Positions 1 through 64,000 of a DNA stretch of 64,000 nucleotides are shown here, one piece after another. Source of the DNA: a bacterium (lineage in GTDB: Bacteria > Patescibacteriota > Patescibacteriia > UBA2591 > MWDC01); assembly GCA_021158435.1 (NCBI GenBank), contig JAGGUQ010000005.1, forward strand, positions 527 through 64,526. The letters are read 5' to 3'. The notes below the pieces were generated by a model. The model searched no databases. It was given only the letters and a program-made list of their open reading frames with translations, and had not been told where the DNA came from. The position numbers were made by a program, and so were the translations under genes. Within the stretch, counting starts at the first letter, position 1. Each line of letters starts with the position of its first letter.

Positions 1-185
1 TGGCCAATCATATTTCATAAAACTTTATAAAACTAAAAACCTTGCGACAAGATTAAAAACTTTTAATTTCATGATAAATTTATTCCATTTCCAATAATAA
101 TAAAAAAATGTTATTTTCGGAAACAAGTTAATATTATGACTTTCAATGAACTAAAAGAAAGAGCTAAAACTATCCCTTATTTAGA

Positions 186-386
186 TTGGAAGATATTTTT
201 AAAATGAAGGTAAAAAATAAAAAAGAGCCATTCTTAAAACTGGATAACATTTATCAAAAGAAAGTCATTCCTAACATCAATCAATTCAAGAAAAAATTGG
301 CACCTTTTCTAATTGATGAAATAAAAATCCCTTATTTAGATATATTTGGAAAATTAATTAAGAAAGAGATAGACTCCCACATCTAA
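186..386 (+). CDS. hypothetical small protein (66 aa), lysine-rich
   Basis: ORF in six-frame track; no recognisable motif; AT-rich region upstream of glycan cluster. Confidence 0.15.
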   Translation: MEDIFKMKVKNKKEPFLKLDNIYQKKVIPNINQFKKKLAPFLIDEIKIPYLDIFGKLIKKEIDSHI

Positions 387-433
387 CTCTAACCCTTCTT
401 TTCTATCTACTTAATATTTAATCCCTATCAAAA

Positions 434-1369
434 ATGGTTTATCCTTTACTTTTGTTAATCTCTCTTATTATCTCATCTATTGCAATTCCTATCTTGCAAA
501 ATTTCGGAATCAAAAAACACCTTTGCGATGACCCTACTGGCGATGTTCTAAAAGTCCATAAAAAACCAATACCATATTTAGGTGGTATTGGAATATTTTT
601 AGGACTATCTAGCGGTTTAATCACTGCTCGCCTATTTCACCAAGTCTCTGGCTTACAAGCAGCAGGAATAATCATTGGCAGTATTATTATTTTATTCTTA
701 GGATTTTGGGATGATTTAAAATGGAAAAAAAATAGTCATCCCTTAATTAAATTACTCTGCCAGTTTATTGCTGGCTTTTTAATTATTTTCATTCTACTCG
801 AAATTGGCGTAAATTTTCATTTCTCAATAAATCCAATCTTAGGAGCTTTAATATCTGCCTTTTATATTGTTGGGGCAATGAACGCTATAAATATGCAAGA
901 TGGATTAGATGGTATAGCTGGCGGGGTAGTTGGCATTTCTTTAATTGCTTTCAGTCTTTTATCTTTTCTATCAAACAATACCTTTGCCTTAATTTTATCA
1001 TTAAGCCTATTGGGCGGAGTTATTGGTTTTTTGCTGTACAATTGGCATCCAGCTTCTATTTTTATGGGTGACAATGGAAGCCATTTCTTAGGATTTTCAC
1101 TGGCAGTTTTAGCAATAATGTTTACAGGCCATCCAATTTACAATTTTCCTAAATTTATAGGTCCAGTTCTAATTATCGGCTTACCTGTCCTTGATACCAC
1201 TTGGGCAATTATTAGAAGGACTATCCAGGGTAAATCTCCTTTCCAAGGAGACAGAGGCCATTTATATGACAGACTTCACCAAAAGGGCCTATCAGTTCAA
1301 AAAACTGCTTTAATTTGTTGTTCAATCCAAGCTATAATCGTAAGTATCGGTTTCTTACTTAGCGCTTAA
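434..1369 (+). CDS. glycosyltransferase family 4, polyprenyl-phosphate sugar-1-phosphate transferase (WecA/WbpL/MraY family)
   Basis: Multi-TM protein with KKPIPYLGG, NAINMQDGLDG and FMGDNGSHFLG motifs typical of MraY/WecA superfamily; adjacent to sugar-modifying enzymes. Confidence 0.7.
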   Translation: MVYPLLLLISLIISSIAIPILQNFGIKKHLCDDPTGDVLKVHKKPIPYLGGIGIFLGLSSGLITARLFHQVSGLQAAGIIIGSIIILFLGFWDDLKWKKNSHPLIKLLCQFIAGFLIIFILLEIGVNFHFSINPILGALISAFYIVGAMNAINMQDGLDGIAGGVVGISLIAFSLLSFLSNNTFALILSLSLLGGVIGFLLYNWHPASIFMGDNGSHFLGFSLAVLAIMFTGHPIYNFPKFIGPVLIIGLPVLDTTWAIIRRTIQGKSPFQGDRGHLYDRLHQKGLSVQKTALICCSIQAIIVSIGFLLSA

Positions 1370-1386
1370 AATAATACTTAAAAACC

Positions 1387-2496
1387 ATGAAAATTCCTTT
1401 ATTTAAAATTTATTGGTCAAAAAATGATATCCAATCAGTAGAAAAAATAATCAAATCAGGAAAATATTGGGCTACTGGAGAACAAATAGAAAAACTTGAA
1501 AAAGAAATTTGCAAATTTTTAAAAATAAAATACTGTTTAGTTTTTAATTCTGGGGGGTCAGCCCTTTTTACCTTAATGAAAGCCTTTAATTTTAAAAAAG
1601 GAGATGAAATAATTGTTCCCTCGTTTACTTTCATTGCTACAGCTTATGCTCCTTTATATGTAGGGGCAAAACCCATCTTCGCTGATATTGAAGAAAAAAC
1701 TCTTGGGCTTGACCCAGAAGATGTTAGAAAAAAAATAACATCAAAAACTAAAGCAATAATTGCCATACACTATGGAGGAATGCCCTGCCAAATTAATAAA
1801 CTTAAAAAAATAGCAAAAGAATATAAAATAAGCTTAATTGAAGATGTGGCTGAATCGTTTGGAGCAAAGATAAAAAATAAATATGTTGGGACCTTTGGGA
1901 AGGCAAGCATTTTAAGCTTCTGTCAAAACAAAATTTTTACCACAGGAGAAGGCGGAGCAATTATTACCAATAGTCGTGAAATCTACAAAAAAGCAAAACT
2001 TATCCGTTCCTATGGGCAAAAAAGCATAAAATCTAATGTAGATTACATAACCCCTGGATATAACCTAAGAATGCCAACAATGTTAGCTGCTTTAGGGCTC
2101 AGTCAGTTAAAAAAGACAAATTGGATTATTAAAAAAAGAAGAGAAAAAGCAAAATATTTAAATGAAAATCTCAAAAAAAATAAAGAAATTATAGTTTTTG
2201 AACAACCAAATCAAAATTACTATCCAGTATATCAACTTTATACAATAAGAGTTTTAAAAAATAAAAGAAATAAACTTCTAAAATACCTTCAGAAAAAAGG
2301 TATCAGCTGTAAAATATATTTTAAACCAGTCCATAAATATACTGCTTTCAAAAAATTAGGCTATAAACACATACATCTTCCTAATACAGAAAAAATATCC
2401 AAACAAGTGCTTTCTCTTCCAATATACCCTGAAATCAGTCTTAAAGAACTAAAATACATAACTACAACTATTAAGAGTTTTTTCAAAAATGATTAA
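1387..2496 (+). CDS. DegT/DnrJ/EryC1/StrS family PLP-dependent sugar aminotransferase (PglE-like)
   Basis: 369 aa; N-terminal fold-type I aminotransferase pattern (FNSGGSALF.., IAIHYGG, SFCQNKIFTTGEGG..) typical of DegT family. Confidence 0.8.
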   Translation: MKIPLFKIYWSKNDIQSVEKIIKSGKYWATGEQIEKLEKEICKFLKIKYCLVFNSGGSALFTLMKAFNFKKGDEIIVPSFTFIATAYAPLYVGAKPIFADIEEKTLGLDPEDVRKKITSKTKAIIAIHYGGMPCQINKLKKIAKEYKISLIEDVAESFGAKIKNKYVGTFGKASILSFCQNKIFTTGEGGAIITNSREIYKKAKLIRSYGQKSIKSNVDYITPGYNLRMPTMLAALGLSQLKKTNWIIKKRREKAKYLNENLKKNKEIIVFEQPNQNYYPVYQLYTIRVLKNKRNKLLKYLQKKGISCKIYFKPVHKYTAFKKLGYKHIHLPNTEKISKQVLSLPIYPEISLKELKYITTTIKSFFKND

Positions 2497-4327
2497 ATTC
2501 GCCCATAAACATAAAAAAATTCTTTTTTTCATAGGAGATGTTTTAGGCATTATTTTTATTGCCTGGATATCCTTTCTAACTCGTTTTGAGGGGCATATCC
2601 CTGTTCGCTATTTAAAAAACTTCCATCTTCTGATCTTCTTAGGTTTAATTTTTAATTTGCCGATTTTCTATTGGCAAGGCTTATACCGTTTTAATTGGAG
2701 CTATATTGGAATTAGAGAACTCTATAAAATTATTAAGTCAGTAACTTTTGCCTGTCTTTTAATCACTGCCAGCTTATTTATTTTCCGTGATATAGAACCT
2801 TTTTCTGGATTCCCCCGCTCCATTATTTTTATAAACTACTTTTTAACTCTCTTGTTTATTTGTGGTTCAAGGGCTAGCAAAAGAATTTTTACTGAATCTA
2901 TTAAAAAACCCAACAAAAACGGCAAAAGGGTTCTAATTGTTGGAGCTGGAGAAGCTGGAGAAGAATTATGTCGAGCTATTTTAAAAACTAAAGGTTATAA
3001 CCTAATTGGATTTATTGATGATGCAGAAGATAAACAAAAAAGCACTATTCATGGTTATCCCATTTTAGGCAAAAGAAAAGATATCCCTGAAATTGTTAAA
3101 CAAAATAAAATAGAAGAAGTAATTATTGCTCTTCCTTCAGTTGGAGCAAAAATTATCAAACAAACTGTAGAAATTTGCCGTCAAGCTAAAATAAATAAAA
3201 TAAAAATTATCCCCTCAAGAGAAGAAATTATTGAAGGTAAAGTTAGTTTATCTAATATTAGAGATATTAGTATTGAAGATTTATTAACAAGGGATACTGT
3301 TTCTATTGATACTTCAACTATAGAAGAATTCATTAGTGGCAAAAAAATTTTAGTTACTGGAGCAGCTGGATCAATTGGCTCTTATTTATGTAGGCAAGTT
3401 CTTAAATTTAAACCTGCTCATCTCATTGGATTAGATCAAAATGAAACAGGAATTTTTAATTTAGAAAGAGAGCTATCAAAAATAAAAGTAGATCAATCTT
3501 TTGTTATTGCTGATATTTGCGACAAAAATAAAATTGAGCGAATCTTTAATCAATACAAGCCAGACGTAGTTTTTCATGCCGCAGCTTACAAACATGTTCC
3601 ACTAATGGAAAAACACCCTGATGAAGCAGTAAAAAACAATATTTTCGGAACTTTAAATGTCGCTCAAGCATCTATAAAATATAAGGTAAAAAAATTCGTC
3701 TTTATCTCAACCGATAAAGCAGTGAACCCTACATCTGTAATGGGGGCAACAAAACGAATTGGTGAAATGATTTGTCAATGGTTAAATAAATCACAAGGGA
3801 ATCCCTCTACTCTCTTTTGCGCTGTAAGATTTGGTAATGTATTAGATTCACAGGGAAATGTAGTTGGTATCTTTGAAAAACAAATAAAAAAAGGCGGACC
3901 TGTTGAAGTAACTGACCCAGAAATGAAACGCTATTTTATGGTAACTTCTGAAGCCTGTTTACTAGTAATGCAGGCTGCTGCAATTTCCAAAGGTGGCGAA
4001 ATCTTTGTATTAGATATGGGTCAACCTATAAAAATTGTTGATTTAGCAAAAGAAATGATTAAATTAGCCGGTTATCAGCCTGATGTAGATATTCCTATTG
4101 TTTTCACCAAGCCCAGACCAGGAGAAAAACTATTTGAGGAAATTTTAACTAAAAAAGAAATTCCAACTAAGCACGAAAAAATTTTTATTGCTAAACTTCC
4201 TGAAATTAACGAACAAAAACTAAGTGAACATCTAAAAAAACTAAAAACAACAATTGAAACTTTAAACAAAGAGGAAATAATAAAAATTCTTAAAGAAATT
4301 GTCCCATCCTATTCGCCTACCAGTTGA
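2489..4327 (+). CDS. membrane-anchored NDP-sugar 4,6-dehydratase/epimerase (PglF/CapD/WbpM-like)
   Basis: 612 aa; N-terminal TM helices, Rossmann LIVGAGEAG and second Rossmann LVTGAAGSIGSYLCRQ, VFHAAAYKHVPLME motif characteristic of CapD/PglF family. Confidence 0.8.
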   Translation: MIKFAHKHKKILFFIGDVLGIIFIAWISFLTRFEGHIPVRYLKNFHLLIFLGLIFNLPIFYWQGLYRFNWSYIGIRELYKIIKSVTFACLLITASLFIFRDIEPFSGFPRSIIFINYFLTLLFICGSRASKRIFTESIKKPNKNGKRVLIVGAGEAGEELCRAILKTKGYNLIGFIDDAEDKQKSTIHGYPILGKRKDIPEIVKQNKIEEVIIALPSVGAKIIKQTVEICRQAKINKIKIIPSREEIIEGKVSLSNIRDISIEDLLTRDTVSIDTSTIEEFISGKKILVTGAAGSIGSYLCRQVLKFKPAHLIGLDQNETGIFNLERELSKIKVDQSFVIADICDKNKIERIFNQYKPDVVFHAAAYKHVPLMEKHPDEAVKNNIFGTLNVAQASIKYKVKKFVFISTDKAVNPTSVMGATKRIGEMICQWLNKSQGNPSTLFCAVRFGNVLDSQGNVVGIFEKQIKKGGPVEVTDPEMKRYFMVTSEACLLVMQAAAISKGGEIFVLDMGQPIKIVDLAKEMIKLAGYQPDVDIPIVFTKPRPGEKLFEEILTKKEIPTKHEKIFIAKLPEINEQKLSEHLKKLKTTIETLNKEEIIKILKEIVPSYSPTS

Positions 4328-4373
4328 CAATCAGCTCTAATCTAATAAAATAATCTTATTAAAACAAATTACT

Positions 4374-5378
4374 ATGGAAGAAAACTATCAAAACCCCCAA
4401 GAAAAAAACACCTTAGAAAAATCCATTGAAGAAAGCCCTGTTTTGGAAACAACACCCAAACCTTACCTCGATGAAGACGAGATTGACTTGATAGACTATC
4501 TAAAAGTTATTTGGAAAAGAAAAATAGGTGTAATCATTATTACAATCATTGCTGTTTTAGGAACCAGCCTTATTTCTTTATTTGTCCTACCAAAAATTTA
4601 CCAATCAAGCATTTTAATTAAAATAGGGGAAATAAACGGAAAAAATATTGAACAAATAAGTGATATTGCTATTGCTTTAAAACAAGAAAGTATACTTTCT
4701 GAAATTGCCAAAGCATTAAATTGGGATACAGAAAATTCAAAAAATAAAATTGATAATCTAAGGAATAATATAAAATTAGAAAAACAACCAGAAGAAGATT
4801 TAATAAAAATATCTGCTCAAAGTACTTCTCCTGAAGAATCCTATCAAATTATCTCTACTCTTAATAATATTTTACTTTCTTCTCATCAAGAAAAACTTAA
4901 ACAGGCTGAAGATTTAATAAATACAGAAATTGAAAACCTTAAAGAACAAAAACAAAAAATTGAAAAAAATCTTGAGGCTGCCAAACAAAGCTTGGAACAA
5001 ATAAAAAATGATATCTCTTTTTATGAACAAGAAATTAACAAAAGAACAGGCACTGAATCCGAAGCCCAAGGTCTAATTGCCCAATCATATATCAATCTAC
5101 TAGCTGAAGCAAAAAAACAAAAAGAAGACAAAGAATCTCAAATTCTTTCCTTAGAACAAGAAAAACTTAATTTAGATAAAACCATCCAACAAAAAGAATA
5201 TGAAAAAAAATATGGAATGAAAATGAGTGAAGTAGTTGTATCTCCTGAAATTCCAGATAAACCATTTAAACCAAATGTCTTACTAAATACAATTATTGCT
5301 GGAATATTAGGACTATTTATTGGCATTTTCTGGGCTTTTGGAGCAGAATATGTAGAAAAAAACAAAGGAAGACTTTAA
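4374..5378 (+). CDS. Wzz-like polysaccharide chain-length determinant / coiled-coil membrane protein
   Basis: 334 aa; N-terminal TM helix after ~50 aa, long coiled-coil (KQ/E-rich), C-terminal TM helix; position after glycan genes. Confidence 0.45.
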   Translation: MEENYQNPQEKNTLEKSIEESPVLETTPKPYLDEDEIDLIDYLKVIWKRKIGVIIITIIAVLGTSLISLFVLPKIYQSSILIKIGEINGKNIEQISDIAIALKQESILSEIAKALNWDTENSKNKIDNLRNNIKLEKQPEEDLIKISAQSTSPEESYQIISTLNNILLSSHQEKLKQAEDLINTEIENLKEQKQKIEKNLEAAKQSLEQIKNDISFYEQEINKRTGTESEAQGLIAQSYINLLAEAKKQKEDKESQILSLEQEKLNLDKTIQQKEYEKKYGMKMSEVVVSPEIPDKPFKPNVLLNTIIAGILGLFIGIFWAFGAEYVEKNKGRL

Positions 5379-5384
5379 TCCAGA

Positions 5385-5455
5385 CCCCCAAACTTCCCGG
5401 AGAGACTTCCCGGAGGCAGTCTCCGGAGGTACTCCGGAATTAGACGGAATTAGAA
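5385..5455. repeat. REP-like GC-rich palindromic array (CCGGAG / CTCCGGAGG units), locus A
   Basis: cttcccggagagacttcccggaggcagtctccggaggtactccggaat; same unit family recurs at 5 other intergenic loci. Confidence 0.8.
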
Positions 5456-5480
5456 AAGTTTATATTCAGATTTAGCTCTC

Positions 5481-5508
5481 TTGATATAAAATAAGATGGG
5501 TATATAAT
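5481..5508 (+). promoter_or_regulatory. candidate sigma70 promoter of abiEi (-35 TTGATA 5481-5486, 16-nt spacer, -10 TATAAT 5503-5508)
   Basis: Read directly from sequence; ~45 bp upstream of AbiEi start. Confidence 0.45.
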
Positions 5509-5520
5509 AAATATACCCAT
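5496..5520. promoter_or_regulatory. perfect inverted repeat ATGGGTATAT-aataa-ATATACCCAT overlapping the -10; candidate AbiEi autorepression operator
   Basis: 10-bp perfect arms with 5-nt spacer, seen in sequence; AbiEi antitoxins are known autoregulators binding inverted repeats. Confidence 0.45.
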
Positions 5521-5554
5521 TTCATTTACTTTAGAATAAACTAATATAACTGAA

Positions 5555-6205
5555 ATGGCTATAAGAAAGAGGCTTACAAAAAAGAAATTAACCTCCTTTA
5601 AGGTAGAAGAAGAATTGTTACGAAGAAATATTTTAATATTTTCTCCTCTTGAATTTAGACAAATTTTTAAAGTGACAAAGGAGGCAGCTGCTTTTTTTAT
5701 AAATTATAACTTAAAAAAGGGCTTTTTTATTAAATTAAGAAAAGGACTTTATTCTATGAAACATCATCCACCCTCTGAGTTAGAAATCGCTAATCGAGTT
5801 TACCAACCATCCTACGTTTCCTTAGAATACGCAATGATGTATTATCATATTATTCCTGATACTGTTTATAGTGTAACCTCTGTTACAACAAAAACAACTC
5901 GAGAATTTATTATTAATAATGTATCTTATACTTATAGTAGAATCAAAAAATCTTCTTTTACTGGTTATATAAAAAAATACTTAAACGGGAATATCGTTCT
6001 AATCGCTGAACCAGAAAAAGCTTTTATTGATTATCTTTATTTTGTTGACTTAGGGAAAAAGGTAATTTACGACCGCCTGAACATACACAATCTAACAAAA
6101 GAAAAAATGCTTAACTATGCAAAATTATTTAAGAGAAACTCATTGATAAAATTGTTAAACAACATATATGATAAGCGCCGAAGAAATAAAGAGATTATCT
6201 ATTAG
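5555..6205 (+). CDS. abiEi: AbiEi-family antitoxin / transcriptional regulator (type IV TA system)
   Basis: 216 aa; N-terminal wHTH-like region with KLRKGLYS (RGxY-type) motif, C-terminal PSYVSLEYAMMYYHIIPD domain; paralog of 55931..56518; precedes AbiEii gene with 38-nt overlap. Confidence 0.6.
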   Translation: MAIRKRLTKKKLTSFKVEEELLRRNILIFSPLEFRQIFKVTKEAAAFFINYNLKKGFFIKLRKGLYSMKHHPPSELEIANRVYQPSYVSLEYAMMYYHIIPDTVYSVTSVTTKTTREFIINNVSYTYSRIKKSSFTGYIKKYLNGNIVLIAEPEKAFIDYLYFVDLGKKVIYDRLNIHNLTKEKMLNYAKLFKRNSLIKLLNNIYDKRRRNKEIIY

Positions 6206-6905
6206 AGGGCAAACAAGCCCAACGGTTACCGCCAGAGAATATGTCCAACATTGCTTATTATCCGAACTGTACAAATTAGAAGGGGCTGAAAAGCTTCTAT
6301 TTAAAGGCGGAACTGCTTTAAGAATTATCTATCACAGCCCAAGATTCTCTGAAGATTTGGATTTTACGGGCATTCATCGCATTACTTACTATGAAATTAA
6401 GAATATTCTGACCAAAACGCTGGTCAACTTAAATAATTGGGGCTTTAAAACTGATATTAATGAAGCCAAAAAAACACCTGGGGGATATTTGGCGAATCTT
6501 AACTTCTCGTTTCTGGAATTTAAAATATCAATTAAAGTAGAAATCTCCTTTAGACAAAGCAAACAAAGACTAAAAGCAGAAATTTCCAGAATTAAAAATG
6601 AGTATATCCCATATTACGACATTATCCACCTACCGATAGAAGAAATAATTAAGGGAAAAATTAATGCTCTACTTTCACGAGCGAAAGCGCGTGATTGGTA
6701 TGATTTCTACTTCTTCCTAAATAATAGAATGCTTAGTCCTAAACAAAAAGATGTATTACCACAAATTTTACTAAAACTTAAAAGAACAAAGACAGATTTT
6801 AAAAAGGATTTAAAAAACTTTTTACCTCGCAGTCATTACTCGATACTCAAAAATTTTAAGAATAACTTAATAAAGGAAATTGAAGCTTACTCAAAAAAGG
6901 TTTAG
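6168..6905 (+). CDS. abiEii: AbiEii/AbiGii-family nucleotidyltransferase toxin (DUF1814)
   Basis: LLFKGGTALRIIYHSPRFSEDLDFTG nucleotidyltransferase motif (GGTAL..R.SEDxDF) and downstream KARDWYDFYF motif; paralog of 56493..57185. Confidence 0.75.
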   Translation: MISAEEIKRLSIRGQTSPTVTAREYVQHCLLSELYKLEGAEKLLFKGGTALRIIYHSPRFSEDLDFTGIHRITYYEIKNILTKTLVNLNNWGFKTDINEAKKTPGGYLANLNFSFLEFKISIKVEISFRQSKQRLKAEISRIKNEYIPYYDIIHLPIEEIIKGKINALLSRAKARDWYDFYFFLNNRMLSPKQKDVLPQILLKLKRTKTDFKKDLKNFLPRSHYSILKNFKNNLIKEIEAYSKKV

Positions 6906-6930
6906 TTAGTTAAAAGCTTTCTTATAAAAG

Positions 6931-6961
6931 AAAAAACTGATCCTTAAAGGACCAGTTTTTA
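6931..6961. terminator. bidirectional rho-independent terminator between abiEii (+) and recA (-)
   Basis: aaaaaACTGATCCttaaaGGACCAGTTttttt: 9-bp stem (one wobble/mismatch) flanked by A-run and T-run. Confidence 0.45.
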
Positions 6962-6982
6962 AAATTATACAAATCCAGACTA

Positions 6983-8002
6983 CTATTCTTTTTTTGCTTG
7001 TTCTAAAATCTTTTTTCGAATTTCTGCAGCAATTTTTGGATTATCTTTAAGAAACTTTTTTGATGCTTCTTTACCAACACCAATCTTAACTTCCCCAAAA
7101 CTTAATGTCCTTCCTGATTGCTTAATAACACCATACTTTATTCCTGTATCAATTAAATCACTTTCTTTAGAAATTCCTTGCCCGTAAATTATATCAAACT
7201 CACAAACCTTAAAAGGAGGCGCTACTTTATTCTTAACTATTTTTGCCCTTACTCTATTCCCTATTATCTCGTCTCCTTTCTTTATTTGAGCCTTTTTTTC
7301 TACTCTAATTCTAACTGAAGAATAAAATTTAAGAGCTAAACCTCCTGGGGTTGTTTCAGGATTGCCAAACATCACCCCTATTTTCTGACGAATCTGATTA
7401 ATAAAAATTACTACTGTTTTTGTTTTATCAACAATTGAAGCCAATTTCCTACAACCCTGGCTCATTAAACGAGCTTGTCTTCCTAAATGTTGTTCTCCCA
7501 TTTCTCCTCTAATTTCAGCTTCTGGGGTTAAAGCAGCAACAGAATCAACAACTATAGCATCTACTCCATTTGAACGAACTAATGTCTCAACTATTTCTAA
7601 GGCTTGCTCTCCTGTATCTGGCTGAGAAATTAAAAGATCGTCAACATTTACACCTAAACGTTTAGCATAATCAGGATCAAGAGCATGCTCAGCATCAACA
7701 TAAGCAGCAACTCCTCCTTTTTTTTGAACTTCAGCCAAAATATGGAGACAAAGAGTAGACTTACCACTCATTTCTGGACCAAAAACTTCAATAATCCTTC
7801 CTCGAGGGATTCCTCCAACTCCCAAAGCTAAATCAAGAGCTAAACATCCAGTAGGAATTACCTCAACGTTCATTTTTCTCGCTTCTCCCAATCTCATAAT
7901 TGACCCTTCTCCAAACTTATTCTTAATCAAATCAATAGCTGCTTGAGCAGCTTTTCTTCTTTGCTCAGGAGAAGGTTGATTTGTTTCTTGTTTTTTAGAC
8001 AT
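6983..8002 (-). CDS. recA: recombinase RecA
   Basis: 339 aa; [13 protein letters not shown] Walker [10 protein letters not shown], classic RecA core. Confidence 0.95.
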
Positions 8003-8064
8003 AAAAGTAAATAAATAAGGTTTTCTTAAGGATAACTAAAAAAATATAAAAAGTCAACTATTTA

Positions 8065-8736
8065 TTAATTTTCTGGAGGATTTTCAACAAAAACAACTTT
8101 TCGGGTTACTTTTCTAAAACTTGAATGCTCTTTTTTAACAGCAACTTCAATAATATTAAGACCAGGATTAAGACTAATATATTCTTCAAAATCACCCCCT
8201 TTAAAATTTTCTATTAAATGTCCATTGATATAAAGATAGGCATTTCTTTCTTCTGTTTTTCCTTTAACTAAAAGAAGGGGCTCTTTGTAAACAATCTGGT
8301 TATCTAATGGAGAATAAACTTCTAAAAACGGCGGCTGGAAAATAGGCAGTATTTTGAAAAAAACAAAACTAAATAAAGCAACAGTCAAAACAACTAAAGG
8401 TATATAAAAATAGAAAAAACTTACTTTTTTAACTTTTGATTCCTTTTTTCTAAAATGAATATCCTGGAAATAAAAACTTGATTCCTCCTCAAAACGGGAC
8501 AAAATCTCTTCCTTATTTTCTATTCCTAAAAAATCTAAGTATCTTCTTAAAAAATTAACTGCATATACTTTACTTGGCAGTTTTTCATAATCTCCTTGCT
8601 CTAAAGCAGAAAGGTAAATTTTACCTATTCTTAGCTCTTTTTCTAGAAACTCTAAACTAATACCTTTTTCCTGCCTTTTTTCTTTTAAAATGTTCCCTAT
8701 ATTCTTAGGGGTTATTAACTTAGTTTGTACTTTCAT
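8065..8736 (-). CDS. RodZ-like membrane protein with N-terminal XRE-type HTH
   Basis: 223 aa; HTH (ILKEKRQEKGISLEFLEKELRIGKIYLSALEQGDYEKLP..YAVNFLRRYLDFLG) followed by single TM helix, as in RodZ. Confidence 0.5.
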   Translation of the reverse strand: MKVQTKLITPKNIGNILKEKRQEKGISLEFLEKELRIGKIYLSALEQGDYEKLPSKVYAVNFLRRYLDFLGIENKEEILSRFEEESSFYFQDIHFRKKESKVKKVSFFYFYIPLVVLTVALFSFVFFKILPIFQPPFLEVYSPLDNQIVYKEPLLLVKGKTEERNAYLYINGHLIENFKGGDFEEYISLNPGLNIIEVAVKKEHSSFRKVTRKVVFVENPPEN

Positions 8737-8741
8737 AAAAA

Positions 8742-10871
8742 TTATTCCTCTTCTTGTTTTCTAAAAACTTGCCTAGGACGCGACCCTTCAGCTGGACCTA
8801 CTGTTCCTTCCTGTTCCAAAAGATCCAACAACCGAGCAGCACGAGCATAACCAATTCTTAGTCTCCTTTGAAGAAAAGTAGCTGAAGCTTTATTTGCTTT
8901 TAAAACCTCTTCTCTTGCCTGATCTAAAAGTTCATCTTCTTCAGCCCCTAATCCTTTTAATCCATTAGAAGCTAAACTCTCTGATAATTCCTGCTCAATA
9001 TCCACATAATCTTCTTGTTCTTGCTCTTGGCTTAAATAACTTACTACGTTTTTTATTTCTTTATCTGAAATATATGGAGCTTGCAATCTCTTTGGTCGAG
9101 AAAGACGAGGAGAAATATAAAGCATATCGCCCTGACCAAGCAATTTTTCTGCTCCAGAAAAATCTAAAATAGTTCTTGAATCAGCCATTGAAGCTACAGA
9201 AAAAGCTATCCTATTAGTAATATTTGCTTTAATTAACCCTGTAATAACATCAACTGATGGCCTTTGAGTAGCTAAAATTAAATGAATTCCTGTAGCTCTA
9301 GCCATTTGAGTTAAACGAACAATACAAGTTTCAACCTCATGAGCAGCAGCAACCATTAAATCAGCCAACTCATCAATTACCACTACAATATAAGGAAGTT
9401 TTTCTACGCCCTCTTGATTATTATAATCTTCTATATTCCTTTTCTTATGCTCCTCTAAAGTTTCAAAACGTCGGGTCATTTCCTTTAAAAGCCATTTTAA
9501 AGCGCTTAAAGCTTTATTTACATCTGTCAAAGGAACAGTTAATAAATGTGGAAGATTTTTATATAGTGTAAGTTCTACCCTTTTCGGATCAATTAAAACA
9601 AACCTCAAATCTGCTGAAGAATTTTGGTAAAGCAAAGTTAAAATAATTGAATTTAGCATTACTGTTTTTCCTGAACCTGTTGCCCCAGCTATCAAAAGAT
9701 GAGGCATTTTAACTAAATCATCAAAATAAACTCTTCCAGCAACATCCTTTCCTAAAGCAAGGGTTAATCTTGACGCTTGCTGAGTAAATTCTTTAAGCAC
9801 CAACAGATCTTTTAAACGAACTATACTGCCTTTCTGGTTAGGCACTTCAATACCAACAAATGACTTTCCTGGAATAGGCGCCTCAATTCTAATTGGATGC
9901 CGAGCCAAAGCTAAGGCAAGATCATTGGAAAGAGAAGTAATTTGAGAAAGCTTAATCCCTTGAGCTGGCCGAAGAGTATATTGAGTAACAGTGGGGCCTA
10001 CTTGGACCTCCCCCATTTCAACAGGGATAGAAAAACTTTCCAAAGTTTTCCTAATAATTTCCTTTGTTTCTTCAATATCTCCTGGATCACAAGTTTTTTC
10101 TGAAAACTCTAAAAGATTAAGAGGATAAGTTGAAGGCGTTGGTTTAACTTTTTTTATAAAATTACTTTCAGCCAAAGGCTCAACATCTTTTTTCAATTTT
10201 AAAGAAACTGTTTTTTTGTTTGAACTAGGTAAAATTGCTTTTTGCTTTAATTTCTTTTTATTTATTTTTACTTTTAAGGGCAAAAGATCTTCTTTTTCTT
10301 CTTGCTCTTCTTCTTGCTCTTCTTTAGGATACCGAGAGCTAAAAATAAAAATAAAACCAGCAGCAATAACTGCCAGAAAAATTACTAAACTAGCCCAAAA
10401 ACCAAAAATTTGAAAAAAGGGCCAAGTTAAAACAAACCCCAAATAACCTCCTCCTTGCTTATTCTTTACTGCTAAAGGATCATCAATTACCATCAAATGA
10501 AGAATTGCTGTTAAGCCCAGAAAAATTAATAACAAGCCAATCCAGGCCAATTTTATTTTATTAAAACGACTTGCTCCAAAGAATATTCTTGCTCCAAAAA
10601 TCAAAACTAGCAAAAATCCCCAGCTTGCCCAACCTAGAACGCTTTCTAAAGCCAGACTCATTTTATTTCCAGCAACCCCAGCTAGCCTTAAAAAACCAAG
10701 CAAAAACACTATAGCAATCACTATTAAAAACAAACCCAATATTTTATACTTTAAAAATCCATCCTCTACCTTCTCCTGATTTTTTGGCTCCATTCTCCTT
10801 TTCTTGGTTTTACTTAACCTAGAAGAACTTCCCTTTCTTTCTTTTCTTTTTCTTGATTTTTTGTTAGCCAT
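8742..10871 (-). CDS. ftsK: DNA translocase FtsK/SpoIIIE
   Basis: 709 aa; N-terminal 4-5 TM helices, linker, motor domain with LLIAGATGSGKT Walker A and ILATQRPSVDVITG, C-terminal gamma-like wHTH. Confidence 0.9.
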   Translation of the reverse strand: MANKKSRKRKERKGSSSRLSKTKKRRMEPKNQEKVEDGFLKYKILGLFLIVIAIVFLLGFLRLAGVAGNKMSLALESVLGWASWGFLLVLIFGARIFFGASRFNKIKLAWIGLLLIFLGLTAILHLMVIDDPLAVKNKQGGGYLGFVLTWPFFQIFGFWASLVIFLAVIAAGFIFIFSSRYPKEEQEEEQEEKEDLLPLKVKINKKKLKQKAILPSSNKKTVSLKLKKDVEPLAESNFIKKVKPTPSTYPLNLLEFSEKTCDPGDIEETKEIIRKTLESFSIPVEMGEVQVGPTVTQYTLRPAQGIKLSQITSLSNDLALALARHPIRIEAPIPGKSFVGIEVPNQKGSIVRLKDLLVLKEFTQQASRLTLALGKDVAGRVYFDDLVKMPHLLIAGATGSGKTVMLNSIILTLLYQNSSADLRFVLIDPKRVELTLYKNLPHLLTVPLTDVNKALSALKWLLKEMTRRFETLEEHKKRNIEDYNNQEGVEKLPYIVVVIDELADLMVAAAHEVETCIVRLTQMARATGIHLILATQRPSVDVITGLIKANITNRIAFSVASMADSRTILDFSGAEKLLGQGDMLYISPRLSRPKRLQAPYISDKEIKNVVSYLSQEQEQEDYVDIEQELSESLASNGLKGLGAEEDELLDQAREEVLKANKASATFLQRRLRIGYARAARLLDLLEQEGTVGPAEGSRPRQVFRKQEEE

Positions 10872-10936
10872 AATAAAATAAATATAAAGTATCTATACCT
10901 TCTTAGTATATCATTATAACAAAGAAAATAAAGTGA

Positions 10937-10966
10937 AAAAGCCCCTTTTCCAAGGAGCTTTTTCCA
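10937..10966 (-). terminator. rho-independent terminator downstream of rpoC
   Basis: minus-strand aaagcucc-uuggaaaa-ggggcuuuuuc hairpin plus U-run. Confidence 0.4.
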
Positions 10967-10994
10967 CTATTTAATATCAAAAATTAACTCAATA

Positions 10995-13900
10995 TTACTT
11001 CTTTTTTTGTTCTTTTTTTGTCTTTTCTTCTTTATCCTTTTTAGGTTGTATATTAACTGGAATAAGCTGACCAACAATTACATTTTCTTTTAATCCTCTG
11101 AAATAATCCTTTTTCCCAGTAACTGCTGCATTGATAAGGACGCGAGAAGTTTCCTGGAAAGAAGCTGCAGCTAGCCAAGAATCTGTGCTCAAAGAAACTC
11201 GAGATATTCCCAAAAGCAATTCTCTTCCTTTGGCTAATTGAGCATTTTTATTCTTTTTCAAAGCCTCTTCATTCATTTCCTCAAAATATGCTCGAGGAAC
11301 TATTTCTCCAGGCAATAAATCTGTGTCTCCTCCATCAACAACTAAAAGGCGGGAGAACATCTGGCGAACAATTACCTCAATGTGCTTTGGATTAATTGTC
11401 TGGCCATAAGAACTGTAAACATATTGTATTTCTCTCAAGATGTATTTCTGAGTGTCAAGTTTTCCTTTCAAACTATAATATTCATGTAAATCTAAATGCC
11501 CATTGGTTAAAACATCTCCTGGCTGGATCTTTTGTCCTTTTTCAACCCAAGGAGAATAACCAGCAATATCATAGACTTCTGTTCTTTTTTCATCAGAAAC
11601 AAGAATAATTTTTTTATCTTCTAATTTTACCTTTGCTTTAATTTTAGCAACAATCCTTTCTTCTACATCCTTCCCTTTCTGAGCTAAAACATCGCCAGGA
11701 AATACCAACTGAGAATCTCTAACTTTTACACTATATCCTTCTGGAACTTGTATTTCTTGCCTTTGTTTTATATCATACTCAAGTTTAATTTCTTTGTTCT
11801 TCTCATCTATTTCAGAAACAACCCCAGGATAACGAGCTAAAATAGCCTTTCTCTTTGGAGGACGGGCCTCAAAAAGCTCTTCTACTCGAGGAAGACCTTG
11901 AACAATATCTTCTCCAGCAACACCACCTGTATGGAATGTTCTTAAAATTAACTGCATACCAGGCTCCCCAATACTTTGAGCAGCAACAACTCCAACAGTT
12001 GCTCCTAATTTAACCGGCTTTAGATTTGCTAAATCATAACCATAACATTTAGCACATACTCCTCGCCTAGTTTTACAAGTTAAAACTGAACGAATCCAAA
12101 CCTCATCTGGATCAACTTGATCAATTTCCAAAGCAAGCTTTCTATCAACCATATCTCCTTTGGAAGCAATTTTCTTTTTTGTTTTAGGATCAATTACATC
12201 CTTTGCTAAAACACGGCCAAATATTCTTTCACTCCATCTAAGGCTCATTTCTTTACATTCCTCCCTGGTTATTTTTAGCCCTTGTTCATCATGACAATCT
12301 TCCTCAGTAACAAGAACATCTTGGGCAACATCAACTAATCGTCTAGTTAAATAACCTGCAGCTGGAGTTCTTAAAGCAGTGTCAGCAATACCCTTTCTAG
12401 AACCATGAGTTGAAATGAAGTACTCTAAAACACTAAGCCCTTCTTTGTAAGAAGAGATAATTGGAAGCTCTATTAATCGGCCAGTTGGAGAAGCAACAAT
12501 ACCTTTCATCCCTATCATCTGCGTTAACTGAGACCAAGAACCTCTAGCCCCTGAAGTTATCATTGATAAAGTAGTATGCTTAGGTTCTAATGACTGGCGA
12601 CATATTTTTGCAATCTCATCCCCTACTTCTAACCAAACATTAATTACTTGACGATATCTTTCATCTTCAGTTAATAATCCTTGTTCAAAAAGTTTTTCTA
12701 TCTCCTGAACTTTTTTCTCACCTTGACGAATGAAATCATATTTCTTAGAAATGCCTGGAAAATCAGAAATCCCTATAGAAAGGCCTGAACGGGTAAGATA
12801 AAAGAGCGTCACTTCTTTAATCTTATCTAAAACCTCACTTGTTTTTTCCTTGCCATACTTCTCATAACATAAACGAACAATTTCTGCTAATTTCCTTTTA
12901 TCAACAACCTCTGAAAGATTATACAATTCTTTTGGAATAATTTGTGAAAAAATTAATCTACCAACACTGGTTTCAGTTACTTTATCATCATCCTGCTCTA
13001 GTTTTACTTTAATAAGCTGGCGAATGTCTATTTTGCCTGTTTCATAAGCAAAAAAAGCTTCTTCAGGACTAGAAAAAATCTTCAAGGAAGAAGGTCTTTC
13101 CTTATCATCAGCTGGTTTTAAAGAGGTCATCCAATAAGCACCCCAAACCATATCTTTAGGAGGGGTAACTATTGCTTCACCATTTGCTGGCTTCAAAAGA
13201 TTGTTTGTAGAAAGAATAAGGTCTCTAACTTCTTGACAGGCTTTCTCAGAAATAGGCAAAAAAACTGCCATCATATCTCCATCAAAGTCAGCATTAAAAG
13301 CAGGACAAACCAAAGGATGAATTTGAATAGCTTTACCTTCAACTAAAACTGGGCGAAAGGCTTGAATGCTAATCCGATGAAGAGTTGGCGCTCTGTTTAG
13401 CATTACATAAGAATCTTTAACAATTTCTTCTAATATCGGGAATACTTCTTCTCTTTTATCATCTACCATATGATTAGCGCTCCTAACATTATGTACAATG
13501 CCCTCTTTTATTAAACGAGAAGCAATAAATGGCTTATACAATTCTAAAGCCATTACTTTTGGCAAACCACACTCATCTAACTTAAGATTAGGATTAACAA
13601 CAATAACTGAACGGCCTGAATAATCTACTCTTTTCCCTAAAAGATTCTGGCGAAATCTCCCCTGTTTACCTCTTAAAATATCAGCTAAAGATTTAAGTGG
13701 TCGAGCTTGCCCGCTGGAAGCAGATGTTGTTTTGCTAGAACGCATTTCATTGTCCAACAAAGCATCTACTGCTTCCTGAAGCATTCTTTTTTCATTCCTT
13801 AAAATAACTTCTGGAGCATTTAATTCCATCAAGTGTTTCAAGCGGTTATTTCTATTAATCACTCGACGATACAAATCATTTAAATCTGAAGAAGCAAAAC

Positions 13901-14846
13901 GTCCTCCATCCAACTGAACAAGAGGACGTAAATCAGGAGGGATAACAGGAATAACTCTCAAAACCATCCATTCTGGCTTAATTTTGTTTTTAAGAAAACT
14001 GCTTGCTACTTTAATTACTTTTGTAATTCTTTTTCGCTGAGAATCATTAGTTGTTTTCTTTTTTTCTTTTTCCAAATCAGCAATAAGTTTTCTTAAATCA
14101 AGTTTAGAAAGAAGGTCTAAAATTGCTTCTGCACCCATTTTAGCTGTAAAGAAGTGCCCGTATTTTAAGGAAAGATCATGGTACTCTAATTCAGAAAGAA
14201 GTCTTTTTAAAACTATTCCTTTTATTTCCTTTTCTGTTTCCCTGTAAGCAGTAGTAATTTTTTGAATTTCTTCCTCTTTTTCTTTTTTGCTTAATTTCTC
14301 ATCTTTCTTTATCTGGGTCTTTCTTTCTTTAAACTCTGCTTTTAATTTTTCTAATGTTTCCTTTTTTATTTTCTCATCAACTTCAGTAATAACAAAACTA
14401 GCAAAATATATTATTTTTTCTAATGATTGAACAGATAATCCCAAAAGCAATCCTATGTGGGAAGGAACCCCTTTAAAAAACCAAATATGAACTACTGGGC
14501 TGGCTAATTTAATATGACCCATTCTTTCTCTTCGAACAATAGAACGGGTTACTTCTACTCCACATCGCTCACAAACTATTCCTCGATAACGAATCTTTTT
14601 ATACTTCCCACAAGCGCATTCCCAGTCTTTTACTGGTCCAAAAATCTTCTGACAAAACAAGCCATCTCTTTCTGGCTTTTGGCTTCTGTAATTTATAGTT
14701 TCTGGACGAAGAACTTCACCGGAAGACCAAGATAAAATCTCTTCTGGGGAAGCAATTTTTAAAGCAATTGAGGAAAGTTTAAATGACTTTCTTTTCTTTT
14801 GTCTATCTTCTAAAGCTATTGTTTTAATTGAAGACAAAATCGCCAT
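10995..14846 (-). CDS. rpoC: DNA-directed RNA polymerase subunit beta'
   Basis: 1283 aa; zinc finger CxxC..Cxx[10 protein letters not shown] catalytic motif. Confidence 0.97.
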
Positions 14847-14854
14847 AATTGTAT

Positions 14855-17800
14855 TTAGTTATATTCTTTTTCAATTTGAACATCTAAACACAAGCCCTTT
14901 AATTCACGAATTAAAATATTAAATGATTCTGGTATGTTAACTTCTTGAATTGGTTCTCCTCGGATAATAGACTCATAAGCACTAATTCTTCCTGGAACAT
15001 CATCAGACTTTATTGTTAACATTTCTTGAAGTGTATAAGCAGCCCCATATCCTTCCAATGCCCAAACCTCCATTTCTCCAAATCTTTGTCCTCCAGATTG
15101 AGCTCGTCCTCCAAGCGGCTGTTGGGTTATCAAAGAATAAGGGCCAATTGAACGTTGATGAATTTTATCTTCAACTAAGTGATTTAATTTCATCATATAC
15201 ATATAACCTACAGCTATAGGTTCTGAATAAGGTTCTCCAGTAAGTCCATCATAAACTTTCATTTTTCCATCTGGCCTAAAACCTGCTTTAATCAACTCTT
15301 GCTGAATTTCTTCTTCTTTTATCCCGCTAAAAATTGGGGTTGCTACCTTGTACCCCAATTTTTCTGCAGCTAAGCCTAAAGCCATTTCCAAAATCTGTCC
15401 TAAGTTCATTCTGGAAATAACCCCTAATGGATTAAGAATAATATCTACAACCCTTCCATCCTCAAGATATGGCATGTCTTCTTTGGGGACTATTTTAGAA
15501 ATAACACCCTTATTCCCATGACGATTAGCCATCTTGTCTCCTACCTGAATCTTCCTCATATCAGCAACACAAACAGTGATTGATTTAATAACACCTGGTT
15601 CTAATTTGTCTCCAGCTTCTCTAGAAAAAACTTTTATACCAATAACCCTCCCATGTTCTCCGTGCTCCAAGTACAAAGAGGTGTCTCTTACATCCCTTAT
15701 TTTTTCTCCAAAAATAGCCTGAAGAAGCTTTTCTTCAGCAGAAAGTTCTGTTTCTCCTTTTGGAGTAATCTTTCCTACTAAAATATCTCCGGATTTAACT
15801 TCTGCTCCTAAGCGAATAATCCCGTCTTCGTCTAAATTAGCTAATTTCTCCTGACTTACATTTGGGATATCTCTGGTTGTAACTTCTTCTCCGAACCGGG
15901 TGTTTCTTACATCAACTGTATATTCTTTAATATGAATTGAAGTTAAAATATCCTCTTCGACTAAACGAGAGGATATAATAATTGCATCTTCGTAATTATA
16001 GCCCTTCCAGGGAATAAAAGCGCAAAGCAAATTTCTTCCTAAAGCAAGCTCTCCTCTTTCCATAGCTGGGCCGTCAACCAACAAATCTCCTTTTTTCACT
16101 GTTTTCCCAACATCTAAGTCCTGACTTATTGTCTGGGAAAGACAAGTGTCATAATTAGATCTTGTATATTTTTTAAGTTTTATTGTCTGTTTATGGCCAG
16201 AAGAATCTTTTAATGTAATTTCTCCTCCGTCTAACTCAGTTATTTTTGCTGTTTTATCAGCATAAATAGTATAGCCGGAATTTAAAGCTATATACTTTTC
16301 CATACCTGTCCCAACTAAAGGAGCTTCCGGCAAAATAAGAGGAACAGCTTGTCTTTGCATATTTGTTCCCATCAAAGCCCTAACACCATCATCATGTTCT
16401 AAAAATGGAATTAAAGATGAAGCACTGCTTACTATTTGATTGTTTGCTACATCAATAAAATCTACTTCTTCTCTGTGGCAAAAACCAGGTCTACCCTTTA
16501 CTCTAGCTTCAATATATGGCTCAACTATCTTGTTTTTATAAACTTTTGTAGAATAAGGAGCTATAATATATTTTTCCTCCTCATAAGCATCAAGGTAAAC
16601 TATCTTATCTGTTAACTTACCCTTTTCAACCTTCCGGTAAGGGGTTACTAAAAATCCTTTTTCATTAACTAAAGCATAAGTAGCTAAGTGCCCAACTAAA
16701 CCAACATTTTGTCCCTCTGAAGTAGTAATTGGGCAGATTCTTCCATAAAAGCTTGGATGAACATCTCTAACCTCTATCCCTGCTCTTTCTCTTTTCAAAC
16801 CTCCTGGGCCAACAACGGTTAATCTTCTTTTATGCTCTAACTCAGCTAAAGGATTAGTTTGATCCATAAACTGAGATAGCTGGCCCAAAGCAAAAAATTC
16901 CCTTATACTATTAGATAAGGGATGAGGAGAAATTAACTGACTTGGCATTACTTTCTTCTCAGTAATGCTGCTCATCTTATCTAAGCAAATCCTCTCCATT
17001 CTTGTCATTCCTATTCTAAATCGGGACAAACACAATTCTCCTACCACTCTTAAACGACGATTAGCTAAATGATCTATATCATCCGGTTCTCCTTTTTCTA
17101 CACTTAAACGGATTATTTCTTTGAAAATTGCAACTAAATCTTCTTTTCGAAGAAGAGTTGTAGTTACATCTTCCTTTATTCCTAAACGCTGGTTCATTTT
17201 ATACCTACCTGCAACGCCTAAACTGTATCTGCGAGGATTAAAAAACATTGATTGGAAAAAAGAACGAGCATTATCTAAAACAGGAGGTTCATTAGGCCTT
17301 AAGTGTCTATAAATTTCAATCATTCCCTCATCTTCTGAAGATGAGGGATCTTTTCCCATAGTTGCTTTTAAAATTTCTGCTCCTCTTTCATAAGTTAACT
17401 CATCTTTAAAGGTATCCAAAAGTTCTTCATCTGTGCCTAAACCAAAAGCCCTTAAAAGAGCAGTTGCAACTGACTTTCTTCGCCTGTCAATTCTTACCCA
17501 AACTATATTTTTAGGGTCAGTTTCAAATTCAATCCAAGAACCTCTATCTGGAATAACTTTAGCTCCGTAAAGAGGAATACCTCTATTAAAATCGCGCGTG
17601 AAAAAAACTCCTGGTGAACGGAGCAACTGTTGAACTACTGCTCTTTCTATTCCATTAATAATAAATGTGCCTCTTTCAGTAACCAAAGGGATATCTCCAA
17701 AATAAACTTCTTCTGTTTGAGTGCGATTTTTTTCCTTATCAACCAGTTTAACTTTTACTCTTAAGGCTGCTTGATAGGTTAAATTTTTTTCTCGGCAAGT

Positions 17801-18028
17801 TTGCTCATCAAACTTTGGTTCATCCAAACGGTGAGATAAAAAATATAGACTATACTTTTTACCTGTATAGTCATTAATTGGGGAAAACTCTTTCAAAATA
17901 TCTCCTATCCCTTTTGTCAAAAAGTATTGATAAGAATCCTTTTGGATTCGAGTCAAATCTGTTAATGGCCAAACTTCTGGATATTCAAATGCACTGGGAA
18001 AATATTGACGAGTTTTATTCTCAGGCAT
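14855..18028 (-). CDS. rpoB: DNA-directed RNA polymerase subunit beta
   Basis: 1057 aa; conserved rpoB blocks (short form lacking lineage-specific insertions). Confidence 0.97.
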
Positions 18029-18153
18029 AGGTTAGTGTAAATTTAGTAGGCAAGATTAAATAAGTAAAAAAATAAAACAATAAAAAATAACACTAAGAGC
18101 CCTTAGCAAAAGTCTTTTCTAAAAAGAATATTTTATTTTATTATACTTTTTCC

Positions 18154-18182
18154 ACTTTAACCTTTTTTGTAAAATTTGTCAA
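18154..18182 (-). promoter_or_regulatory. candidate sigma70 promoter for rpoBC (-35 TTGACA 18182-18177, 17-nt spacer, -10 TAAAGT 18159-18154)
   Basis: minus-strand ttgaca-aattttacaaaaaaggt-taaagt seen in sequence; a consensus TATAAT also lies 8 nt further downstream. Confidence 0.35.
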
Positions 18183-18231
18183 GAGTCTTAAAATGCCCAT
18201 TATTAATGGGCAAAACGAAGCTTTCCACAAA

Positions 18232-19584
18232 TTATCCACAATCTAATTTTTTGTTTTTTAAAATTTCTAAACAAACCTGCTTATCATTCCAAGGAATTTG
18301 AGTATTATTTGGTCCCATAATTGCCAATTCTGAACCCTTACCAGTAATTACAATTTTATCTTTTGGCTTGGCTAAAGAAATTGCTTTTTCAATTGCTTTT
18401 TTTCTATCTAAAACCTTAAACAAATTTTTCCCTAAAGATTGAAGAGATTCCTTTTTTATTCCTTTTTCTATATCTAGAATAATCTTTTCTGGATCTTCAT
18501 CATAAGGATCTTCATTGGTTAAAATAATATCCTGACAATAATTAAAAGCAATTTCTCCTAATTTTTCTCTTTTCCATTTATCCCTTCCCCCACCAGCAGA
18601 TCCTAAAACACAAATTAATTTACTTTTATCCTGAGACAATGTCTGATAAACCTTTTCCAATTCTTCAGGAGTATGAGCATAATCAATATAAACACTAAAA
18701 GGTTCTTTTAAAATACATTCCATTCTACCTGGAACTGATTTTATCTTTTCTAAACATTCTTTAAAAACACCAAAACTAAGCCCGGCAAAATCAGCTAAAC
18801 ACAAACTAGCCAAAACATTGTAAACATTAAACTCTCCAGGTAAATAAGATTTAAATTTATAACCTAGAACTTCAAATTCTATATAATCTTCATAAATACA
18901 AATATTTTCTGCTTTAAAAACTTTAACATGCCTCTTTTCTAATAAATCTTTACTTGCTTTAATCTTTCCTAAAGTATAACCATAATATTTGTCCGCCCTA
19001 AAACTAAGGAAATAATCCGCAAAATCATCATCTAAATTCACTACTATTACTTTAGGAATTTTTTCTCCTTTAATCATTTTCCGAGGACAACGAGAAAGAT
19101 AAGCAAACAATTCCCCTTTTGCTCTTTTATAATTTTCAAAACCTTTATGAGCCTCTATATGTTCTGGGGAAAGGTTAGTAAAAGCAACTACATCATAATT
19201 AACTGCTAAATGTCTTGCCTGAATAATTCCCTGAGAAGACGTTTCTATTATTGCAAATTCCTTATTAGATTTTACCATCTTATAAAGAGCACGAGATAAA
19301 AAAAACCGACCAGGCATGGTCATTTTAAGAGAATTAGGAATTTGTTTATCCCCTATCTTAAAACTAATTGTTGAAACCCAACCAGTTTTTATCCCAGCTA
19401 ATTCAAATATATTACCAGTCAACCAAACAACTGTAGACTTACCTGCTGTTCCAGTAACTCCAATCACCTTCAGTTTTGAACAAGGATTAAAATAAAGTAA
19501 AACAGAAAAACGAGCTAAAAAATAGTGGTAAAAATATAAGAGTTTTGAAGGAATTAACTTCTTTAATAAAGATTTAAAATTCAT
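18232..19584 (-). CDS. Mur ligase family protein (MurE/MurF-like UDP-MurNAc-peptide ligase)
   Basis: 450 aa; VIGVTGTAGKSTV P-loop, NLSPEHIEAH, DYAHTPEELEKV, GSAGGGRDKWKR, ITGKGSE motifs of Mur ligases. Confidence 0.7.
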   Translation of the reverse strand: MNFKSLLKKLIPSKLLYFYHYFLARFSVLLYFNPCSKLKVIGVTGTAGKSTVVWLTGNIFELAGIKTGWVSTISFKIGDKQIPNSLKMTMPGRFFLSRALYKMVKSNKEFAIIETSSQGIIQARHLAVNYDVVAFTNLSPEHIEAHKGFENYKRAKGELFAYLSRCPRKMIKGEKIPKVIVVNLDDDFADYFLSFRADKYYGYTLGKIKASKDLLEKRHVKVFKAENICIYEDYIEFEVLGYKFKSYLPGEFNVYNVLASLCLADFAGLSFGVFKECLEKIKSVPGRMECILKEPFSVYIDYAHTPEELEKVYQTLSQDKSKLICVLGSAGGGRDKWKREKLGEIAFNYCQDIILTNEDPYDEDPEKIILDIEKGIKKESLQSLGKNLFKVLDRKKAIEKAISLAKPKDKIVITGKGSELAIMGPNNTQIPWNDKQVCLEILKNKKLDCG

Positions 19585-19592
19585 TTATTTTA

Positions 19593-20168
19593 CTACTTTA
19601 TCACCTTATCAATAATCCCGTAAGCTTTAGCTTGTTCAGCGGTCATATAAAAATCTCTATCTGTATCTCGAACAATCTTTTTTAAAGACTGACCAGTATG
19701 TTTAGCTAGAATATGATTAATCCTATCTCTTACCTTCAAAATGTGTTCTGCTCTTATTTTAATATCTATTGCTGCGCCCTCAGTTCCTCCCATAACCTGA
19801 TGAAGCATTATCTCAGCATTGGGTAAAGCAAACCTTTTATTCTTTGCTCCAGCAGCTAAAAGTACTGCTCCCATTGAGGCAGCTGTTCCAACACAAATTG
19901 TAACAACATCAGGTTTAACATATCTCATTGTATCATAAATTGCCAATCCAGCAGTAACTGAACCTCCTGGTGTGTTCAAATACAATTTTATATCTTTATT
20001 CTTGTCTTCACTTTCCAAAAACAAAAGCTGAGCAATAACAGTATTTGCTACAGCATCATCAATAGGTGAGCCAAGAAAGATTATCCTTTCCTTAAGTAAA
20101 CGGGAATAAATATCATAAGCACGTTCTCCAAAATCAGATTTTTCAACAACAGTTGGGATAAGATGCAT
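19593..20168 (-). CDS. clpP: ATP-dependent Clp protease proteolytic subunit
   Basis: 191 aa; [27 protein letters not shown] (Ser-His-Asp triad context). Confidence 0.9.
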
Positions 20169-20220
20169 AGGCTAAATATTTATAACTACTATATAAACTA
20201 TTCTTAGCTTAGAAATCCTA

Positions 20221-20248
20221 TTGTTTTTGTCAAGAGGTTCTTTATAAT
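20221..20248 (+). promoter_or_regulatory. candidate promoter for fmt (-35 TTGTTT, ~16-nt spacer, -10 TATAAT 20243-20248)
   Basis: seen in sequence in divergent clpP/fmt intergenic region. Confidence 0.3.
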
Positions 20249-20269
20249 GAAAAAAATAAAAAATTATAT

Positions 20270-21232
20270 ATGGCTGAAAAAAATTCAAAAAACCTAAATT
20301 ATGTTTTCTGGGGAACTGCCTTATTTGGGGCAATCATTTTAGAAGAACTTGTAAAAAATAATCTTTTTCCACATGCTGTTATTACTCAACCAGATAAACC
20401 TCAAGGAAGAGGGAAAAAGGTATCTTTTTCACCAGTAAAAGAAATTTCTTTAAAATACAACTTAAAAGTTCTTCAACCTGAAGATATTAGCAATAACCTT
20501 CAATTTGTAAACTTGCTAAAAAAGTTTAAACCTGAATTGTTCATCTTAGCTGGTTATGGGAAAATTCTTCCCCTTGAAATAATTAATCTTCCTCAATTTG
20601 GATCACTTAATATTCATCCATCTCTTTTGCCAAAATATCGTGGCGCTTCTCCTGTCCAATTTACAATTTTAAATAATGACAAAATAACAGGAATTTCCAT
20701 CATCCTAATGGATGAAAAAATGGATCACGGCCCAATTGTTGCTCAAGAAAAAATAAAAATAAACCCCAAATCAATAACTGCCCCAGAACTATCTTCTAAA
20801 TTAGCCTACTTGTCAGCAAAAACTCTCCTAAAAACTATTCCTTTATGGTTAAACAAAAAAATAACTCCTATTCCTCAAAAAGACAGCCAAGCAACTTATA
20901 CAAAAATAATTCAAAAAAAACATGGAGAAATTAATTGGAACAATTCAGCAGAGTTTATTGAAAGAATGACCAGAGCTTTTACTCCCTGGCCATCAGCTTA
21001 TACAAAATGGGATAATAAAATAATAAAAATTCTTAAAGCAAAAGTTGTAAAAAACCAAATAAAAAAAACAACTCCAGGCAGAGTGTTCTTAAATGAAAAT
21101 AAGGAATTTTGTATAGGAACAGGACAAGGTATTCTTATTGTTGAAAAAATTCAAATTCAAGGGAAAAAGCCTGTAAGTGCTAAAGATTTTTTAAATGGCT
21201 ATCAACAAATAATTGGCGCAATACTCGGCTAA
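20270..21232 (+). CDS. fmt: methionyl-tRNA formyltransferase
   Basis: 320 aa; SLNIHPSLLPKYRGASP formyltransferase motif, C-terminal Fmt domain. Confidence 0.9.
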   Translation: MAEKNSKNLNYVFWGTALFGAIILEELVKNNLFPHAVITQPDKPQGRGKKVSFSPVKEISLKYNLKVLQPEDISNNLQFVNLLKKFKPELFILAGYGKILPLEIINLPQFGSLNIHPSLLPKYRGASPVQFTILNNDKITGISIILMDEKMDHGPIVAQEKIKINPKSITAPELSSKLAYLSAKTLLKTIPLWLNKKITPIPQKDSQATYTKIIQKKHGEINWNNSAEFIERMTRAFTPWPSAYTKWDNKIIKILKAKVVKNQIKKTTPGRVFLNENKEFCIGTGQGILIVEKIQIQGKKPVSAKDFLNGYQQIIGAILG

Positions 21233-21235
21233 ATT

Positions 21236-21529
21236 TTAACCTTTAACAAGTATAAACTTTACTTTAGGAACTCTAAAAGATCTAATACTTTGCCCTAAAA
21301 CATAACGGAAATACTTCTTGTTTTCCTGAAAAATTTCCTCAACCTTTTCTCTTTTTTCCAAAGGATAAACATTAAAATAAACACGTGCTTGTTCCAAATC
21401 TTTGTCTATTTTCACCTCTATAATATTCACTAGTACGTCCTCCCCTATTTCTTCTTCAATAAAACTTTGAACTTTTTCTGCAATAACCCTCTTAATTTTC
21501 TTAACCAATCTTTGCTGATAATAAGACAT
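21236..21529 (-). CDS. rbfA: ribosome-binding factor A
   Basis: 97 aa; KH-like pattern VNIIEVKIDKDLEQARVYFNVY .. R.VP.V.F typical of RbfA. Confidence 0.5.
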   Translation of the reverse strand: MSYYQQRLVKKIKRVIAEKVQSFIEEEIGEDVLVNIIEVKIDKDLEQARVYFNVYPLEKREKVEEIFQENKKYFRYVLGQSIRSFRVPKVKFILVKG

Positions 21530-21541
21530 ATTTAAATTATT

Positions 21542-22555
21542 TTATTTTTTTACTTTTAAAAAAGCACCTCTTCTTTCTTTTTCTTTAAACCAGGTATTAA
21601 CAAGAATAAAAATAAGTGTTGTTACTGGCACAGAAAGAATCATTCCCCATAAACCAGCAACCTTACCCCCAACAAGAAGAACTAAAATTGTAACTAATGG
21701 CTTTAAGCCAACGGATTTCTTCATTACATAAGGAGCAATAAAAGTATTTTCTAACTGCTGAATTACTAAATAAAGAACTCCAACTAAAATTCCTTTTAAG
21801 AAGGAATCTGCAAATCCAACAATAAGAGCTGGGATTGCTCCTAACCAAGGTCCTATCCAAGGAATAATTTCTGTTAAAGCAGCAATTAACGCTAAAATTA
21901 AAGCAAACCTAACTCCCAAAATAGTCAAGCCAATATACGATAAAATTCCGATAGTTAAAGATAAAATTAACATCCCTCTACCCCAAGCGCCAATTTTTTC
22001 TTGACTGGCAGCTAAAAAATTTTCAACAAAATGATGATATTCTTTAGGGACAATTGAAAGCAACAAATTTCTTACTTCTCTTTTCTCTACAGAAATATAA
22101 AAAGCAAGAACAAAAATCATAAAAATACTAAAAATCTGACCTGTCAAAGTTGAGAAAAAACTATAAATACTCCCTGTTCTACCACTAAACCAATCTCCAA
22201 AAGGCAACCCTTGGGGAGATTTTTGGAAAAAATTAACTAAAGAACGAACAAAATCTGGCAAATTATACAAAAACAATCTGCTTTCACTCTTGATAATTGG
22301 AAGAGCAATTAGAATCAATCCAATAACAATAGAAAGTACTATTAAGTAAATAATTAAGCTCCCTAGCCAACGGGGAATTTTCTTTTTCTCAAACCAATCT
22401 ACAGCTGGAGACATAACTGTTGCCAAAAGCAAAGCAACAACAAACATTAAAATTATGTCTCTCAAAAAATAAACAATCAAAATACCTAAAACTAAAAGGG
22501 CTATTTTTAAAATAGAAAGAAAATCAATTTTAATTAATTTTGTTTCTTCTGCCAT
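21542..22555 (-). CDS. AI-2E family transporter (PerM/UPF0118) membrane protein
   Basis: 337 aa, ~8 TM helices with architecture typical of AI-2E family. Confidence 0.5.
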   Translation of the reverse strand: MAEETKLIKIDFLSILKIALLVLGILIVYFLRDIILMFVVALLLATVMSPAVDWFEKKKIPRWLGSLIIYLIVLSIVIGLILIALPIIKSESRLFLYNLPDFVRSLVNFFQKSPQGLPFGDWFSGRTGSIYSFFSTLTGQIFSIFMIFVLAFYISVEKREVRNLLLSIVPKEYHHFVENFLAASQEKIGAWGRGMLILSLTIGILSYIGLTILGVRFALILALIAALTEIIPWIGPWLGAIPALIVGFADSFLKGILVGVLYLVIQQLENTFIAPYVMKKSVGLKPLVTILVLLVGGKVAGLWGMILSVPVTTLIFILVNTWFKEKERRGAFLKVKK

Positions 22556-22576
22556 AAGATTTTATTTAAAATTAAA

Positions 22577-23848
22577 CTAAAATATATTCTTAAAAACTTT
22601 CCCTTTAAAGGGTCCAATTAAAGACAGGGCTAAATTGTCTGGCCTAAATAATTCTTTAGCTACCTCTTGAATCTGTTCAGGGGTAACTTTTTTAATTTTT
22701 TCTATCTTCTCCAAAGGAGTTAAAATCTTTTTAGAAAACATCGCCTCTCTTGCAAAAAACGAAGCAAGAAAATCACTGTTCTCCATTTGTATCTTTGTTC
22801 TGCCTTCATAAAACGTTTTTGCTCTTTGTATTTCTTCTTTTGTTATCAATTCTTTTTTTACTCTAAAAAATTCCTCTAAAATAACCTTAACTGCTTCTTT
22901 GACCTTAGCTTTATCTACACCTGCCCAAACAGCAAAACTACCTGTATCCTCGTAAATATTTATATCCATTCTTACAAAATAAGCTAAACCTTTTTCTACC
23001 CTTACTTTCAAAAACAAACGAGAACTCATATATCCCCCCAAAATAACCGCAAGTAAAGATAAGGGATAATTTCTTTCATCATTATAAGGATAACTAATAC
23101 CCCCTAAAGCTATTTGCACTTGATCAACTTCTTTAACTACCTTTTTCATCTTAAAACAAGGACGTTTTTTTGTGAAACTAATAAATCCCTTTTCTTTTCT
23201 TGTTATCTTTTTCCTTGGGAAAAAATACTTTTTAATTAATTCTTCTGAATTAGGTTGAATGTTCCCTGCCAAAACAATTACAATTTTGTCTGGTTGATAA
23301 AAATTATTTTTAAATTCAAGTAATTTTTTTAAACTCAATTTTTTTATATCCCCTATTTCACCACTAATCATCTTCCCTAAGGAATGACTGCCATAAAGTG
23401 TTTGTTCAAAAACATCATCTATATAAAAAAGAGGATTTTCTTTATACATTTTTATTTCTTCAATAATTACATCCTTTTCCTTCAAAAAATCTTCTTTCCT
23501 ACACAAAGAATCAAAAAACATATCTGAAAGAATATCCAAAGCTTTTTCCTGGTTTTTTTTAATTGTTTTAATATGATAAGCTGTTCTATCTTTGGCTGTA
23601 TAAGCATTGTATTCTGCTCCTAAACAATCTAACTCTCTAGTCAAAGCTAATGTATCTGGACGTTTTTTCGTTCCTTTAAATAATAAATGTTCAATAAAAT
23701 GAGAAACCCCCCTTAAGTTATCTGATTCATAGCGAGACCCAACAGGAACTGCTACCAAAACTGTTAAACTAGGAACATTCTTACGGGGAACTAAAATTAA
23801 ACGTGGTCCATTAGGAATTTTCTTTTCTAAAAAAATTCTTTGATTCAT
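22577..23848 (-). CDS. M16-family (pitrilysin-like) zinc peptidase
   Basis: 423 aa; inverted zinc motif HFIEHLLFKGT (HxxEH) near N-terminus. Confidence 0.8.
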   Translation of the reverse strand: MNQRIFLEKKIPNGPRLILVPRKNVPSLTVLVAVPVGSRYESDNLRGVSHFIEHLLFKGTKKRPDTLALTRELDCLGAEYNAYTAKDRTAYHIKTIKKNQEKALDILSDMFFDSLCRKEDFLKEKDVIIEEIKMYKENPLFYIDDVFEQTLYGSHSLGKMISGEIGDIKKLSLKKLLEFKNNFYQPDKIVIVLAGNIQPNSEELIKKYFFPRKKITRKEKGFISFTKKRPCFKMKKVVKEVDQVQIALGGISYPYNDERNYPLSLLAVILGGYMSSRLFLKVRVEKGLAYFVRMDINIYEDTGSFAVWAGVDKAKVKEAVKVILEEFFRVKKELITKEEIQRAKTFYEGRTKIQMENSDFLASFFAREAMFSKKILTPLEKIEKIKKVTPEQIQEVAKELFRPDNLALSLIGPFKGKVFKNIF

Positions 23849-23948
23849 AATAATGCTTGTTTTTTACATAATACCACACCCTTTAAAAAAGTCTATACTC
23901 CCTTTTAAAATTGCTAAAATCCCTAAAAAATACTATAATTTAAAGGGA

Positions 23949-24000
23949 TTCCGGAGAAAGAGATTCCGGAGTCTACCTCCGGGATGTCCAGGATGTAGAG
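23949..24000. repeat. REP-like GC-rich palindromic array, locus B
   Basis: ttccggagaaagagattccggagtctacctccgggatgtccaggatg; shares the 15-nt core ggagtctacctccgg with locus C. Confidence 0.8.
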
Positions 24001-24039
24001 TGGTTCACATGTTTTTAATTTAATAAAACTCCTAAAAAT

Positions 24040-25071
24040 ATGCTTATCTTGGGAATTGAAACAAGTTGTGACGAAACCTCCTTAGCTTTAATTAAAACAA
24101 ACAAGGATAAAATCAAGACAATAAAACACATTACCTATTCCCAAATCAAAATCCACCAACCTTTTGGCGGAGTAGTTCCTGAATTAGCAGCTAGAGCCCA
24201 TCTTGAAAAAATTATTCCTTTAACACAAAAAATTATTAAAAGGAAAGACCTTAAAAAAATAAACTTAATTGCTGTAACCAAAGGTCCAGGATTAATGCCA
24301 TCCCTACTTGTTGGTGTAGAATTAGCTAAAACTCTCAGCTATCTTGAAAAAATCCCTATTTTAGGGATTAATCACTTAGAGGGCCATATATTTAGTATTA
24401 AAAATATCCAAAAAATTAAATATCCTGCCCTAAGTTTAATTGTTTCTGGCGGACACACTTTACTTGTTTTAATCCAAAAACCTTTTAGGTATACTCAAAT
24501 TGGCTCAACCCTTGATGATGCTGCTGGAGAATGCTTTGATAAAGCAGCACAATTTTTAAATCTTGGCTATCCAGGAGGTCCAATTATTTCAAAAATAGCT
24601 ACAAAATGGAGAAATGCACATAAAAATAAAAAGCCAAGCATTTACCTCCCTAGACCAATGCTTTCTAAAAATGATTTTAATTTCAGTTTTTCTGGTTTAA
24701 AAACTGCTCTAATTTATAAGCTAAGAAAAGAAAAATTTCCCTTAGAAGAAGTTTGTGCTGAAATAGAACAAGCAATTGTTGATGTTTTAGTTCAAAAAAC
24801 AATGAAAGCAGTTAGAAGCTATAATGTTAAATCCCTTTTATTAGTTGGTGGAGTAGCAGCTAATGAATTTCTTCGCGAATCTCTCAAAAAACAAGCAAAA
24901 AAATCAAAAGTTAATTTTTTTGTCCCTAGGAAAAAATTAGCTACTGATAATGCAGTAATGATTGCCCTGGCTGGATATGCCCGCTGGCAAACCTTAAGTC
25001 AAGAACAAAAACAAAAAGCAAAAAAGTATTCCCTAAAAATCCAGCCTGACCCTTCACTCAGTTTAAAATAA
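24040..25071 (+). CDS. tsaD: tRNA N6-adenosine threonylcarbamoyltransferase TsaD (Kae1/Gcp)
   Basis: 343 aa; GIETSCDETS N-terminus, LSLIVSGGHTLL, conserved metal-binding His pair. Confidence 0.9.
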   Translation: MLILGIETSCDETSLALIKTNKDKIKTIKHITYSQIKIHQPFGGVVPELAARAHLEKIIPLTQKIIKRKDLKKINLIAVTKGPGLMPSLLVGVELAKTLSYLEKIPILGINHLEGHIFSIKNIQKIKYPALSLIVSGGHTLLVLIQKPFRYTQIGSTLDDAAGECFDKAAQFLNLGYPGGPIISKIATKWRNAHKNKKPSIYLPRPMLSKNDFNFSFSGLKTALIYKLRKEKFPLEEVCAEIEQAIVDVLVQKTMKAVRSYNVKSLLLVGGVAANEFLRESLKKQAKKSKVNFFVPRKKLATDNAVMIALAGYARWQTLSQEQKQKAKKYSLKIQPDPSLSLK

Positions 25072-25093
25072 ATAAATTCTATAACTATTACTA

Positions 25094-25152
25094 GGACTTT
25101 CCTGGAGACTTTCCCGGAGTCTACCTCCGGAGACTGCCTCCGGGAATGGGAT
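25094..25152. repeat. REP-like GC-rich palindromic array, locus C
   Basis: cctggagactttcccggagtctacctccggagactgcctccgggaatggg. Confidence 0.8.
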
Positions 25153-25188
25153 TTGCCTTAAATTTTAGAACTTAATTAAATAAATTCT

Positions 25189-25626
25189 ATGAATATTATT
25201 ACTAAAAGTCCTGAACAAACAAAAAAAATTGCTGAAAACTTTGCCAAAAAACTAAAAGGCGGAGAAATTATTGGACTTACTGGACCCTTAGGTAGTGGGA
25301 AAACTGTTTTTGTTCAAGGATTAGCTAAAGGACTAAAAATTAAAGAAAAAATTACTAGCCCTTCATTTGTTTTAATGAAATTCTATAAAACAAATAAAAA
25401 AGCTGTAAAACAGCTTATTCACTTAGATGCCTGGCGATTAAATTCTCCTCAAGATTTAGAACAATTAGGAATCACCGAACTTTTAACTGAAGACAATGTA
25501 ATTGTAATTGAATGGATAGAAAAAGTAGAAAAATTTTTCAAAAATAAATCTTTAATAATTATCAAATTTACCTTAGGTCAGCAGGAAAAAACTAGAAAAA
25601 TCAGTATAAAAAACAAAAAAGTATAA
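25189..25626 (+). CDS. tsaE: tRNA threonylcarbamoyladenosine biosynthesis ATPase TsaE (YjeE)
   Basis: 145 aa; GLTGPLGSGKTVFVQGLAKGL P-loop typical of TsaE; adjacent to tsaD. Confidence 0.8.
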   Translation: MNIITKSPEQTKKIAENFAKKLKGGEIIGLTGPLGSGKTVFVQGLAKGLKIKEKITSPSFVLMKFYKTNKKAVKQLIHLDAWRLNSPQDLEQLGITELLTEDNVIVIEWIEKVEKFFKNKSLIIIKFTLGQQEKTRKISIKNKKV

Positions 25627-25631
25627 AAACT

Positions 25632-26894
25632 TTAGAGGAAAAATTCTTCTATTTCCATTAATCTATTATATTTGGCTACCCTTTCACCTCTATTCGGTGC
25701 TCCTGCCTTTATAAAAGGAGCATTACTAGCCACTGCTAAATCTGAAATAAAAGTGTCATTAGTTTCTCCTGAGCGATGAGAAATAACAAACTTCCAATTA
25801 GCAGAACGAGCAGTATTTATACAATCAACTGTTTCAGAAAGTGTCCCTGCTTGGTTTGGCTTGATTAAAATAGCATTTGCTGATTTCAATTCAATAGCTT
25901 TTTTTAAACGCTCAACATTAGTTGTTAAAAGGTCATCACCAACAATAAGGACATTTGGGTCTAAAACTTGGACTTGAGCAGTAAGCTTTGCCCAGTAATC
26001 CCAATCATCTTCATCAAAAGGATCCTCAATAATAAGAAGGGGATATTTTTTTATATAATTCTTGTAAAGGTTCAACATCCACTCTGATTTTCTTTTCTTA
26101 CCTTCAAAATTATAGATTTTCTTTTCAGAAGAATAAAAATGGCTAGCTGCCACATCAAAACCAAAAAAGACTTCTTCTCCCAAGGAATGTTTTGTGTAAT
26201 TAGCTATTTGACTAAAAATATCCAAAACCCTTTTTGTTGAACCAAGTTTTGGAGCAAAACCCCCCTCATCACCACAAGCAAAACTATAACCTGTTTTAGA
26301 TAAAACATCTCTTAAAGCATAAAATACCTCAGCGCCAACTCTAACTTTTTCTTTAAAGGAAAGATCTGCTTTAGGAATAATCATAAATTCCTGGATACTC
26401 AAACCAGAATCTGAATGCTTACCTCCATTAATTACATTAAAAAGAGGGGTTGGCAAAGAATAATCCTGAATTTCTGGCCAAAAAGTATTTCTTAAATACT
26501 CAAACAATGGCACTCTTAAAGACAAAGAAGCAGCTCGGGCAATTCCTAAAGAAACAGCTAAAATACTGTTTGCTCCTAAATTGCTTTTTTGAGGGGTCCC
26601 ATCTAACTGACAAAGCAAATCATCTATCTGACGCTGAGCAGTCACTTCTTTACCCCTTAAAGCTGGAGCTATTTTTTCTTTTATATTACTAACTGCTTTT
26701 TTTACTCCCTTTCCTAAAAAACGGTTAGGATCATTGTCCCTTAATTCTCGAGCTTCATATTTTCCAATACTTGCTCCTGCTGGAGCTGAACCAGTTGCCC
26801 AAATACCTGTTTCTAAAATTATAATTGCTTCAACAGTAGGATTGCCCCGTGAATCTAATATTTCCCGGGCTAAAATATCCTTTATTTTTGCCAT
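25632..26894 (-). CDS. eno: enolase (phosphopyruvate hydratase)
   Basis: 420 aa; MAKIKDILAREILDSRGNPTVEA N-terminus, conserved enolase signature blocks. Confidence 0.95.
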   Translation of the reverse strand: MAKIKDILAREILDSRGNPTVEAIIILETGIWATGSAPAGASIGKYEARELRDNDPNRFLGKGVKKAVSNIKEKIAPALRGKEVTAQRQIDDLLCQLDGTPQKSNLGANSILAVSLGIARAASLSLRVPLFEYLRNTFWPEIQDYSLPTPLFNVINGGKHSDSGLSIQEFMIIPKADLSFKEKVRVGAEVFYALRDVLSKTGYSFACGDEGGFAPKLGSTKRVLDIFSQIANYTKHSLGEEVFFGFDVAASHFYSSEKKIYNFEGKKRKSEWMLNLYKNYIKKYPLLIIEDPFDEDDWDYWAKLTAQVQVLDPNVLIVGDDLLTTNVERLKKAIELKSANAILIKPNQAGTLSETVDCINTARSANWKFVISHRSGETNDTFISDLAVASNAPFIKAGAPNRGERVAKYNRLMEIEEFFL

Positions 26895-26910
26895 AAAAAA
26901 TTAATTAAAA

Positions 26911-27180
26911 TTATTCTTCCCCCTCTTCTACTTTATATACTTTATCACCTTCTTTTACTGGTTCATCCACTTTTAAGCCTATTGCTTCTCCTTTTTTTGC
27001 CTCATCAATGCTTTCATGCTCTATTTGCATTGAAGTAACTTTTTGAGTAAAATCTCTTGCTCCCTTACCGCCAACAATATGTATTGTCTCCCCTTTTCTA
27101 AGATTATCGCTCAATTCTACAACAGCCACATTAATTTTACTAAAATAATGAGTGATTTTACCTATTTCTTTCTCTGGCAT
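26911..27180 (-). CDS. small beta-barrel protein resembling EF-Tu domain 2
   Basis: 89 aa; GETIHIVGGKGARDFTQKVTSMQIEHESIDEAKKGEAIGLKV resembles translation-factor domain II pattern. Confidence 0.3.
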   Translation of the reverse strand: MPEKEIGKITHYFSKINVAVVELSDNLRKGETIHIVGGKGARDFTQKVTSMQIEHESIDEAKKGEAIGLKVDEPVKEGDKVYKVEEGEE

Positions 27181-27288
27181 ATTATTCTCTTAAAAAACAC
27201 TTAATATAATAAACCTATTTTAACCTTTAAGTACAAGTTCTTTTATTATAAAAAACTGAAGAAAAATGTAAACCTACAAAAATAATCT

Positions 27289-28731
27289 CTATTCTCCTTT
27301 TATAACTGCTAATGGCTTTAATTTAGCTACTTTCTTGGACAAACCAGCTTTATCCACAATCTCAACAACTTCATCAATATCTTTATAAGCCAAAGGAGCT
27401 TCTTCAGCTATGCCTTTTAAAGAATAACATCTTACTATTATTCCCTGTTTCTTTAACTTTTCAACAACCTCTCTCCCATTAATTTGCCGAAGGGCTGATT
27501 TTCTGGACATCCTCCTCCCTGCCCCATGACAAGTGGAAAAAAATGTCTCCTCAGCTGTTGACACTCCTTTTAAGATATAGGAATAAGAACCCATTGAACC
27601 AGGGATTAAAACAGGTTGACCAACTTCTCTATATTTCTCTGGAATATCTAAGGACCCTGGAGGGAAAGCACGGGTTGCCCCTTTCCGGTGAACTAAAAGT
27701 TTCACTTTTTTCCCATCAATTAAATGCTCTTCCAATTTAGCAATATTATGAGCAACATCATAAAGAAGTCTTAGCTCTCCGAAATTCCCAATAACCTTTT
27801 CCCAAGATTTTCTTACATAATGGGTGATCATTTGACGGTTAGCCCAAGCATAATTGCACGCAGCTGACATAGCTTTGAAGAATCTTTGCCCTTCTTCAGA
27901 TTTAAAAGGCACGCAAGCTAACTCTTTATCTGGCAATTTTATCTTGTATTTTTGGTAAGCTCTAACGGTTACTCCTAAGTAATCTGTACAATTCTGATGA
28001 CCCAAACCTCTTGATCCAGTGTGAATCATTATAGTTATTCTATCTTTGCTTAAACCAAAAACTCGAGCAGCCTGTTCATCATAAATTTCTTCAACTTTTT
28101 GAATTTCGCAAAAGTGGTTGCCAGAGCCAAGCGTACCTACCTGATCTCTACCCCTTTGTTTTGCTCTTTCAGAAACACATGAAGCAGACGCCTGTTCCAT
28201 TCTCCCTTGATGTTCACAATTTGCTATATCTTCCTCAAAACCATACCCCTGAGAAACTAAATAATAAGCTCCTCCTTGTAAAATCTTGTCAATTTGCTGA
28301 ATGCTTAACTTAACACTCCTTCCCCTTCCTAAACCAGAAGGTATTTGTTCTTGAATTTCTTTAGAAAGTTTTTCTAAATAAGGCCTTATTTCTTTTTCTG
28401 TCTTTTCTGAAATTAAAAGGCGGCAACCACAATTTTCATCATAACCAACAAAACCCGGTGAAATAACTCCCTGATTAACTTCTATTGCTCCAACTCCTCC
28501 AATTGGAGGGCCATATCCTGAATGAATATCCGGCATTGCTAAAGCATACTTTTGAATACCCAATAATGTTGTTGTGTTAACCAATTGCTCCAGCGATTCA
28601 TCCCTTAATATGTCATCTAACATCTTTTCAGAAGCATAAAAGCGGGCAGGGACCCTCATATCATTACGAAATGATTTGGGGATCTCATAAACAAATGGTT
28701 TGATTTTCTTAATATGTTTCCTTTCTATCAT
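27289..28731 (-). CDS. rtcB: RNA ligase RtcB (3'-phosphate/5'-hydroxyl RNA ligase)
   Basis: 480 aa; MRVPARFYASE, MPDIHSGYGPPIGGV, GSGNHFCEIQ, HNIAKLEEH motifs of RtcB. Confidence 0.9.
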   Translation of the reverse strand: MIERKHIKKIKPFVYEIPKSFRNDMRVPARFYASEKMLDDILRDESLEQLVNTTTLLGIQKYALAMPDIHSGYGPPIGGVGAIEVNQGVISPGFVGYDENCGCRLLISEKTEKEIRPYLEKLSKEIQEQIPSGLGRGRSVKLSIQQIDKILQGGAYYLVSQGYGFEEDIANCEHQGRMEQASASCVSERAKQRGRDQVGTLGSGNHFCEIQKVEEIYDEQAARVFGLSKDRITIMIHTGSRGLGHQNCTDYLGVTVRAYQKYKIKLPDKELACVPFKSEEGQRFFKAMSAACNYAWANRQMITHYVRKSWEKVIGNFGELRLLYDVAHNIAKLEEHLIDGKKVKLLVHRKGATRAFPPGSLDIPEKYREVGQPVLIPGSMGSYSYILKGVSTAEETFFSTCHGAGRRMSRKSALRQINGREVVEKLKKQGIIVRCYSLKGIAEEAPLAYKDIDEVVEIVDKAGLSKKVAKLKPLAVIKGE

Positions 28732-29129
28732 ATGTCAAACAAAACTTCAGCTTTCCATAAATCTCCTTGTTTCTCTATTTTTAGATCATGCCAGGTCGCT
28801 CCTTTTATTTCTAAGCCAAAACCTTTGACTTTATAGCCCTTTAAAACACAAACTAACTGGTTTTCTTTTAAAACCTCAAATTGTGATTCACAATAAACCT
28901 CGTTATACAAATCGGACAAAGACAAAATTTCATTTAAGAAATCAATCAACAAGAAATCTATGCTTTCTGCTTTTTTTTCAATTTTTCTTTCAACTTTTTC
29001 TTGTTCAACTATTTTAGGACGGGAACTGTCAGCAATTGCCTTTACAAAACCGGAAAACAACTCTTTTAAATCCTTGCCTGATGCTTGAATTTTTAAATCA
29101 GCTAAGTGTTCTAAAACTTCATAACTCAT
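28728..29129 (-). CDS. archease (RtcB cofactor)
   Basis: 133 aa; MSYEVLEHLADLKIQASGKDLKELF matches archease N-terminal signature; 4-nt overlap with rtcB. Confidence 0.75.
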   Translation of the reverse strand: MSYEVLEHLADLKIQASGKDLKELFSGFVKAIADSSRPKIVEQEKVERKIEKKAESIDFLLIDFLNEILSLSDLYNEVYCESQFEVLKENQLVCVLKGYKVKGFGLEIKGATWHDLKIEKQGDLWKAEVLFDI

Positions 29130-29692
29130 ACTTGATTCATATTTATTTCTAACTGATTATACTCTTTGTAATCAGGCAATTCCTCTACACTTTTTATCCC
29201 TAAATGCCTAAGAAATTTCGGACTAACAATATAACGAGGTGGTTCTCCTTTTTTTAAAATTAAATCCCTTCGTAAAAGATGCCCTAAAATAATTTGAGAA
29301 TTAACACCTCTAATAAAAGAAATCTCTTCTTCTGTTATTGGTCCTTTATAAGCAATAATAGTTAAAGCTTCTAAAGCAGCAGGAGTAAGCTCTTCTTTAA
29401 TAACACCTGACAAAAACCTTTTTATAATTGGGAAATTCTTTGGATCAGTTCCTAATTCTATATATTCTCCGCTTCTTATTAAGCGAATTCCTGAATCTCT
29501 TTCGTCCAAATCTTTGGCTAACTCATCTATTTTTTTTAGCACTTTCTCTTTAGAGACTTCCAGAATACGAGCTATTTTCCCTACTGATAAAGGCTTTAAA
29601 GAAACAAAAAGTAAGCTTTCTATTTTATTCTTTAAATTATTTTTTTCTGACATAAATAGGAGCAAATAATTTCTTTTGTTCAACAGAAACAA
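29126..29692 (-). CDS. scpB: segregation and condensation protein B (ScpB)
   Basis: ESLLFVSLKPLSVGKIARILEVSKEKV..IDEL tandem wHTH pattern; true start probably internal Met (~29653) giving small overlap with scpA. Confidence 0.75.
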   Translation of the reverse strand: MFLLNKRNYLLLFMSEKNNLKNKIESLLFVSLKPLSVGKIARILEVSKEKVLKKIDELAKDLDERDSGIRLIRSGEYIELGTDPKNFPIIKRFLSGVIKEELTPAALEALTIIAYKGPITEEEISFIRGVNSQIILGHLLRRDLILKKGEPPRYIVSPKFLRHLGIKSVEELPDYKEYNQLEINMNQV

Positions 29693-30329
29693 TTTGACGC
29701 TTATTTAATTCTAAAACAGCTAAAAATAGAACAATAGCTTCATCTTTTGGCTTTTTTTCAAAGAAGTTATTTAAAATCAACAAAGAATTTTTTGTCAAAG
29801 CATTTAGAATTTCTTTTATTTTCTTTTCTAAAGATATTACCCTTACCTTTAAACGAAAAGCTCTTTTTTCTTGATTAGCCTTAAAAACAAAAAACAATCT
29901 TTCTATTTCCTCTTTTAACTTCGAGGAAGATATATCTAAAGGAAAATCTATTTCTGTAAAAAGTTTTTCAGAAAAACCTGTTCTTCTCAAAGAATAAGTA
30001 TTTGTTTTGTTTAAGCTAAGAATATGCTCTCTTGCTTGCCGATAAGCCTGATAAATCTGAAGTTGTTTAACTAAATCAGCCCCTTCTTCATCTTCTGATT
30101 GAATAAATTCTGGCAACAAAATTCTAGATTTTAAATAAAGTAATTTAGCAGCAATAACTAAAAAATCAGCTAATTCCTCAAGAGGAATGCTCTGGTTCTG
30201 AATATAAGATAAGAATTCACTAGTAACCTTAGCCAAAGAAACTTCACTAATATCTAATTCCTGTTTTTCAATTAATTGGCTAAGCAAATCTAATGGTCCT
30301 TCAAATTTTTCTATCTTTATTTTATACAT
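29637..30329 (-). CDS. scpA: segregation and condensation protein A (ScpA, kleisin)
   Basis: 230 aa; FEGPLDLLSQLIEKQELDISEVSLAKVTSEFLSYI N-terminal ScpA signature. Confidence 0.8.
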   Translation of the reverse strand: MYKIKIEKFEGPLDLLSQLIEKQELDISEVSLAKVTSEFLSYIQNQSIPLEELADFLVIAAKLLYLKSRILLPEFIQSEDEEGADLVKQLQIYQAYRQAREHILSLNKTNTYSLRRTGFSEKLFTEIDFPLDISSSKLKEEIERLFFVFKANQEKRAFRLKVRVISLEKKIKEILNALTKNSLLILNNFFEKKPKDEAIVLFLAVLELNKRQIVSVEQKKLFAPIYVRKK

Positions 30330-30332
30330 AAA

Positions 30333-32129
30333 TTACTCTTTTTTCTTTGCTGTTGCCTTAATTCTTTTTACACCTGCTCCTACTGACTCCTGTTTTACAA
30401 TCTTAAAATCTTCTATTTGCCCTGTCCTTTTCACATGAGGCCCAGCACAAATTTCCCTTGAAAAAGGATTTTTAGGATCCCCAATAGTATAAACTTTTAC
30501 TATTTTAGGATATCTTTCCTTAAAAAAAGCTAAAGCTCCTAATTTAATCGCCTCTTCATAAGTCATTTGCTCCTCAGTAACTGGCAGATCCTCTTTTATT
30601 TTTTCTTGAACTAATTTCTCTACTTTTTCTAATTCTTCTTGGGTTAATTTTCTTGGGAAAGTAAAATCAAACCTTAACCTTTCAATATTAATATCAGAAC
30701 CAGCCTGTCTTACTTCTTCTCCTAAAACTTTTCTTAAAGCAGCCTGAAGAAGATGAGTAGCTGTATGCAAATGGGCAACTTTTTCTCCCCAATATTTCAA
30801 TCCTTGAAACTTTTTTTCTGCTCCTTTTTTAGAAACACTCTGATGGCGAGAAAACTCTTTCTTAAAATCCTGATAAGATACTTTTAATCCCGCCTCTTTA
30901 GCCATTTGCTCAATTATCTCAAAAGGAATCCCATAAGTATCATAAAGATGAAAAACATCTTTAGAATCCATAAATTTTAATCCTTTATTTTTTGTCTTGT
31001 TTGCTACCTGCCAAAACTTCTTTAATCCTTGTTTTAAAGAAACACTAAACTTTTCCTCTTCATTTTCAAGAACAGTTAAAATATCTGCTTGATGGGAATG
31101 AAGCTCTGGATAAATATCTTTGTAATTATCAATAACTACTTTAGCTAAATCAAGAAGATTTTTCCCCTGCATTCCCAAAAGATTTGCATATCTTATTGAA
31201 CGTCTAATCAATCTACGCAGAACATACGACCTCTCCTCTTTCCCGGGCAAAACCCCATCAGCAATTAAAAATACGCTTGCCCTTATATGGTCAGCAATAA
31301 TTCTTTGATAATTCAAATTCGACTTTTTAGCAAATAACTTAATTTTATCCATTATAGGCAAAAAAAGATCTGTTTGGTAATCTGAAGAAAGATTATTAAG
31401 AATGCAAGTCAATCTTTCTAAACCAGCTCCAGTATCAATATTATGTTTTTTGAGCTTTTCTAATTTTCCTGATTCCAACTGGTTATATTCCATAAAAACT
31501 AAATTCCAAATCTCAACAAACCTCCCACACCCACAATTTGGGCCGCAAGTTTTTAAAGTATGAGGCCTAATTTCCCATTCTTTCCCCCGATCATAATATA
31601 TTTCTGAACAAGGCCCACAAGGACCAGATGAGGCAATTGGGCCCCAGAAATTCTCTTTTTTACCAAACCAAAAAATATGAGAATCTGGGATAGAATATTT
31701 TTTCCATAAGCGAGCAGCTTGTTCATCTCTTGGTATATCTTTTTCTCCTTTAAAAACAGTTATATATAACCTGTCCAAAGGAATAGAAAAAACTTTTCTT
31801 AACAACTCCAAGGCTAAAACAATTGCTCCTTCTTTGAAATAATCGCCAAAAGACCAATTCCCTAACATCTCAAAAAAGGTATGATGAAACTCGTCCCCTA
31901 CTCCCTCAATATCTGAAGTTCTAAAACATTTTTGAGCGCTAGCTGCCCTTTTAAAAGGAGGTACAGTATCACCCAAAAAATAAGGAATGAACTGCTGCAT
32001 ACCAGCAGAAGTAAAAAGAACTGTTGTATCCGCTGGAATTAAAGATGAACTTGGAACTATTTGATGCTTATTCTTCTCAAAAAAATTCAAAAATTTACTC
32101 CTGATTTCTCTTGAAGTAATTTTTTCCAT
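30333..32129 (-). CDS. alaS: alanine--tRNA ligase, short form (catalytic + tRNA-recognition + editing domains; no C-terminal DHHA1/C-Ala domain)
   Basis: 598 aa; class II AlaRS N-terminus FTSAGMQQFIPYF, editing-domain HTATHLL..H zinc motif near C-terminus; ends ~270 aa shorter than typical bacterial AlaRS. Confidence 0.85.
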   Translation of the reverse strand: MEKITSREIRSKFLNFFEKNKHQIVPSSSLIPADTTVLFTSAGMQQFIPYFLGDTVPPFKRAASAQKCFRTSDIEGVGDEFHHTFFEMLGNWSFGDYFKEGAIVLALELLRKVFSIPLDRLYITVFKGEKDIPRDEQAARLWKKYSIPDSHIFWFGKKENFWGPIASSGPCGPCSEIYYDRGKEWEIRPHTLKTCGPNCGCGRFVEIWNLVFMEYNQLESGKLEKLKKHNIDTGAGLERLTCILNNLSSDYQTDLFLPIMDKIKLFAKKSNLNYQRIIADHIRASVFLIADGVLPGKEERSYVLRRLIRRSIRYANLLGMQGKNLLDLAKVVIDNYKDIYPELHSHQADILTVLENEEEKFSVSLKQGLKKFWQVANKTKNKGLKFMDSKDVFHLYDTYGIPFEIIEQMAKEAGLKVSYQDFKKEFSRHQSVSKKGAEKKFQGLKYWGEKVAHLHTATHLLQAALRKVLGEEVRQAGSDINIERLRFDFTFPRKLTQEELEKVEKLVQEKIKEDLPVTEEQMTYEEAIKLGALAFFKERYPKIVKVYTIGDPKNPFSREICAGPHVKRTGQIEDFKIVKQESVGAGVKRIKATAKKKE

Positions 32130-33168
32130 TTGACTTTAAAAAATAACTGAAAGCCAAAGATATGACCTTTTTAAAATAAGGAAGTAAGAAAATAAGACCA
32201 AAAATTACTGAAATAAAATCAAAAAATCGACAAATTAAACTAAAACTCAAACCTAGCCGAGCAGGAACCCCAATACTACTAAAACCTAAACTATAAGCTC
32301 CTTCATAAAAACCAATACTTGCCGGAACAGGGAAAAACCCTCCTAAAGTGGCAACTATTCTTGCTACTAGACTATGAAACAAAGAAACTCCCTTGCCAAC
32401 AAAACCAAGAAAAAATTGAGCCTGAATACCTAAAACCAAAAAGTAAATCACTTCAAGAAAAATACAAGTCCAGAAATCAGATTTTTTGCTTTTATGAAAA
32501 AAATCAATTGAAGCGCTACCAATTGACTTTATCCTTTGTTTAACATTATTCTGATTATTTTGGACAAAGGACATTTTTGAAATCCAATAAAATAATAAAG
32601 ACAGCTTTTTTTTCTTTAAAAGCAAATAAAAAGCAAAACCCATTAAAAGGCTAACCAGCAAACAAAGTCCAGCCCAAATAAAACTCTTTTTTATAAGAAA
32701 AAATAAAGAACAAACAAAAAGAAGCACCCCTAAAGCAATGCCTTCTACTATCCTGTCAATAATAATAGAAGCTAATCCATAACTAAAAGGTATTCTTAAT
32801 TCTTCTTTTAAAAGAAACGGTCTAACAACTTCTCCTCCGTAATTTGTCCCTGGCGTTATATAAGAAACAGCAAGGCAAGATAGCCTTATTTTCATTAAAG
32901 AAATAACTGAAATATTTTTTTTGCTTTTGTCTAAACTCTCTAAAACTAATCTCCAACGAAGAGCAAAAATAAAGATGTTAAATAAAGCTAAAAACCCAAG
33001 CAAAATTATCCTATACGTCCCAATAGATAAAATATAAGAAACCGTTTCCTCTATACCTAAACGGAAGTATATCCAAACAACAATTAATACGCCAATGAAT
33101 GTCAAAAAAGAAAAATAGAAAAAAGATAATATTTTTTCCCGAATTAATTTGCTACTAGAATCATCCAT
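32095..33168 (-). CDS. integral membrane protein, flippase-like / lysylphosphatidylglycerol-synthase-TM-domain (UPF0104) family
   Basis: 357 aa, ~8 TM helices; topology consistent with UPF0104 flippase-like family. Confidence 0.4.
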   Translation of the reverse strand: MDDSSSKLIREKILSFFYFSFLTFIGVLIVVWIYFRLGIEETVSYILSIGTYRIILLGFLALFNIFIFALRWRLVLESLDKSKKNISVISLMKIRLSCLAVSYITPGTNYGGEVVRPFLLKEELRIPFSYGLASIIIDRIVEGIALGVLLFVCSLFFLIKKSFIWAGLCLLVSLLMGFAFYLLLKKKKLSLLFYWISKMSFVQNNQNNVKQRIKSIGSASIDFFHKSKKSDFWTCIFLEVIYFLVLGIQAQFFLGFVGKGVSLFHSLVARIVATLGGFFPVPASIGFYEGAYSLGFSSIGVPARLGLSFSLICRFFDFISVIFGLIFLLPYFKKVISLAFSYFLKSNGKNYFKRNQE

Positions 33169-33182
33169 ATATAACTAATAAT

Positions 33183-34658
33183 TTAACTATTCTTTTTTTC
33201 TCCACTTGATAAATCAGAGGAACCTTTTTTTCTCCTATATTCTTTAAGACACTTTTTACAAAGCACTGGCCTAACTCCATCTGGGATAAAAGGAACTAAA
33301 ACTTTTGCCCCGCAAGAATCACATTTAGCTTCATAACGAGCAGAAGTTTTTGGAACAGGTGTTTTGCTTTCCTCCTGCTTTGTACTCCAAATATATATTT
33401 TCCTTTCAACTTCCTCTCTTTTCGAAGCATACCTTTCCCGAGAAACCCGAATAATCTTTTCAATATTACCTTCTGGTTTGGACAAAGGTGGTAAACCTAT
33501 AGCTGAAAAAGGATCTGAAGTTACTCCATCAACCATAAGTTTAACATACATTTCAAACTGATCTAAATTAACCATATCCTCAGGGGTAAAGAATGGATAA
33601 AACTCCTTGCTTAAAAATTCTGCATCTTCTGGCCCAACCCTAAAACAAACTATTGTTCCAACATTGCCTAAAATAGCTGATCTTACCTTAGTATCTAATT
33701 GATCAATATATTGATGGGCTAAAATTAAACCTAAATGATATTTCCTTGCTTCAGAAAGAATATTAACAAAAGCCTCTGTAGCAAAGTTTTGGAACTCATC
33801 AACATAAAGGTAAAAATCTTTCCTTTGATTCTCTGGCAAATCAATTCTACTCATTGCTGCTAACTGAATTTTAGTAATCATCATAGCTCCAATTAAAGCT
33901 GAGGCATCTTCTCCTATTCTACCTTTAGATAAATTTAAAATAAGAATTTTCTCTTCATCCATTATCTCTCTTAACCTAATTTTAGACTTAACCTGGCCAA
34001 TAATATTCCTAATTAGAGAAGTAGACAAAAACTGCCCAACCTTATTCTGGATAGGAGAAATTGCCTCAACCTGGAATCTATCTGGATAACGAGAAAATTC
34101 ATCTACCCAAAAAGATCTAACAACAGGATCAGTCAAATGAGTAACTACCCTTTTTCTAAAATCTTTGTCAGAAAGAATTCTCATAATACCCAATAAAGTA
34201 CTCCCTGGATATTCTAAAAGGGCTAAAATAGCATTACGCAAAACATATTCTAATCTTGGGCCCCAAGAATCTGCCCATAACTTTTTAAAAACAGCTATTA
34301 ATCCTGAAGCCACTAAATGCCTTTGAGAAGGATCAACATGCTCTAAAACATTAAAAGCAATGGGATAGTCTATATCAGCTGGGTTAAAATAAATTGTATC
34401 ATTAACCCTATAAGAAGGAATAAAATTTAAAACTTTCTCAGCTAAATCCCCATGCGGATCAATAACAGCCAAACCTCTCCCTGCTTTAACATCCTGATAA
34501 ATCATATTTTCTAACATTGTACTCTTTCCTGTCCCTGTTTTCCCAACCAAATACATATGGTGCCGACGATCTGGAGTTTTTATTCCAAAACGCCGATGAG
34601 TGTTTCGGTAGTTAATTTGACCAAAATAAACTACATCTTTTTGAGAGTCTTCATTCAT
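33183..34658 (-). CDS. soluble TraD/TrwB/VirD4-like (type IV coupling-protein family, DUF87-like) P-loop ATPase with C-terminal zinc ribbon
   Basis: 491 aa; MYLVGKTGTGKST..AVIDPHGDL (cf. TrwB GATGTGKS..DPNGDM), Walker B LYVDEFQNF, ILAHQ; C-terminal CDSCG..x17..CKKC; no N-terminal TM segment. Confidence 0.5.
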   Translation of the reverse strand: MNEDSQKDVVYFGQINYRNTHRRFGIKTPDRRHHMYLVGKTGTGKSTMLENMIYQDVKAGRGLAVIDPHGDLAEKVLNFIPSYRVNDTIYFNPADIDYPIAFNVLEHVDPSQRHLVASGLIAVFKKLWADSWGPRLEYVLRNAILALLEYPGSTLLGIMRILSDKDFRKRVVTHLTDPVVRSFWVDEFSRYPDRFQVEAISPIQNKVGQFLSTSLIRNIIGQVKSKIRLREIMDEEKILILNLSKGRIGEDASALIGAMMITKIQLAAMSRIDLPENQRKDFYLYVDEFQNFATEAFVNILSEARKYHLGLILAHQYIDQLDTKVRSAILGNVGTIVCFRVGPEDAEFLSKEFYPFFTPEDMVNLDQFEMYVKLMVDGVTSDPFSAIGLPPLSKPEGNIEKIIRVSRERYASKREEVERKIYIWSTKQEESKTPVPKTSARYEAKCDSCGAKVLVPFIPDGVRPVLCKKCLKEYRRKKGSSDLSSGEKKNS

Positions 34659-34704
34659 AATACTTTAATTATCTCAAAAAAAAGCCTTTTGTAAAGAAAA
34701 TTCC

Positions 34705-35808
34705 TTAAGACATTTTCCCTTCCTTTCCTCGATTTTTTAAAAAACAAAACTCCATTAAAAAATCAAAAAGCAAAACAAGACTTATTAGTAAAACAATCAA
34801 AATCAACTTAACTTTTGTTCTAAAAAACAAAGCAATCCCTCCCCATAAAGCACTAATTATCCAAAGAAAAAATACTGCTCCTTTGTGAGAAAACCCCAAT
34901 TTTAACAAACGGAAATGAAAATGTTCTTGTCCAGCAAGAAAAGGAGACTTATGTTCTTTAAAAATTCTATACAAAATGACCCAAATTACATCTAGAATTG
35001 CCACTCCTAAAACTAAAAAGCTTATCGCAACTTTGCTTCCAGAAATAAGAGAAAGGCACCCTAAATAAAAACCAACCATTAAACTCCCCCCTTCTCCCAA
35101 GAAAATCTTAGCTGGGTGAAAATTAAAAATAAGGAACCCAGCTAAACTCCCGGCAAAAATCAAAGCAAGCAAGCCTACATCCGGCTGATAAAATTGCGTA
35201 AATAAACAAAGACCAAAAATCACTAAACAAGCAATTATTCCCATCCCAGAAACCAAACCATCCAATCCATCGAGTAATTTAGTTGAATAAGACAAAACCA
35301 ATAACCAAATAAAAGTAAAAATGTCTGCCCAAGGAGTAAAATAATAAGGCAGACCATGAAAACGAAAAACCTCTATTTTTAAACTGTCAAAATGAATATA
35401 GCCTTGAGAAAAAGGATTGTTAATATAATTAATGCCAAGACCGCTACCAATAACAACTAATGAGGCTAAAATCGGCCAAATTATTTGCTGCTTAGGCTTT
35501 AAATGGAAACAATCATCTAAAAATCCGCCAATAACAAGAATTAATCCAGAAATACTTAGCCCGATTAAGTTCTTTAATTGAATATTTTTGCTTGGCAAAT
35601 AGCCAAAAAGATAAGAAAAAAATATTGTTAAAATAAAAGAAAGGAAAACTGCTGTCCCTCCTAATAAAGGAGTTGGTTTTTTATGTATTTTCCGAGAATC
35701 TGAGTTTGGATAATCTAAAATATTGTACCTAAAAGCAATCCTTTTTACTATTAAAGTAAAAACTATTGATAAAATAAAACTTAAAATTAAAAAAAGGAAT
35801 AAATACAT
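34705..35808 (-). CDS. glycosyltransferase family 4 (MraY/WecA-like; candidate phospho-MurNAc-pentapeptide transferase)
   Basis: 367 aa, ~10 TM; KKPTPLLGG, TKLLDGLDGLVSG, FLGEGGSLMVGF motifs. Confidence 0.55.
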   Translation of the reverse strand: MYLFLFLILSFILSIVFTLIVKRIAFRYNILDYPNSDSRKIHKKPTPLLGGTAVFLSFILTIFFSYLFGYLPSKNIQLKNLIGLSISGLILVIGGFLDDCFHLKPKQQIIWPILASLVVIGSGLGINYINNPFSQGYIHFDSLKIEVFRFHGLPYYFTPWADIFTFIWLLVLSYSTKLLDGLDGLVSGMGIIACLVIFGLCLFTQFYQPDVGLLALIFAGSLAGFLIFNFHPAKIFLGEGGSLMVGFYLGCLSLISGSKVAISFLVLGVAILDVIWVILYRIFKEHKSPFLAGQEHFHFRLLKLGFSHKGAVFFLWIISALWGGIALFFRTKVKLILIVLLISLVLLFDFLMEFCFLKNRGKEGKMS

Positions 35809-36206
35809 TATAAATGCTTATTTAAAAATTTCCTTTTTTCAAGCCATCTTTGCAAAATCAAGGCAGCAGAACTATCATGAGAAATTTTTTCTCCTTTTTG
35901 CAAAATAGATTTTGTTGTCAAACGCTCATCAAAAGTTTCAACAGGAATATCAATACTCTCTTTTAACAAATTAACAAAACTTTCTGTTTTTCTTGTTTGT
36001 TCAGTAAAATTTGCGCTTAATCCATAGGGCAATCCAACAATTACTTTATTAACCCCTTGCTCCTGAATAATTTTTAAAATTTGAGATACTAAACTCTTTT
36101 TACCCTTATTCTCTACCACTTTATAAGGAAAAGCAATATTAAGGGGCTCTTCAGCTAAAGATAAACCAACATATTTGTCTCCAAAATCAATCCCTAAAAA
36201 CTTCAT
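35808..36206 (-). CDS. ruvX: Holliday junction resolvase-like RuvX (YqgF)
   Basis: 132 aa; MKFLGIDFGDKYVGLSLAE RNase H-like N-terminus. Confidence 0.85.
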   Translation of the reverse strand: MKFLGIDFGDKYVGLSLAEEPLNIAFPYKVVENKGKKSLVSQILKIIQEQGVNKVIVGLPYGLSANFTEQTRKTESFVNLLKESIDIPVETFDERLTTKSILQKGEKISHDSSAALILQRWLEKRKFLNKHL

Positions 36207-36985
36207 AAATCCTCTAAAGAAGTTAAAATTTCAAAACCACTTTCTGTAACTAAAATAGTATGCTCAAAATGAGATGATAAACACCCATTAGCTGTAACAA
36301 TTGTCCACCCATCATCTTTTAATACTTCTATCTCCTCTGTAGAAGTGCTAATTATTGGCTCAATTGCCAGACACATTCCTTTCAAAAGTTTAGGGCCTGT
36401 TTTGGGTTTGCCATAATTAAAAATAACTGGTGGTTCGTGAAGTTTCTTCCCAATACCATGACCAGTTAAATCCTTTAAAACAAAAAATCCATTTTTTTCA
36501 ACCCAACTTTCAATAGCAGAAGACACATCTCCCAAAAAAGCACCTGGTTTAATTTTGCTAATACCACGATAAAGCGCTTGTTGATTTACTTTGATTAAAC
36601 GTAAAGCCTCTTCAGAAATTTTTCCTACAGGAACAGTTATCGCCATATCAGAAAAATAACCTTTAAAATTTACACCAGCATCTATACTTAAAATATCCCC
36701 TTGTTTAAGCTTTCTTAAACTTGGGAAAGCATGAACTGCTTGTTCATTTAAACTAGTGCAGAGAATAAAAGGATATGGTTCAGCACCCTTATCTTCTGAA
36801 GGAAAACCCTTAAAAGCTGGTTTAGCTTTTGCTTTCTCTAAATACTCTTCAGCTATTTTCTCTAAATCTAAAGTAGTTATACCTGGTTTTACTTCTTTTA
36901 TTAATTTACTAATAAGTCCAGCCAAAATCTTCCCACTCTGCCGCATTAGCTCTATTTCCTGAACAGTCTTTATTGGAATGCGCAT
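36203..36985 (-). CDS. map: methionine aminopeptidase type I
   Basis: 260 aa; pita-bread fold metal ligands (D, D, H, E, E context), ILCTSLNEQAVHAFP. Confidence 0.9.
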   Translation of the reverse strand: MRIPIKTVQEIELMRQSGKILAGLISKLIKEVKPGITTLDLEKIAEEYLEKAKAKPAFKGFPSEDKGAEPYPFILCTSLNEQAVHAFPSLRKLKQGDILSIDAGVNFKGYFSDMAITVPVGKISEEALRLIKVNQQALYRGISKIKPGAFLGDVSSAIESWVEKNGFFVLKDLTGHGIGKKLHEPPVIFNYGKPKTGPKLLKGMCLAIEPIISTSTEEIEVLKDDGWTIVTANGCLSSHFEHTILVTESGFEILTSLEDL

Positions 36986-37036
36986 TCTATTTTATTAATA
37001 TTAATTATAACTATAAAAACTCTTCCTTGTAAGCTT

Positions 37037-37720
37037 TTAACCTATCTTCTGCTTCAAATTTTTTTTAATTTCTTTAAACACAGCTTCTGGTGGCTGATTG
37101 CCATTTATTTTTATGATTTTGCCTGTGCCTTTATAATAATCTAAAACTGGTTCTGTTTGCTTCTTATAAACCTGAAATCTTTTTCTAATCACCTCAGGTT
37201 TATCATCGCTTCTTCTAATTATTTTACCATGACACAAAGGACAAATCTTGCTTCCCTTAGGAATGGTTACTCCATTAATAAAAATAGACTCGCACTTCTC
37301 GCACATTCTTCTCTTCCTTAAACGACTAACTGCTTCTTTTAAGGGAAGAGATATATAAACTAAATAAAAATCATCAAAAGAACGTTTATTAGCTTTCAAA
37401 ATTTTTTCTAAAACTTTAACTTGTTTTTTTGTTCTCGGAAAGCCATCAAAAATAAGAGGTTGCCCTTTTTTTATTTTTTTCACCTCTTTAGTTAAAACAT
37501 TCTCAATAATATCAACTGGTACTATTTTCCCTTTTTCAACATATGATTTTATCTTTCTACCTAAAGCACTTCTTGTTTTAGACAAATCTCTTAAACAATC
37601 TCCAACTTCTATAACTTTAAAACCCATTGCTTTAGCTAACATCCTTGTCTGAGTCCCTTTTCCTGAACCAGGAGGACCAATAAAACATAGGGTAATATTT
37701 CTATTTCCCTTCATATTCAT
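37037..37720 (-). CDS. adk: adenylate kinase (zinc-lid type)
   Basis: 227 aa; [11 protein letters not shown]-loop; lid [22 protein letters not shown]. Confidence 0.9.
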
Positions 37721-38975
37721 AAACAGATATTTGAGCTTTTAATTGATTAACTGTTTCCAAAATAACACTTACTACAATTAGAACAGCCGCACCTCCAACA
37801 GTAAAGGTCGTCACTTTAAAAACACCTCGAGTAATTACTGGCAAAACAGCAATAATACCTAATCCTAAAGCTCCAAAAAACAAAATCCTTTGGGTAGTAA
37901 AAGATAGATATTCAGTTGTTGGTTTCCCTGGACGAATTCCAGGTATAAAAGCTCCTGAACGTTGAAGATTTTCTGAAATTTGATCTGGATGGAAAATAAC
38001 GCTTGTATAAAAATAGGTAAAAGCAAAAACTAGAGCAAAATAAATTATTCCATAAATAACTTGATTTTGAAATAAACTAATTAAAACATTGCCCAAATTT
38101 GAAACCCAAGATACAGAACTTCTCACCAAAAATTGGCCAATTAAACTAGGGAATAAAACTAAAGCCATGGCAAAAATAATTGGAATCATCCCTACAGGAT
38201 TTACTCGCAAAGGCAAATAAGTATCCATACCCCCATACATCTTATTTCCTCTTATTCGCCGAGCATAAGAAACAGGGATATGACGCTGCCCTTCACTCAA
38301 ATAAACAACAGCAACAATAGTTAAAACTGCTAAAATAACAAAAATTATATAATTTGTAATTTGGCTGGGTTCAAAAGTCACAATCATCCTCTGTAAAGAC
38401 AAAGGAATTCTTTCTAAAATCCCTGCTAAGATTAGTAAGGAAATGCCATTGCCAATATGCTTTTCAGTAATTAATTCTCCTATCCAAACCAAAAACATTG
38501 TCCCAGCAGCCATAGTTACAATTGCTGTTATTAATTTTATTCCTGTTAAACCGCTAATTAATCCCATCTGGCTTCTCGAAAGCAAGGTAATCATTGCATA
38601 AGACTGAAGCATAGCCAAAGGTATAGTAGCTAAATTGGTATATTGATTGATTTTTTCTCTTCCTCGAGAACCCTGCTTAGCTAGCTCTTCTAAAGAAGGA
38701 ATTACCATTGTTAAAAGCTGAATAATAATTGAAGCAGTAATATAAGGAGCAAGGCCTAAAGCAACTATAGAAAAACTTGCCATTGCTCCCCCAGAAAGCA
38801 AATTTAGCATTCCTAAAAGCTGATTATTAGAAAAGAAATCCTCTAATGCTTTTAAATCTATCCCTGGTAAAGGAATGTGGGCAGCAAATCTAAAAACACA
38901 AAGCATTGCTAAAACAAAAAGGATCCTTTTTCTCAAATTTTTTATTCGAAAAGCCTGAGCAAAAACTTCAAACAT
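37701..38975 (-). CDS. secY: preprotein translocase subunit SecY
   Basis: 424 aa, 10 TM; conserved SecY blocks; position after rplO. Confidence 0.9.
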
Positions 38976-38996
38976 AATTATAAATTTAATAAAACT

Positions 38997-39461
38997 TTAC
39001 TTAGAAAGAATTATTGCCTTCCCTCCGCTTTTGGCAATTTCTTCTTTTGCTTTATTGGAAAAAAAGTGAGCGCTTATTTCCAATCCTTTTGACAGCTTCC
39101 CTCTAGCTAAAACTTTAACTAAAGAATTTTCATTCTTAATTAACTTATCTCTAAAAAGAACTTCAGGATTAATTTTTTCCCCTTGTTTATACTTTTTGTC
39201 TAAAACATCCAAATTTACTATTTCTATATCCCTCTTATTTTTTCTTAAAATAAAATTACCAGCGCCTCTTACTTTTGGCAACTGAGCAATTAAAGGTTTT
39301 AACCCTCTTACTTTCAAACCCTTTTTCCCACCAGAACGAGATCTTTGCCCTTTTATCCCTCGGGTAGAATAATTACCTTTTCCACTAGCATTGCCTCTAC
39401 CTACCCTTTTTGGTTTTTTTCTAGATTTTTGTTTAGATAAATTGTCTAAACTAAGAGCCAT
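38997..39461 (-). CDS. rplO: 50S ribosomal protein L15
   Basis: 154 aa; KRVGRGNASGKG..GIKGQRSRSG. Confidence 0.9.
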   Translation of the reverse strand: MALSLDNLSKQKSRKKPKRVGRGNASGKGNYSTRGIKGQRSRSGGKKGLKVRGLKPLIAQLPKVRGAGNFILRKNKRDIEIVNLDVLDKKYKQGEKINPEVLFRDKLIKNENSLVKVLARGKLSKGLEISAHFFSNKAKEEIAKSGGKAIILSK

Positions 39462-39475
39462 CCTACAGTTAATTA

Positions 39476-39976
39476 TTATTTATCATTATTAGAAGATTTT
39501 AAGTCCCTTTTTCTTATTTTACGAAAAGCCAAAAGAACAGCCTTTAAATTATTAATCTTGCTTTTTGACCCTAATATCTTTGCTGTCACATTCCTGTATC
39601 CTGCTAGCTCAAAAAGAGCTCTAATTGAACCTCCTACAACAAGCCCTGATCCTTCTGGTGCTGGCCTTATTCTAACTTTACTAGCTTTAAATTTAGCTTC
39701 CAAGAAATGAGGCACACTACCCTGTTCATTAATTGGTACAGTAATTAAATTCTTTTTTGCCTTATTAACAGCTTTACTAATCGCAGTTGAAACATCCGGA
39801 TTTTTCCCTATTCCCATACCAACTCTGCCTTTTTTATCACCAATAACTACTGTTGCTCGAAAGGAAAGTCTTCTTCCACCCGCAACAGTCCTAGTTACTC
39901 TTCTAACTTCTATTAATTGTTCTTCAAATTCTTTGTCCTGTGATTTTGTATTTTTTTCTGTTCCTTTTTTCCTCAT
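39476..39976 (-). CDS. rpsE: 30S ribosomal protein S5
   Basis: 166 aa; RRLSFRATVVIGDKKGRVGMGIGKN. Confidence 0.9.
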   Translation of the reverse strand: MRKKGTEKNTKSQDKEFEEQLIEVRRVTRTVAGGRRLSFRATVVIGDKKGRVGMGIGKNPDVSTAISKAVNKAKKNLITVPINEQGSVPHFLEAKFKASKVRIRPAPEGSGLVVGGSIRALFELAGYRNVTAKILGSKSKINNLKAVLLAFRKIRKRDLKSSNNDK

Positions 39977-39981
39977 AGTTT

Positions 39982-40371
39982 TTAAAAAATCAAACCATTT
40001 TTCCGGGCACCTTCGGCTAAAGCTTTAACCCGGCCATGATATTTATAAAAACCTCTATCAAAAACTACTTTTGTAATATTTTTTTCTTTTGCCTTTTTAG
40101 CAATAAGCTCCCCTACTTTAAATGCTAAGTCAGTTTTATTTATTGATTCGGCTTTTTTGCTCTTTTCTTTTGAAGAAATTTCAATATCACTAGCTGATGC
40201 CAAAACATGACCTGAAGACAAATCAATTAATTGAGCATAAATATGACGATTAGAACGAAAAACTGAAAGACGGGGATACTTTAATCCTGAAATTTTTTTT
40301 ATCTTTGTTCTAACTCTTTTTGCTTTCAATTTTCTTTTGGCCCACTTTTCCTTGTTAAAATCTTTTGCCAT
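39982..40371 (-). CDS. rplR: 50S ribosomal protein L18
   Basis: 129 aa; [18 protein letters not shown]. Confidence 0.9.
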
Positions 40372-40381
40372 AGTTTAGTTA

Positions 40382-40942
40382 TTATTTAGCTGCAGTTGTA
40401 GCTTTTTTACCGACTTTAGTTTTTATTTCTTCGCCAACATATCTTATTCCTGTACCCTTATACGGTTCAGGAGGTCTAAACCTTCTTATTTGAGCTGCAG
40501 TTTCCCCAACCAACTCTTTTGACGCTCCTTGAATCTTAACTACATTCTTTTCTACAGAAATTTTAATTCCTTGCGGAATTTCGTATTCTACTGGGTGAGA
40601 AAACCCCAACTGAAGAACTAACTTATCTCCTTGTAATTCAGCTCGATAACCAACACCAACCAGCTCTAATGACTTCTCAAAGCCTTGTTTCACCCCAATA
40701 ATCATATTATTTAATACCCTAACCATTGTCCCTAAAATAGCTCTTTGTTTCTTGTTTTGAATATTTCTTACCCTCAAGGTAATAGAATTCCCCTTTTGAT
40801 TAACAATCAAACAATGAGGCAAAGCTCTTTCTAAAGAACCAAGAGGGCCTGAAACTTTTAATAGCCTTTGCCCTTGGTCTTGTTCTATTTTTACCTCAAC
40901 ATCATCTGGGACAATTAAAGGTTTTTTAGCTAATCGTGACAT
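40382..40942 (-). CDS. rplF: 50S ribosomal protein L6
   Basis: 186 aa; tandem L6 domains. Confidence 0.9.
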   Translation of the reverse strand: MSRLAKKPLIVPDDVEVKIEQDQGQRLLKVSGPLGSLERALPHCLIVNQKGNSITLRVRNIQNKKQRAILGTMVRVLNNMIIGVKQGFEKSLELVGVGYRAELQGDKLVLQLGFSHPVEYEIPQGIKISVEKNVVKIQGASKELVGETAAQIRRFRPPEPYKGTGIRYVGEEIKTKVGKKATTAAK

Positions 40943-40956
40943 ATATTAAACAAACT

Positions 40957-41358
40957 TTAAGAAATTTCAAAAAGAATTTCCCCTCCTATCTTCCTTTTTC
41001 TTGCTTGTTTATCGGTCATCAAACCTAAAGAAGTAGAAATAACTGCCATACCAAAACCATTAAGCACAGGCTTAATTTCTTTATAAGATTTATAAACTCT
41101 TCTCCCTGGACGGCTAATTCTCTTTATTTCCTTTATTACAGGCTCCCCTTCTGCACCGTATTTTAAAATCACTTCTATATCTTTAAATATTTTATTTTTC
41201 TTAGAATTAACCACCTTAACTTTTTTTATCCATCCTTGCTCTTCTAAGAGTTTTAGTATCTCATATTTTAGCTTTGAATAAGGCACTACTACTTTTTCTT
41301 TAGAAACCAAAGTAGCATTTCTTATCCGGGTTAACATGTCAGCAATAGGGTCAGTCAT
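40957..41358 (-). CDS. rpsH: 30S ribosomal protein S8
   Basis: MTDPIADMLTRIRNA N-terminus (track ORF extends 9 codons further upstream to 41385); directly follows rplE with no rpsN between. Confidence 0.9.
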   Translation of the reverse strand: MTDPIADMLTRIRNATLVSKEKVVVPYSKLKYEILKLLEEQGWIKKVKVVNSKKNKIFKDIEVILKYGAEGEPVIKEIKRISRPGRRVYKSYKEIKPVLNGFGMAVISTSLGLMTDKQARKRKIGGEILFEIS

Positions 41359-41388
41359 AATTTTATTAGAATATTCTACATACAACTA

Positions 41389-41985
41389 TTATTTATCTTG
41401 ATGACCTTTATTTTTCTTTTCTTTTTTAACATCCTCATTAAGCGTTTTAGAAAAGGGTACTCCTAATAGTTCTAAAAGTTTTATTCCTTCCTCTCTTGTC
41501 TTGGCAGTAGTTCTAATACTTATTCCTAATCCATGAACTAAATCAACTTTTTCTGGATCTACCTCAGGAAAAACCAACTGTTCTTTTAATCCAATTGATA
41601 AATTCCCGTCCTTATCTACAGATTTTAATGAAATTCCTCTAAAATCTTTTTTTCTAGGCAAAGTAGCAACAATCAATTTCTCTAAAAAATCATACATCCT
41701 TTTTCCTCTTAAGGTTACAAACATTCCCACTGGTATTCCTTGACGAATTTTAAATCCAGCAATTGATTTTTTTGCTAAAGCTTTAACTGGTTTTTGCCCA
41801 GTAATCAGCATCAAGCTTTTTTCTACTTTTTCAATATAACTTGCATCCTTTTCAGTTCTTGCCCGATTCAAACCAACATTAACAGTAATTGAATATAACT
41901 TAGGAACAGCTAAATTATTCTTATAGGAAAATATCTTTTTCATTTCAGGAATTACTTGCTTTTTGTACTTCTCTTCTAATCTCAT
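41389..41985 (-). CDS. rplE: 50S ribosomal protein L5
   Basis: 198 aa; conserved L5 core with C-terminal K/E extension. Confidence 0.9.
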   Translation of the reverse strand: MRLEEKYKKQVIPEMKKIFSYKNNLAVPKLYSITVNVGLNRARTEKDASYIEKVEKSLMLITGQKPVKALAKKSIAGFKIRQGIPVGMFVTLRGKRMYDFLEKLIVATLPRKKDFRGISLKSVDKDGNLSIGLKEQLVFPEVDPEKVDLVHGLGISIRTTAKTREEGIKLLELLGVPFSKTLNEDVKKEKKNKGHQDK

Positions 41986-42005
41986 AGAAATTAAACAGTA
42001 ATAAA

Positions 42006-42317
42006 TTAATCAATTATTTCTTTACATTTTCTACACCAACGCTTTTTTTTGCCATTAGGCAAAATTTTGTAGCCAACCCTAATTGGCTGATGACAACGAG
42101 GGCAAATCAACATAACATTAGAGCAAGGAATAGGACGAGCAATTTTTATAATCTGCCCTTTTTCCCCTTGTCTCTTTGGGCGAACGTGTTTGCTGACCAA
42201 ATTTAAACCCTCAACAACCACCTTACCTTGTTTTGGCAAGGCTCTGACTATTTTCCCTTTTTTACCTTTATCTTTTCCTTGAAGTATTATAACGTGATCG
42301 TTCTTTTTTATCTTCAT
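42006..42317 (-). CDS. rplX: 50S ribosomal protein L24 (with C-terminal Cys4 zinc-ribbon variant)
   Basis: 103 aa; KOW motif GKDKGKKGKIV; C-terminus CPRC..x20..CRKC. Confidence 0.9.
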   Translation of the reverse strand: MKIKKNDHVIILQGKDKGKKGKIVRALPKQGKVVVEGLNLVSKHVRPKRQGEKGQIIKIARPIPCSNVMLICPRCHQPIRVGYKILPNGKKKRWCRKCKEIID

Positions 42318-42326
42318 AAATATCTA

Positions 42327-42698
42327 TTAATAAACTTCTGGAGCTAGGGCAATAATTTTCAAATAACCTTTTTCTCTTAATTCACGAGCAACTGGCCCAA
42401 AAATACGATTTCCTTTTGGCTCTTTTGTTTCTTTGTTAATCAGAACTATAGCATTATCATCAAAGCGAATGTAAGTCCCATTCTTTCGTCTTGCTTCTTT
42501 TCTAACCCTAACCACAACTCCATGAGCAATGTCTCCTTTTTTAACACTAGTGTGAGGTATTGCTTTTTTTATAGCAACAGTCACTACATCACCTAAATAA
42601 GCATAACGCCTAAAAGAAGCACCTGGTATACGAATACACTGAGCCAACTTTGCTCCAGTATTATCAACAACATTTAACATTGTACCAACTTGAATCAT
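42327..42698 (-). CDS. rplN: 50S ribosomal protein L14
   Basis: 123 aa; [17 protein letters not shown]. Confidence 0.95.
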
Positions 42699-42706
42699 AG
42701 TTTAAC

Positions 42707-42982
42707 TTATTGTTTTCTTTCTAAAATTTTTACTAAAGTCCACCTTTTTTGCGCTGACAAAGGACGACACTCTCTAAAAAGGACCTTATCGCCTACCTTG
42801 GTTTCATTTTTTTCATCATGAACTTTATATTTCTTTGTCACTTTATATCTTTTCTTATAAAGTGGATGCATTTTAAATCTAGCCACTGCAACGACTCTGG
42901 TTTTATCCATTTTGTCGCTAACTACAGTTCCTTCAAACATTCTCACTATTTTATTTTTTTTCTCTCCTGTTTTTTTACCCAT
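42707..42982 (-). CDS. rpsQ: 30S ribosomal protein S17
   Basis: 91 aa; OB-fold S17 pattern. Confidence 0.9.
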   Translation of the reverse strand: MGKKTGEKKNKIVRMFEGTVVSDKMDKTRVVAVARFKMHPLYKKRYKVTKKYKVHDEKNETKVGDKVLFRECRPLSAQKRWTLVKILERKQ

Positions 42983-42987
42983 AAATT

Positions 42988-43212
42988 TTATTCTTTTTTA
43001 GAAACCTCTTTATTATCAAAAAAATTTTTTGAAAGAGAAGAAAGAACTGTTAATATCCGAGCAATGTTTTTTCTGGTTTTTCTAATTTCTCGAACGTTTT
43101 TCAATTTTTTTAAAGCAGCATCAAACCTTAAACGAGAAAGCTTTTCTTTCTCTTCTCTTAATAATCTTAAGAGTTCTGTTTTTGACAAATTTTTCAACTC
43201 TTTTGCCTTCAT
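42988..43212 (-). CDS. rpmC: 50S ribosomal protein L29
   Basis: 74 aa; KELKNLSKTELLRLLREEKEKL. Confidence 0.85.
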   Translation of the reverse strand: MKAKELKNLSKTELLRLLREEKEKLSRLRFDAALKKLKNVREIRKTRKNIARILTVLSSLSKNFFDNKEVSKKE

Positions 43213-43215
43213 AAA

Positions 43216-43629
43216 CTAATCTCTTTTAATAAAAACAGTCTTTATTGGCAATTTATGAGCAGCTAATCTTAAGGCTTCTTTAGCTAACTCCTCTCTAACT
43301 CCGCCAATCTCAAAAAGAATCCTCCCTGGCTTAACAGGAAAAACCCAATGGTCAGTTGAACCCTTGCCTCCTCCCATTCTTGCCTCACCACTTCTAGCTG
43401 TTACTGGTTTATGAGGAAATATTCTTATCCAAACCTTGCCTCCTTTTTTTAAACAATGAGCTATTGTTCGACGAGCTGACTCAATTTGACGGGCAGTAAT
43501 CCAAGCTGTTCCTAAACTTTTTAATCCATAATCACCAAAGCTAAGCTCTGTCCCACCTTTGGATATTCCTTTTTTTCTTCTTTTCCCTTTAAATACTTTT
43601 CTATGTTTTGGTTTTTTTGGTTCCAACAT
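43216..43629 (-). CDS. rplP: 50S ribosomal protein L16
   Basis: 137 aa; [21 protein letters not shown]. Confidence 0.9.
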
Positions 43630-43638
43630 AATTTTAAA

Positions 43639-44283
43639 TTATTTTTCCTCTTTTCTTACTGTCCCTTTATAAATCCAAACTTTTACTCCTACACACCCAT
43701 AAGTAGTAAAAGCAACTCCTTGAGCATAATCAATATCAGAATCTATAGTATGAAGAGGCATTTTCCCGTAAATCATTTTTTCAGAACGGGCAATTTCTAT
43801 CCCATCCAAACGTCCTTTTAAAATAATTTTCCCTCCTTTTGCTTTACTTTTGCTAATTCTATCAATAATTCTTTTCATTACTCGACGATAAGGAACCCTT
43901 TTTTCCAAAGCATTAACTGCTTCTTCTACTAAAACACCAGCTGAAAGTTCTGGCTGCTTTTCTTCAAAAACAGACAGTTCTAAAACTTGATTCTTATCAA
44001 TTAAACCTTCCAATTCTTTCTTTAAATTCTGGGCACCAACACCACCACGACCAATAACTAAACCTGGTTTAGCTGTGTAAATAAAAACTTTTATGTTGTT
44101 GCCTGTACGACTAATTTCAATATTAGAAACACCTGAACCTTTTAATCTCTTAGCAAGATAATCATAAATTAACTGATCTTCTTTAAGAAGTTTTGCATAA
44201 TCCTTCCCCAAAGCAAACCATTTTGATTGCCATTCTTTTACTTTGGGTATACGAAATATTTTTGGATGCACTTTCTGTCCCAT
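43639..44283 (-). CDS. rpsC: 30S ribosomal protein S3
   Basis: 214 aa; KH domain and S3 C-terminal domain. Confidence 0.95.
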   Translation of the reverse strand: MGQKVHPKIFRIPKVKEWQSKWFALGKDYAKLLKEDQLIYDYLAKRLKGSGVSNIEISRTGNNIKVFIYTAKPGLVIGRGGVGAQNLKKELEGLIDKNQVLELSVFEEKQPELSAGVLVEEAVNALEKRVPYRRVMKRIIDRISKSKAKGGKIILKGRLDGIEIARSEKMIYGKMPLHTIDSDIDYAQGVAFTTYGCVGVKVWIYKGTVRKEEK

Positions 44284-44288
44284 AATAA

Positions 44289-44903
44289 CTACTTTTTGTT
44301 ATTCTTTTCTGATAATTTATTTTTATCTTTCTTAAAAGGCAAAATATGAAAAGATTTCTTGTCTTTTTTCTTTTTTGAAGTGGGTTTCTTTTCTTCCTTC
44401 TTAATTTTTTCTTCTTTCTTTTCTTTTTTCTCTTCTAAGCCTTTTTCCTCTACTTTCTCTTTTTTCTGCTTTTCTTTTGCTTCTAATGCTTTATGCTCTT
44501 TTTCTTCCCCTTGGCTCTTTTTTAAAAAAGCCTCTTTTTCTTTACCAGCTAAAGGGGATAAAACAACTTCTAAATGGGAAGTTCTTCGACGAATAAGAAC
44601 AGATCTCCCCATTGCCCTTGGTCTCCACCTTTTTAACATTGGACCTGGGTTAGCTACTATCTTTTTTATAAAAAGAATTTCTGGATTTAAACTAAAATTA
44701 TGTTGAGCATTAGCTATAGCTGACTTAATTAATTTCTTTAATGGACGTGAAGCTTTTTTGTTAATATTTTCTAAATAATCCAATGCCCTGCCAACTTCCA
44801 TACCTTGAATCAAAGAAGTCAAAACCCTCACCTTTTTTGGTGACATTCTCAAATACCTTAACTTAGCTTTTACTTCTACTTGTTTGCTTTCTTGTTTATC
44901 CAT
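44289..44903 (-). CDS. rplV: 50S ribosomal protein L22 with ~85-aa K/E-rich C-terminal extension
   Basis: L22 core (residues ~10-118) then low-complexity KEKE tail to 204 aa. Confidence 0.9.
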   Translation of the reverse strand: MDKQESKQVEVKAKLRYLRMSPKKVRVLTSLIQGMEVGRALDYLENINKKASRPLKKLIKSAIANAQHNFSLNPEILFIKKIVANPGPMLKRWRPRAMGRSVLIRRRTSHLEVVLSPLAGKEKEAFLKKSQGEEKEHKALEAKEKQKKEKVEEKGLEEKKEKKEEKIKKEEKKPTSKKKKDKKSFHILPFKKDKNKLSEKNNKK

Positions 44904-44921
44904 AAAATCTTTTTACGATTA

Positions 44922-45224
44922 CTATGAAGAAGCTTTCTTTTTAGCCTCTTTTTCTAATCTTTCCTGCATTTTTCCTCCATGCTTAATAAACTTTCTAGTT
45001 GGGGCAAATTCTCCCAACTTATGGCCAATCATAGCCTCAGTAATTAAAACAGGAACATGGGTTTTACCATTATGAACTCCAATAGTAAAACCTACCATTT
45101 CTGGGACAATTGTTGAATCCCTAGACCATGTTTTAATAACAGTCTTATCTCCTGGTTTTAACCGGGAAATTTTTTTAAGTAATTTTGGATCTACCCAAAC
45201 CCCTTTTTTTAGCGACCGAGACAT
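44922..45224 (-). CDS. rpsS: 30S ribosomal protein S19
   Basis: 100 aa; [13 protein letters not shown]. Confidence 0.95.
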
Positions 45225-45258
45225 AATTTATTTCTTTATTTTAAATTATAAACAATTA

Positions 45259-46095
45259 TTATTTCTTTTTCTTTTTCTTTGCTCTCCTTTGAAGAATAAA
45301 TTTATTTGTCCACTTTTTTTTCTTTCTTGTTTTAACTCCTAAAGCTGGTTTGCCCCAAGGAGTTTTTGGATGCTTTAATCCAATAGGGCTATGACCTTCT
45401 CCCCCTCCATGTGGATGATCAACAGGATTCATTGCTTTTCCTCTTACTGAAGGACGAATTCCTAAATGTCTTATCCTTCCTGCTTTACCATATCTTACAT
45501 TTTTATTTTCTGGATTACTTACTGCACCAACTGTAGCCAAACATTCCTTGTTTATCTTTCTTCTTTCTCCTGAGGGCATTTTAACAATAGCATAATTACC
45601 CTCGATTCCTAAAATATAAGCAGCTGATCCAGCAGAACGAACCAATTTACCTCCTTTTAATGGTTCAAGTTCAAGGTTATGAATTGGCACACCATAGGGA
45701 ATATATTTTAAAGGCATTCTATTCCCTATCTTAGGCTCAATTTTTTTCAAAGATGAATAAATTTCTGTTTTTAAACCTATTTTATCTGGAGCTAAAATAT
45801 ACCTTTTTTCACCATCTTTGTAAACAACCAAAGCTATCCATGCTGTTCTATTTGGGTCATATTCCAAGCTTTCCACCCGTCCAGGGATATCAAATTTATT
45901 TTGATAAAAATCTACTTTTCGATAAAGCCTTTTTGCTCCACCTCCCCTATGCCTTACTGTAACTTTCCCTTGACTTCTCCCTTGTCTTTTTAATGACCCT
46001 TTTTTCAAAGATTTTGGAGCTTCAACAACAGGCTTTGGCGCTTCAACCACGCTTGCTTTACGACGAGATGGAGTTGTTGGTTTATAGTATTTCAT
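45259..46095 (-). CDS. rplB: 50S ribosomal protein L2
   Basis: MKYYKPTTPSRR start (ATG at 46095; track ORF starts 3 codons upstream at TTG); conserved L2 C-terminal blocks. Confidence 0.95.
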   Translation of the reverse strand: MKYYKPTTPSRRKASVVEAPKPVVEAPKSLKKGSLKRQGRSQGKVTVRHRGGGAKRLYRKVDFYQNKFDIPGRVESLEYDPNRTAWIALVVYKDGEKRYILAPDKIGLKTEIYSSLKKIEPKIGNRMPLKYIPYGVPIHNLELEPLKGGKLVRSAGSAAYILGIEGNYAIVKMPSGERRKINKECLATVGAVSNPENKNVRYGKAGRIRHLGIRPSVRGKAMNPVDHPHGGGEGHSPIGLKHPKTPWGKPALGVKTRKKKKWTNKFILQRRAKKKKKK

Positions 46096-46104
46096 TATAT
46101 CCAA

Positions 46105-47444
46105 AATTAACCTTTGTGAACTGCTCTACACCTAGCGGCGTAAAGCTTCCTGCTTCAAAGTCAAGGGTATTCCCTCAACTCCACAGGCGTTGATTCCCCT
46201 AGTCCCTAGGGTATTTAAAGCTAAATTAAGAATGTTTCTGGCTGCATTAATGTCTCTGTCTATTCTTAAACCGCACTTAGGACATTTATGTATTCTGGTG
46301 GCTAATGTTTTTTCAACAATATTTCCGCAACCAGAACATATTTGAGATGTATTCTTGGGATTAACTCCAATAGCCCATATACCAGCTTCCTCCGCTTTGT
46401 AGATAAGCATTTGGAGAAATCTTGCCCAAGAAGCATCAGCAATCGACCTTGAAAGATATTTATTCTTGCTCATGCCTTTGATATTTAATTGCTCAAAGGC
46501 AATGAATTGAAAGTTGCTTACTAATTTATGACTTAATTTGTGAAGAAAATCTAATCTTTGATTGGTAATTTTCTCATGCAATCTGGCTAACTTTATTCTT
46601 GATTTATTTCTGTTCTTGCTTTTTAGTTTTTTTCTAGAATGCCACCTTTGAACTCTAGCCAGTTTTTCTTCTGTTTCTTTTAAATATCTAGGATTATCTA
46701 TTTTCTCCTCTTTGTCAGTAGTAAGAAAGTTATCTAATCCCAGGTCAATCCCGAGTATATTTTTATCCTTGATGTTCTTGATATTTGGCTTAACTGGCAA
46801 TTCTTGATTAATTTCTACAGCAAAACAAGCAAACCATTTGTTAGTATTTGTTCTTCTGATGATTAGGGCTTTAATATTCCCCTTAATCTCTCGATGAAGT
46901 TTGATTTTAAGAGAACCTATTTTTGAGAGATTAAGCTTGTTATTTTTTAATTCAAAACCTGATTGGGGATAAACCATGCTATCATATCGATACTTTCCTT
47001 TAAATCTGGGATAACCTGGTTTTTGCTTTTTTCCATTTTTACTCTCTTCAACTCTTTTAAAGAAATTTTGAAAAGCTTTATCTAATCTCCTAATTACATC
47101 TTGAAGGGTTTGAGAGTAAACTTGGTTTAATTCTGGCCTTTCCTTTTTAAGTTTTGGTATTTCTTTTATCTGGTCATAGCAAGAAATCTTTGTTTTATCT
47201 TTTTCATAAGCATTTCTTCTTTGTTCTAAGCAATGATTGTAAAGCCACCTACAAAGACAAAGTTGTTTTTCAAGAAGAGTTTGTTGTGTCTTAGTTGGAT
47301 ATATTCTGTATTTGTAGGTTCTGATTAACATATTTGTTTTTGTTCCTTTAAGCTTATCTACAGTATAGCGGATTTTTCTTGTTTTTATGCCTCAGGTATA
47401 CATAACTATCATTTACTTGTCAAGAAACATTACAGGCTCTCATC
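46105..47444 (-). mobile_element. IS605-family (IS1341-like) element carrying solo tnpB, inserted between rplW and rplB
   Basis: Fills exactly the rplW-stop to rplB-start interval; GC-rich structured 3' end (candidate right end / omegaRNA scaffold) at 46105-46200; no tnpA in vicinity. Confidence 0.7.
46132..47331 (-). CDS. tnpB: IS200/IS605-family transposase accessory protein TnpB (RuvC-like RNA-guided nuclease family)
   Basis: 399 aa; N-terminal MLIRTYKYRIYPTKTQQTLLEKQL; C-terminal zinc finger CSGCG..x13..CPKCG and RuvC-III IDRDINAARNI. Confidence 0.85.
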   Translation of the reverse strand: MLIRTYKYRIYPTKTQQTLLEKQLCLCRWLYNHCLEQRRNAYEKDKTKISCYDQIKEIPKLKKERPELNQVYSQTLQDVIRRLDKAFQNFFKRVEESKNGKKQKPGYPRFKGKYRYDSMVYPQSGFELKNNKLNLSKIGSLKIKLHREIKGNIKALIIRRTNTNKWFACFAVEINQELPVKPNIKNIKDKNILGIDLGLDNFLTTDKEEKIDNPRYLKETEEKLARVQRWHSRKKLKSKNRNKSRIKLARLHEKITNQRLDFLHKLSHKLVSNFQFIAFEQLNIKGMSKNKYLSRSIADASWARFLQMLIYKAEEAGIWAIGVNPKNTSQICSGCGNIVEKTLATRIHKCPKCGLRIDRDINAARNILNLALNTLGTRGINACGVEGIPLTLKQEALRR

Positions 47445-47744
47445 TCATCCTTTATAAAAGTCTATTTTTTGTGTTTTTGGAATATAAACTAAAGCTTTTT
47501 TTCTCTTTTTTGTTCGACCAACGCTTCTTCCATATCTTACTGTTTTCCCTTTAAGATTAATAATCCTTATTTTCTCTGGCTGAACATTATACATTTTCTT
47601 TATTGCTTGCTTGATTAAAACTTTATTAGCCTGTGGGTGAACCCAAAAAGTATAAATATTATAATTCTGCAACTCTGTAGCTTTTTCAGTTACTACTGGT
47701 TCAATAATATACTCTGTTGGTTGTTTAGAAACTACTTTACTCAT
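47445..47744 (-). CDS. rplW: 50S ribosomal protein L23
   Basis: 99 aa; IIEPVVTEKA..YTFWV. Confidence 0.9.
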   Translation of the reverse strand: MSKVVSKQPTEYIIEPVVTEKATELQNYNIYTFWVHPQANKVLIKQAIKKMYNVQPEKIRIINLKGKTVRYGRSVGRTKKRKKALVYIPKTQKIDFYKG

Positions 47745-47745
47745 A

Positions 47746-48444
47746 TTATCCTAAATTAACCTTCTGTTTTTTTATTTTTTCACTTTTGTCTTGTTTCTTT
47801 TTCGAAGAAGCCAAAGGAGAATTTAACCTTTTTTCAATATCTTTAAAACCAAGAGAAGAAGACAACAAAAAATCAGCCCAAAGTATATCCTTTAAATTTA
47901 AGGTATCTGGGAAAAGGACTTTCAAATCAGCAATGTTTCTTAAAAAACGACCAAGCTTTTTTTCGCTTGGGTCCATAAAATAAATTATTTTCTTTCCTTG
48001 GCCAACAATTTTTAAAATAAAATTATAAAAATCCTTTGTTTTATTAAAATCAGGTGTTTCTAAGATAATTAATTTATTCTGCTCGATCTTGTCCTTCAAA
48101 GCTAAAGCCAAAGCCTTTTTTCTCATTTTTTTATTTATTTTCTGGGCAAAATTCCTTTGTTTTTGAGGACCAAAAACTACACCCCCTCCTTTCCACAAAG
48201 GACTACGAATAGACCCTGCTCTAGCTCGACCAGTTCCTTTTTGTCTCCATGGCTTTCTCCCACCGCCTTTTACTTCACCTCTTGTTTTAACATGAGCAAT
48301 AGGAGCCCTAGCATTAGCTAACATTCCCCTTAAAACAAAGGAAACCAAATCTTTGTCAGTCTTAGAATATACTGGTAAAATCTTAATTTTCTTTTTTTCT
48401 TTTTCCTCTGCCTTTTTATTGTAAACCTTTACTTCTAACTCCAT
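47746..48444 (-). CDS. rplD: 50S ribosomal protein L4
   Basis: 232 aa; GGGRKPWRQKGTGRARAGS. Confidence 0.9.
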   Translation of the reverse strand: MELEVKVYNKKAEEKEKKKIKILPVYSKTDKDLVSFVLRGMLANARAPIAHVKTRGEVKGGGRKPWRQKGTGRARAGSIRSPLWKGGGVVFGPQKQRNFAQKINKKMRKKALALALKDKIEQNKLIILETPDFNKTKDFYNFILKIVGQGKKIIYFMDPSEKKLGRFLRNIADLKVLFPDTLNLKDILWADFLLSSSLGFKDIEKRLNSPLASSKKKQDKSEKIKKQKVNLG

Positions 48445-48456
48445 ATCCTTTTATAA

Positions 48457-48900
48457 TTATTCCTTTGAAATTATTTCAACTTTGCTTTTCACAGCTCCAG
48501 GAACTGCTCCCTTAACTAAAACTAAGCCTTTTGCTTTATCAAATTCAACTACTTCTAAATTCTTTACAGTTACTCTTTTATTTCCCATACGACCAGGCAT
48601 TTTTTTCCCTTTCCAAACTCTCTGCGGGCCAGTAGCACCTATTGATCCTGGTTCACGATGAGCATGCTTTGTTCCATGGCTTGCCGGCGCACCATGAAAT
48701 CCATACCTCTTTACTACACCTTGAAATCCTTTACCTTTAGATATACCTCTTACATCTACCTTTTTGCCTTCCTCCAACCAGGACAAGTCAATATCTTCTT
48801 TATCTTTTATAATCTGTAATTTTGTCACAGGAATCACATAGTCTTCCCTAAAGACCTGTGACATACCAAGTTTGTAAGACAAAATTTTCGCCATAATCAA
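48457..48900 (-). CDS. rplC: 50S ribosomal protein L3, unusually short (147 aa)
   Basis: [40 protein letters not shown] core present; ~60 aa shorter than typical bacterial L3. Confidence 0.85.
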
Positions 48901-48920
48901 AAATCAGAAAAAATTTTTAC

Positions 48921-48949
48921 TCAAAAAACTGGGCAACCAAAGCCCAGTT
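48921..48949 (-). terminator. intrinsic-terminator-like hairpin (attenuator candidate) between rpsJ and rplC
   Basis: minus-strand aacugggc-uuugguu-gcccaguu (8-bp perfect stem) followed by uuuuuga. Confidence 0.4.
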
Positions 48950-48999
48950 CGCTCTTTAAGATTTGTTCTTAAAGTTATCCTGAGGCCCTCTTGGATTTT

Positions 49000-49359
49000 C
49001 TACATCTTTATTTCAATATTCACGCTACTTGGCAAGCGGAGATTTCTTAATACCTCTATTGTTTCTGGGGTAAAGTCAGTGACATCTACTAACCTTTTAT
49101 GAATCCTCATCTCGTATTGATCTCGAGAATCCTTATGAACAAAAGTAGATTTTAAGACTGTATAAACTTTTCTTTCTGTTGGCAGAAAAATCGGTCCGCT
49201 TGTTTTTGCTCCTGAACGCTCTAATGCTTCAATAATTGTCTTGAGAACCTCATCAATAACTCTGTGGTCATAAGAGCGAATCTTAATACGGATCTTTGGT
49301 TTATCAGCATTTTCTCCTCTTTTGGAGACTTTTTTAGTTTCTTTATTCACTGTAATCAT
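49000..49359 (-). CDS. rpsJ: 30S ribosomal protein S10
   Basis: 119 aa; KIRIKIRSYDHRVIDE.. Confidence 0.95.
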   Translation of the reverse strand: MITVNKETKKVSKRGENADKPKIRIKIRSYDHRVIDEVLKTIIEALERSGAKTSGPIFLPTERKVYTVLKSTFVHKDSRDQYEMRIHKRLVDVTDFTPETIEVLRNLRLPSSVNIEIKM

Positions 49360-49445
49360 TGTAAGAAATGAACAAGATTATACTCTACCACCTTGCTGTG
49401 GTGAAAACATTATAAGGGTTATAAAGTAATAAGCAGAATATTGCC

Positions 49446-50660
49446 TTATTTTATAATCTTAGTAATAACTCCTGCTCCTACAGTCTTTCCTCCTTCTCTA
49501 AAAGCAAATCTTTGCTGTTCTTCAATAGCAACTGGTTTAATAAGTTTAACTTTAACAACTAAGTTGTCACCAGGCATTGCCATTTCAGTACCCTCTGGCA
49601 AAGTAACCTCACCAGTAACGTCTGTAGTCCTTAAATAGACCTGTGGCTTGTATCCACTAAAGAAAGGAGTATGTCGGCCTCCTTCATCCTTAGATAAAAC
49701 ATACAATTTACCTTCAAATTCAGTATGAGGAGTAATGGATCCAGGTTTACAAATAACCTGACCCCTTTCAACTTCGTTCTTTTTAATTCCTCTTAAAAGA
49801 ATACCAGCATTATCACCTGCTCGACCTTCATCTAAGGATTTTCTAAACATTTCAATTCCAGTGACAACTGTTTTTTGAGTAGGTCTTAATCCAACAATTT
49901 CAACTTCGTCATTTAATTTAACAACTCCCCTTTCAATTCGTCCAGTAACAACAGTTCCTCTACCTTCAATAGAGAAAATGTCCTCAATTGGCATTAAAAA
50001 CGGCTTATCAATATCTCTTTCTGGCTCAGGAATGTAGGAATCTAAAGCATCAAGAAGCTTAAAAATTGGCCCGCAATTAGGACAATCTCTCTTTCCGCAA
50101 CCACATTCTAAAGCTTTTAAAGCAGACCCTTCAATAATTGGAATTTCGTCTCCAGGAAATTCATATTTTTTCAAAAGGTCTTTAATTTCTTCCTTAACTA
50201 ACTCAATCATTTCTTCCCTATCCTTTTCATCAAGAGCATCTATCTTATTTAAGAAGACAACCATTGCTGGTACTCCAACCTGACGAGCTAAAAGAATGTG
50301 CTCTCTTGTCTGAGGCATAGGACCATCAGGAGCAGAAACAACCAAAATAGCTCCATCCATCTGAGCTGCTCCAGTAATCATATTCTTGATGTAGTCAGCA
50401 TGACCAGGACAATCAATGTGAGCATAGTGTCTCTTGTCAGTCTCATACTCAACATGAGCTAAAGCAATAGTAATACCTCTTTGCTTTTCTTCTGGAGCGC
50501 TGTCAATTTGGTCAACAGATTTCTGGTCGGCCTTTTTACCAGCAGCAGCTAAACATTTTAAAATTGCTGCAGTTAAAGTAGTTTTTCCATGATCAACATG
50601 GCCAATTGTTCCAACATTAAGATGTGGTTTTTCTCTAACAAATTTTTCTTTTTCAGCCAT
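49446..50660 (-). CDS. tuf: elongation factor Tu (with Cys4 insertion in domain I)
   Basis: 404 aa; [22 protein letters not shown]; insertion [18 protein letters not shown] where most EF-Tu have ALEGD(AE)WE.. Confidence 0.95.
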
Positions 50661-50759
50661 AAGAATTCATTTTATTAGAAAGATAAATTAAACTCTCCCT
50701 TTAAACAAATTAAATTATGAAACGACTTTTACATAAAGTAATATATAAAAAGTATAGAT

Positions 50760-52853
50760 TTATGTCAAGTTTTTTTCTTTAATAATTGCTTCAGCAATAT
50801 TAGAAGGAACAGGACTATAATGAGAAAGTTCCATTGTAAAACTTGCTCTTCCTTCAGTTAAAGATCTTAAAGCAGTCATATAACCAAACATTTCCCTTAA
50901 AGGAACAAACGCATCTATTACTTTTGATGGCCCCCTCTCTCCTGTTGATTGAATTTGGGCTTGCCTTGAATTCAAATCACCAATTACATCTCCTAAAAAC
51001 TTTTCTGGAGTAACTACCTCAACTTTCATAACTGGCTCAAGTAAAATAGGATTTGCTTTTTTCACTCCTTCTCTTAAAGCTCTAGTGGCAGCTATTTTAA
51101 AAGCAACTTCTGAAGAGTCAACTTCATGATAGGAACCATCAAAAAGGGTTGCCCTTATATCAACTACTGGATAACCAGCAATGACCCCTGACTCCATTGC
51201 TTCTTTAAGCCCTTTTTCAACTGCAGGAATGTATTCTTTTGGAATAACACCTCCTTTTATCTGGTCAACAAACTCAAACCCTTTACCTCTTTCTAATGGT
51301 TCAAATTTTAACCAACAATGACCATACTGACCTCTTCCACCTGATTGATGAATATATTTCCCCTCAACTTCAACAGGTTGAGTAATTGTCTCTTTATAGG
51401 CAACCTGAGGAGCTCCAGCTCTTACTTCTACTCCAAACTCTCTTTTCAAACGATCAATAATAATTTCCAAATGGAATTCTCCCATTCCTGAAATAATAAC
51501 TTCTCCTGTTTCTTCATCTGTCTTAAATTTAAAAGTCGGATCTTCTTCAGCAAATTTGCTTAAAGCTATACCCATTTTTTCTCTATCTGCTTTTGTTTTT
51601 GGTTCAATTGCCATTGAAATAACTGGATCTGGAAAAGTAATTGATTCTAAAAGAATTGGTTTATCTGGATCACAAAGAGTGTCACCAGTACTTGCTTGCT
51701 TTATCCCAATGATTGCTGCAATATCCCCACTGTGAATTTCTTCAATTGCTTCTCTTTTATTAGCATGCATCCTAACCAATCTTCCCACTCTTTCCTTAGC
51801 CCTAGTTCTAGGGTTGTAAGCATATGAACCTGCTTTAAGAACACCTGAATAAACTCTAATATAGCCAAGTCTTCCCATATAAGGATCAGTAGCTATTTTA
51901 AAAACTAAGCCAGCAAAAGGTTCTTCATCTCCTGTTTTTCTTTGTTCAGGCTCATTTGTTTCCGGGTTTTCACCTTGTACTGGAGGTATATCTATTGGTG
52001 AAGGTAAATAATAACAAATAGCGTCCAATAACAATTGGACACCTTTATTTTTCAAAGAAGACCCCACCAAAACTGGGATAATCCTTCCTTTAATAACTTC
52101 TTCTCTTAAAGCTTTCCTTATTTCTTCTGGAGTTATTTTTTCTCCTTCTAAATATTTATTCATTAAATCATCATGATTAACAACAATAGCTTCTATTAAC
52201 TCCTTTCTTCTTTCTTCTACTTCCTTAACTAAAGATTCAGGAATTGGCTCTTCTTTGATTTCCTTCCCTAAGTCATCTAAATAAACAAAGCTTTTCTCTT
52301 CAATCAAATCAATAACACCTTTAAACTGACTTTCTGCCCCAATAGGAAGTTGAATAGCAAAGGCTGATTTAGTTAATCTTTCTCTAATTGAATCAAAAGA
52401 TTTCTCAAAACTCGCTCCTAACCTATCCATTTTATTAACAAAAGCAATTAAAGGCACATGGAATTTTTGCGACTGATGAAAAACCGTTTCTGACTGAGGT
52501 TCTACCCCAGCTACTCCATCAAAAATAAGAACACCCCCATCAAGCACTCTCAAAGATCGCTGAACTTCTGCGGTAAAATCTATATGTCCAGGGGTGTCAA
52601 TAATGTTTATTTGATATTTCAAAGAACTATACCTTGGCTGCCAAAAACATGTAGTTGCAGCTGAAGTAATTGTAACCCCTCTTTCTCTTTCTTGGACCAT
52701 CCAGTCCATTTCAGCAGTACCTTCATGGACTTCTCCGATCTTATACTTTTTGCCAGTATAATACAAAATTCTTTCAGTTGTTGTTGTTTTTCCGGCATCA
52801 ATATGAGCAATGATACCAATATTTCTAATTTGTTCTAAAGGAAATTCCCTCAT
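50760..52853 (-). CDS. fusA: elongation factor G
   Basis: 697 aa; [28 protein letters not shown]. Confidence 0.95.
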
Positions 52854-52875
52854 ATTATTGCTTCTTTAACTAGTA

Positions 52876-53346
52876 TTAACGACGGGCAAGATGTGCAAAA
52901 GCGCGATTAGCTTCAGCCATCTTGTAAACATTATCTCTTTTTGTAATAGCTGCTCCTTGACCTTTTGCTGCTTCTTGAAATTCATGAGCTAATTTTTCAG
53001 CCATTGGTTTACCTTTAGCTGATTTTGCTGCTTCAATAATCCAACGTGAAGCTAAATAAAACCTTCTTCTTTCTGAAGTTGGTGTTGGTATCTGATAGTT
53101 AGCTCCACCAATACGAGCAGATCTTAATTCTACTTTAGGGCCAACATTTTCAATAGCTTGATAAAATATTTTTAAAGGATCTTGGCCACTTGCTTCTTTA
53201 ATAATATCAAAAGCTCGATAAAGAATTTTCCTTGCTAAACTTTTCTTTCCTCTTCTCATCAAGTAATTAATAAACTTAGCTACCTTTTCATCATTGTAGC
53301 GTAAGTCAGGATCAATTTTTCTTGGTTTTGCTCTTTTTCCTCTCAT
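52876..53346 (-). CDS. rpsG: 30S ribosomal protein S7
   Basis: 156 aa; conserved S7 blocks. Confidence 0.95.
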   Translation of the reverse strand: MRGKRAKPRKIDPDLRYNDEKVAKFINYLMRRGKKSLARKILYRAFDIIKEASGQDPLKIFYQAIENVGPKVELRSARIGGANYQIPTPTSERRRFYLASRWIIEAAKSAKGKPMAEKLAHEFQEAAKGQGAAITKRDNVYKMAEANRAFAHLARR

Positions 53347-53361
53347 AAATCAAAAATTAAG

Positions 53362-53814
53362 TTATTCTTCTTGCTTGCTCTCTTTTTTTGGGGCAGATGT
53401 TTTTTCTTTCTTTACCCCATAAAGACTTCGGGATGTTTTTCTGCCTTCTACTCCACTTGCATCATAAGCTCCTCGGACAATATGATAACGAACCCCTGGC
53501 AAATCCTTAACTCTTCCTCCTCTAACCAAAACAACTGAATATTCTTGAAGATTATGACCAATACCTGGAATATAAGCAGTAACCTCCATACCATTAGAAA
53601 GTCTTACTCGAGCAATTTTTCTTAAAGCAGAGTTTGGTTTCTTAGGGGTCATTGTAGTTACCTTCAAACACACCCCTCTTAAAAAAGGATTCCCTTTTGG
53701 TAAAGTTTTTCTTCTCCTTTCTCGAGCATTAAAAATATTCCGCAAAACAACTGCTTTTGGTTTTTTCTTTCTTAACTTCCTTCCTTTTTTTACTAATTGA
53801 TTTATTGTTGGCAT
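53362..53814 (-). CDS. rpsL: 30S ribosomal protein S12
   Basis: 150 aa; [13 protein letters not shown].., [10 protein letters not shown]; K/E-rich C-terminal tail. Confidence 0.95.
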
Positions 53815-53921
53815 AATCTATTAAAATAAATTTTTATTAGCAAAAATATAATAAATTAAAATATAGTATTTAAAAAATATGTCAATATTTTTTTAGTTAA
53901 ATTAAACCAAAAAGTTTAAAA

Positions 53922-54566
53922 TCAATAAAAGTTGATTCCAAAAATTCTACTAATCAAAGATATAACCAGACCAAATAATGAACCAAAAATAGAAATAGGC
54001 ATTAATCTATCTAAAACAAGCAATCCTAACAAAATAAAAGGACCATTCCTCTCCATCTTATACACGATGTCTTCTCTATTTTTAGGCAAGACAGCATAAA
54101 GAATTTTTGAACCATCTAAAGGAGGAATAGGGATCAAATTAAAAACCATCAAAACAGCATTGATAATAACTAACCAAGACAAAAAAAGGATTAACAAACT
54201 GTTGGAAAAAAAATAATTTTTAACAAGAACAAAAATTAAACCAAAAATAATTATACTAAACAAGTTGAACAATGGGCCAGCTAAGGCAACAATAGCTGGA
54301 CCATACTTTTTATTTCTTAAATTAAAAGGGTTAAAAGGAACTGGTTTCCCCCAACCAAAACCAACTAAAAGGAAAAACAAAAAACCAAATAAATCAATGT
54401 GAGCTAAGGGGTTCAAAGTTAAACGGCCCATATTCTTAGCTGTAGGATCACCTAGAACATAAGCAGCAAAAGCATGCCCATACTCATGAACAGACAAAGC
54501 AAAAAGAATGGACAGAATAAAAATAAAAAAAATAATTGGCGATTGAATAAAAAGAGATAAAGCCAT
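53922..54566 (-). CDS. M50-family (site-2 protease-like) membrane zinc metallopeptidase
   Basis: 214 aa, multi-TM; HEYGHAFAAYVLGD (HExxH) in first TM region. Confidence 0.6.
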   Translation of the reverse strand: MALSLFIQSPIIFFIFILSILFALSVHEYGHAFAAYVLGDPTAKNMGRLTLNPLAHIDLFGFLFFLLVGFGWGKPVPFNPFNLRNKKYGPAIVALAGPLFNLFSIIIFGLIFVLVKNYFFSNSLLILFLSWLVIINAVLMVFNLIPIPPLDGSKILYAVLPKNREDIVYKMERNGPFILLGLLVLDRLMPISIFGSLFGLVISLISRIFGINFY

Positions 54567-54598
54567 AGTGCTTTAGATTATAAACTAACAAAAAACAC

Positions 54599-54627
54599 TT
54601 GTCAAGAAAAAATTTTTAGTATATAAT
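54599..54627 (+). promoter_or_regulatory. sigma70 promoter of rpmB (-35 TTGTCA, 17-nt spacer, -10 TATAAT) predicting a leaderless transcript
   Basis: cttgtcaagaaaaaatttttagtatataatcagcctATG: -10 ends 6 nt before the ATG. Confidence 0.5.
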
Positions 54628-54633
54628 CAGCCT

Positions 54634-54819
54634 ATGGCAAGAAAATGTGACATCTGCAAAAAACAACCACGAACAGCTCAAAGAAGGAGCCACTCTAACA
54701 AGGCCACCCGCCGTTGGCAACATTTAAATTTACAAACAAAAAGAATTAACGGCAAAAAAATAAAAATTTGTGCCAGATGCCTAAAAACACTAAAAAGGAA
54801 AGTGCTTATTAAAGTTTAG
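54634..54819 (+). CDS. rpmB: 50S ribosomal protein L28
   Basis: 61 aa; MARKCDICKK..RRSHSNKATRRWQ.NLQ typical L28. Confidence 0.9.
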   Translation: MARKCDICKKQPRTAQRRSHSNKATRRWQHLNLQTKRINGKKIKICARCLKTLKRKVLIKV

Positions 54820-54824
54820 CTTAC

Positions 54825-54901
54825 GGGCTGTGGCACAGTTGGTTAGCGCACTCGCCTGGGGGGCGAGAGGTCGCCGGTTCGAGTCCGGCCAGCCCGACCA
54901 G
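54825..54901 (+). tRNA. tRNA-Pro (anticodon GGG)
   Basis: Hand-folded cloverleaf: 7-bp acceptor CGGGCUG/CAGCCCG, anticodon stem CUCGC/GCGAG with loop CUGGGGG (G37), T-arm GCCGG-UUCGAGU-CCGGC, discriminator A, encoded CCA; coordinates +/-1. Confidence 0.85.
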
Positions 54902-55012
54902 ACGTAGCGTTCATCACTTTCTTCCTTCCTCTAAACTCCAAACTTTGAGCCTAACAAAAAAGTTCTTAGTCCTGTACAGATAAAATGGCAAGATTTTTTA
55001 TCTTGACACAAG

Positions 55013-55041
55013 GCGCCAACACAAAGTTGACGCTTTTTTTT
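55013..55041 (+). terminator. rho-independent terminator after rpmB/tRNA-Pro
   Basis: GCGCCAAC-acaaa-GTTGACGC (8-bp stem, 1 mismatch) followed by 8 T. Confidence 0.5.
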
Positions 55042-55087
55042 CTTATAAGCAAAAATTTCAAAACAACACCATAATTCCAAAGGCCCA

Positions 55088-55152
55088 TATTCCCGGAGCC
55101 ATCCCGGAGGTAGTCTCCGGAGGCAGCCTCCGGAGGCAGCCTCCGGGAAAGG
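55088..55152. repeat. REP-like GC-rich palindromic array, locus D
   Basis: cccggagccatcccggaggtagtctccggaggcagcctccggaggcagcctccggg; includes perfect 17-nt palindrome ccggaggcagcctccgg twice. Confidence 0.8.
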
Positions 55153-55247
55153 TCGGGGAAAAAACTCCAATTACTGGCGTCATTGAACCTTTTTTGAATA
55201 AAATCCGCAAGCAAGTTTTGAATAATCCTGAAAGGGCCTTACTCTTA

Positions 55248-55952
55248 TTATCTTCCCGCCAAATAAACGTTTTTTAGTTTCTCGTCGCTTAAAACCTCTT
55301 TTCCACCCTTCAGGACAATCTTGCCGCCTTCTAAAATATAAGTCCTGTGAGCAATTTCTGCTGCTTTCTTAACATTTTGCTCAACAATAATTATTGATAT
55401 GCCTTGTTTATTAATTTCTTTTATCTTTTCAAAAATTTCTTTCATTACTTTTGGTGCTAGCCCTAAAGAGGGTTCATCTAAAAGAAGTAATTCTGGGTCC
55501 TGAATTAGCGCTCTTGCTATAGCCAACATTTGTTGTTGGCCTCCGGACAAAGTAAAAGCTCTATCATTCTGCTTTTGTTTCAAAACCGGAAATTTTTCAA
55601 AAACGTCTTCCAAGTTTCTTTTAAATAACTTATGGTCTTTCATTATAAAAGCCCCCATTTCCAAATTTTCCCGGACAGTCAACGTGGGAAATATCTGCCT
55701 TCCTTGGGGAACATAAGAAATTCCTTCATAAATCAGGTAATAAGTGGGAAGATTTGTAATATCTTTATTCTTATATTCAATAGTTCCATTATAAATCTCA
55801 CATAAGTTAAAAATACTCTTTAATAGAGTTGATTTCCCAGCTCCATTGGGCCCGATCAAAGCCACAATTTCCGCTGGCTTTACTTCTAAGTCAACCCCAT
55901 GCAATATCTCCATTCCATTGTAGCCAGACTTTAGATTTTGGATATTGAGCAT
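55248..55952 (-). CDS. livF: LIV-type (HAAT family) ABC transporter ATP-binding protein LivF-like
   Basis: 234 aa; LIGPNGAGKSTLL Walker A, LSGGQQQMLAIARAL signature, LLLDEPS Walker B. Confidence 0.85.
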   Translation of the reverse strand: MLNIQNLKSGYNGMEILHGVDLEVKPAEIVALIGPNGAGKSTLLKSIFNLCEIYNGTIEYKNKDITNLPTYYLIYEGISYVPQGRQIFPTLTVRENLEMGAFIMKDHKLFKRNLEDVFEKFPVLKQKQNDRAFTLSGGQQQMLAIARALIQDPELLLLDEPSLGLAPKVMKEIFEKIKEINKQGISIIIVEQNVKKAAEIAHRTYILEGGKIVLKGGKEVLSDEKLKNVYLAGR

Positions 55953-56518
55953 ACAATTGGTCTTAAATATTTATTAAGCCGGGTATAATCCACTCTTTTT
56001 AAATAAGTTTTTAACCTTTTTTTATTCAAGCCCTCTAAATTCATCTCCTCTATATCAAATTTAGCATAACCATTTAATGAAAGATAAGCCTGATCTAAAA
56101 GGGCTTTCTCAGGAGTCGCGACTAAATAATTAGCTTCTTTTTTATACCCCCAAAACATTCTCTCTTGTAAATGATGGTAAATCAAATTCCTCTGACTTGT
56201 TTTTATAGTTTTACTTCTATTTATAGTAGCCAAGGTCAAATGAATAGGCTTTTGGCTCATTATATTATAATAACTTAACGCCCATTCAAAAGAAAGATAA
56301 CTTGGATAATAAATTTCTACAGCTAAACTCTGCCAATCAACTTTATTAATGTTAATAGTATAAACCCCTCTGGTAATTCTAATTAACTTCTTATCTTTTA
56401 CCAACCGATTGAGAGCTACTTTTAAACTTTTATCACTAAGATTGGTAATCTTTTTTATGTCAGCAAAATAAAAATAGGTTTTGGGAATAGATTTAATTCT
56501 TTCTGCTAATTTTTTCAT
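55931..56518 (-). CDS. abiEi: AbiEi-family antitoxin / regulator (second copy), encoded downstream of its toxin
   Basis: 195 aa; ITRGVYTININ and YYPSYLSFEWALSYYNIM paralogous to 5555..6205 protein. Confidence 0.6.
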   Translation of the reverse strand: MKKLAERIKSIPKTYFYFADIKKITNLSDKSLKVALNRLVKDKKLIRITRGVYTININKVDWQSLAVEIYYPSYLSFEWALSYYNIMSQKPIHLTLATINRSKTIKTSQRNLIYHHLQERMFWGYKKEANYLVATPEKALLDQAYLSLNGYAKFDIEEMNLEGLNKKRLKTYLKRVDYTRLNKYLRPIVCSISKI

Positions 56519-57185
56519 ATAATTGTTGAATTACTGGATAATATTCTTTAGGTAAAAATACTTGTAATTCGTTCCTAAACTCTCGCTCAGAGTATTTTGG
56601 CATCTTCTCTGGCAAAACAAAATTTTCTCTTAACAACCTAGAAATATACCATAAGTCGAAAACATCTCTTGCTTTTTTTCTTTTACTTAAACTTTCTTGC
56701 TTTAGTTTTTTTAATTCTGTGATAGTTGGGACTAAAAGCAATGGCTCTAAGGCACTAACTGGGCTTTTAATTAAAGATAATTCCTTGTCTAATTTTATTC
56801 TCTTATTTGGTTTATGAATTTCTACTTTTATAGAAAATGCGTGTTTTAACTTATTGTCCTTGATTAAAAATAAAGCAAACATTGTCTTTCTTTTATCCTT
56901 AGCATCTTTCAGTTGCCAATTTTGGTTATCTTTAACTGTTTGTTTAACCAAATCTCTAAAATCCGAAAAATTTATTTTCTTTATTTGAATCAAGTCTATA
57001 TCTTCTGAAAAACGGGGTGAACCATAAACCAGCCGCAAAGCTGTTCCTCCATAGAAAATAAGCTTAGAGGAAATTTTATGCTTAGCTAGCGCATTTAAAA
57101 AAATCACTTCTGCTTCTTCCTGTAAAATTCTATCTGCTGATATTTTTATTTTTTCAACCAAATTGTTTAATGTTTCAATATCCAT
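56493..57185 (-). CDS. abiEii: AbiEii/AbiGii-family nucleotidyltransferase toxin (second copy)
   Basis: 230 aa; LIFYGGTALRLVYGSPRFSEDIDLIQ and KARDVFDLWYI motifs. Confidence 0.75.
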   Translation of the reverse strand: MDIETLNNLVEKIKISADRILQEEAEVIFLNALAKHKISSKLIFYGGTALRLVYGSPRFSEDIDLIQIKKINFSDFRDLVKQTVKDNQNWQLKDAKDKRKTMFALFLIKDNKLKHAFSIKVEIHKPNKRIKLDKELSLIKSPVSALEPLLLVPTITELKKLKQESLSKRKKARDVFDLWYISRLLRENFVLPEKMPKYSEREFRNELQVFLPKEYYPVIQQLYEKISRKN

Positions 57186-57194
57186 AGATGCGTA

Positions 57195-57218
57195 AAAGTT
57201 AACAATTTTGTTAACTTT
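57195..57218. promoter_or_regulatory. perfect inverted repeat AAAGTTAACAA-tt-TTGTTAACTTT immediately upstream of second abiEii; candidate operator
   Basis: 11-bp perfect arms seen in sequence, 10 bp upstream of start codon. Confidence 0.4.
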
Positions 57219-57240
57219 ATTGTATCATTAATCTAAACCC

Positions 57241-57306
57241 AAGTCAACTCCATGCAATATCTCCATTCCATTGTAGCCAGACTTTAGATTTTTTACTGTA
57301 AGCATA
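57241..57306 (-). pseudogene. remnant 5' fragment of livF (first ~22 codons, MLTVKNLKSGYNGMEILHGVDL) forming a direct repeat with the intact livF 5' end
   Basis: 57241-57290 matches 55889-55938 at 49/50 nt; brackets the AbiE cassette. Confidence 0.7.
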
Positions 57307-57476
57307 AAAATCAAATTTAAGATTCAAGATTAAAGACTTAAAATTATCAGATAATTATATCATATTTTCCCAAACTAAAAAGCCGGCTTCACCGGCCTTT
57401 TGGTAGTGCAACCTTTCATCTCTCAACTTTACTCTTCGTATGCCACAAATTTGCCGTTTTTAGAACTTCATTTTTA

Positions 57477-57575
57477 CTCAATTACTTCTGGTCTTCCATT
57501 GATGATTTTCTTTACAACATACCCCAAACCTACAACATCTCCATTTTTATCAAAACGGTATTTACCGATAATTAA
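57477..57575 (-). pseudogene. remnant 3' fragment of a LIV-type substrate-binding protein gene (..IIGKYRFDKNGDVVGLGYVVKKIINGRPEVIE*)
   Basis: translates to a close paralog of the C-terminus of the 57632..58699 protein; lies directly downstream of that gene. Confidence 0.65.
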
Positions 57576-57631
57576 TCTATTTTCACCATACGGCACAAAG
57601 ACCTCTTTGGCCTTCTTAGAAAATATGGATT

Positions 57632-58699
57632 CTATTCAATTAACTCTGGTTTCCCGTTAATAATTTTTTTAATTGCAAATCCTATTCCTACTACATCTCC
57701 ATTACTATCAAATCTATATTTTCCTATCACTCCATCATATTCTTCTAATCCATACAAGTAATCTCTAATACATTCAGTATTTTCTCCACACTTTTTTAAA
57801 GCATCCGCTATTATATAAACTCTATCGTAGCTTGCTCCAGCATCCCAATCACTAGCAGGTTGCCCATATCGAGCAGTGTATTTATCCACGAAAATCTTAG
57901 CTTTAGGATTTTTTAAATCCAACACAGGAACATCTTCGAATATTATCCCTTCAGCTGCGGACCCGGCTGATTTTAAAGCATCTTCCCCACTAAAAACCCA
58001 TGTGCTAAGAATTGGCACATCAATTTTCATTTCTCTAATCTGTTTTGCCGCTAACCCTCCAGTTATACCTGAATAAGCGCCTAGAAATATTAGGTCTGGA
58101 TTGCTCGCTTTTATTTTTATTAATTGAGTCCTGTAATCCTTTTCTCCCAGTCCAAAAAGCTCATCGCTTACTATTTTCCCTCTTAATTGTTCAAATTTTT
58201 CTTTAAAAACATCTCTTAATCCGATTGTGACATCTGAACTTTCTGCCAAAATTGCCGCTTTTCTGTGTCCCCTGTCGAAAGCTAATTGAGCTAAAAACCT
58301 GCCAGCATCGTCGTCTCTAGGGCCATTTCTAAAAACAAAATCTCCTGCCTCTGAAATAGCAGGATTAGACGCATAAGAGCTAAATAAAATTACTTTATTC
58401 CTTTCTGCAATCGGTGCCATAGCTAACGTTTCAGCACTAGTCGTTCCACCTAAAACTACTTTTACCCCATCAATATTTATTAATTTCTGAATAGCTGTTA
58501 CTGCAGCCTGAGCTTCACCCTTCCCATCTTCAGGAATTAATTCTAGTTGTCTTCCATTTATTCCACCATCATTGTTTATTTCCTCAACTGCAAGTTCAAT
58601 AGCGTTTAATTCGCTCTGGCCATAATTAGCAGCATCACCACTTAAAGTTCCTACAAAACCAATCTTTATAACCTCTTCTTCAGCAGGCTTTCTACTCAC
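57632..58699 (-). CDS. LIV-type periplasmic substrate-binding protein paralog, N-terminally truncated (no signal peptide/anchor; GTG start) - possibly a pseudogene
   Basis: 355 aa; begins VSRKPAEEEV, which is internal (post-anchor) in paralog 58886..60055; in-frame TAG 3 codons upstream where the paralog has TGG; REP array immediately upstream. Confidence 0.6.
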   Translation of the reverse strand: MSRKPAEEEVIKIGFVGTLSGDAANYGQSELNAIELAVEEINNDGGINGRQLELIPEDGKGEAQAAVTAIQKLINIDGVKVVLGGTTSAETLAMAPIAERNKVILFSSYASNPAISEAGDFVFRNGPRDDDAGRFLAQLAFDRGHRKAAILAESSDVTIGLRDVFKEKFEQLRGKIVSDELFGLGEKDYRTQLIKIKASNPDLIFLGAYSGITGGLAAKQIREMKIDVPILSTWVFSGEDALKSAGSAAEGIIFEDVPVLDLKNPKAKIFVDKYTARYGQPASDWDAGASYDRVYIIADALKKCGENTECIRDYLYGLEEYDGVIGKYRFDSNGDVVGIGFAIKKIINGKPELIE

Positions 58700-58718
58700 C
58701 CCCCACTAAATTCCAGCA

Positions 58719-58795
58719 ATCCGGAGGCTGCCTATTTCCGGAGGCTGCCTCCGGGATGACTCCGGGATAACCTCCAGGATGAATCTGGAATTTCT
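58719..58795. repeat. REP-like GC-rich palindromic array, locus E
   Basis: aatccggaggctgcctatttccggaggctgcctccgggatgactccgggataacctccagg; includes perfect palindrome ccggaggctgcctccgg. Confidence 0.8.
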
Positions 58796-58885
58796 AACCC
58801 TATTCCGTGCAAAATTCCCATTCCATAAAAATTCATGAAAACTTTAGTTCTTTGAAAACCTTTACGGATAAAATTATATTTTGTT

Positions 58886-60055
58886 TCATTGCTGAACCTC
58901 CTGTGGATATTTTTCCATTAATACCTCAAATTTACCATTTCTTACAATCTTAAGTCCCCAGGACTTGGTTACATCCCCATGTTCATCAAACGTTATATCG
59001 CCAGTAACAGCAGGAAAATTTTTAATTCTGTACAACATTTTCTTTATATTATCCGAACTTGGAAAAGATGCTCGTTTTATTGCATAATAAATAACATTAA
59101 AAGCATCGTACGATAATGCAGTTACAATGCCTGGTTCCTCGGTAGTGTTAAAAAACTTTTGGTACCTATCCCTGAAACTTTTAACCCTGGAGTCAGAACT
59201 TTTGATATTAAACATGATAGAACCATATATTACTCCTTCTGCTGCCTCTCCTGCAATTTTTAGAACCTCTGGATTTTCAAAATCAGCTGTACTTAAAAAT
59301 TGCGGTTTAAAACCCATTTCGTGAGATTGTCTTACTATAAACCCCAACTCCTTAGAATGCCCTACAATTAATACTACTTCGGGATTTTTAATGCTTACTT
59401 TTAAAATTATTGTCCTAAAATCAGTGTTTCCTGGTTCATATCTTTCAGTTATAATGGAATTATTTTTTAAACCTAATTCTTTCAGTCTTTGAATATATTC
59501 ATCTTTTACTGCCAATCCAAATTCATCGCCTCTGTAAATTACTCCTACTCTTTTAGCAGTGAGTTCTCTGACTGTATAATCAGCAAGCATGATGCTTCTT
59601 TTTTCGTCGCTAGGATATATCCTAAAAATATAATCACCGGCTTTGGCTATATCCTTATGTGGAGCGGTAGGGGTAAGTAAAACTACTTTGGCTTTCTCTA
59701 CAATTGGAGCTACAGAAAGGACTTCATTACTGGATAAAGGCCCGATAATAGCTTGGACTTTATCTACTGATATCAATTTTTGAACAGCAGAAACTGCTTT
59801 TTTGGAGTCTGCCTCAGAATCTTCATAAATTATACGGAGCAGCTTTCTCTCATCTAAATTAAGTTCATCCAACGCTAATTCAATACCTTTCCTTAGCTGT
59901 TCTCCCCACGTGCTGGCAGGCCCAGAAAGAGGCGCTATAATCCCAATCTTAACTACCTCTTCTTCAGCAGGCTTTCTACTCACCCCCCACCAAATTCCAG
60001 CAATAACAACAATGATTACAATCAGCCAAACGATTGTTTTTGTTGTTTTGGACAT
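58886..60055 (-). CDS. LIV-type substrate-binding protein with N-terminal membrane anchor/signal
   Basis: 389 aa; N-terminal TM helix WLIVIIVVIAGIWWG then periplasmic binding protein type I fold (GIIAPLSGPAS..). Confidence 0.8.
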   Translation of the reverse strand: MSKTTKTIVWLIVIIVVIAGIWWGVSRKPAEEEVVKIGIIAPLSGPASTWGEQLRKGIELALDELNLDERKLLRIIYEDSEADSKKAVSAVQKLISVDKVQAIIGPLSSNEVLSVAPIVEKAKVVLLTPTAPHKDIAKAGDYIFRIYPSDEKRSIMLADYTVRELTAKRVGVIYRGDEFGLAVKDEYIQRLKELGLKNNSIITERYEPGNTDFRTIILKVSIKNPEVVLIVGHSKELGFIVRQSHEMGFKPQFLSTADFENPEVLKIAGEAAEGVIYGSIMFNIKSSDSRVKSFRDRYQKFFNTTEEPGIVTALSYDAFNVIYYAIKRASFPSSDNIKKMLYRIKNFPAVTGDITFDEHGDVTKSWGLKIVRNGKFEVLMEKYPQEVQQ

Positions 60056-60122
60056 AGTCTTATTTTCGCTTTAATAAGTTAATGTTCGACATTTTATATT
60101 ATTCCACTAATGTAAGAAAAGT

Positions 60123-60905
60123 TCAAGAAGAACCTGCAGAGAACTGCTCTCCCAAATATGCCTCTAAAACTTTAGGGTTGTTTTTTATTTGTGTTGGTGT
60201 ACCTTTGGCTAGGATTTTGCCCTGGTGCATTACAATTACTTCGTCGGAAACACTAAAAGCAAAATTTATATCATGTTCAATGAGGAGAATAGTCTCTCCC
60301 TGATATTTCAATTTAAGCAAAAGCCCTTTTATACTTTTTCTCAACTTGGGATTAACCCCTGCTACTGGCTCATCCAACATTAAAAATATATGAGGTTTTA
60401 ATACAGCTCTTATTAATTCTACTAATCTTTTCTGGCCATAGCTTAAATCTCTGCTGATTTTATTTTTAAATTTCTCCATTCCCACTAACCCTAACATTTG
60501 TTCAATTCTTTTTTCTTTATCTTTACCTACCTTATTCCCTCCTAAAAGATTTTTCCAGAATTTCACATCTTTATTATCCATTGCTAAAAGTAAATTTTCT
60601 TTAACTGTTAAATTATTAAATAAACGGGTTTGTTGGAATAAACGTGAGATTCCTAAATTAGAAATATCTTCTGGTTTTAAACCAGTGATATTCTTACCAT
60701 TAAAAACTACCTTCCCAGAATCTGGATTTATTAAGCCTAAGACAAGATTAAAAACAGTACTTTTTCCTGCTCCATTTGGTCCAATTAAAGCAGTAATTTT
60801 GCCTTTTTCAACTTCAAAATCACAACTATCAACTGCTTTCACACCACCAAAATATTTTTTTAGATTTTTTATTTGAAGAATGTTACTCCAGTTCGATTCT
60901 ACCAT
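60123..60905 (-). CDS. livG: LIV-type ABC transporter ATP-binding protein LivG-like
   Basis: 260 aa; KYFGGVKAV, LIGPNGAGKSTVFN, LSYGQKRLVELIRA, LMLDEP. Confidence 0.85.
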   Translation of the reverse strand: MVESNWSNILQIKNLKKYFGGVKAVDSCDFEVEKGKITALIGPNGAGKSTVFNLVLGLINPDSGKVVFNGKNITGLKPEDISNLGISRLFQQTRLFNNLTVKENLLLAMDNKDVKFWKNLLGGNKVGKDKEKRIEQMLGLVGMEKFKNKISRDLSYGQKRLVELIRAVLKPHIFLMLDEPVAGVNPKLRKSIKGLLLKLKYQGETILLIEHDINFAFSVSDEVIVMHQGKILAKGTPTQIKNNPKVLEAYLGEQFSAGSS

Positions 60906-61755
60906 ATAACCCGCGTGGTTTTTTAATTAATATTAAAAGCAAAAGTAAGGCATAAATCATCTGCCTGGCTGGTCCAATAATTGATGAAGGAAAACCAACG
61001 AATCTCAATGGTTCTGGTAGTAACACTAAGATTATGGTGGCAATAATTGTGCCTTTTAATGAAGCTAAGCCACCAATAATCACAATTGCTAATACTGGAA
61101 TTAACTGTGATAAAGTAAATGAAGAGGGGTCAATAAAAGTAATATAATATGCATATAAAGAACCAGCAATTCCTGCAAAAAAAGCAGAAATCCCTAAAGC
61201 ATAACTCTTCATTTTAAAAGTATTTTTACCTAAAACCCTAGTTGCCAGTTCATCATCTCGTATTGCTTCTAATACTCTTCCAAAAGGGGATTTGGTAATT
61301 CTTGTAATGATTAAATAAGAAATTAAAGCAATAACAAAAACTAAAACTAAGAAACTAAAATTATCAGAAAAAGTAAAACCAAATAAACTTGGTTTAGGAA
61401 TTCCCGGCAACCCTAAAGGCCCTCTAGTCAAACCTGTCCAATTCAAAGTAATAGCATAAATAACAAAAGTAAAAGCCAAAGTAGCTAAAGCTAAATAGTC
61501 TCCTTTAAGTTTGTTAGTGGAAATGGCTAATAAAAAGCCAAAAAACATTGCACCTATACCAGCTAATAAAAAACAAAACCAAAAAGGTAGGCCAGCTAAG
61601 GCAAGTAAAGCTGAAATATAGGCACCAATTGCATAAAAAGCAATATGACCAAGATTAAGCAAACCAGTAAAACCAACTGACAATTGCAAGGAAATCGCCA
61701 GAATCAAATAAATCCCAATTAAAATTAATAAGTGAATTAAGTAAGCTGATATCAT
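60883..61755 (-). CDS. livM: LIV-type ABC transporter permease LivM-like
   Basis: 290 aa, ~8 TM; overlaps livG start by 23 nt. Confidence 0.8.
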   Translation of the reverse strand: MISAYLIHLLILIGIYLILAISLQLSVGFTGLLNLGHIAFYAIGAYISALLALAGLPFWFCFLLAGIGAMFFGFLLAISTNKLKGDYLALATLAFTFVIYAITLNWTGLTRGPLGLPGIPKPSLFGFTFSDNFSFLVLVFVIALISYLIITRITKSPFGRVLEAIRDDELATRVLGKNTFKMKSYALGISAFFAGIAGSLYAYYITFIDPSSFTLSQLIPVLAIVIIGGLASLKGTIIATIILVLLPEPLRFVGFPSSIIGPARQMIYALLLLLILIKKPRGLYGRIELE

Positions 61756-61758
61756 GCC

Positions 61759-62898
61759 TTATTTAATCATTAAAACTTTTTTCTTTCCATTTTCTATTAT
61801 TTTTTTTATGGCCATTGGTTTTAACACATCTCCTTTTCCATCAAAAGTAATAGTTCCTGATACACCCTGATAATTTTTTATCGTATATAATTCATCCTTT
61901 ATACAGGATGATAGATCAGTTTCTGCCTTACATTCCTTAATAGCTTTTATAATCAAATTAAAAGCATCAAAACCTTCTGCTGCATATAATGCAGGGGCAC
62001 GATTAAATTTTTCTTCAAACATATTTTCAAACTTCTCAACTTCTCTGCCCGAAGGATCTGCTTGAAGAATATAAATAACTCCATTTGCTGATTCTCCTGC
62101 TGCTTCAAGAACAAATGGATCTTCCAATGCCTCTGTTTGAAAATATAAAGGCAAGGACAATCCAAGTTCTTGGGCTTGTTTCAAAATAATAACCGAATCT
62201 GCTGGATATGATACTATTACAATAGCCTGAATATTCTGATTCTTAATTTTCATCAATTGAGTTTTAACGTCTTTTGTCCCTTGTGCGTACGATTCAATTG
62301 CAACTATTTTACCACCCAATTCTTCAAATCTCTTCTTAAAAGAATCTTTATTACCAGCACCTCCTTCGTTATTAATATACAAAATGGCTACTTTGTTTAA
62401 ACCAACGTCATTTTTTATGTAGTCTGCAAAAACCTCTCCTCTTAAAGCATCAGATGGTACAACCCTAAAAACATAATCACCCGCATCTGAAATCTTTGGA
62501 CTAGTAGAAGCGGGACTAATCAGAGGGACTTCACTTTTTTCTACAATTGGGGCTATGGCTAATGTCACAGAACTACAAACTGCTCCAATAATCGCATCCA
62601 CCTCATCTATATTAATTAATTTTTGAACAGCACTAACCCCTTTAGCTGGATCACACTGAGTATCTTCATAAATTACCTCTACTTTTTTATTATCAACTCT
62701 ATTCTTTATTAGCTCTAAAGCCAGTTCAATACCCTCTTTTGGCGGTACGCCCCATTGACTGGCCTCGCCAGTAAGAGGAGCTAAAACTCCTATTTTAACC
62801 AATCCCTCGGTGGTTTTTCCCGTACCAAATACAAAAACCAAAGCAACAATAATTGCAATAATTATTATCCCAATAATAATTTGTAGTGTCTTGCTCAT
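61759..62898 (-). CDS. LIV-type substrate-binding protein with N-terminal anchor (paralog 1)
   Basis: 379 aa; N-terminal TM IIIGIIIIAIIVALVFVF then KIGVLAPLTGEAS.. binding-protein fold. Confidence 0.8.
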   Translation of the reverse strand: MSKTLQIIIGIIIIAIIVALVFVFGTGKTTEGLVKIGVLAPLTGEASQWGVPPKEGIELALELIKNRVDNKKVEVIYEDTQCDPAKGVSAVQKLINIDEVDAIIGAVCSSVTLAIAPIVEKSEVPLISPASTSPKISDAGDYVFRVVPSDALRGEVFADYIKNDVGLNKVAILYINNEGGAGNKDSFKKRFEELGGKIVAIESYAQGTKDVKTQLMKIKNQNIQAIVIVSYPADSVIILKQAQELGLSLPLYFQTEALEDPFVLEAAGESANGVIYILQADPSGREVEKFENMFEEKFNRAPALYAAEGFDAFNLIIKAIKECKAETDLSSCIKDELYTIKNYQGVSGTITFDGKGDVLKPMAIKKIIENGKKKVLMIK

Positions 62899-62943
62899 AA
62901 AATTAGATTTAAGTTGTTAGTTATAAGATTTAAGTAAAACGAC

Positions 62944-63062
62944 CTTCCGGAACATCCCGAAGAACATCCCGGAGGCAGTCTCCGGAGGTAGGCAGTCTCC
63001 GGAGGTAGTCTCCGGAGGCAGACTCCGGGAAGTCCATGGACTTCGGGATGGAGTATCCGGGA
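62944..63062. repeat. REP-like GC-rich palindromic array, locus F (largest; includes 22-nt palindrome ccgggaagtccatggacttcggg)
   Basis: ccggaggcagtctccggaggtaggcagtctccggaggtagtctccggaggcagactccgggaagtccatggacttcggg. Confidence 0.85.
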
Positions 63063-63155
63063 GTAAAACCAACTGACAATTGTAAGGAAATCGCCAGAAT
63101 CAAATAAATCCCAATTAAAATTAATAAGTGAATTAAGTAAGCTGATATCATGCCT
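63062..63155 (-). pseudogene. duplicated 5' fragment of livM (first 29 codons plus 5 nt upstream), 93/94 nt identical to 61666..61759
   Basis: direct comparison of the two stretches in the sequence; fragment ORF then runs into the REP array. Confidence 0.8.
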
Positions 63156-63156
63156 G

Positions 63157-64000
63157 TTATTTACTATTTCTCCCAATCCCCAAAATCCCCTGATGCCTAA
63201 ATAAAAGGAAAATGAAGAGGATTGCAAAAGCAATAGCGTCTTTGTAGCCAGACGGTAAAAACCAAATGCCAAAGTTTTCAGCGAACCCCAATAAAAATGA
63301 ACCAAGAACAGCACCAGGAACAGAACCAATCCCTCCAATAATCGCTCCAGTAAAACCTTTAATCATTAAATTGGTTCCCATCATTGGTTCGAGATTCTGT
63401 TCTAAACCAACTAAAATAGCAGCTATACCAGCAATAGCCGAACCAACAATAAAAGCCCAAGAATATATGTTTTCTGCTGAAATACCAACAACTTCAGCAA
63501 CTTCTTTATTGTCAGCCACTGCCCTCATTGCTTTACCAATTTTGGTTCTTTTCATAAAGAAATAAAGCAAAACAAGTAAAACAAGAGAGACAGCAATAAT
63601 TACAATTTGCAAAGGAGTAATAATTGCTCCTAAAAAATCAAATCCTCTTGCTATTTTTACATAACCAATCGTTTTAACATCTGCCCCAAATAGCATCAAA
63701 ATTAAGGATTCAAAAAATATCAAAAGGGCAAAACTGGTCATCAGTAAAATAACTTTACTAGCTTTTCTTTGACGAAGTTTTTTGTAAACAACCTTATCCA
63801 TCAACCAACCTAAAAGAGAGGCAAAGATAATAGTAAAAATCACTGACAATCCAAAACTTAAACCTAAATCAGAAAAAAGAAAGTATAAAAAATAGGCGCT
63901 AAAAGCAATTGTTGCGCCATGAGCAAAATGAACAAACTTACAAGTCGAGTAAATCAAAGAAAAGCCACTTGCTACTAAAGCATAAATGGCTCCAGCAATT
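63157..64000 (-). CDS. livH: LIV-type ABC transporter permease LivH-like, 5' end beyond window
   Basis: multi-TM; N-terminal region contains ..IYSTCKFVHFAHGATIAFSAY (NFAHGE-type motif); reading frame stays open to window edge. Confidence 0.8.
   Translation of the reverse strand, partial: IAGAIYALVASGFSLIYSTCKFVHFAHGATIAFSAYFLYFLFSDLGLSFGLSVIFTIIFASLLGWLMDKVVYKKLRQRKASKVILLMTSFALLIFFESLILMLFGADVKTIGYVKIARGFDFLGAIITPLQIVIIAVSLVLLVLLYFFMKRTKIGKAMRAVADNKEVAEVVGISAENIYSWAFIVGSAIAGIAAILVGLEQNLEPMMGTNLMIKGFTGAIIGGIGSVPGAVLGSFLLGFAENFGIWFLPSGYKDAIAFAILFIFLLFRHQGILGIGRNSK

Follow-up and report, generated by a model that had tools for sequence, protein, structure and literature searches.

The stretch of DNA analysed here (64 kb, hereafter the window) carries six short, GC-rich, palindromic arrays between its genes, which raises the question of what kind of repeat they are and how they came to occupy their sites. 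An earlier note, made from the sequence alone, had described a non-coding palindromic family at six sites, and this description was borne out, as exact and near matches to the motif are confined to the intergenic sites it named. The octamer CTCCGGAG occurs seven times in the 64 kb against 0.08 expected from shuffles, and 11 copies of the hairpin unit CCGGAG-N5-CTCCGG are present where 0.00 are expected. In a search for CCGGAGGYAGHCTCCGG that tolerated up to 3 mismatches, all 23 matches (23/23) lie within the six sites and none elsewhere in the 64 kb, so that the window is without additional relics of the family. The arrays have a G+C content of 59% against ~32% for the window, whose GC skew is uniformly negative. 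All six are located between ORFs. The median intergenic gap in the window is 22 nt, and six of its 11 longest gaps contain an array; together the arrays make up ~12% of its intergenic DNA. The strings quoted in the earlier note were found where it had placed them, ccggaggcagtctccggagg in arrays A and F and ggagtctacctccgg in arrays B and C. The 17-mers it had called perfect palindromes in arrays D and E do possess 8-bp arms, although one unpaired central base lies between them, and the reported 22-nt palindrome of array F is in fact a perfect 16-mer, GAAGTCCATGGACTTC, with imperfect extensions.

The arrays share the form TCCCGGAG-[G(C/T)AGN-CTCCGGAG]n-G(C/T)AGN-CTCCGGGA. The unit is 13 nt long, an 8-nt palindrome plus an asymmetric 5-nt spacer, and is repeated head-to-tail and closed by inverted ends of 8-9 bp. 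A period of 13 nt and the consensus CCGGAGGCAGTCT were returned by Tandem Repeats Finder. All but two of 55 spacers are 5 nt in length and every one begins with G(C/T)AG (GTAGA 21, GCAGT 17, GCAGA 7, GTAGT 5 and GCAGC 3 copies). The 8-bp palindrome is invariant and the spacer is variable at two positions. Polarity is uniform within an array, all G(Y)AGN spacers facing one direction and only the terminal half-sites being inverted. The two ends of an array are reverse complementary to one another and distinct from the palindromes inside it; runs start with TCCCGGAG in 22 of 27 cases and end with CTCCGGG in 16 of 27. The perfect core is often bordered by further units in mirror image (left, CCCGGAG-N4-6; right, N4-6-CTCCGGG), and the outermost units are decayed (e.g. 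CTGGAG, CCAGAG, TCGGAG, CCGAAG), mostly by transitions. Two hairpin units per array are usual, with a range of 1-5; a 36-mer of the family reads TTCCCGGAGGCAGTCTCCGGAGGTAGACTCCGGGAA. The units are not free-standing. Each site is a single polar array whose ends are distinct and inverted and whose edge units are decayed, and we therefore prefer the slightly wider limits given below for arrays B to F.

Because the palindrome is only 8 nt long, hairpins form between neighbouring units with CCGGAG-N5-CTCCGG stems of 6-8 bp, and the spacer tetranucleotide is thus found in the loop and not at the foot of the stem. Folding of the arrays, which had been suggested at the outset, showed that whole arrays form long hairpins as RNA (z -3.5 to -7.4); as RNA or single-stranded DNA these are nested, with z between -3.5 and -7.5, as a result of the mirrored layout of the units. 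A coding repeat or small peptide was rejected, since the 13-nt period breaks the reading frame and the ORFs overlapping arrays D and F are short and artefactual.

Array A is located at 5385-5455 on the plus strand, strand here meaning the orientation of the canonical unit, CTCCGGAGGYAGN. Its perfect core (5396-5438) reads CCCGGAGAGACTT-CCCGGAG-GCAGT-CTCCGGAG-GTA-CTCCGGA and is followed by a tail with two copies of the 10-nt CGGAATTAGA. The neighbouring genes are a Wzz-like one (4374-5378) and an AbiEi/AbiEii pair (5555-6905); the right half of the array is different in strains L091-L093. The AbiEi/AbiEii module directly after array A (plus strand) is one of two in the window, both toxin-antitoxin modules of the abortive-infection type; the other (55931-57185, minus strand) lies within the operon of the liv ABC transporter, where it has a livJ-like gene and livF as its neighbours. 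Array B (23943-24008, minus) has its core at 23950-23983 with decayed units on either side, and separates the divergent genes for an M16 peptidase (22577-23848, minus) and tsaD (24040-25071, plus). Array C (25094-25156, minus) occupies the gap from tsaD to tsaE (25189-25626), which are both plus-strand genes. It consists of the commonest element of the family, CCCGGAGGCAGTCTCCGGAGGTAGACTCCGGG (the reverse strand of 25113-25144), together with decayed units (CCTGGAG), and its RNA fold has an energy of -27.9 kcal/mol (z -3.5).

The remaining arrays of the window are associated with the liv genes. Array D (55085-55160, plus), between tRNA-Pro (54824-54900, plus) and a livF-like gene (55248-55952, minus), has three perfect hairpin units (spacers GTAGT, GCAGC and GCAGC) and one extra unit on the left, and folds into a single 70-nt hairpin (RNA -55.7 kcal/mol, z -7.4; DNA -29.4, z -7.5). 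Array E (58715-58800, minus) contains one perfect hairpin unit with irregular and decayed units (CCAGGATG, TCTGGA). It is found between two livJ-like genes of the minus strand (58886-60055 and 57632-58699), and the second of these begins at a GTG 20 nt downstream of the array. This second gene is without the first ~24 residues, a probable signal peptide, that are present in its paralogues, and it may have been truncated or swapped at array E. Array F (62940-63065, plus) is the largest. Its four hairpin units include an internal duplication of 17 nt and are flanked by decayed units (TCCCGAAG / CTTCGGGA); the array also contains the 16-nt palindrome mentioned above and forms a 120-nt nested hairpin (-67.9 kcal/mol, z -5.9). 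It separates two genes of the minus strand, one livH-like (63157-63957) and one livJ-like (61759-62898). A seventh array, G, is located just beyond the end of the window, at the equivalent of ~64328-64394. In the same locus, near-identical segments are found upstream of two liv permease genes (61677-61701 and 63073-63097, minus strand), within wider repeat segments (~61666-61755 and 63062-63163) that contain a 25-nt hairpin-plus-T-tract motif, CTGGCGATTTCCTT(A/G)CAATTGTCAG. Judged by this likeness, they indicate a putative segmental duplication within the liv locus.

Besides the liv-type ABC transporter, the genes of the window include rpoB/rpoC, ribosomal-protein operons, and RtcB with archease. 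A metagenome contig of 105.8 kb (JGI 3300017593 Ga0187538_155970) matches the window over part of its length with 99.8% identity, and the samples in which the genome is present include JGI 3300017593, 3300021469, 3300016457 and 3300033141 and ENA ERZ23499183 and ERZ23499535. The nearest homologues of its TsaD outside the population are only 60% identical, the named ones being from Patescibacteria/Parcubacteria MAGs, which identifies the host as an uncultured CPR bacterium without a close sequenced relative. A pattern scan of 185,579 species-representative genomes found the family in none of them, the 29 single matches being due to chance and all in genomes with 52-76% GC. Among viral contigs there were only 2 single matches, one of them in a GC-rich contig that was also hit in the metagenome scan, and a phage origin was rejected on this basis. 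From the JGI metagenomes, in contrast to these searches, a scan recovered 18 contigs with 30-36% GC, most of them belonging to samples Ga0190359, Ga0190360 and Ga0190361. Two are orthologues of the window (L034 and L044; 97-98% identical), 15 represent other loci, and one (L068) is a chance coding match, in which PEAASGG is encoded in a dehydratase-like gene; this is the sole intragenic match. After removal of redundancy ~24 distinct loci remained (the six of the window, the seventh array and ~17 further), all intergenic, so that a pattern search did find the motif enriched beyond the six sites, in contigs of the same population. Contigs beyond the window were retrieved via the motif, which biases copy, density and context figures there, and the density of ~1 array per 10 kb is taken from the window as the sole unbiased estimate. 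Many of the contigs end at an array, as is expected of a multi-copy repeat.

In the two nearest relatives (L080 and L082; ~60% TsaD identity) the tsaD region is syntenic and free of such arrays, and the family appears restricted to one species-level lineage. In L080 (6873-7112) the tsaD-tsaE spacer is 238 nt long and has two copies of another repeat, AACCCTTTATT(G/A)ATGCGGGTT, possibly a lineage-specific family of its own in the equivalent place; tsaE of this relative is seemingly split into ORFs of 72 and 60 aa.

The heterogeneous 30-mer CCGGAGGCAGTCTCCGGAGGTAGACTCCGG is found at 8 loci with unrelated flanks. The presence of the same two-spacer 30-mer at 8 unrelated loci implies that a composite element was copied between sites, rather than that independent slippage took place. 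The arrays are not parts of a single larger mobile element, a possibility raised with the first description, since B and C flank the housekeeping gene tsaD, whose synteny is kept in array-less relatives. An assembly or adapter artefact was likewise rejected, as several samples, assembled independently in the JGI and ENA data, show the same arrays at the same loci apart from minor allelic differences.

Between co-occurring strains the arrays are the fastest-changing sequence. Strains that are 98-99.8% identical were compared, and every array has an indel in at least one of them. L001 is 99.8% identical to the window, and over 21 kb the two differ by a single indel, an additional 13-nt unit, TCCGGAGTCTACC, in array B of L001. 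Array B is absent from L034 and L083, where ~66 nt are replaced by TT with no target-site duplication; because the array already holds decayed units, this polymorphism could be a deletion and not an insertion. Array C differs from that of L034 by a 12-nt indel (-12) and 3 substitutions. Array D is 25 nt shorter in L044 (-25), with 21% mismatch, and has one spacer substitution in L085. Array F exists as alleles of 84, 67, 79 and 70 nt (-17, -5 and -14 relative to the 84-nt allele), of which the 79-nt allele also has a 12-nt insert. Three of these alleles occur in strains with an identical neighbouring binding protein, and the 70-nt allele (L044) occurs beside a protein that is 99.5% identical; array G has a length change of -13 nt between strains. 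Indel sizes of 12, 13, 14, 17 and 25 nt suggest misalignment between short repeats and not the addition of a fixed unit. Pooled over the arrays, mismatches amount to 23 in 413 aligned nt (5.6%), as opposed to 54 in 3234 (1.7%) in other intergenic DNA and 202 in 31241 (0.65%) in coding DNA. Arrays C-F are kept at the same sites in all strains, which is compatible with a function and at ≤2% divergence says little either way. Two further differences between strains were seen away from the arrays themselves. L044 has an extra 34 nt (aatttaattttaaggctggtggagcccacttatt) between tRNA-Pro(GGG) and array D, near window position ~55053, and in L083 (3330-4702) RtcB is called as two ORFs (101 and 309 aa) in place of the 480-aa gene at window 27289-28731, a split that could be a frameshift, a deletion or an assembly error.

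On balance we favour the explanation that the arrays are a REP-like, lineage-specific, non-autonomous repeat family that was copied to new intergenic sites and then underwent slippage, in an uncultured Patescibacteria (CPR) bacterium. The first step is the copying of a composite two-unit element of ~32-36 nt into new intergenic sites, as the shared 30-mer shows; it may have been carried out by a single-strand hairpin-recognising transposase of the Y1/RAYT type, or by a recombination route. The copies subsequently grow and shrink by replication slippage or hairpin misalignment, as is seen among strains in steps of ~12-17 nt. The edge units, lastly, would escape homogenisation and decay by transitions towards the AT-rich background. 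A perfect centre with decayed edges is indeed the pattern that slippage-homogenised tandem arrays under AT-biased mutation would be expected to produce. Arrays of this kind are probably selfish or nearly neutral, and may have side effects as stable transcript hairpins (e.g. between the liv cistrons) and as recombination breakpoints. The interpretation put forward in the earlier note is, taken as a whole, partly supported by these results.

For a possible mobilising enzyme, a gene of the Y1_Tnp/RAYT type (IS200/IS605-like, PF01797-type) was sought in the window, in extensions of ~20 kb and beside the arrays in 15 other contigs, and none was found in this span of ~190 kb (counted with overlaps, and estimated at 15-20% of a roughly 1-Mb genome). 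Neither was any other transposase found in the window or in the examined array-bearing contigs. A regular-expression search for HUH...Y and Y..NPV motifs, which is a weak test, gave no match, and a Pfam scan in array-bearing contigs covered 10 ORFs that were not recognisable by eye. Two kinds of gene near arrays deserve mention. L057 encodes a Xer-like tyrosine recombinase (Phage_integrase family; 7878-8894) at ~1 kb from three arrays in consecutive intergenic gaps. AAA_14-DUF4143 ATPases that are 28% identical to each other are encoded in L062 (204-1469, minus) and L079 (2699-3946, minus) and match the PADLOC candidate defence system PDC-S01; both genes have arrays on either side in the same orientation, which recalls RAYT genes flanked by REPs. 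This arrangement is probably a consequence of array clustering, since arrays that cluster in neighbouring gaps leave genes flanked on both sides, and a special link to the ATPase genes was rejected because several housekeeping genes are flanked likewise.

Selection at the RNA level is the first alternative to be weighed, and we consider it unlikely. The arrays would here be transcribed hairpins that end transcripts or shield upstream mRNA from 3'-5' decay, and thereby set cistron expression. REPs of E. coli located downstream of malE and hisJ protect upstream mRNA or set relative cistron expression. The arrays form very stable hairpins, most of them lie 20-130 nt from a gene end, and D, E, F and G occupy cistron boundaries of the liv ABC transporter, with E after a binding-protein gene and D after the last gene; by analogy with the E. 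coli REPs it is plausible that hairpins at these boundaries alter mRNA decay. However, the features of a rho-independent terminator are missing. The GC-rich hairpins are without a directly following U-tract, the sequences after the arrays are not T-rich, and a terminator scan of 54.5-64 kb flagged only the decayed minus-strand edge of F and called neither D nor E, so the terminator role proposed at first is not upheld. Orientation relative to transcription also shows no bias of a kind that would point to an RNA-level role. Among 17 classifiable arrays, in a tally made by hand from crude ORF calls with motif-selected contigs included, 9 lie between co-directional genes, 4 between convergent genes and 4 between divergent genes, i.e. 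in promoter regions, and the co-directional arrays are mixed in orientation (6 sense, 3 antisense). The statement that the arrays occur in tandem, convergent and divergent settings accordingly stands, with the qualification that site D is convergent solely relative to tRNA-Pro. A known RNA family was rejected, Rfam matching only tRNA-Pro in the window. Copy number and sequence vary among near-identical strains, one array is dispensable, and the flanking genes (tsaD/tsaE, liv genes, AbiE, GroEL, ValS, GreA and others) are without a functional theme. The mixed contexts, the lack of U-tracts, of an Rfam match and of a gene theme, the strain variability and the dispensability of array B together argue against a strongly selected terminator, operator or structural-RNA role.

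That the arrays are clustered sites for a host DNA-binding protein, which would recognise CTCCGGAG at 13-bp spacing and serve chromosome organisation or promoter regulation, seems to us quite improbable. Such a protein could be nucleoid-associated, ParB/Noc-like or a global regulator. In favour of such sites, the palindrome is invariant beside a spacer that varies at two positions, and arrays B, C, E and F end 20-60 nt upstream of start codons, in the expected promoter region. The Bacillus Noc-binding site is ATTTCCCGGGAAAT, and the outer half-sites TTTCCCGG / CCGGGAAA resemble it, which we take as a lead only. Yet the absence of a theme among the flanking genes speaks against this reading as well, relatives with the same gene order do without the arrays, unit number is unstable between strains, and sites that follow one another at 13 bp do not share a face of the helix; nor was a candidate protein found.

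We give little credence to the arrays being recombination or insertion hotspots that delimit exchangeable defence and transporter cassettes, acted on by a site-specific recombinase or hairpin-processing nuclease. Their link to rearrangement, which had been asserted for this window, has limited support, in the presence or absence of array B and in L044. There the gene downstream of E is replaced by a different livJ-like paralogue of full length (L044:6998-8134) with 38% protein identity to the window gene, identity of the DNA on either side is 97-98%, and the swapped segment has one of its ends within array E. Array A abuts the AbiE module, the two PDC-S01 genes have same-orientation arrays on both sides, and the Xer-like recombinase of L057 lies close to three arrays. 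Against these associations, arrays also bracket the housekeeping gene tsaD in a gene order that is conserved without them, their clustering in adjacent gaps (L045, L057) means that double-flanked genes are expected, and L044 is a single breakpoint case in an array-selected set of contigs.

Equally doubtful is a self-contained mini-satellite that would spread without a RAYT, by hairpin-dependent seeding and extension, its arrays serving as breakpoints for swaps of transporter and defence cassettes in a reduced CPR genome. Candidate processes for it would be snap-back or template-switch synthesis, or a nuclease/ATPase such as the array-flanked AAA_14-DUF4143 proteins. Restriction-site avoidance or a methylation target was rejected, as CCGG is not depleted outside the arrays (38 against ~43 expected).

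A copied and slipping repeat family, which we prefer, would be of consequence for the view of this phylum. The genomes of CPR/Patescibacteria are compact and small, and they are regarded as poor in repetitive or mobile DNA. No account of this motif, or of REP elements in Patescibacteria, was found in the literature. Discovery of a cognate transposase would carry systems of the REP/RAYT type into a very distant phylum, in an element of different architecture, whereas its absence would mean that repeats have spread here with no known enzyme to mobilise them. On a practical level the arrays break metagenome assemblies, and they offer ready-made strain-typing (VNTR) markers for an uncultured lineage.

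Several known repeat systems were considered for comparison. A CRISPR array, with repeats of at least 23 nt and unique spacers of similar length, was rejected, the period here being 13 nt and the 5-nt spacers being drawn from five variants only. Cyanobacteria carry STRRs, which are short tandemly repeated heptamers and non-palindromic, and HIP1, an octamer palindrome (GCGATCGC) that is scattered singly and also within genes. The arrays resemble STRRs in their very short tandem units at dispersed intergenic sites and HIP1 in the over-representation of an 8-nt palindrome; unlike in either, the palindrome occurs only in polar arrays with inverted ends. With MITEs they have in common a non-autonomous nature, terminal inverted repeats (TCCCGGAG / CTCCGGGA, 8-9 bp) and a presence/absence polymorphism at one site. 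They are however much shorter (32-120 nt), contain variable internal tandem units, have no known parent insertion sequence, and show no target-site duplication at the sole filled/empty pair (B against L034 and L083). The MIRUs of Mycobacterium tuberculosis are dispersed intergenic minisatellites (VNTRs) with non-palindromic units of 40-100 bp that often carry small ORFs overlapping neighbouring genes. Tandem units, many intergenic sites, often inside operons, and unit numbers that differ between close strains are shared with them. The length changes of arrays B (+13), C, D, F and G are VNTR-like in this sense, and some length-variant strains encode identical flanking proteins. The units of the arrays are in contrast 13 nt long, palindromic and unreadable in one frame.

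The closest likeness in behaviour is to REP elements. REP/BIME and REPIN-RAYT (TnpA_REP) systems are hosted by Enterobacteria, Pseudomonas and Stenotrophomonas. In the refined definition of Nunvar et al., as quoted in PMC3686654, REPs are characterised by a 5' GT(A/G)G tetranucleotide with a palindrome, high copy number and an almost exclusively intergenic location, and by a cognate RAYT (Y1 HUH transposase) gene flanked by inverted REPs; REPINs are inverted REP doublets (PMC3116915, PMC3337134). The arrays are likewise short, GC-rich, hairpin-forming, dispersed, lineage-specific and almost exclusively intergenic, they occur in higher-order clusters, and the unrelated flanks of their copies imply copying. 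Set against this definition, they have the palindrome and hairpin (6-8-bp stems, folding z -3.5 to -7.5) and the numerous intergenic copies (6 in 64 kb, a seventh and ~17 further loci). The tetranucleotide of their spacers is GTAG in 26 cases, which fits GT(A/G)G, and GCAG in 27, which does not, and it is located in the hairpin loop; a G(T/C)AG beside each palindrome is suggestive of the REP tetranucleotide. A BIME-like build, as first proposed, is not what was found, the units being head-to-tail with a fixed 13-nt period and not inverted REP doublets as in REPINs and BIMEs. No RAYT was found in the ~190 kb searched. The palindrome is just 8 nt, and the host is an AT-rich CPR bacterium with a reduced genome as opposed to the proteobacteria. 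The family is thus real, well defined and lineage-specific, behaving like REP elements and built differently from them, and its unusual host and architecture make it of moderate interest.

Follow-up and report, generated by a model that had tools for sequence, protein, structure and literature searches.

We report that an IS200/IS605-family element without tnpA is inserted in the S10 ribosomal-protein operon of a member of the Patescibacteria with a small genome, between rplW and rplB, both of which are essential ribosomal-protein genes. The element occupies positions 46116-47453 (1338 nt) on the minus strand of the 64-kb stretch of DNA analyzed here (the window) and is co-oriented with the operon. 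Elements of this type are ordinary but the location is unusual, and we found nothing relevant in the literature on TnpB or IS insertions within ribosomal-protein operons. The explanation we consider probable is a non-autonomous, solo-tnpB element that has lost its tnpA by deletion and is probably immobile, and whose TnpB would act against chromosomes from which the element has been lost.

The ends of the element were established by aligning filled alleles (the window, L095 and L188) with the empty alleles of near-identical strains (L096, L101 and L104), which have an identical L2 protein and in which just 11 nt separate the rplW stop codon from the rplB ATG. This comparison with an empty site had been proposed in an initial reading of the window made without database searches (the sequence-only reading). 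That reading correctly recognized an insertion between rplW and rplB, but its boundaries (46105-47444) were ~10 nt off, and the inserted block reaches into the final codons of rplW. Its placement is ambiguous by up to 7 nt owing to a flanking repeat. The insertion point follows the TAT of ...GAC TTT TAT, inside the last codons of rplW, and is not strictly in the spacer. The gene for L23 (rplW, 99 aa, 47445-47744, minus strand) was identified from the ORF list, a Pfam Ribosomal_L23 match to the same gene in L001 and the junction sequences. The AAA GGA TGA with which it ends, two codons and the stop, comes from the left copy of the 7-nt repeat, and the rebuilt junction restores the native L23 C-terminus and stop codon. 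On the far side of the element all 20 nt of the rplB leader are preserved, directly ahead of the ATG at 46095 of rplB (L2, 278 aa, 45259-46095, minus strand), the first essential gene downstream. GC skew is ~0 within the element compared with -0.2 to -0.5 in its flanks.

The rplW-rplB gap measures 12-236 nt in ~70 more distant Patescibacteria loci and never contains TnpB. We located the empty alleles by exact-sequence look-up of L2; the same look-up with L23 returned nothing on record. A metagenome scan with L2 recovered distant relatives alone (L2 at most 63% identical), which serve as an outgroup for the spacing and not for the junctions. One locus with the gene order L23-TnpB-L2 followed by EF-Tu-S10 (L189) was left out, as it looks like a chimeric assembly.

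The tnpB gene (46132-47331, minus strand) encodes a protein of 399 aa. Three Pfam domains were detected in it, HTH_OrfB_IS605 (54.4 bits, cut-off 21), OrfB_IS605 (RuvC; 96.6 bits, cut-off 30.5) and Cas12f1-like_TNB (zinc ribbon; 88.8 bits, cut-off 26.3), along with the NCBIfam model guided_TnpB (340 bits, cut-off 100). Residues 5-378 align with ISDra2 TnpB (8H1J/8BF8, E=6e-57), and D196 (GIDLG), E280 (IAFEQ) and D360 (DRDIN) fall on the catalytic positions of its RuvC triad; the zinc finger is C332-x2-C335 ... C350-x2-C353. The domains, motifs and alignment confirm a co-oriented IS605-family solo tnpB with intact RuvC and zinc-finger motifs, and the window copy has the catalytic residues whose absence the sequence-only reading would have taken as the mark of an inactive relic. 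By these features the element encodes an intact TnpB nuclease that is predicted to be active.

A putative omegaRNA scaffold is found where it had been expected, at the 3' terminus of the element. Its core (46116-46211, minus strand) overlaps the final 27 tnpB codons and consists of SL1 (CCCTAG/CTAGGG), a long SL2 and a terminal hairpin SL3, followed by AGTTCAC; the 5' end of the scaffold may lie further upstream than 46211. The core folds with a minimum free energy of -44.3 kcal/mol (z = -3.66). Covariation analyzed with RNAalifold supports all three stem-loops, with compensatory changes on both sides in 15 of the 32 pairs, and pairing is maintained in 83.5% of cells versus 36-48% in slid controls. 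SL3 was found in 34 loci with differing sequences. The proposed search with RNA models, on the other hand, gave no match: an Rfam scan of positions 44000-49500 (E<=1) detected nothing that fits a curated model, be it for an omegaRNA, a group I intron or an r-protein leader. The right end (...GTTCAC|, 46116) is conserved in 34 loci, and similarity among these family members stops at ...TCAC|. The 20 nt just past this point (46096-46115, minus strand; coordinates verified) form the candidate guide, AAAGGTTAATTTTGGATATA. This segment is the entire rplB leader up to the ATG, including the probable ribosome-binding site, in agreement with the earlier suggestion that the guide derives from the adjacent leader. 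Its first 7 nt are the right repeat copy, AAAGGTT.

Directly 5' of the insert, in the rplW codons TTT TAT, the filled and empty alleles place the inferred TAM, TTTAT (47454-47458, minus strand). TTAT also stands at the left boundary in seven of nine relatives with a full left end, and TTTAT is the wild-type TAM of Geobacillus stearothermophilus TnpB2 (Meers et al., bioRxiv 10.1101/2023.03.14.532601). TTTAT followed by AAAGGTTAATTTTGGATATA is exactly the empty allele of the sister strains L101 and L104; L096 reads TTTAT-AAAGGATAATTTTGGATATA, with one A/T change. Because TAM plus guide equals the empty allele, this is the standard TnpB arrangement for homing or against loss. The self-addressed arrangement suggested for this locus is thus present in sequence, but it is not particular to the locus, since identity of TAM plus guide with the donor joint or empty site is a general property of TnpB elements (Karvelis 2021; Meers 2023). 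Checks for further copies and targets found no second element copy, stray right end, other guide target or second TAM-plus-target in the 64-kb window.

Relatives of the element share 68-77% identity and occur in unrelated contexts, and by comparison of these loci the family is mobile, of the Y1-transposase type. The closest relative (L185, 77%) has a full, overlapping Y1 tnpA, and tnpA-bearing relatives exist in Patescibacteria. The window contains no tnpA, as had been noted, apart from a remnant of its first 13 codons (IKTRKIRYTVDKL; 47350-47388, minus strand), in which ATG has become ATA. The remnant was detected by tblastn and blastn against L185 tnpA, with which 21 of 24 nt are identical. 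Comparison with its relatives demonstrates that the element arose through internal deletion from an ancestor with both tnpA and tnpB.

The left end is also incomplete. Alignment with L007, L106, L110, L113 and L114 identifies a remnant, GAGATGAGAGCCTGTAATG... (47424-47446, minus strand), which corresponds to the 3' half of a conserved structure; the 5' half, with the partner arms (~31-38 nt), is missing. DNA folding predicts nested stems at the left ends of relatives and none here. Subterminal hairpins are therefore not present at both ends: the right-end hairpin (ACGCC-GCTA-GGTGT) is there, and on the left only the 3' stem halves are found. The loss is judged against relatives at 69-72% protein identity, and left ends vary within the family, L185 diverging upstream of the promoter. 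The last 14 rplW codons, suggested by a MAFFT alignment as a degenerate full-length left end, were rejected as such on the grounds that the peptide ...KKALVYIPKTQKIDFYKG matches what we take, by comparison with E. coli L23, to be the conserved L23 C-terminus and is unchanged in the empty alleles. An imperfect 7-nt direct repeat, AAAGGAT (47447-47453, minus strand, from the junction sequences) and AAAGGTT, flanks the insert, and canonical relatives show none; IS200/IS605 elements normally produce no target duplication. AAAGGAT may be what is left of the former left-end hairpin (its 3' arm) or else target sequence that was duplicated. Lacking the ~31-38-nt hairpin region of its relatives, the element is probably immobile and stuck at the rplW-rplB site. 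This is its sole site in all eight members of the cluster with at least 99% protein identity and in every contig examined; where the window has one copy, near-identical copies elsewhere likewise all lie between rplW and rplB, and none was found at a different site.

Judging by GC skew, the minus strand is the leading strand. Elements of the IS200/IS605 family are excised from and inserted into the lagging-strand template (Karvelis 2021). Read in this way, the orientation of the element is the one favored by the single-strand transposition mechanism, in which the sense strand is the lagging-strand template, and the element is consequently co-directional with the operon. Terminator prediction found none on the minus strand within the element, which makes co-expression of tnpB with the ribosomal genes plausible. 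There is no consensus promoter between tnpB and rplB. Inspection of the sequence revealed a promoter-like site upstream of tnpB (TTGACA-17 nt-TATACC; 47395-47423, minus strand), and an identical site precedes tnpA in the closest relative. It was absent from the list of the consensus scan because its -10 hexamer ends in C.

Filled alleles fall into two haplotype groups whose flanks are ~1.0% apart and whose elements differ by 1.2%, with identical junctions. By this measure the insertion is older than the ~1% strain split. The variants in tnpB comprise 11 synonymous and 9 non-synonymous changes, compared with an expected ratio of ~1:4 (pN/pS ~0.2, P = 0.001-0.02), and on these counts tnpB is under purifying selection over ~1% divergence. 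The site is polymorphic for presence and absence of the element, which is lost in three contigs. The empty alleles are nested in group 2 of the filled haplotypes, with 4 differences from the filled L188 over 4343 nt, which suggests secondary loss. In L097, an in-frame 39-nt deletion (13 aa) removes the RuvC-II catalytic Glu. Retention is thus not absolute, given this allele and the three contigs without the element. The L096 allele, with its mismatch at guide position 6, could hypothetically be immune to TnpB; this idea is weakened by the published finding that TnpB with a strong cognate TAM still cuts singly mismatched targets (PMC11043419).

We propose that transcription from the operon, from the element's own promoter or from both would produce tnpB mRNA, and that TnpB would cut the 3' part of this mRNA into omegaRNA, a self-processing that has published precedent. 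The resulting RNP would cleave chromosomes bearing TTTAT and the rplB leader, that is, the empty allele, which would arise when the element is deleted or when a filled strain recombines with an empty one. Any cell or chromosome losing the element would then be repaired from a filled copy or eliminated, while rplB and the later genes would rely on read-through transcription across the element. There is precedent for cleavage of the donor joint and retention of the element by TnpB (Karvelis 2021; Meers 2023). If excision by TnpA is impossible, the classical reason for TnpB, re-filling of the donor joint, would not apply here.

The element may instead be a neutral relic, a tolerated dead-end insertion with idle TnpB and omegaRNA that is slowly being inactivated and lost. 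The truncated left end, the single site, the RuvC-II deletion in L097 and the apparent secondary loss in group 2 would all be expected of such a relic. We nevertheless find this unlikely, given that the synonymous excess in tnpB favors purifying selection and that the catalytic triad, the zinc finger and all omegaRNA stems are intact in the window copy. It is very unlikely, in our judgment, that the element still moves by means of a short left end, perhaps a CTTT-TAT-AAAG hairpin at the end of rplW, recognized by a TnpA encoded elsewhere, with the empty alleles as TnpA excision products or never-occupied sites. Both cleavage sites do exist (the left boundary coincides exactly with TTTAT, and the right end has the canonical form), left ends are variable within the family and some relatives in Patescibacteria have tnpA. 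However, the rplW hairpin is unlike the right-end hairpin, whereas the left and right hairpins of relatives are alike, and there is no partner for the outer stem. Not one of the near-identical sequences on record has a copy at another site, and L096 retains the A of the left repeat, which precise excision by TnpA at TTTAT| and GTTCAC| would remove.

The conjunction of apparent immobility and purifying selection on tnpB could also point to domestication in progress, in which TnpB with its mRNA-borne omegaRNA would occupy the rplB leader, tune the translation or stability of the messages for rplB and the downstream ribosomal proteins, and be kept for this host function. The guide does cover the whole 20-nt leader with its probable ribosome-binding site, a nuclease-dead in-frame variant exists (L097), and nuclease-dead relatives of TnpB have become RNA-guided repressors (TldR). 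Yet near-identical strains manage without the element, most copies have an intact RuvC triad, the window has no second TAM-bearing target and the arrangement occurs in none of ~70 related lineages. We know of no RNA-level regulatory role for TnpB, and we regard this possibility as highly improbable. More broadly, an immobile but selected TnpB might have an RNP role at the S10 locus, which we put forward as a distinctly doubtful idea in two versions. As an "addiction" nuclease it would protect its allele by killing recombinants or deletants that restore the empty rplW-rplB junction; as an RNA-level modulator, the RNP would sit, through its own guide, on the rplB leader in the operon transcript. 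If such a role were real, the intact, nuclease-dead in-frame, A-footprint loss and T-junction loss alleles would be a snapshot of conflict or early domestication.

TnpB genes rank with the most abundant genes of prokaryotes, and the role generally accepted for them is the re-filling of the site of excision. The locus described here leaves the known picture of TnpB biology unchanged. Its value is as a natural test: one copy at one site, in an operon that is essential and highly transcribed, in a bacterium with a reduced genome, with filled and empty alleles on almost identical backgrounds and a precisely defined TAM-plus-guide target. Excision looks impossible with this left end, and still tnpB appears to be subject to purifying selection. 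With an active nuclease, the element would exemplify retention or anti-loss activity without transposition; with an inactive one, it would record the way in which elements of this kind decay. For genome editing, the compact 399-aa TnpB, with its short scaffold and TTTAT TAM, adds a further candidate.

Among known systems, the ISDra2 TnpB/omegaRNA (reRNA) of the IS200/IS605 family in Deinococcus radiodurans (8H1J, 8BF8, 8EXA) is a full-length homologue. Both have the RuvC D/E/D triad and the zinc finger, both have a scaffold that overlaps the 3' end of tnpB and stops at the right end, and both take the guide from flanking DNA, so that TAM plus flank is the donor joint or empty site (Karvelis 2021). 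In contrast to ISDra2 (TAM TTGAT), the element has an inferred TAM of TTTAT/TTAT, no tnpA and a truncated left end; its scaffold core, predicted from sequence, is shorter, with three stem-loops in ~100-130 nt. The Geobacillus stearothermophilus ISGst2 TnpB2 is likewise encoded by a non-autonomous, tnpB-only IS605-family element with the TAM TTTAT, cuts the donor joint and favors the element's retention (Meers et al., bioRxiv 10.1101/2023.03.14.532601). Whereas ISGst elements occur in multiple copies and are mobilized in trans by TnpA, the element described here is confined to a single site in an essential operon and has an incomplete left end. The element resembles the IS1341 type of the IS200/IS605 family, a name taken from the ISfinder groupings, in gene content, with tnpB alone between left and right ends, and differs from it in its origin from a tnpA+tnpB ancestor.

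TldR proteins are also immobilized TnpB derivatives with a fixed guide beside host genes, and L097 is without the RuvC-II Glu. TldR has a dead RuvC and a TAM-flanked target at a host promoter; here the Glu is missing solely in L097, the nuclease site of the window copy is intact, the guide matches only its own flank, where there is no TAM when the site is filled, and sister strains can dispense with the element. IStrons, which unite a group I intron and an IS605/IS607 tnpB, are likewise TnpB elements in transcribed host genes that impose little cost. The element reported here differs from them in having no group I intron detectable in the same Rfam scan, and its low cost would be due not to splicing but to the fact that rplW keeps its stop codon and rplB its leader.

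Between 42 and 54 kb, the minus strand holds a str/S10/spc ribosomal gene cluster of the usual kind (ORF list; Pfam labels on the same contig) of a low-GC (33%) member of the Patescibacteria. Within this cluster, a 399-aa ORF (46132-47331) lies between rplW (47445-47744) and rplB (ATG at 46095), all three on the minus strand. The ORF matches HTH_OrfB_IS605, OrfB_IS605, and Cas12f1-like_TNB in Pfam, scores 340 bits for NCBIfam guided_TnpB (cut-off 100), and aligns with ISDra2 TnpB structures across nearly its full length (E=6e-57). D196, E280, D360, and two CxxC pairs are all present in the structure alignment and the sequence, in agreement with the sequence-only reading of a co-oriented, full-length TnpB with a zinc finger and RuvC. 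That reading also held that TnpA is missing; apart from a 13-codon remnant, we found no tnpA in the window, nor a second copy of the element or a stray right end. Relatives of this TnpB are annotated as Nealsonbacteria or Patescibacteria.

The L3 gene of the same cluster (48457-48900, minus strand) is short (145-147 aa vs ~210 aa in E. coli), seems to be missing ~60 aa internally in its N-terminal part, and is separated from rpsJ by ~100 nt of non-coding DNA. The tails of L22 (44289-44903) and L4 (47746-48444), both on the minus strand, are low-complexity and indel-prone: L22 has a Lys/Glu-rich C-terminal extension of ~90 aa, with the gene split in one contig (L099), and the Lys-rich tail of L4 varies in length among strains (197, 229, or 232 aa called). 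The 5' part of rplB (45990-46075, minus strand) encodes a short tandem peptide repeat near the L2 N-terminus (VVEAPKPVVEAPKS). Just upstream of the str operon are an AbiEii/AbiEi toxin-antitoxin pair and an ABC-type ATPase (55248-57185, minus strand; 146-2083 in contig L001).

Searching for exact matches to the L2 protein sequence gave 10 places. TnpB lies upstream of rplB in seven of these (filled alleles), whereas rplW is followed directly by rplB in three (empty alleles; contigs L096, L101, and L104), and flank identity between filled and empty contigs is 98.5-99.3%. The empty allele of L101 and L104 reads ...GAC TTT TAT AAA GGT TAA TTTTGGATATA ATG, that of L096 differs only in having GGA for GGT, and filled alleles read ...GAC TTT TAT AAAGGAT/GAGATGAGAGCC ... 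GCAGTTCAC/AAAGGTTAATTTTGGATATA ATG. Similarity ends exactly after ...(G)TTCAC or ...GTCAC in 14 close and 20 more distant relatives, archaeal copies included, and because all 34 lose similarity there we place the right end at 46116. Together with the allele comparison, this fixed end delimits an insert of 1338 nt (46116-47453), 3' of TTTAT. The location originally proposed (46105-47444) was right, but its exact ends are corrected by alignment to these near-identical empty sites. The rplW-rplB spacing of ~70 more distant Patescibacteria ranges from 12 to 236 nt, with TnpB in none. A right-end 3' module, GAAGC - hairpin - (G)AG-N-AGTCAC, is common to bacterial and archaeal TnpB elements (L115-L145; Dehalococcoidia, Aerophobetes, Methanosarcinales/ANME, and Armatimonadota loci) whose protein identity is only 41-55%, and could serve as an anchor to locate right ends and guides.

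More than 6,600 homologues of TnpB scored at E<=1e-10, ~80 of them 65-77% identical; those examined occupy unrelated neighbourhoods, the distribution that a mobile family should show. L185, the closest relative (77% identical), is a complete IS and includes an overlapping Y1 tnpA, upstream of which is the same promoter-like sequence (TCTTGACAAGTAAAT...TGTATAC) as at 47395-47423 of the window. The first 13 tnpA codons are kept at 47350-47388, with ATG changed to ATA. Based on this remnant and the common promoter-like sequence, the element is a tnpA-deletion derivative. The solo tnpB architecture and the same tnpB ribosome-binding region also occur in several relatives (L109, L110, L113, and L114). 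A related element in L113 (2722-2827) has its right end 30 nt upstream of a co-oriented tRNA-Arg, and another (L186) lies between tRNA-Pro and tRNA-Ala (1169-1240 and 3004-3076); in these compact genomes the family seems to settle in the few short spacers beside highly transcribed genes.

In relatives, 38-45 nt separate the transposon-adjacent motif (TAM) from GAGATGA at the left end, a stretch with an inner hairpin (e.g., CCCCC-TTTA-GGGGG) that resembles the right-end hairpin and an outer stem, for which the GCCT of GAGAGCCTG serves as the 3' arm. In the window this space holds AAAGGAT alone: the 3' arms are kept, genuine rplW coding sequence stands in place of the partner arms, and the region no longer folds stably. 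In the established model for IS608 and ISDra2, TnpA requires both subterminal hairpins, and given the missing partner arms the element can probably not be excised. Six of the 7 positions of AAAGGAT agree with the right flank AAAGGTT, so that an imperfect direct repeat brackets the insert; canonical relatives have no duplication, which makes this repeat atypical. AAAGGAT may be what remains of the left-end hairpin's 3' arm (in relatives this position reads AGGGGAT, AGGGGAC, or AAGAGAT) after a deletion that would have been favoured for restoring the L23 C-terminus (K-G-stop). Alternatively, it may be a duplicated target. Under either reading the insertion has spared both rplW and the complete rplB leader, and it is probably tolerated for that reason.

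The flanks split into two groups ~1.0% apart, one comprising the window's haplotype, L001, and L002, all filled, and the other comprising filled L188, L097, and L100 and empty L096, L101, and L104. The element differs by 1.2% between groups and its junctions are identical, so a single insertion is older than the group split. Since filled L188 and empty L096 differ at just 4 of 4343 flank positions, these haplotypes suggest most simply that the empty alleles are secondary losses, with recombination a possible alternative origin. Under secondary loss, deletion between the two 7-mers would yield a T junction (L101, L104) or an A junction (L096), which would be why the A/T difference between the flanking 7-mers recurs between the empty junctions AAAGGTT and AAAGGAT; repeat-mediated loss with two outcomes would fit this pattern. 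Variants among filled haplotypes comprise 11 synonymous and 9 non-synonymous changes (pN/pS ~0.2), the probability of so many synonymous changes being 0.001-0.02 for kappa 1-8. L097 (JGI 3300033150, Ga0366835_1013063) has an in-frame 39-nt deletion in tnpB, at nt 829-867 relative to the window copy (~46465-46503). The deletion takes out IAFEQLNIKGMSK, and with it the RuvC-II catalytic Glu, and leaves the remaining ORF open; L097 is predicted to encode a natural, nuclease-dead variant of TnpB at this site. The rplW-rplB site is the one location of the element in all 8 members of the >=99% protein cluster and in every contig examined. One further contig (L189; JGI 3300016457, Ga0186713_161834) encodes L23-TnpB-L2 (299 aa), then EF-Tu and S10 again, with 38 mismatches in 880 nt of rplB, and looks like a chimeric or strain-mixed assembly.

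The predicted omegaRNA at the 3' terminus is borne out by the last ~100 nt of the element, which form three stem-loops followed by AGUUCAC (MFE -44.3 kcal/mol, z = -3.66). RNAalifold recovered the first two stem-loops with compensatory changes, and the terminal hairpin is present in 34/34 loci with quite different sequences. Across the three-hairpin structure 83.5% of cells pair, vs 36-48% with partners slid by 1-3 columns; both-sided changes occur in 15/32 pairs, and none of 500 shuffles reached the observed covariation score. The covariance-model check proposed in the sequence-only reading gave no matching Rfam family (scan of 44000-49500, E<=1).

Plus-strand GC skew is negative throughout the window, even where genes are plus-strand, and the minus strand is most likely the leading strand, which would make the sense strand of the operon and tnpB the lagging-strand template. 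IS200/IS605 elements use this template (Karvelis 2021), so the transposition mechanism would account for co-orientation and selection is not needed. Skew inside the element (46116-47453) is ~0, and -0.2 to -0.5 in the flanking ribosomal genes, a compositional signature of foreign origin that has survived the insertion's age. On the minus strand the element holds no predicted terminator-like site, and the interval between tnpB and rplB has no consensus promoter, so rplB is likely transcribed by read-through. TnpB is able to generate the 5' end of the omegaRNA by cleaving its own mRNA, and such cutting may process the operon transcript at the element.

Outside the complete left ends recognisable in relatives we found TTAT (7/9), TTAC (1/9), and TCAT (1/9). 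The window motif, TTTAT, is the TAM established by experiment for G. stearothermophilus TnpB2 (Meers 2023, bioRxiv 10.1101/2023.03.14.532601). As anticipated, the guide derives from the adjacent rplB 5' region: it is the 20 nt past the right end (AAAGGTTAATTTTGGATATA, 46096-46115), reaching the rplB ATG. TAM plus guide are identical to the empty allele of L101 and L104; against that of L096 there is a single mismatch, at position 6 of the guide. On the filled chromosome, the DNA from which the guide derives follows GTTCAC, which is no TAM, and TTTAT at the left junction has only five matching bases behind it; no further TAM and target, and no additional tnpB, occur within the window.

The earlier description and interpretation are thus supported, with small coordinate corrections, and the element belongs to a well-understood kind. 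Less ordinary are its place in an essential operon of a reduced genome, a left end that is apparently disabled, yet accompanied by purifying selection on tnpB, and the natural allelic series at the rplW-rplB site. The proposed self-addressed arrangement stands in that TAM and guide reconstitute the empty site, but it is generic to TnpB elements, not specific to this locus: the donor-joint logic is alike in ISDra2 and ISGst elements (Karvelis 2021; Meers 2023).

What the first reader, a model, noticed from the sequence alone, without database searches (positions are those of the whole stretch)
55889..57306. Second AbiE module inserted into the 5' end of livF, bracketed by a 50-bp direct repeat, with toxin-antitoxin order reversed
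The cassette (abiEii 57185-56493, then abiEi 56518-55931) sits between two copies of the first ~22 codons of livF (55889-55938 and 57241-57290, 49/50 identical). The downstream copy heads the intact gene, and the upstream copy (57241-57306) is a dead fragment. Gene order is toxin then antitoxin, opposite to the first AbiE locus and to the canonical abiEi-abiEii arrangement. A perfect 11-bp-arm palindrome (AAAGTTAACAA-tt-TTGTTAACTTT) lies just upstream of the toxin start. This looks like a recently acquired defence/addiction cassette integrated by a duplication-generating mechanism into a transporter operon. It is flanked further out by REP arrays D and E.
Basis: seen in the sequence. Interest (0 to 1): 0.6.

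Follow-up and report, generated by a model that had tools for sequence, protein, structure and literature searches.

The report
AbiE toxin-antitoxin cassette inside livF
A 1.3-kb toxin-antitoxin (AbiE-type) defence cassette sits inside the start of a transporter gene in a Patescibacteria genome; the module is an ordinary member of a known family, but the way it is inserted leaves an instructive footprint.

Summary
A 230-aa AbiEii nucleotidyltransferase gene and an overlapping 195-aa AbiEi-like gene lie between two copies (51/52 nt) of livF codons 6-22. A perfect 11-2-11 palindrome lies upstream.

Relatives (L058, L063, L065) have the same terminator-promoter-livF region uninterrupted, so this is an insertion. 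The two AbiE loci are distant paralogs (26% and 32% identity), acquired separately.

Toxin-first order is not a local rearrangement. All 11 homologous Patescibacteria cassettes examined show it, and a 2026 preprint states that RlegA, a COG5340 antitoxin, is encoded downstream of its DUF1814 toxin.

"Recent" is not supported. A strain about 97.5% identical carries the same insertion, and a substitution is shared by both repeat copies within each strain, which indicates gene conversion.

New findings:
- The cassette's -35 box (TTGACT) is built from livF codons 20-22, a microhomology junction.
- livF has lost its promoter and overlaps the abiEi stop.
- There is no transposase, integrase or terminal inverted repeat.
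- Host-sequence repeats of 45-57 nt bracket related cassettes at 4 of 9 loci.
- An unrelated MNT-HEPN module follows a livF stub broken at the same codon in another genome.

The insertion mechanism is unresolved.

The parts
57382..57396 (-). Intrinsic-terminator-like hairpin ending the upstream SBP region. It belongs to the native region upstream of livF.
   Evidence: The hairpin is listed as a terminator-like site. It is conserved in L058, L063 and L065 just upstream of their livF promoter.
57354..57364 (-). Native livF promoter, extended -10 (TATGATATAAT). It now drives the livF stub and reads into the cassette.
   Evidence: Position. The element is invariant in the alignment with the uninterrupted relatives.
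57228..57305 (-). Dead livF 5' stub: native codons 1-22, then GLD and a stop (MLTVKNLKSGYNGMEILHGVDLGLD*).
   Evidence: It is homologous to the 5' end of livF in L058, L063 and L065. nhmmer matches livF model positions 1-67 at E=6e-13.
57241..57292 (.). Upstream copy of the direct repeat (livF codons 6-22).
   Evidence: 51/52 identical to 55888-55939.
57219..57247 (-). Cassette promoter: -35 TTGACT (57242-57247, made of livF stub codons 20-22), a 17-nt spacer, and extended -10 TGATACAAT (57219-57227).
   Evidence: It is the best promoter match in the region, 10/12 with a TG extension. It aligns in register with TTGACA-17-TGATACAAT of 9 homologous cassettes, and conservation stops at the -35 box.
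57195..57218 (.). Perfect 11-2-11 palindrome between the -10 box and the abiEii start. Probable AbiEi operator.
   Evidence: A palindrome with GTTAACA/TGTTAAC-type arms occupies the same position in all 10 aligned cassettes, with arms that vary between subgroups.
56493..57185 (-). abiEii: DUF1814 nucleotidyltransferase toxin, 230 aa.
   Evidence: PF08843 at 6.9e-17 and PADLOC AbiEii at 3.5e-22. Motif residues G46 G47, R58-F-S60-E-D62-I-D64, E122, K162/R169 and R173-D174-x-x-D177 are invariant or nearly so in 25 sequences. PDB match to 4O8S/4OK0.
55931..56518 (-). abiEi-like antitoxin/repressor, 195 aa. It overlaps abiEii by 26 nt. Its last ~6 codons and its stop lie in livF codons 1-8.
   Evidence: PADLOC AbiEi at 1.3e-30 over the full length; PF13338 at 25.6 bits. 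26% identity to AbiEi of the first locus, E=7e-13. Fold matches to 6Y8Q and 1ZEL. It is 4-5 residues longer at the C-terminus than homologs.
55888..55939 (.). Downstream copy of the direct repeat, inside the intact livF.
55248..55952 (-). Intact livF (ABC ATPase, 234 aa). It has no promoter of its own and its start overlaps abiEi by 22 nt. Codons 1-5 (ATGCTCAATATCCAA) differ from the stub at 6 of 15 nt.

Best explanation
**What it is.** A toxin-first AbiE-family toxin-antitoxin / abortive-infection cassette. It runs from its promoter to its stop codon (about 1.3 kb) and sits inside the first 22 codons of livF in a Patescibacteria branched-chain-type ABC-transporter operon.

**How the module most likely works (by analogy; not tested here).**
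- AbiEii is a DUF1814 nucleotidyltransferase that arrests translation, probably by adding nucleotides to tRNA acceptor ends.
- AbiEi, a winged-helix protein with a C-terminal antitoxin domain, neutralises it, probably by inducing autophosphorylation at Ser60.
- AbiEi also represses the cassette promoter by binding the palindrome that follows the -10 box.

**What the sequence shows about the insertion.**
- The native terminator, promoter, 5' UTR and livF codons 1-22 remain upstream as a dead stub.
- The stub's last codons (GTT GAC TTG) now supply the cassette's -35 box. The left junction therefore lies in a 5-nt microhomology (TTGAC).
- The right junction lies in the last codons of abiEi, fused to a livF start.
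- The intact livF is now promoterless. It is co-transcribed with the module and probably translationally coupled to it.
- The two 51-nt copies are kept alike by gene conversion.

**What is inferred about the mechanism.** The insertion was made without its own recombinase. One joint was illegitimate and microhomology-mediated. The other event was based on livF homology. This could be homology-facilitated illegitimate recombination of transformed DNA, or a single crossover of a circularised fragment. The donor probably already had the cassette next to a livF gene of another lineage.

**Inferred consequence.** Loss of the cassette by recombination between the repeats would remove the antitoxin gene, so the module is self-stabilising.
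For: **Family assignment.**

**Mechanism of the family.**
- Motifs I-IV and GTP binding: PMC3985639.
- T65 autophosphorylation induced by AbiEi, and NTase activity: bioRxiv 10.64898/2026.01.19.700257.
- S60 sits at the T65-equivalent position, R-x-S/T-x-D-x-D.

**Family-wide features.**
- Toxin-first order with overlapping genes in 11 of 11 cassettes.
- A conserved promoter and a palindrome in the same position in all 10 aligned cassettes.

**Insertion.**
- Empty-site relatives.
- Only the window lineage and L015 carry a livF stub among the related loci scanned with nhmmer.
- The -35 box is built from livF codons.
- AbiEi is 4-5 residues longer than its homologs and ends inside livF.
- Concerted evolution of the repeats.
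- No transposase or integrase among the called genes within 10 kb; the nearest mobile-element gene is a TnpB about 8 kb away.
- No terminal inverted repeats.
- Codons 1-5 of the intact copy match MLKIQ-type livF genes of other lineages at 12-13 of 15 nt, against 9-10 for the stub.

**Comparable brackets elsewhere.**
- L051: 45-57 nt.
- L141: 49 nt at 98%, with the left edge 2 nt from the -35 box.
- L144: 54 nt at 80%.
- L135, canonical AbiE: 286 nt.
- Window SBP0: 94-102 nt.

Against: - No function was measured. Toxicity, neutralisation, operator binding and the transcript structure are all inferred.
- The NCBIfam AbiEi equivalog model is far below its cut-off (46.7 against 150 bits).
- No donor is known. 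The nearest cassette homolog is only 69% identical, and no genome with this cassette cleanly upstream of livF was found.
- Relatives are too distant (75-85% nt identity in livF) to map a recombination breakpoint.
- The donor-type reading of codons 1-5 rests on 15 nt. It could instead be divergence after the duplication.
- The narrow 45-57-nt range of brackets around four related cassettes is not predicted by a purely homology-based model.
- L015 has a livF stub broken within 1-2 nt of the same position, followed by a different TA module and without the -35 microhomology. This is unexplained.
Confidence: 0.72

Rival explanations
1. The cassette is a non-autonomous mobile element. An enzyme encoded elsewhere inserts it by making long staggered cuts, so the ~50-bp repeat is a true target-site duplication.
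For: - Four of nine independent loci carrying this cassette family have brackets of similar length: 51-52, 45-57, 49 and 54 nt.
- The bracket is host sequence and differs at each locus.
- The left edge lies 0-3 nt from the -35 box in three of the four bracketed loci.
- L015 and the window break livF at nearly the same nucleotide.
Against: - No transposase or integrase lies in or next to the cassette.
- No terminal inverted repeats exceed what shuffled sequence gives.
- No sequence beyond the promoter-to-stop unit is conserved among cassettes.
- Five of nine loci have no bracket.
- Other brackets in the same genomes are 67, 94-102 and 286 nt long.
- In the window, codons 1-5 differ between the two copies at 6 of 15 nt. 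A simple duplication does not predict this.
Confidence: 0.13
2. The livF stub followed by a cargo slot is an old structure shared by descent between the window lineage and L015. Only the cargo was later exchanged: AbiE in one lineage, MNT-HEPN plus an SBP gene in the other. The two livF segments served as flanking homology for the exchange.
For: - The repeat boundaries are the same in both genomes, from about the ATG to codon 22.
- Gene conversion can keep the repeats alike for a long time.
- SBP genes in this operon are exchanged even between strains.
Against: - No stub is present in the other related loci scanned. This includes lineages closer to the window than L015 is: L057 (87% livF identity), L058 (82%), L059 (80%) and L124 (79%).
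- The context upstream of the stub differs. The window has a terminator and promoter; L015 has an SBP stop followed by 41 nt.
- In the window the break coincides with the -35 microhomology of this particular cassette.
Confidence: 0.08
3. The second AbiE module arose by duplication and inversion of the first AbiE locus within this genome. The repeat would then be a by-product of that rearrangement.
For: Both loci encode the same two protein families.
Against: - The paralogs are only 32% (toxin) and 26% (antitoxin) identical.
- The second module is 59-69% identical to toxin-first cassettes of many other Patescibacteria.
- Those cassettes share its promoter and operator.
Confidence: 0.01
4. The arrangement is a metagenome mis-assembly across a 51-nt repeat.
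For: Several short contigs end near the repeat.
Against: - The full arrangement is assembled independently in contigs of 105.8 kb, 20 kb, 9.9 kb and 11.6 kb from different samples.
- These include a diverged strain with its own substitutions in both junctions.
- A 51-nt repeat is shorter than a sequencing read.
Confidence: 0.01

Closest known systems
AbiE (AbiEi/AbiEii) of Lactococcus lactis and Streptococcus agalactiae (Dy et al. 2014, PMC3985639; Arrowsmith et al. 2026 preprint)
   Same: - A DUF1814 nucleotidyltransferase with motifs I-IV.
- A Ser/Thr at the phospho-acceptor position.
- A partner with a winged-helix domain and a C-terminal domain that has the AbiEi fold (6Y8Q is the top fold match).
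- An overlapping bicistronic operon.
- A sigma-70-type promoter with an inverted repeat suited to autoregulation.
   Different: - The gene order is toxin first.
- The genes overlap by 26 nt rather than 4.
- There is a single palindrome between the -10 box and the start codon. S. agalactiae has two inverted repeats in its promoter.
- The partner shares only 16% identity with 6Y8Q.
- The partner falls below the NCBIfam AbiEi equivalog cut-off.
RlegTA, and the related SdenTA and SanaTA (DUF1814 toxins with COG5340-type antitoxins, found by shotgun cloning)
   Same: - The preprint read states that RlegA is encoded downstream of its DUF1814 toxin RlegT, i.e. toxin first.
- The antitoxins are short (205, 174 and 136 aa), comparable with 195 aa here.
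- RlegTA and SanaTA were reported to affect phage T7.
   Different: - They come from Proteobacteria.
- Gene order for SdenTA and SanaTA rests only on their toxin-first names, not on text read here.
- It is unknown whether they form one clade with the Patescibacteria cassettes.
MenAT systems of Mycobacterium tuberculosis (MenT1, MenT3, MenT4 with MenA antitoxins)
   Same: - DUF1814 toxins. That they add nucleotides to tRNA acceptor stems is from my own knowledge of the MenT literature.
- Neutralisation by antitoxin-dependent phosphorylation.
- Rv2827c (1ZEL) is the second-best fold match of the 195-aa protein.
   Different: - The antitoxin gene comes first.
- The antitoxins are larger.
- No sequence-level match was found.
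Homology-facilitated illegitimate recombination and insertion-duplication by single crossover in naturally transformable bacteria (own knowledge: Acinetobacter, Streptococcus pneumoniae)
   Same: - One joint lies at a microhomology of a few bases.
- The other event depends on homology with a resident gene.
- No element-encoded recombinase is needed.
- A single crossover of a circle duplicates the homologous segment.
   Different: - Those events are known from laboratory crosses and usually delete recipient DNA rather than duplicate it.
- Here the event is inferred only from junction anatomy.
- The recurring ~50-nt bracket length is not an expected feature.
Insertion sequences that make long, variable direct repeats (own knowledge: IS1634, IS1549) and mobile insertion cassettes
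   Same: Host-sequence direct repeats of tens of bases flank an insert that carries passenger genes.
   Different: No transposase gene, no terminal inverted repeats and no conserved ends were found.

Membership tests
AbiEii / DUF1814 nucleotidyltransferase toxins | Match to Pfam PF08843 above the gathering score | tested here: met
   62.6 bits against a cut-off of 22.5, E=6.9e-17. PADLOC AbiEii at 3.5e-22.
AbiEii / DUF1814 nucleotidyltransferase toxins | Motifs I-II (hG[G/S]...R..DhD), motif III (K...R) and motif IV (+DxxD), as defined in PMC3985639 | tested here: met
   Y45-G46-G47, R58-F-S-E-D62-I-D64, K162...R169 and R173-D174-V-F-D177. These residues are invariant or nearly invariant in a 25-sequence alignment.
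AbiEii / DUF1814 nucleotidyltransferase toxins | Ser/Thr phospho-acceptor two residues before the first catalytic Asp (T65 in S. agalactiae AbiEii) | tested here: met
   S60 in R58-F-S60-E-D62 is invariant in the alignment.
AbiEii / DUF1814 nucleotidyltransferase toxins | Growth inhibition by nucleotidyl transfer | not testable with these tools
   This needs expression and tRNA modification assays.
AbiEi / COG5340 antitoxins | [quoted passage not shown] | tested here: met
   25.6 bits against a cut-off of 25, which is marginal. The predicted structure has a winged-helix N-terminal domain.
AbiEi / COG5340 antitoxins | Full-length similarity including the C-terminal antitoxin domain | tested here: met
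   PADLOC AbiEi PDLC02241 at 1.3e-30, residues 20-186 against model positions 16-192 of 199. Foldseek top matches are 6Y8Q (E=1.9e-6, TM 0.51) and 1ZEL (TMq 0.66). 26% identity to AbiEi of the first locus across both domains.
AbiEi / COG5340 antitoxins | NCBIfam equivalog TAA_AbiEi (NF047376) above its cut-off | tested here: not met
   46.7 bits against a cut-off of 150, covering the N-terminal half only. AbiEi of the first locus also fails, at 21 bits.
Canonical AbiE operon | Antitoxin gene upstream of the toxin gene | tested here: not met
   The order is abiEii then abiEi, here and in all 11 homologous cassettes.
Canonical AbiE operon | Autoregulation through inverted repeats in the promoter | tested here: inconclusive
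   A palindrome is conserved in position just after the -10 box in 10 of 10 aligned cassettes. Binding and repression were not measured.
Toxin-first DUF1814/COG5340 systems (RlegTA type) | Toxin gene first, with a short COG5340-like antitoxin downstream | tested here: met
   Gene order and the 195-aa antitoxin. The precedent is described for RlegTA in the text read.
Toxin-first DUF1814/COG5340 systems (RlegTA type) | Sequence relationship to RlegT/RlegA, SdenT/SdenA or SanaT/SanaA | not tested
Transposon / insertion sequence / mobile insertion cassette | Transposase gene, or terminal inverted repeats recognised in trans | tested here: not met
   The cassette holds only two genes, and no transposase lies within 8 kb. 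Local alignment of the cassette ends does not exceed shuffled controls in four bracketed cassettes.
Integron gene cassette | Neighbouring integron integrase, and attC-type recombination sites shared between cassettes | tested here: not met
   No integrase is among the called genes. The flanking repeat is livF coding sequence, and brackets at other loci are unrelated host sequences.

The most novel reading that the evidence does not exclude
Promoter-to-stop toxin-antitoxin cassettes in Patescibacteria may spread by a recombinase-free route that has not been described. The route would leave 45-67-bp duplications of host gene ends. It would place the cassette edge at its own -35 box. It would hit particular sites repeatedly: livF codon 22 carries an AbiE module in one genome and an MNT-HEPN module in another. 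The cassette would then lock itself in by capturing the expression of the downstream host gene.
Probability: 0.2. Interest if true: 0.65.

Novelty: new member of a known kind. Interest (0 to 1): 0.42.

Why it matters
How chromosomal toxin-antitoxin and defence modules move without carrying recombinases is poorly understood.

This locus preserves both junctions of one such event:
- a 5-nt microhomology that turns host codons into the cassette's -35 box;
- a host gene start fused to the antitoxin stop;
- flanking repeats kept alike by gene conversion.

Similar brackets around related cassettes make the question testable by a genome survey.

The locus also shows a transporter ATPase gene that has become dependent on a selfish module for its transcription. 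This is a simple way for such a module to become hard to lose.

The module itself adds nothing new to AbiE biology, beyond showing that the toxin-first form is abundant in Patescibacteria.

Tried and rejected
- **Sequence search of the 195-aa protein against PDB.** The single sequence and a 33-sequence profile gave no AbiEi match. Only the fold search did.
- **NCBIfam.** There was no hit for AbiEii, and AbiEi fell below the cut-off.
- **Terminal inverted repeats at the cassette ends.** None exceeded shuffled controls.
- **Search for further livF stubs.** nhmmer over the related loci fetched from genomes and metagenomes found only the window lineage and L015. The weaker hits are livG paralogs.
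- **Mapping a recombination breakpoint in livF.** The relatives are too distant, at 65-89% identity per 99-nt window.
- **Base composition as a sign of foreign origin.** The cassette has 29% GC against 32-37% for its neighbours, but GC3 is similar, so the result is not informative.
- **Internal promoter for abiEi inside abiEii.** The only candidate lies downstream of the abiEi start.
- **Literature search for bracketed toxin-antitoxin cassettes.** Nothing relevant was found in the library.
- **In-situ duplication of the first AbiE locus.** Rejected because of the 26% and 32% identity.
Full report
**1. The observation**

The window comes from a Patescibacteria contig (JGI 3300017593, Ga0187538_155970, 105.8 kb). 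Relatives are labelled Paceibacterota, Nealsonbacteria and similar.

On the minus strand, a branched-chain-type ABC-transporter operon reads as follows:

| Element | Coordinates |
|---|---|
| Permease | 63957-63157 |
| Binding protein SBP0 | 62898-61759 |
| Permease | 61755-60883 |
| livG | 60905-60123 |
| SBP1 | 60055-58886 |
| SBP2 | 58699-57632 |
| abiEii (230-aa ORF) | 57185-56493 |
| abiEi (195-aa ORF) | 56518-55931 |
| livF | 55952-55248 |

- The direct repeat is 55888-55939 versus 57241-57292, 51/52 identical.
- The upstream copy is part of a 25-codon ORF, 57305-57228 (MLTVKNLKSGYNGMEILHGVDL|GLD*).
- The downstream copy heads the intact livF.
- The palindrome AAAGTTAACAA-TT-TTGTTAACTTT lies at 57195-57218.
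- The arrangement was assembled independently in several samples.

**2. What the two genes are**

*The 230-aa protein.*
- It matches Pfam AbiEii at 62.6 bits against a cut-off of 22.5, and PADLOC AbiEii at 3.5e-22.
- It carries the motifs defined for AbiEii/DUF1814 in PMC3985639: G46-G47, R58-F-S60-E-D62-I-D64, K162/R169 and R173-D174-x-x-D177. These are invariant or nearly so in an alignment of 25 sequences.
- S60 occupies the position of T65. A 2026 preprint identifies T65 as the site of antitoxin-induced autophosphorylation that switches off S. agalactiae AbiEii.

*The 195-aa protein.*
- It only just passes Pfam AbiEi_4 and fails the NCBIfam equivalog.
- It matches a PADLOC AbiEi model over its full length at 1.3e-30.
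- It is 26% identical to the upstream protein of the first AbiE locus across both domains.
- Its AlphaFold2 model (pLDDT 92.5) has AbiEi 6Y8Q and Rv2827c 1ZEL as its best fold matches.

So the pair is an AbiE-family module.

The two AbiE loci of the window are distant paralogs (32% and 26% identity). They were acquired separately.

**3. Gene order**

The toxin-first order is not local.
- AbiEii has 1848 database relatives. The best 120 are 59-69% identical (apart from one 99% same-species cluster), 227-236 aa long, and come from Patescibacteria where named.
- The partner has 369 relatives of 182-207 aa apart from one 142-aa fragment.
- I looked up nine of these relatives, which gave 10 further cassettes at eight further loci. 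With the window that makes 11 cassettes at nine loci. In all of them the ~230-aa gene is followed by an overlapping ~190-aa gene.
- The 10 aligned cassettes share TTGACA, a 17-nt spacer and TGATACAAT. A palindrome follows directly after the -10 box.
- The palindrome arms are GTTAACA/TGTTAAC in most cassettes and ATTAWCA/TGTTAAT in a subgroup. This is the pattern expected of an operator that co-evolves with its repressor.
- The 2026 preprint states that RlegA, a COG5340 antitoxin, is encoded downstream of its DUF1814 toxin RlegT. It groups SdenTA and SanaTA with it. The reversed order therefore has precedent.

**4. It is an insertion**

- The stub and the 110 nt upstream of it align with the region directly upstream of an intact livF in L058, L063 and L065. 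This region comprises the hairpin terminator, TATGATATAAT and the 5' UTR.
- L058 also has an SBP1 ortholog (92% identity) and a second SBP, followed by an uninterrupted livF.
- An nhmmer scan of the related loci fetched from genome and metagenome collections found a livF stub in only two lineages: the window lineage (with its near-identical contigs) and L015.

**5. Junction anatomy**

*Left junction.*
- In the alignment of 10 cassette promoters, conservation begins exactly at the -35 hexamer.
- In the window that hexamer is TTGACT, formed by livF stub codons 20-22 (GTT GAC TTG). It sits at the same 17-nt spacing from the -10 box.
- It is the best promoter match in the region.
- The intact livF also reads GTTGACTTA. 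The left junction therefore lies in a shared TTGAC.

*Right junction.*
- AbiEi is 4-5 residues longer than its homologs.
- It ends at a TAA inside livF codons 7-8. The cassette's own stop was lost.
- livF starts 22 nt before the abiEi stop, with no promoter of its own.

No transposase or integrase lies nearby. The cassette ends show no inverted repeats.

**6. Age**

- Contigs L055 and L056 are about 97.5% identical to the window in nucleotides and carry the same insertion.
- In that strain both repeat copies read TCC where both window copies read TCT.
- The one mismatch between the window copies (GGA/GGG) is absent in that strain.
- By my rough estimate, the chance of a parallel change at the same site in both copies is about 0.01. 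This is evidence for gene conversion between the copies.
- Near-identity of the repeats therefore does not date the event.
- The event is older than this strain split. It is younger than the split from L058-like species.

**7. Codons 1-5**

- Stub and intact copy differ at 6 of 15 nt in codons 1-5, but at 1-2 of 51 nt in codons 6-22.
- The intact copy (ATGCTCAATATCCAA) matches the MLKIQ-type starts of L124, L064, L059 and L062 at 12-13 of 15 nt. The stub matches them at 9-10.
- This suggests that the cassette arrived together with the first codons of another lineage's livF. The evidence is thin, and divergence at the edge of a converted tract is an alternative.

**8. Similar footprints elsewhere**

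*Within the same operon.*
- SBP0 is bracketed by a 94-102-nt repeat (61666-61765 and 63062-63163, 97-99% identical).
- The upstream copy is a stub of the first 30 codons of the next permease gene. A REP array follows it.

*Around related toxin-first cassettes*.
- L051 has a 45-57-nt bracket.
- L141 has 49 nt at 98% identity. It is the 3' end of a TrmB-like gene whose stop lies 2 nt from the -35 box.
- L144 has 54 nt at 80% identity.
- L047 is syntenic with L051, and L138 is syntenic with L141.
- The tally is four bracketed loci out of nine. L135, L142, L146, L148 and L149 show none.

*Other cases.*
- A canonical AbiE in L135 is bracketed by 286 nt.

*L015.*
- This is a different Patescibacteria genome, with 75% livF identity.
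- It carries a livF stub, MLKVQNLKAGYNGMEILHGVDL*, broken within 1-2 nt of the window's breakpoint.
- The stub is followed by an MNT-HEPN pair and an SBP gene, then the intact livF.
- The -35 microhomology does not explain that case. It remains unexplained.

*L062.*
- It has a HicB-HicA pair cleanly between its SBP and livF, with no stub.

**9. Mechanism**

*Shown:*
- family membership;
- toxin-first order;
- the conserved promoter and palindrome;
- the insertion;
- the chimeric -35 box;
- the loss of livF's own promoter;
- concerted evolution of the repeats.

*Inferred by analogy with AbiE and MenAT:*
- a nucleotidyltransferase toxin acting on translation;
- neutralisation through Ser60 phosphorylation;
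- repression through the palindrome.

*Inferred for the insertion:*
- One joint is illegitimate, at TTGAC.
- The other event is based on livF homology. It could be homology-facilitated illegitimate recombination, or a single crossover of a circular fragment.
- I give about 0.5 to this class of mechanism, about 0.13 to an unknown enzyme making long target duplications, and less to the others.

**10. Verdict**

The module is a new member of a known kind. Its reading of the gene order and of the age needs correcting. The interesting part is the insertion footprint and its recurrence.

Noticed in passing
window 61666-61765 and 63062-63163 (with 62895-63338): SBP0 (62898-61759) is bracketed by a 94-102-nt direct repeat that is 97-99% identical. 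The upstream copy is a stub of the first 30 codons of the permease gene 61755-60883. It sits right after the stop of the preceding permease and is followed by a REP array. This is the same architecture as the AbiE insertion.
   Followed up: partly
window 57425-58850; L055 4388-5521: SBP2 lacks its signal-peptide start. A REP array abuts codon ~18, and TGG has become TAG just upstream of the GTG start. It is followed by one clear leftover SBP 3' end (57474-57596) and a second seen only by eye (~57425-57457). A weak livF-like fragment (58789-58826, 74% identity, nhmmer E=0.12) precedes it. Strain L055 has a different, full-length SBP (39% identity) in this slot, so SBP genes are swapped between strains.
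   Followed up: partly
window 58659-58720 vs 59943-60004; L011 99-4890; L012, L015, L058, L092, L096, L119: Tandem SBP paralogs that are only 26-45% identical as proteins share near-identical 5' ends of 60-165 nt, up to 100% identical. These cover the signal-peptide coding region. The pattern suggests gene conversion or cassette exchange at a conserved 5' segment.
   Followed up: no
window 5409-5427, 23965-23983, 25113-25144, 55103-55147, 58720-58770, 62968-63029: GC-rich palindromic REP family TCCGGAGGCAGCCTCCGGA: 19 matches against 0 in shuffles. Arrays sit at cassette junctions in the liv operon, and one lies 130 nt upstream of the first AbiE locus.
   Followed up: no
L015 4041-4817: A livF stub broken at the same codon 22 is followed by an unrelated MNT (101 aa) plus HEPN/DUF86 (114 aa) toxin-antitoxin pair, then an SBP gene, then the intact livF.
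   Followed up: partly
L062 1195-1713: A HicB-like (93 aa) and HicA-like (76 aa) pair, judged by eye from the sequence, lies cleanly between the SBP gene and livF. It ends 4 nt before the livF ATG, with no stub. This is a third toxin-antitoxin family at the same junction.
   Followed up: no
L135 305-590 and 2248-2533; L138, L141, L142, L149: A canonical-order AbiE pair in L135 is bracketed by a 286-nt repeat (92% identical) of the 3' end of a TrmB-like gene. TrmB-family genes lie directly upstream of the toxin-first cassette in L138, L141 and L142, and nearby in L149.
   Followed up: no
L148 2392-6275: A toxin-first AbiE cassette lies between separate PPDK_N and PEP-utilizers ORFs. These may be a split phosphoenolpyruvate synthase-type gene. 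No flanking repeat was found.
   Followed up: no
L016 1118-1334 and 7012-7228 (also L078): A 217-nt perfect direct repeat with internal inverted repeats flanks a whole 5.9-kb liv operon.
   Followed up: no
window 46132-47331 (minus): A 399-aa TnpB/IS605 OrfB-type gene sits inside the ribosomal-protein gene cluster, between the L23 and L2 genes (gene tables).
   Followed up: no
window 5555-6905 (plus): The first AbiE locus has the canonical order (216-aa AbiEi, 245-aa AbiEii). No flanking direct repeat of 30 nt or more was found.
   Followed up: partly

Follow-up and report, generated by a model that had tools for sequence, protein, structure and literature searches.

Variable binding-protein slots and gene fragments in a LIV-type transporter operon point to cassette exchange that does not depend on REP arrays

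The use of several solute-binding proteins (SBPs) by one permease is a known arrangement among ABC transporters. The operon described here, which lies in a 64,000-nucleotide stretch of DNA (the window) from an uncultivated small-genome bacterium, encodes an amino-acid-type importer of the LIV/HAAT type. It resembles LIV-I/HAAT systems in its two BPD_transp_2 permeases, its LivG and LivF ATPases and its LivJ-type Peripla_BP_6 SBPs. However, its SBPs are membrane-anchored, their genes are interspersed with those for the permeases and ATPases, close relatives differ in how many and which SBPs they have, and toxin-antitoxin modules reside inside the operon.

Several other known systems share characteristics with this locus. 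Like REP, BIME and REPIN elements, the repeat arrays in the window are multi-copy, GC-rich extragenic palindromes that lie mostly after genes or inside operons and form stable hairpins. REP sequences have reportedly been found at duplication join-points in enterobacteria, and two window copies are likewise situated at novel joints, although these connect an array to unique coding DNA rather than one REP to another. The window unit is a perfect 10-nt palindrome recurring every 13 nt, whereas a REP is a 20-40-nt imperfect palindrome or inverted doublet, and the window arrays are restricted to one species-level lineage. No gene for a Y1 (RAYT) transposase, the cognate enzyme of REPINs, was seen among the Pfam-scanned ORFs of the 64 kb or in the precomputed domain calls for the same-species contig L085, a search of part of the ORFs in ~66 kb of genome. 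Homology-facilitated illegitimate recombination, which is said to operate in naturally transformable bacteria, combines a homologous anchor with an illegitimate joint and so inserts foreign DNA beside conserved DNA, from which the two scar types of this locus would both be expected; it is not known to have been demonstrated in CPR bacteria. Integrons, finally, share with this locus an array-like set of exchangeable small genes, many toxin-antitoxin modules, strong variation between close relatives and a presence in CPR as well as DPANN-labelled genomes. The window cassettes differ in being interleaved with conserved transporter genes and bordered by gene remnants and common 5' modules.

The genes occur in the order livH, SBP1, livM, livG, SBP2, SBP3, livF, all on the minus strand (Table 1), and on this order, which had been given in a preliminary description of the DNA, Pfam and NCBIfam assignments agree. 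LivH (290 aa when complete, as seen in L081) and LivM (84% amino acid identity to the L001 and L008 proteins) both match PF02653, livG carries an ABC_tran domain with a PF12399 tail, livF matches the LivF model, and SBP1-3 all match PF13458 with E values of 1e-53 to 6e-64. The solved structures nearest to the SBPs are 3td9 and 4gnr, which are branched-chain amino-acid binding proteins. All NCBIfam scores are far under the curated cut-offs for equivalog-level identity to Escherichia coli LivHMGF/LivJ, an identity that would imply a branched-chain amino-acid substrate, and the UrtE and UrtD models score as well as the Liv models do. Given that the same structure recurs in independent assemblies of the species (contigs from several samples, 99.3-99.97% identity) and in the sister lineage L097 (96-97.5% identical across the common backbone), it is not an assembly artefact.

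Table 1. Features of the LIV locus, with positions numbered from the first nucleotide of the window
Feature	Position	Strand	Remarks
livH permease	63157..64000	-	Pfam BPD_transp_2, E 1.3e-32; continues past window edge
livM' (duplicate livM start)	63062..63155	-	93/94 identity with 61666-61759
REP array F	62946..63061	.	Head-to-tail 13-nt units: 10-nt palindrome CCTCCGGAGG plus 3 nt; outer units degenerate
SBP leader 5' of SBP1	62899..62945	-	AAGGTCG...ACTTAAATCTTATAACTAACAACTTAAATCTAATTTT
SBP1	61759..62898	-	LivJ-type, 379 aa, N-terminal membrane anchor; Pfam Peripla_BP_6, E 5.7e-64
livM permease, intact	60883..61755	-	Pfam BPD_transp_2, E 4.1e-51
livG ATPase	60123..60905	-	Pfam ABC_tran and BCA_ABC_TP_C; NCBIfam LivG, E 7.6e-68
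SBP2	58886..60055	-	Anchored binding protein, 389 aa; Pfam E 1.1e-53
REP array E	58720..58790	.	Fused directly to truncated SBP3 5' end; RNA fold -37.3 kcal/mol
SBP3, 5'-truncated	57632..58720	-	Start and ~17 membrane-anchor codons gone
SBPx'	57474..57631	-	3' fragment of another SBP gene (...IIGKYRFDKNGDVVGLGYVVKKIINGRPEVIE*); 72% nt identity with SBP3 3' end
SBP4 remnant	57429..57467	-	Last ~10 codons (KNGKFVAYEE*); L097 SBP4 ends VKNGKFVVYEE*
Intrinsic terminator hairpin	57376..57405	-	GCCGG-TGAAG-CCGGC and T run; between SBP slot and livF
Native livF promoter-like region, leader and livF'	57228..57365	-
livF' fragment	57305..57240	-	ATG at 57305; livF codons 1-22, then GLD and stop
Toxin-antitoxin cassette, first part	56493..57247	-	TTGACT-17 nt-TACAAT promoter (57247-57219), inverted repeat GTTAACAAAATTGTTAAC, AbiEii
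AbiEii toxin	57185..56493	-	Pfam AbiEii, E 6.9e-17
AbiEi antitoxin	55931..56518	-	NCBIfam TAA_AbiEi, E 2.7e-12 (under model cut-off); Pfam AbiEi_4
livF ATPase, intact	55248..55952	-	NCBIfam LivF, E 2.3e-67; UrtE, E 1.7e-72
REP array D	55090..55162	.	3' of livF, at operon end; RNA fold -49.2 kcal/mol, z -6.1

The 94-nt livM duplicate with a single mismatch noted earlier was recovered. This fragment, livM', comprises 4 nt of leader and the first 30 livM codons (-4 to +90), directly adjoins the livH stop codon on one side and on the other passes into REP array F, which its 73-codon ORF (63151..62930) enters. Array F folds at -58.4 kcal/mol (z -4.2) and varies 12-17 nt in length among strains. Every strain contig and L097 carry the livM' fragment, which L083, L093 and L094 lack. 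That livM' matches livM over this extent would suit an origin within the same genome, such as a template switch, no less well than import from a different strain.

Orthologues of SBP1 (76-91% identity) reside at other slot positions in relatives, and 37 nt of the SBP1 leader recur without a mismatch in front of another, different SBP gene in L083; the leader of SBP4 in L097 also resembles that of SBP1. In L083, L093 and L094, whose SBP1 proteins are 87-91% identical, the order is livH, 11 nt, SBP1, 3 nt, livM, with neither a REP array nor a livM fragment between livH and livM. Since these closest REP-less relatives maintain the tight arrangement, the position of SBP1 predates the livM' duplicate, and a simple history in which SBP1 was inserted between livH and livM conflicts with parsimony. 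For this segment, therefore, the same gene order exists without arrays or fragments, which contradicts the role that had been proposed for the REP arrays.

The segment between livG and livF carries further scars. A 70-nt block of the SBP2 5' module (59935-60004) is common to SBP3 (58651-58720) at 90% identity. The membrane anchor of SBP3 is gone: what is left is an ORF of 355 aa that opens with a GTG at 58699, with an in-frame TAG within the anchor remnant, whereas its orthologues (P0122-P0124; 379-383 aa) all start with the anchor MNKTTKILIWLIVIIVVIAGIWWG. SBP3 and the gene fragments are probably non-functional. SBP1, SBP2 and SBP3 are mutually 32-41% identical at the protein level and thus represent old, exchangeable genes rather than recent local duplicates. 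The lineage L097 shares livM', livF', the toxin-antitoxin pair and four REP arrays with the window, but carries a complete anchored SBP4 between REP array E and the terminator, the last 10 codons of which correspond to the window remnant. Homology between the two loci stops inside array E, after CCTCCGGAAATA, which marks the left end of the replaced segment, and resumes at 57461. A cassette replacement is thus directly visible in this comparison. The SBP4 remnant also follows the last SBP in L099 and L100.

Downstream of this slot, the terminator hairpin is kept in L097 and L100. Within the livF' region, 52 nt are nearly identical to 55888-55939, and its upstream part can be aligned to L100, whose livF is intact: there, the AbiE cassette is absent from the corresponding site and terminator, promoter and livF are uninterrupted. 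This common upstream region identifies livF' as the native start; the start of the intact window livF, whose first five codons read MLNIQ rather than the MLTVK of livF', is a diverged replacement that came with the cassette. The last codons of AbiEi overlap this replacement start. As in type IV AbiE systems, the AbiEii nucleotidyltransferase adjoins AbiEi, with the toxin gene first, unlike in L008, L013 and L030. The livF' fragment also occurs in L097, from which the window copy differs at 5 of 75 nt; 3 of these differences alter an amino acid, compared with 2 changes, both silent, in the intact livF start. One site is T in both window livF copies and C in both L097 copies, a pattern that hints at continuing recombination between the livF repeats. 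In the window species and the distant L001, livF' breaks off at exactly the same nucleotide, each time beside a different toxin-antitoxin module; a site-specific process would explain such sharing better than an illegitimate joint would. The AbiEii/AbiEi pair, livF', the SBP3 truncation, the two SBP 3' remnants and the SBP2/SBP3 block are additions to the preliminary description.

The same design is evident in ~150 related loci, found in CPR bacteria and on contigs labelled DPANN, wherein conserved livH, livM-livG and livF are separated by slots with 0-6 divergent SBP genes. Among other-species loci with placeable flanking core genes, the three slots hold SBPs in 25/66, 14/65 and 29/50 cases, and none of these counted loci carries the REP arrays described here. 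Slots also harbour diverse toxin-antitoxin modules and small selfish-looking genes (HicA, ParE, PIN, PemK/MazF, HepT plus nucleotidyltransferase, AbiE, 23S_rRNA_IVP, PDDEXK_3 and AAA_14). In 12-14 of 61 loci, SBPs that are only 24-42% identical as proteins have common 5' modules (85-99% nt identity over 75-235 nt), a pattern that the SBP2/SBP3 pair fits. A 5' fragment, an insert and then the intact gene recur in this order, without REP arrays, in L083 (a livH' of 15 codons, 100% identical), L075 (livH' beside a nucleotidyltransferase/HEPN pair), L001 (livF' beside MntA/HepT), L030, L033 and L067. The L075 duplicates that flank the insert are 94.6% identical over 185 nt, upstream DNA included. 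Breakpoints of the livM' and livH' fragments differ between genomes.

We lean, if only slightly, towards the explanation that cassette exchange proceeded by recombination in which one joint was anchored in conserved sequence and the other was illegitimate, a process for which REP arrays are not required. The mechanism and order of events that we infer would be as follows. Anchored SBP genes and toxin-antitoxin modules would be gained, replaced and lost in the variable slots of a conserved backbone (livH; livM-livG; terminator-livF), and the gene pieces would represent exchange scars. One end of the incoming DNA would pair with a backbone gene or with the leader-plus-anchor module common to SBP genes, while the other end would join illegitimately. 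With a downstream backbone anchor, incoming DNA would carry its own gene start and the resident start would remain as a fragment (livM', livF'); with an upstream anchor, the 3' end of the displaced SBP would remain (SBPx', the SBP4 remnant). Where livM' meets array F and array E meets SBP3, the REP arrays probably supplied a breakpoint or deletion endpoint. The assemblies revealed no donor molecule, circular intermediate or same-population empty-site variant, and no microhomology was identified.

The preliminary description had instead proposed that REP arrays may mediate, or insert preferentially at, segmental duplications that made the extra SBPs and the odd gene order, and that every rearrangement junction coincides with an array. 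The presence of arrays E and F was borne out: when up to 3 mismatches are allowed, CCGGAGGCAGCCTCCGG has 22 strand-matches where 0 would be expected. The arrays satisfy the description of REPs as short, GC-rich, extragenic palindromes over-represented in the genome, but their head-to-tail 13-nt units of CCTCCGGAGG are not the two inverted REPs plus spacer of a REPIN. They are lineage-specific intergenic hairpin repeats, namely GC-rich 13-nt tandem palindromes found genome-wide in one species-level lineage; all seven are intergenic, with fold z scores of -3 to -6. Array F borders livM' and array E borders the truncated SBP3 (2 of ~5 novel joints), the L097 breakpoint falls within array E, and the 8-kb LIV locus holds three of the six in-window arrays (a binomial estimate of ~0.03, uncorrected for the amount of intergenic space). 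By contrast, arrays are missing from three of the novel joints, which number at least five: those between SBP3 and SBPx' (57632/57631), between SBPx' and the SBP4 remnant (~57470) and between livF' and the toxin-antitoxin cassette (57240/57239). Moreover, the housekeeping gene tsaD has arrays B and C on its two sides and shows no scar, the SBPs are too divergent for recent duplicates, and both the REP-less livH-SBP1-livM relatives and other-species loci have interleaved SBPs without such arrays. Thus, a remodelled operon with a variable SBP set was correctly recognized, but REP-associated duplication is very unlikely to be its cause. The remodelling does not require the arrays; because REP-less relatives display the same swapping, the repeats are at most helpers, and the two touched joints and modest enrichment mean that they may have a causal share.

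Hairpins also figure in the suggestion of fork stalling or break-induced replication within one genome, with REP hairpins as the stall sites and the nascent strand leaving a backbone gene, copying a cassette elsewhere and re-entering upstream, so that the insert would be flanked by a duplication. The near-identity of livM' to livM and its sharp ends, one exactly at the start of the intergenic DNA and the other at a REP hairpin, the strong folding of the arrays and the extended L075 duplicates are all consistent with such template switching. We nonetheless judge it unlikely, in that most examples in other genomes lack hairpin repeats and the nested SBP 3' remnants are left unexplained, while the diverged codons 1-5 of the replacement livF are no copy of the resident start and so point to DNA from another LIV operon. 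An integron-type or equivalent system inserting cassettes at fixed backbone-gene sites would account for the shared livF' breakpoint and for slots that, like chromosomal integrons, are rich in toxin-antitoxin modules, and integrons have been reported from DPANN-type archaea (PMC9668308). This is nevertheless highly improbable. Neither IntI with an adjacent attI nor any other recombinase domain was found among the Pfam-scanned window ORFs (a set that excludes the ribosomal-protein block and several other ORFs) or the precomputed L085 flank calls, cassette-backbone junctions of 3-20 nt (3, 11 and 20 nt in L083, L093 and L095) provide no room for a structured attC-like site of 55-140 nt per cassette, and livM' and livH' breakpoints vary. 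It is just as hard to credit that the fragments were retained for a function, as short upstream ORFs that carry ribosomes over REP hairpins or couple translation to that of the inserted genes, with anchorless SBP3 in a new role. Start codons and open frames do persist in livM' and livF' in both the window and L097, and the SBP3 ORF is unbroken across 355 codons, but livF' shows more changes than the intact livF start, amino-acid changes among them, the closest relatives have no such fragments, and every SBP3 orthologue has the anchor.

Cassette exchange anchored in conserved sequence could be extended to a broader reading that we regard as possible though doubtful, wherein the LIV operon, in CPR bacteria and DPANN archaea alike, is a cassette platform that works without an integrase and is of a kind not described before. 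Its parts are that the transporter backbone, itself highly conserved, passed from one of these radiations to the other; that defined slots capture SBP specificity cassettes, toxin-antitoxin modules and small selfish genes; that the leader-plus-anchor module and the backbone gene starts serve as portable recombination sites; and that truncated SBPs such as SBP3 are silent cassettes, re-armable via recombination with the upstream module. The SBP2/SBP3 pair recalls the displaced orphan modules found downstream of rhs and cdiA toxin genes, since a complete SBP2 is followed by a 5'-truncated paralogue that keeps part of its 5' module, so that recombination could swap the bodies; no SBP2/SBP3 swap product was observed. 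The module in the window is located at the 5' end of the gene and comprises leader and membrane anchor, whereas that of rhs/cdiA precedes a C-terminal toxin domain.

Every gene of the LIV locus is on the minus strand, and all of the gene assignments are confirmed by Pfam and NCBIfam matches. The backbone genes (livH, livM-livG and livF) are separated by slots occupied by binding-protein (SBP) genes or by a toxin-antitoxin (TA) module, and several gene fragments, marked with a prime, lie among them. By domain content, this is an unexceptional LIV/HAAT-family transporter, although its components do not reach equivalog scores in NCBIfam, and thus no substrate is assigned. An exact look-up of the livM protein matched no record. 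A sigma-70 scan yielded promoter-like sites no more often than in shuffled sequence (31 versus 31), and we retain just the putative TA promoter and the terminator as sequence observations.

Features of the LIV locus in transcription order, followed by other features of the window and by leader-motif sites
Feature	Coordinates	Strand	Remarks
livH	63157 to beyond 64000	-	
livM'	63155..63062	-	copy of livM start
REP array F	~63061..62946		
Leader	62945..62899	-	47 nt, before SBP1
SBP1	62898..61759	-	
livM	61755..60883	-	
livG	60905..60123	-	
SBP2	60055..58886	-	
REP array E	~58790..58720		
SBP3	58720..57632	-	
SBPx'	57631..57474	-	3' fragment of another SBP gene
SBP4 remnant	~57467..57429	-	10 codons
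Intrinsic terminator	57405..57376	-	
Native livF promoter-like region and livF'	ATG at 57305	-	first 22 livF codons
AbiEii/AbiEi TA pair	57247..55931	-	own promoter
livF, intact	55952..55248	-	
REP array D	55162..55090		
tRNA gene	54824-54897	+	Rfam RF00005, 61 bits; between M50 peptidase gene and REP array D
rplW	47445..47744		flanks OrfB/TnpB gene
IS605-type OrfB/TnpB gene	46132-47331	-	399 aa, Cas12f-like
rplB	45259..46104		flanks OrfB/TnpB gene
VirD4/TraG-like coupling protein	33183-34658	-	TrwB_AAD_bind, TraG-D_C
REP arrays B, C			either side of tsaD
Second AbiEi/AbiEii pair	5395-6905 (genes 5555..6205 and 6168..6905)	+	Pfam AbiEii E 4.7e-25
REP array A			between Wzz-like gene and second AbiEi/AbiEii pair
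Leader motif, window	62899-62945		
Leader motif, L083	L083:1913-1960		REP-less relative
Leader motif, L097	L097:6940-6997		sister lineage

A repeat scan recovered the 94-nt duplicate of the livM start reported in the preliminary description (63062-63155 versus 61666-61759, 93 of 94 positions identical), together with three duplicates absent from that account. These join 58651-58720 with 59935-60004 (70 nt, 90%), 57472-57569 with 57630-57727 (98 nt, 72%), and 55888-55971 with 57241-57324 (84 nt, 82%, including 52 nt that match almost exactly). The same architecture recurs at 99.3-99.97% identity in contigs of several independent metagenome assemblies, which rules out an assembly artefact, and it is also present in the sister lineage L097, with 96-97.5% identity over the shared backbone. 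Samples containing this species comprise JGI 3300016457, 3300017593 and Ga0190360 and the ENA SPET22-1 assemblies.

The REP unit is a 10-nt palindrome, CCTCCGGAGG, followed by 3 nt, in head-to-tail repetition; the outermost units are degenerate. There are 22 strand-matches to the motif in the window where none are expected. The window has six arrays, with modest enrichment in the LIV locus; a seventh lies just upstream of livH in L081, a contig of the same species. Predicted RNA folds of arrays D, E and F lie between -37 and -58 kcal/mol, far lower than those of shuffled controls. The arrays expand and contract, and between strains they alone vary in length (by 12-17 nt); the joints between livM' and REP F and between REP F and the leader are invariant. 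No REP array was found in approximately 165 other-species loci, their occurrence being restricted to contigs of this species and to loci L097 and L098. No Y1 transposase or recombinase was detected among the Pfam-scanned window ORFs or the precomputed domain calls for the same-species contig L085, and Rfam has no family matching the arrays or leaders, its sole match being the tRNA gene. A candidate 8-nt target duplication (GTTTTACT) around array F was rejected, given that its right-hand copy is part of the SBP leader; this leader is homologous to that of the REP-less relative L083 (GAAAGGTCG-ACTTAAATC), and the extra TTTT is a small indel.

It had been proposed that every rearrangement junction coincides with a REP array and that the arrays may mediate segmental duplications or insert preferentially at them. 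The first proposal fails, since two joints abut an array and one breakpoint maps inside array E, but three joints have no array. Of the second, what survives is that palindromic repeats mark some breakpoints. Arrays also reside at unscarred housekeeping sites, and REP-free genomes are remodelled in like manner, and therefore the arrays are neither necessary nor sufficient for remodelling and are not its engine, although they may still contribute.

The three SBP proteins are all LivJ-like according to Pfam and their closest solved structures in the PDB. They are only 41% (SBP1-SBP2), 36% (SBP1-SBP3) and 32% (SBP2-SBP3) identical, and so the extra genes are not recent duplicates that arose in situ. 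The livH-SBP1-livM order also exists without REP arrays. The closest REP-less relatives, L083 (SBP1 87% identical; DNA 84.5-88.8%) and L093/L094 (SBP1 91%), carry livH, 11 nt, SBP1, 3 nt and livM, with neither fragment nor array, which indicates that the SBP1-livM junction is older than the 99%-identical duplicate. Elsewhere, livH is separated from SBP1 by another SBP gene (locus L095) or by three (L096), and in L084 the SBP1 orthologue is placed between livG and livF. The part specific to the window lineage is a block of approximately 245 nt comprising livM', REP F and the leader. Over 37 nt, the window SBP1 leader is the same as that of another SBP gene in L083, although the two genomes are only 85-89% identical in coding DNA. 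The leader motif AAGGYCG...CTTAAATCTTAYAAC...CTTAAATCT is common to SBP genes of different families, and could be a regulatory signal, a translation signal or part of a recombining module.

SBP3 is a truncated gene. Orthologues with 76-84% identity reach 379-383 aa and begin with a membrane anchor that is missing from the window copy, where an anchor remnant directly abuts array E and carries TAG in place of the TGG of SBP2. The linker of SBP3, SRKPAEEEV, is like that of SBP2 from the same genome and unlike the SKKSTEKGT of SBP3 orthologues, and thus the 70-nt duplicated block is read as a recombination or gene-conversion tract. In L097, SBP2 is followed by REP E, a leader and a complete, anchored gene, SBP4. 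Homology between the window and L097 ends inside REP E and returns 10 codons before the SBP4 stop, which shows that SBP4 was replaced in the window by SBP3 and SBPx' and that the left breakpoint lies in or at array E. The same 10-codon remnant trails the last SBP gene of two further relatives (L099 and L100), and it is thus a conserved feature that bounds the slot on the right. Four same-species contigs from different assemblies begin or end at 57587-57616, at the SBP3/SBPx' joint, which may be a sign of structural variants in the population.

L100 has a terminator, a promoter and an intact livF without the TA pair, and its upstream region is shared with the window livF', from which it follows that the TA cassette was inserted after codon 22. 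The intact window livF begins MLNIQ, as compared with MLTVK in the native fragment, and its new start overlaps the end of AbiEi; this diverged start indicates that the cassette came from a homologous position in another LIV operon. One livF site is T in both window copies and C in both L097 copies, which suggests that exchange between the repeats continues, and the same exchange could delete the cassette precisely. By our own count, livF' has accumulated five changes between the window and L097, including amino-acid changes, and the start of intact livF two; the faster change fits a relic. For livM' and livM, comparison with L097 cannot reveal gene conversion, as the two lineages have the same 90 nt. 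The livF' fragments of the window (57240-57305) and of the distant locus L001 (L001:12875-14900) break off after codon 22 at one and the same nucleotide, and each adjoins a different TA module; codons 6-22 of either fragment closely match the intact gene, and codons 2-5 differ.

Both kinds of scar could arise through recombination that is anchored by homology at one end and joined illegitimately at the other. An incoming cassette that carries the start of a backbone gene would pair with that gene downstream and join illegitimately inside the resident copy. With a downstream anchor, the resident start of the gene would be left as a fragment, whereas an upstream anchor, such as livG or the 5' module shared by SBP genes, would leave behind a 3' piece of the SBP gene that was displaced. 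A circular cassette integrating via a shared segment would be expected to give the same picture. For livM', which differs from livM at one base, a template switch at the REP hairpin within the same genome is equally possible. For SBP3, a simple history would have two steps, wherein SBP4 was replaced through the shared 5' module before a deletion starting at the REP hairpin removed part of the anchor.

Fragments of this type are not peculiar to genomes with REP arrays. The order of 5' fragment, insert and intact gene recurs in REP-free genomes at L083, L075, L001, L030, L033 and L067. In L083, a 15-codon livH' (L083:1460-1504, 100% identical) precedes a terminator, a leader, an SBP gene and, last, intact livH (L083:3104). 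L075 has livH', a nucleotidyltransferase/HEPN pair and then livH (L075:5086-6600), and L001 has codons 1-22 of livF, MntA/HepT with an SBP gene, and then livF. Two collection scans returned 160 LIV loci, with taxonomy taken from record titles only. Backbone proteins are 60-85% identical to those of the window in many CPR genomes and likewise in contigs labelled as DPANN archaea, one of them a 762-kb Woesearchaeota contig (L001-L080 and L097-L176, e.g. L026, L043, L011 and L021). These protein similarities suggest that the whole operon has been transferred between CPR and DPANN. Among other-species loci with backbone identity of at least 55%, one or more SBP genes occupy the livH-livM slot in 25 of 66, the livM-livG slot in 14 of 65 and the livG-livF slot in 29 of 50. 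TA modules in the slots include AbiE, HicAB, ParE-type, PIN, PemK/MazF and HepT-nucleotidyltransferase systems, and radical SAM enzymes and methyltransferases are also present. Small genes of a selfish or cassette-borne type, namely those for 23S_rRNA_IVP four-helix-bundle proteins, PDDEXK_3 proteins and AAA_14/DUF4143 ATPases, recur between LIV genes (L005, L010, L045, L070, L102, L103, L110, L130 and others). In 12-14 of the 61 loci with at least two SBP genes, genes whose proteins are only 24-42% identical share a 5' module of leader and anchor with 85-99% DNA identity over 75-235 nt; two of the 14, L019 and L151 (100% over 271 nt), seem to be overlapping windows from the ends of contigs and are left uncounted.

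The locus has some features in common with REP-associated join-points, with homology-facilitated illegitimate recombination and with displaced orphan modules, but it fits none of these fully; integron arrays also resemble it in part, although our tests for an integron were negative. The scars by themselves depart modestly from known repeat-associated scarring, and the comparative pattern is more interesting. Our literature search returned no account of a slot-type LIV operon in CPR or DPANN, and a paper on horizontal gene transfer found in that search concerns ABC family COG1131, which differs from LIV. With their tiny genomes, CPR bacteria and DPANN archaea must import most of their building blocks. 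If one backbone is repeatedly refitted with binding proteins by recombination, this would be a cheap way to change nutrient range and would give gene flow between the two radiations a visible route. The TA modules between transporter genes suggest that the operon shelters selfish elements or gains stability from them.

Elsewhere in the window, the OrfB/TnpB gene resides inside the S10 ribosomal-protein operon, with no REP-like cluster or strong terminal hairpins seen next to it. The coupling-protein gene adjoins a ribosomal-protein block, and such proteins are common in CPR genomes. The second AbiE pair, directly after array A and before recA, resembles the AbiE pairs in LIV slots of L008, L013 and L030.
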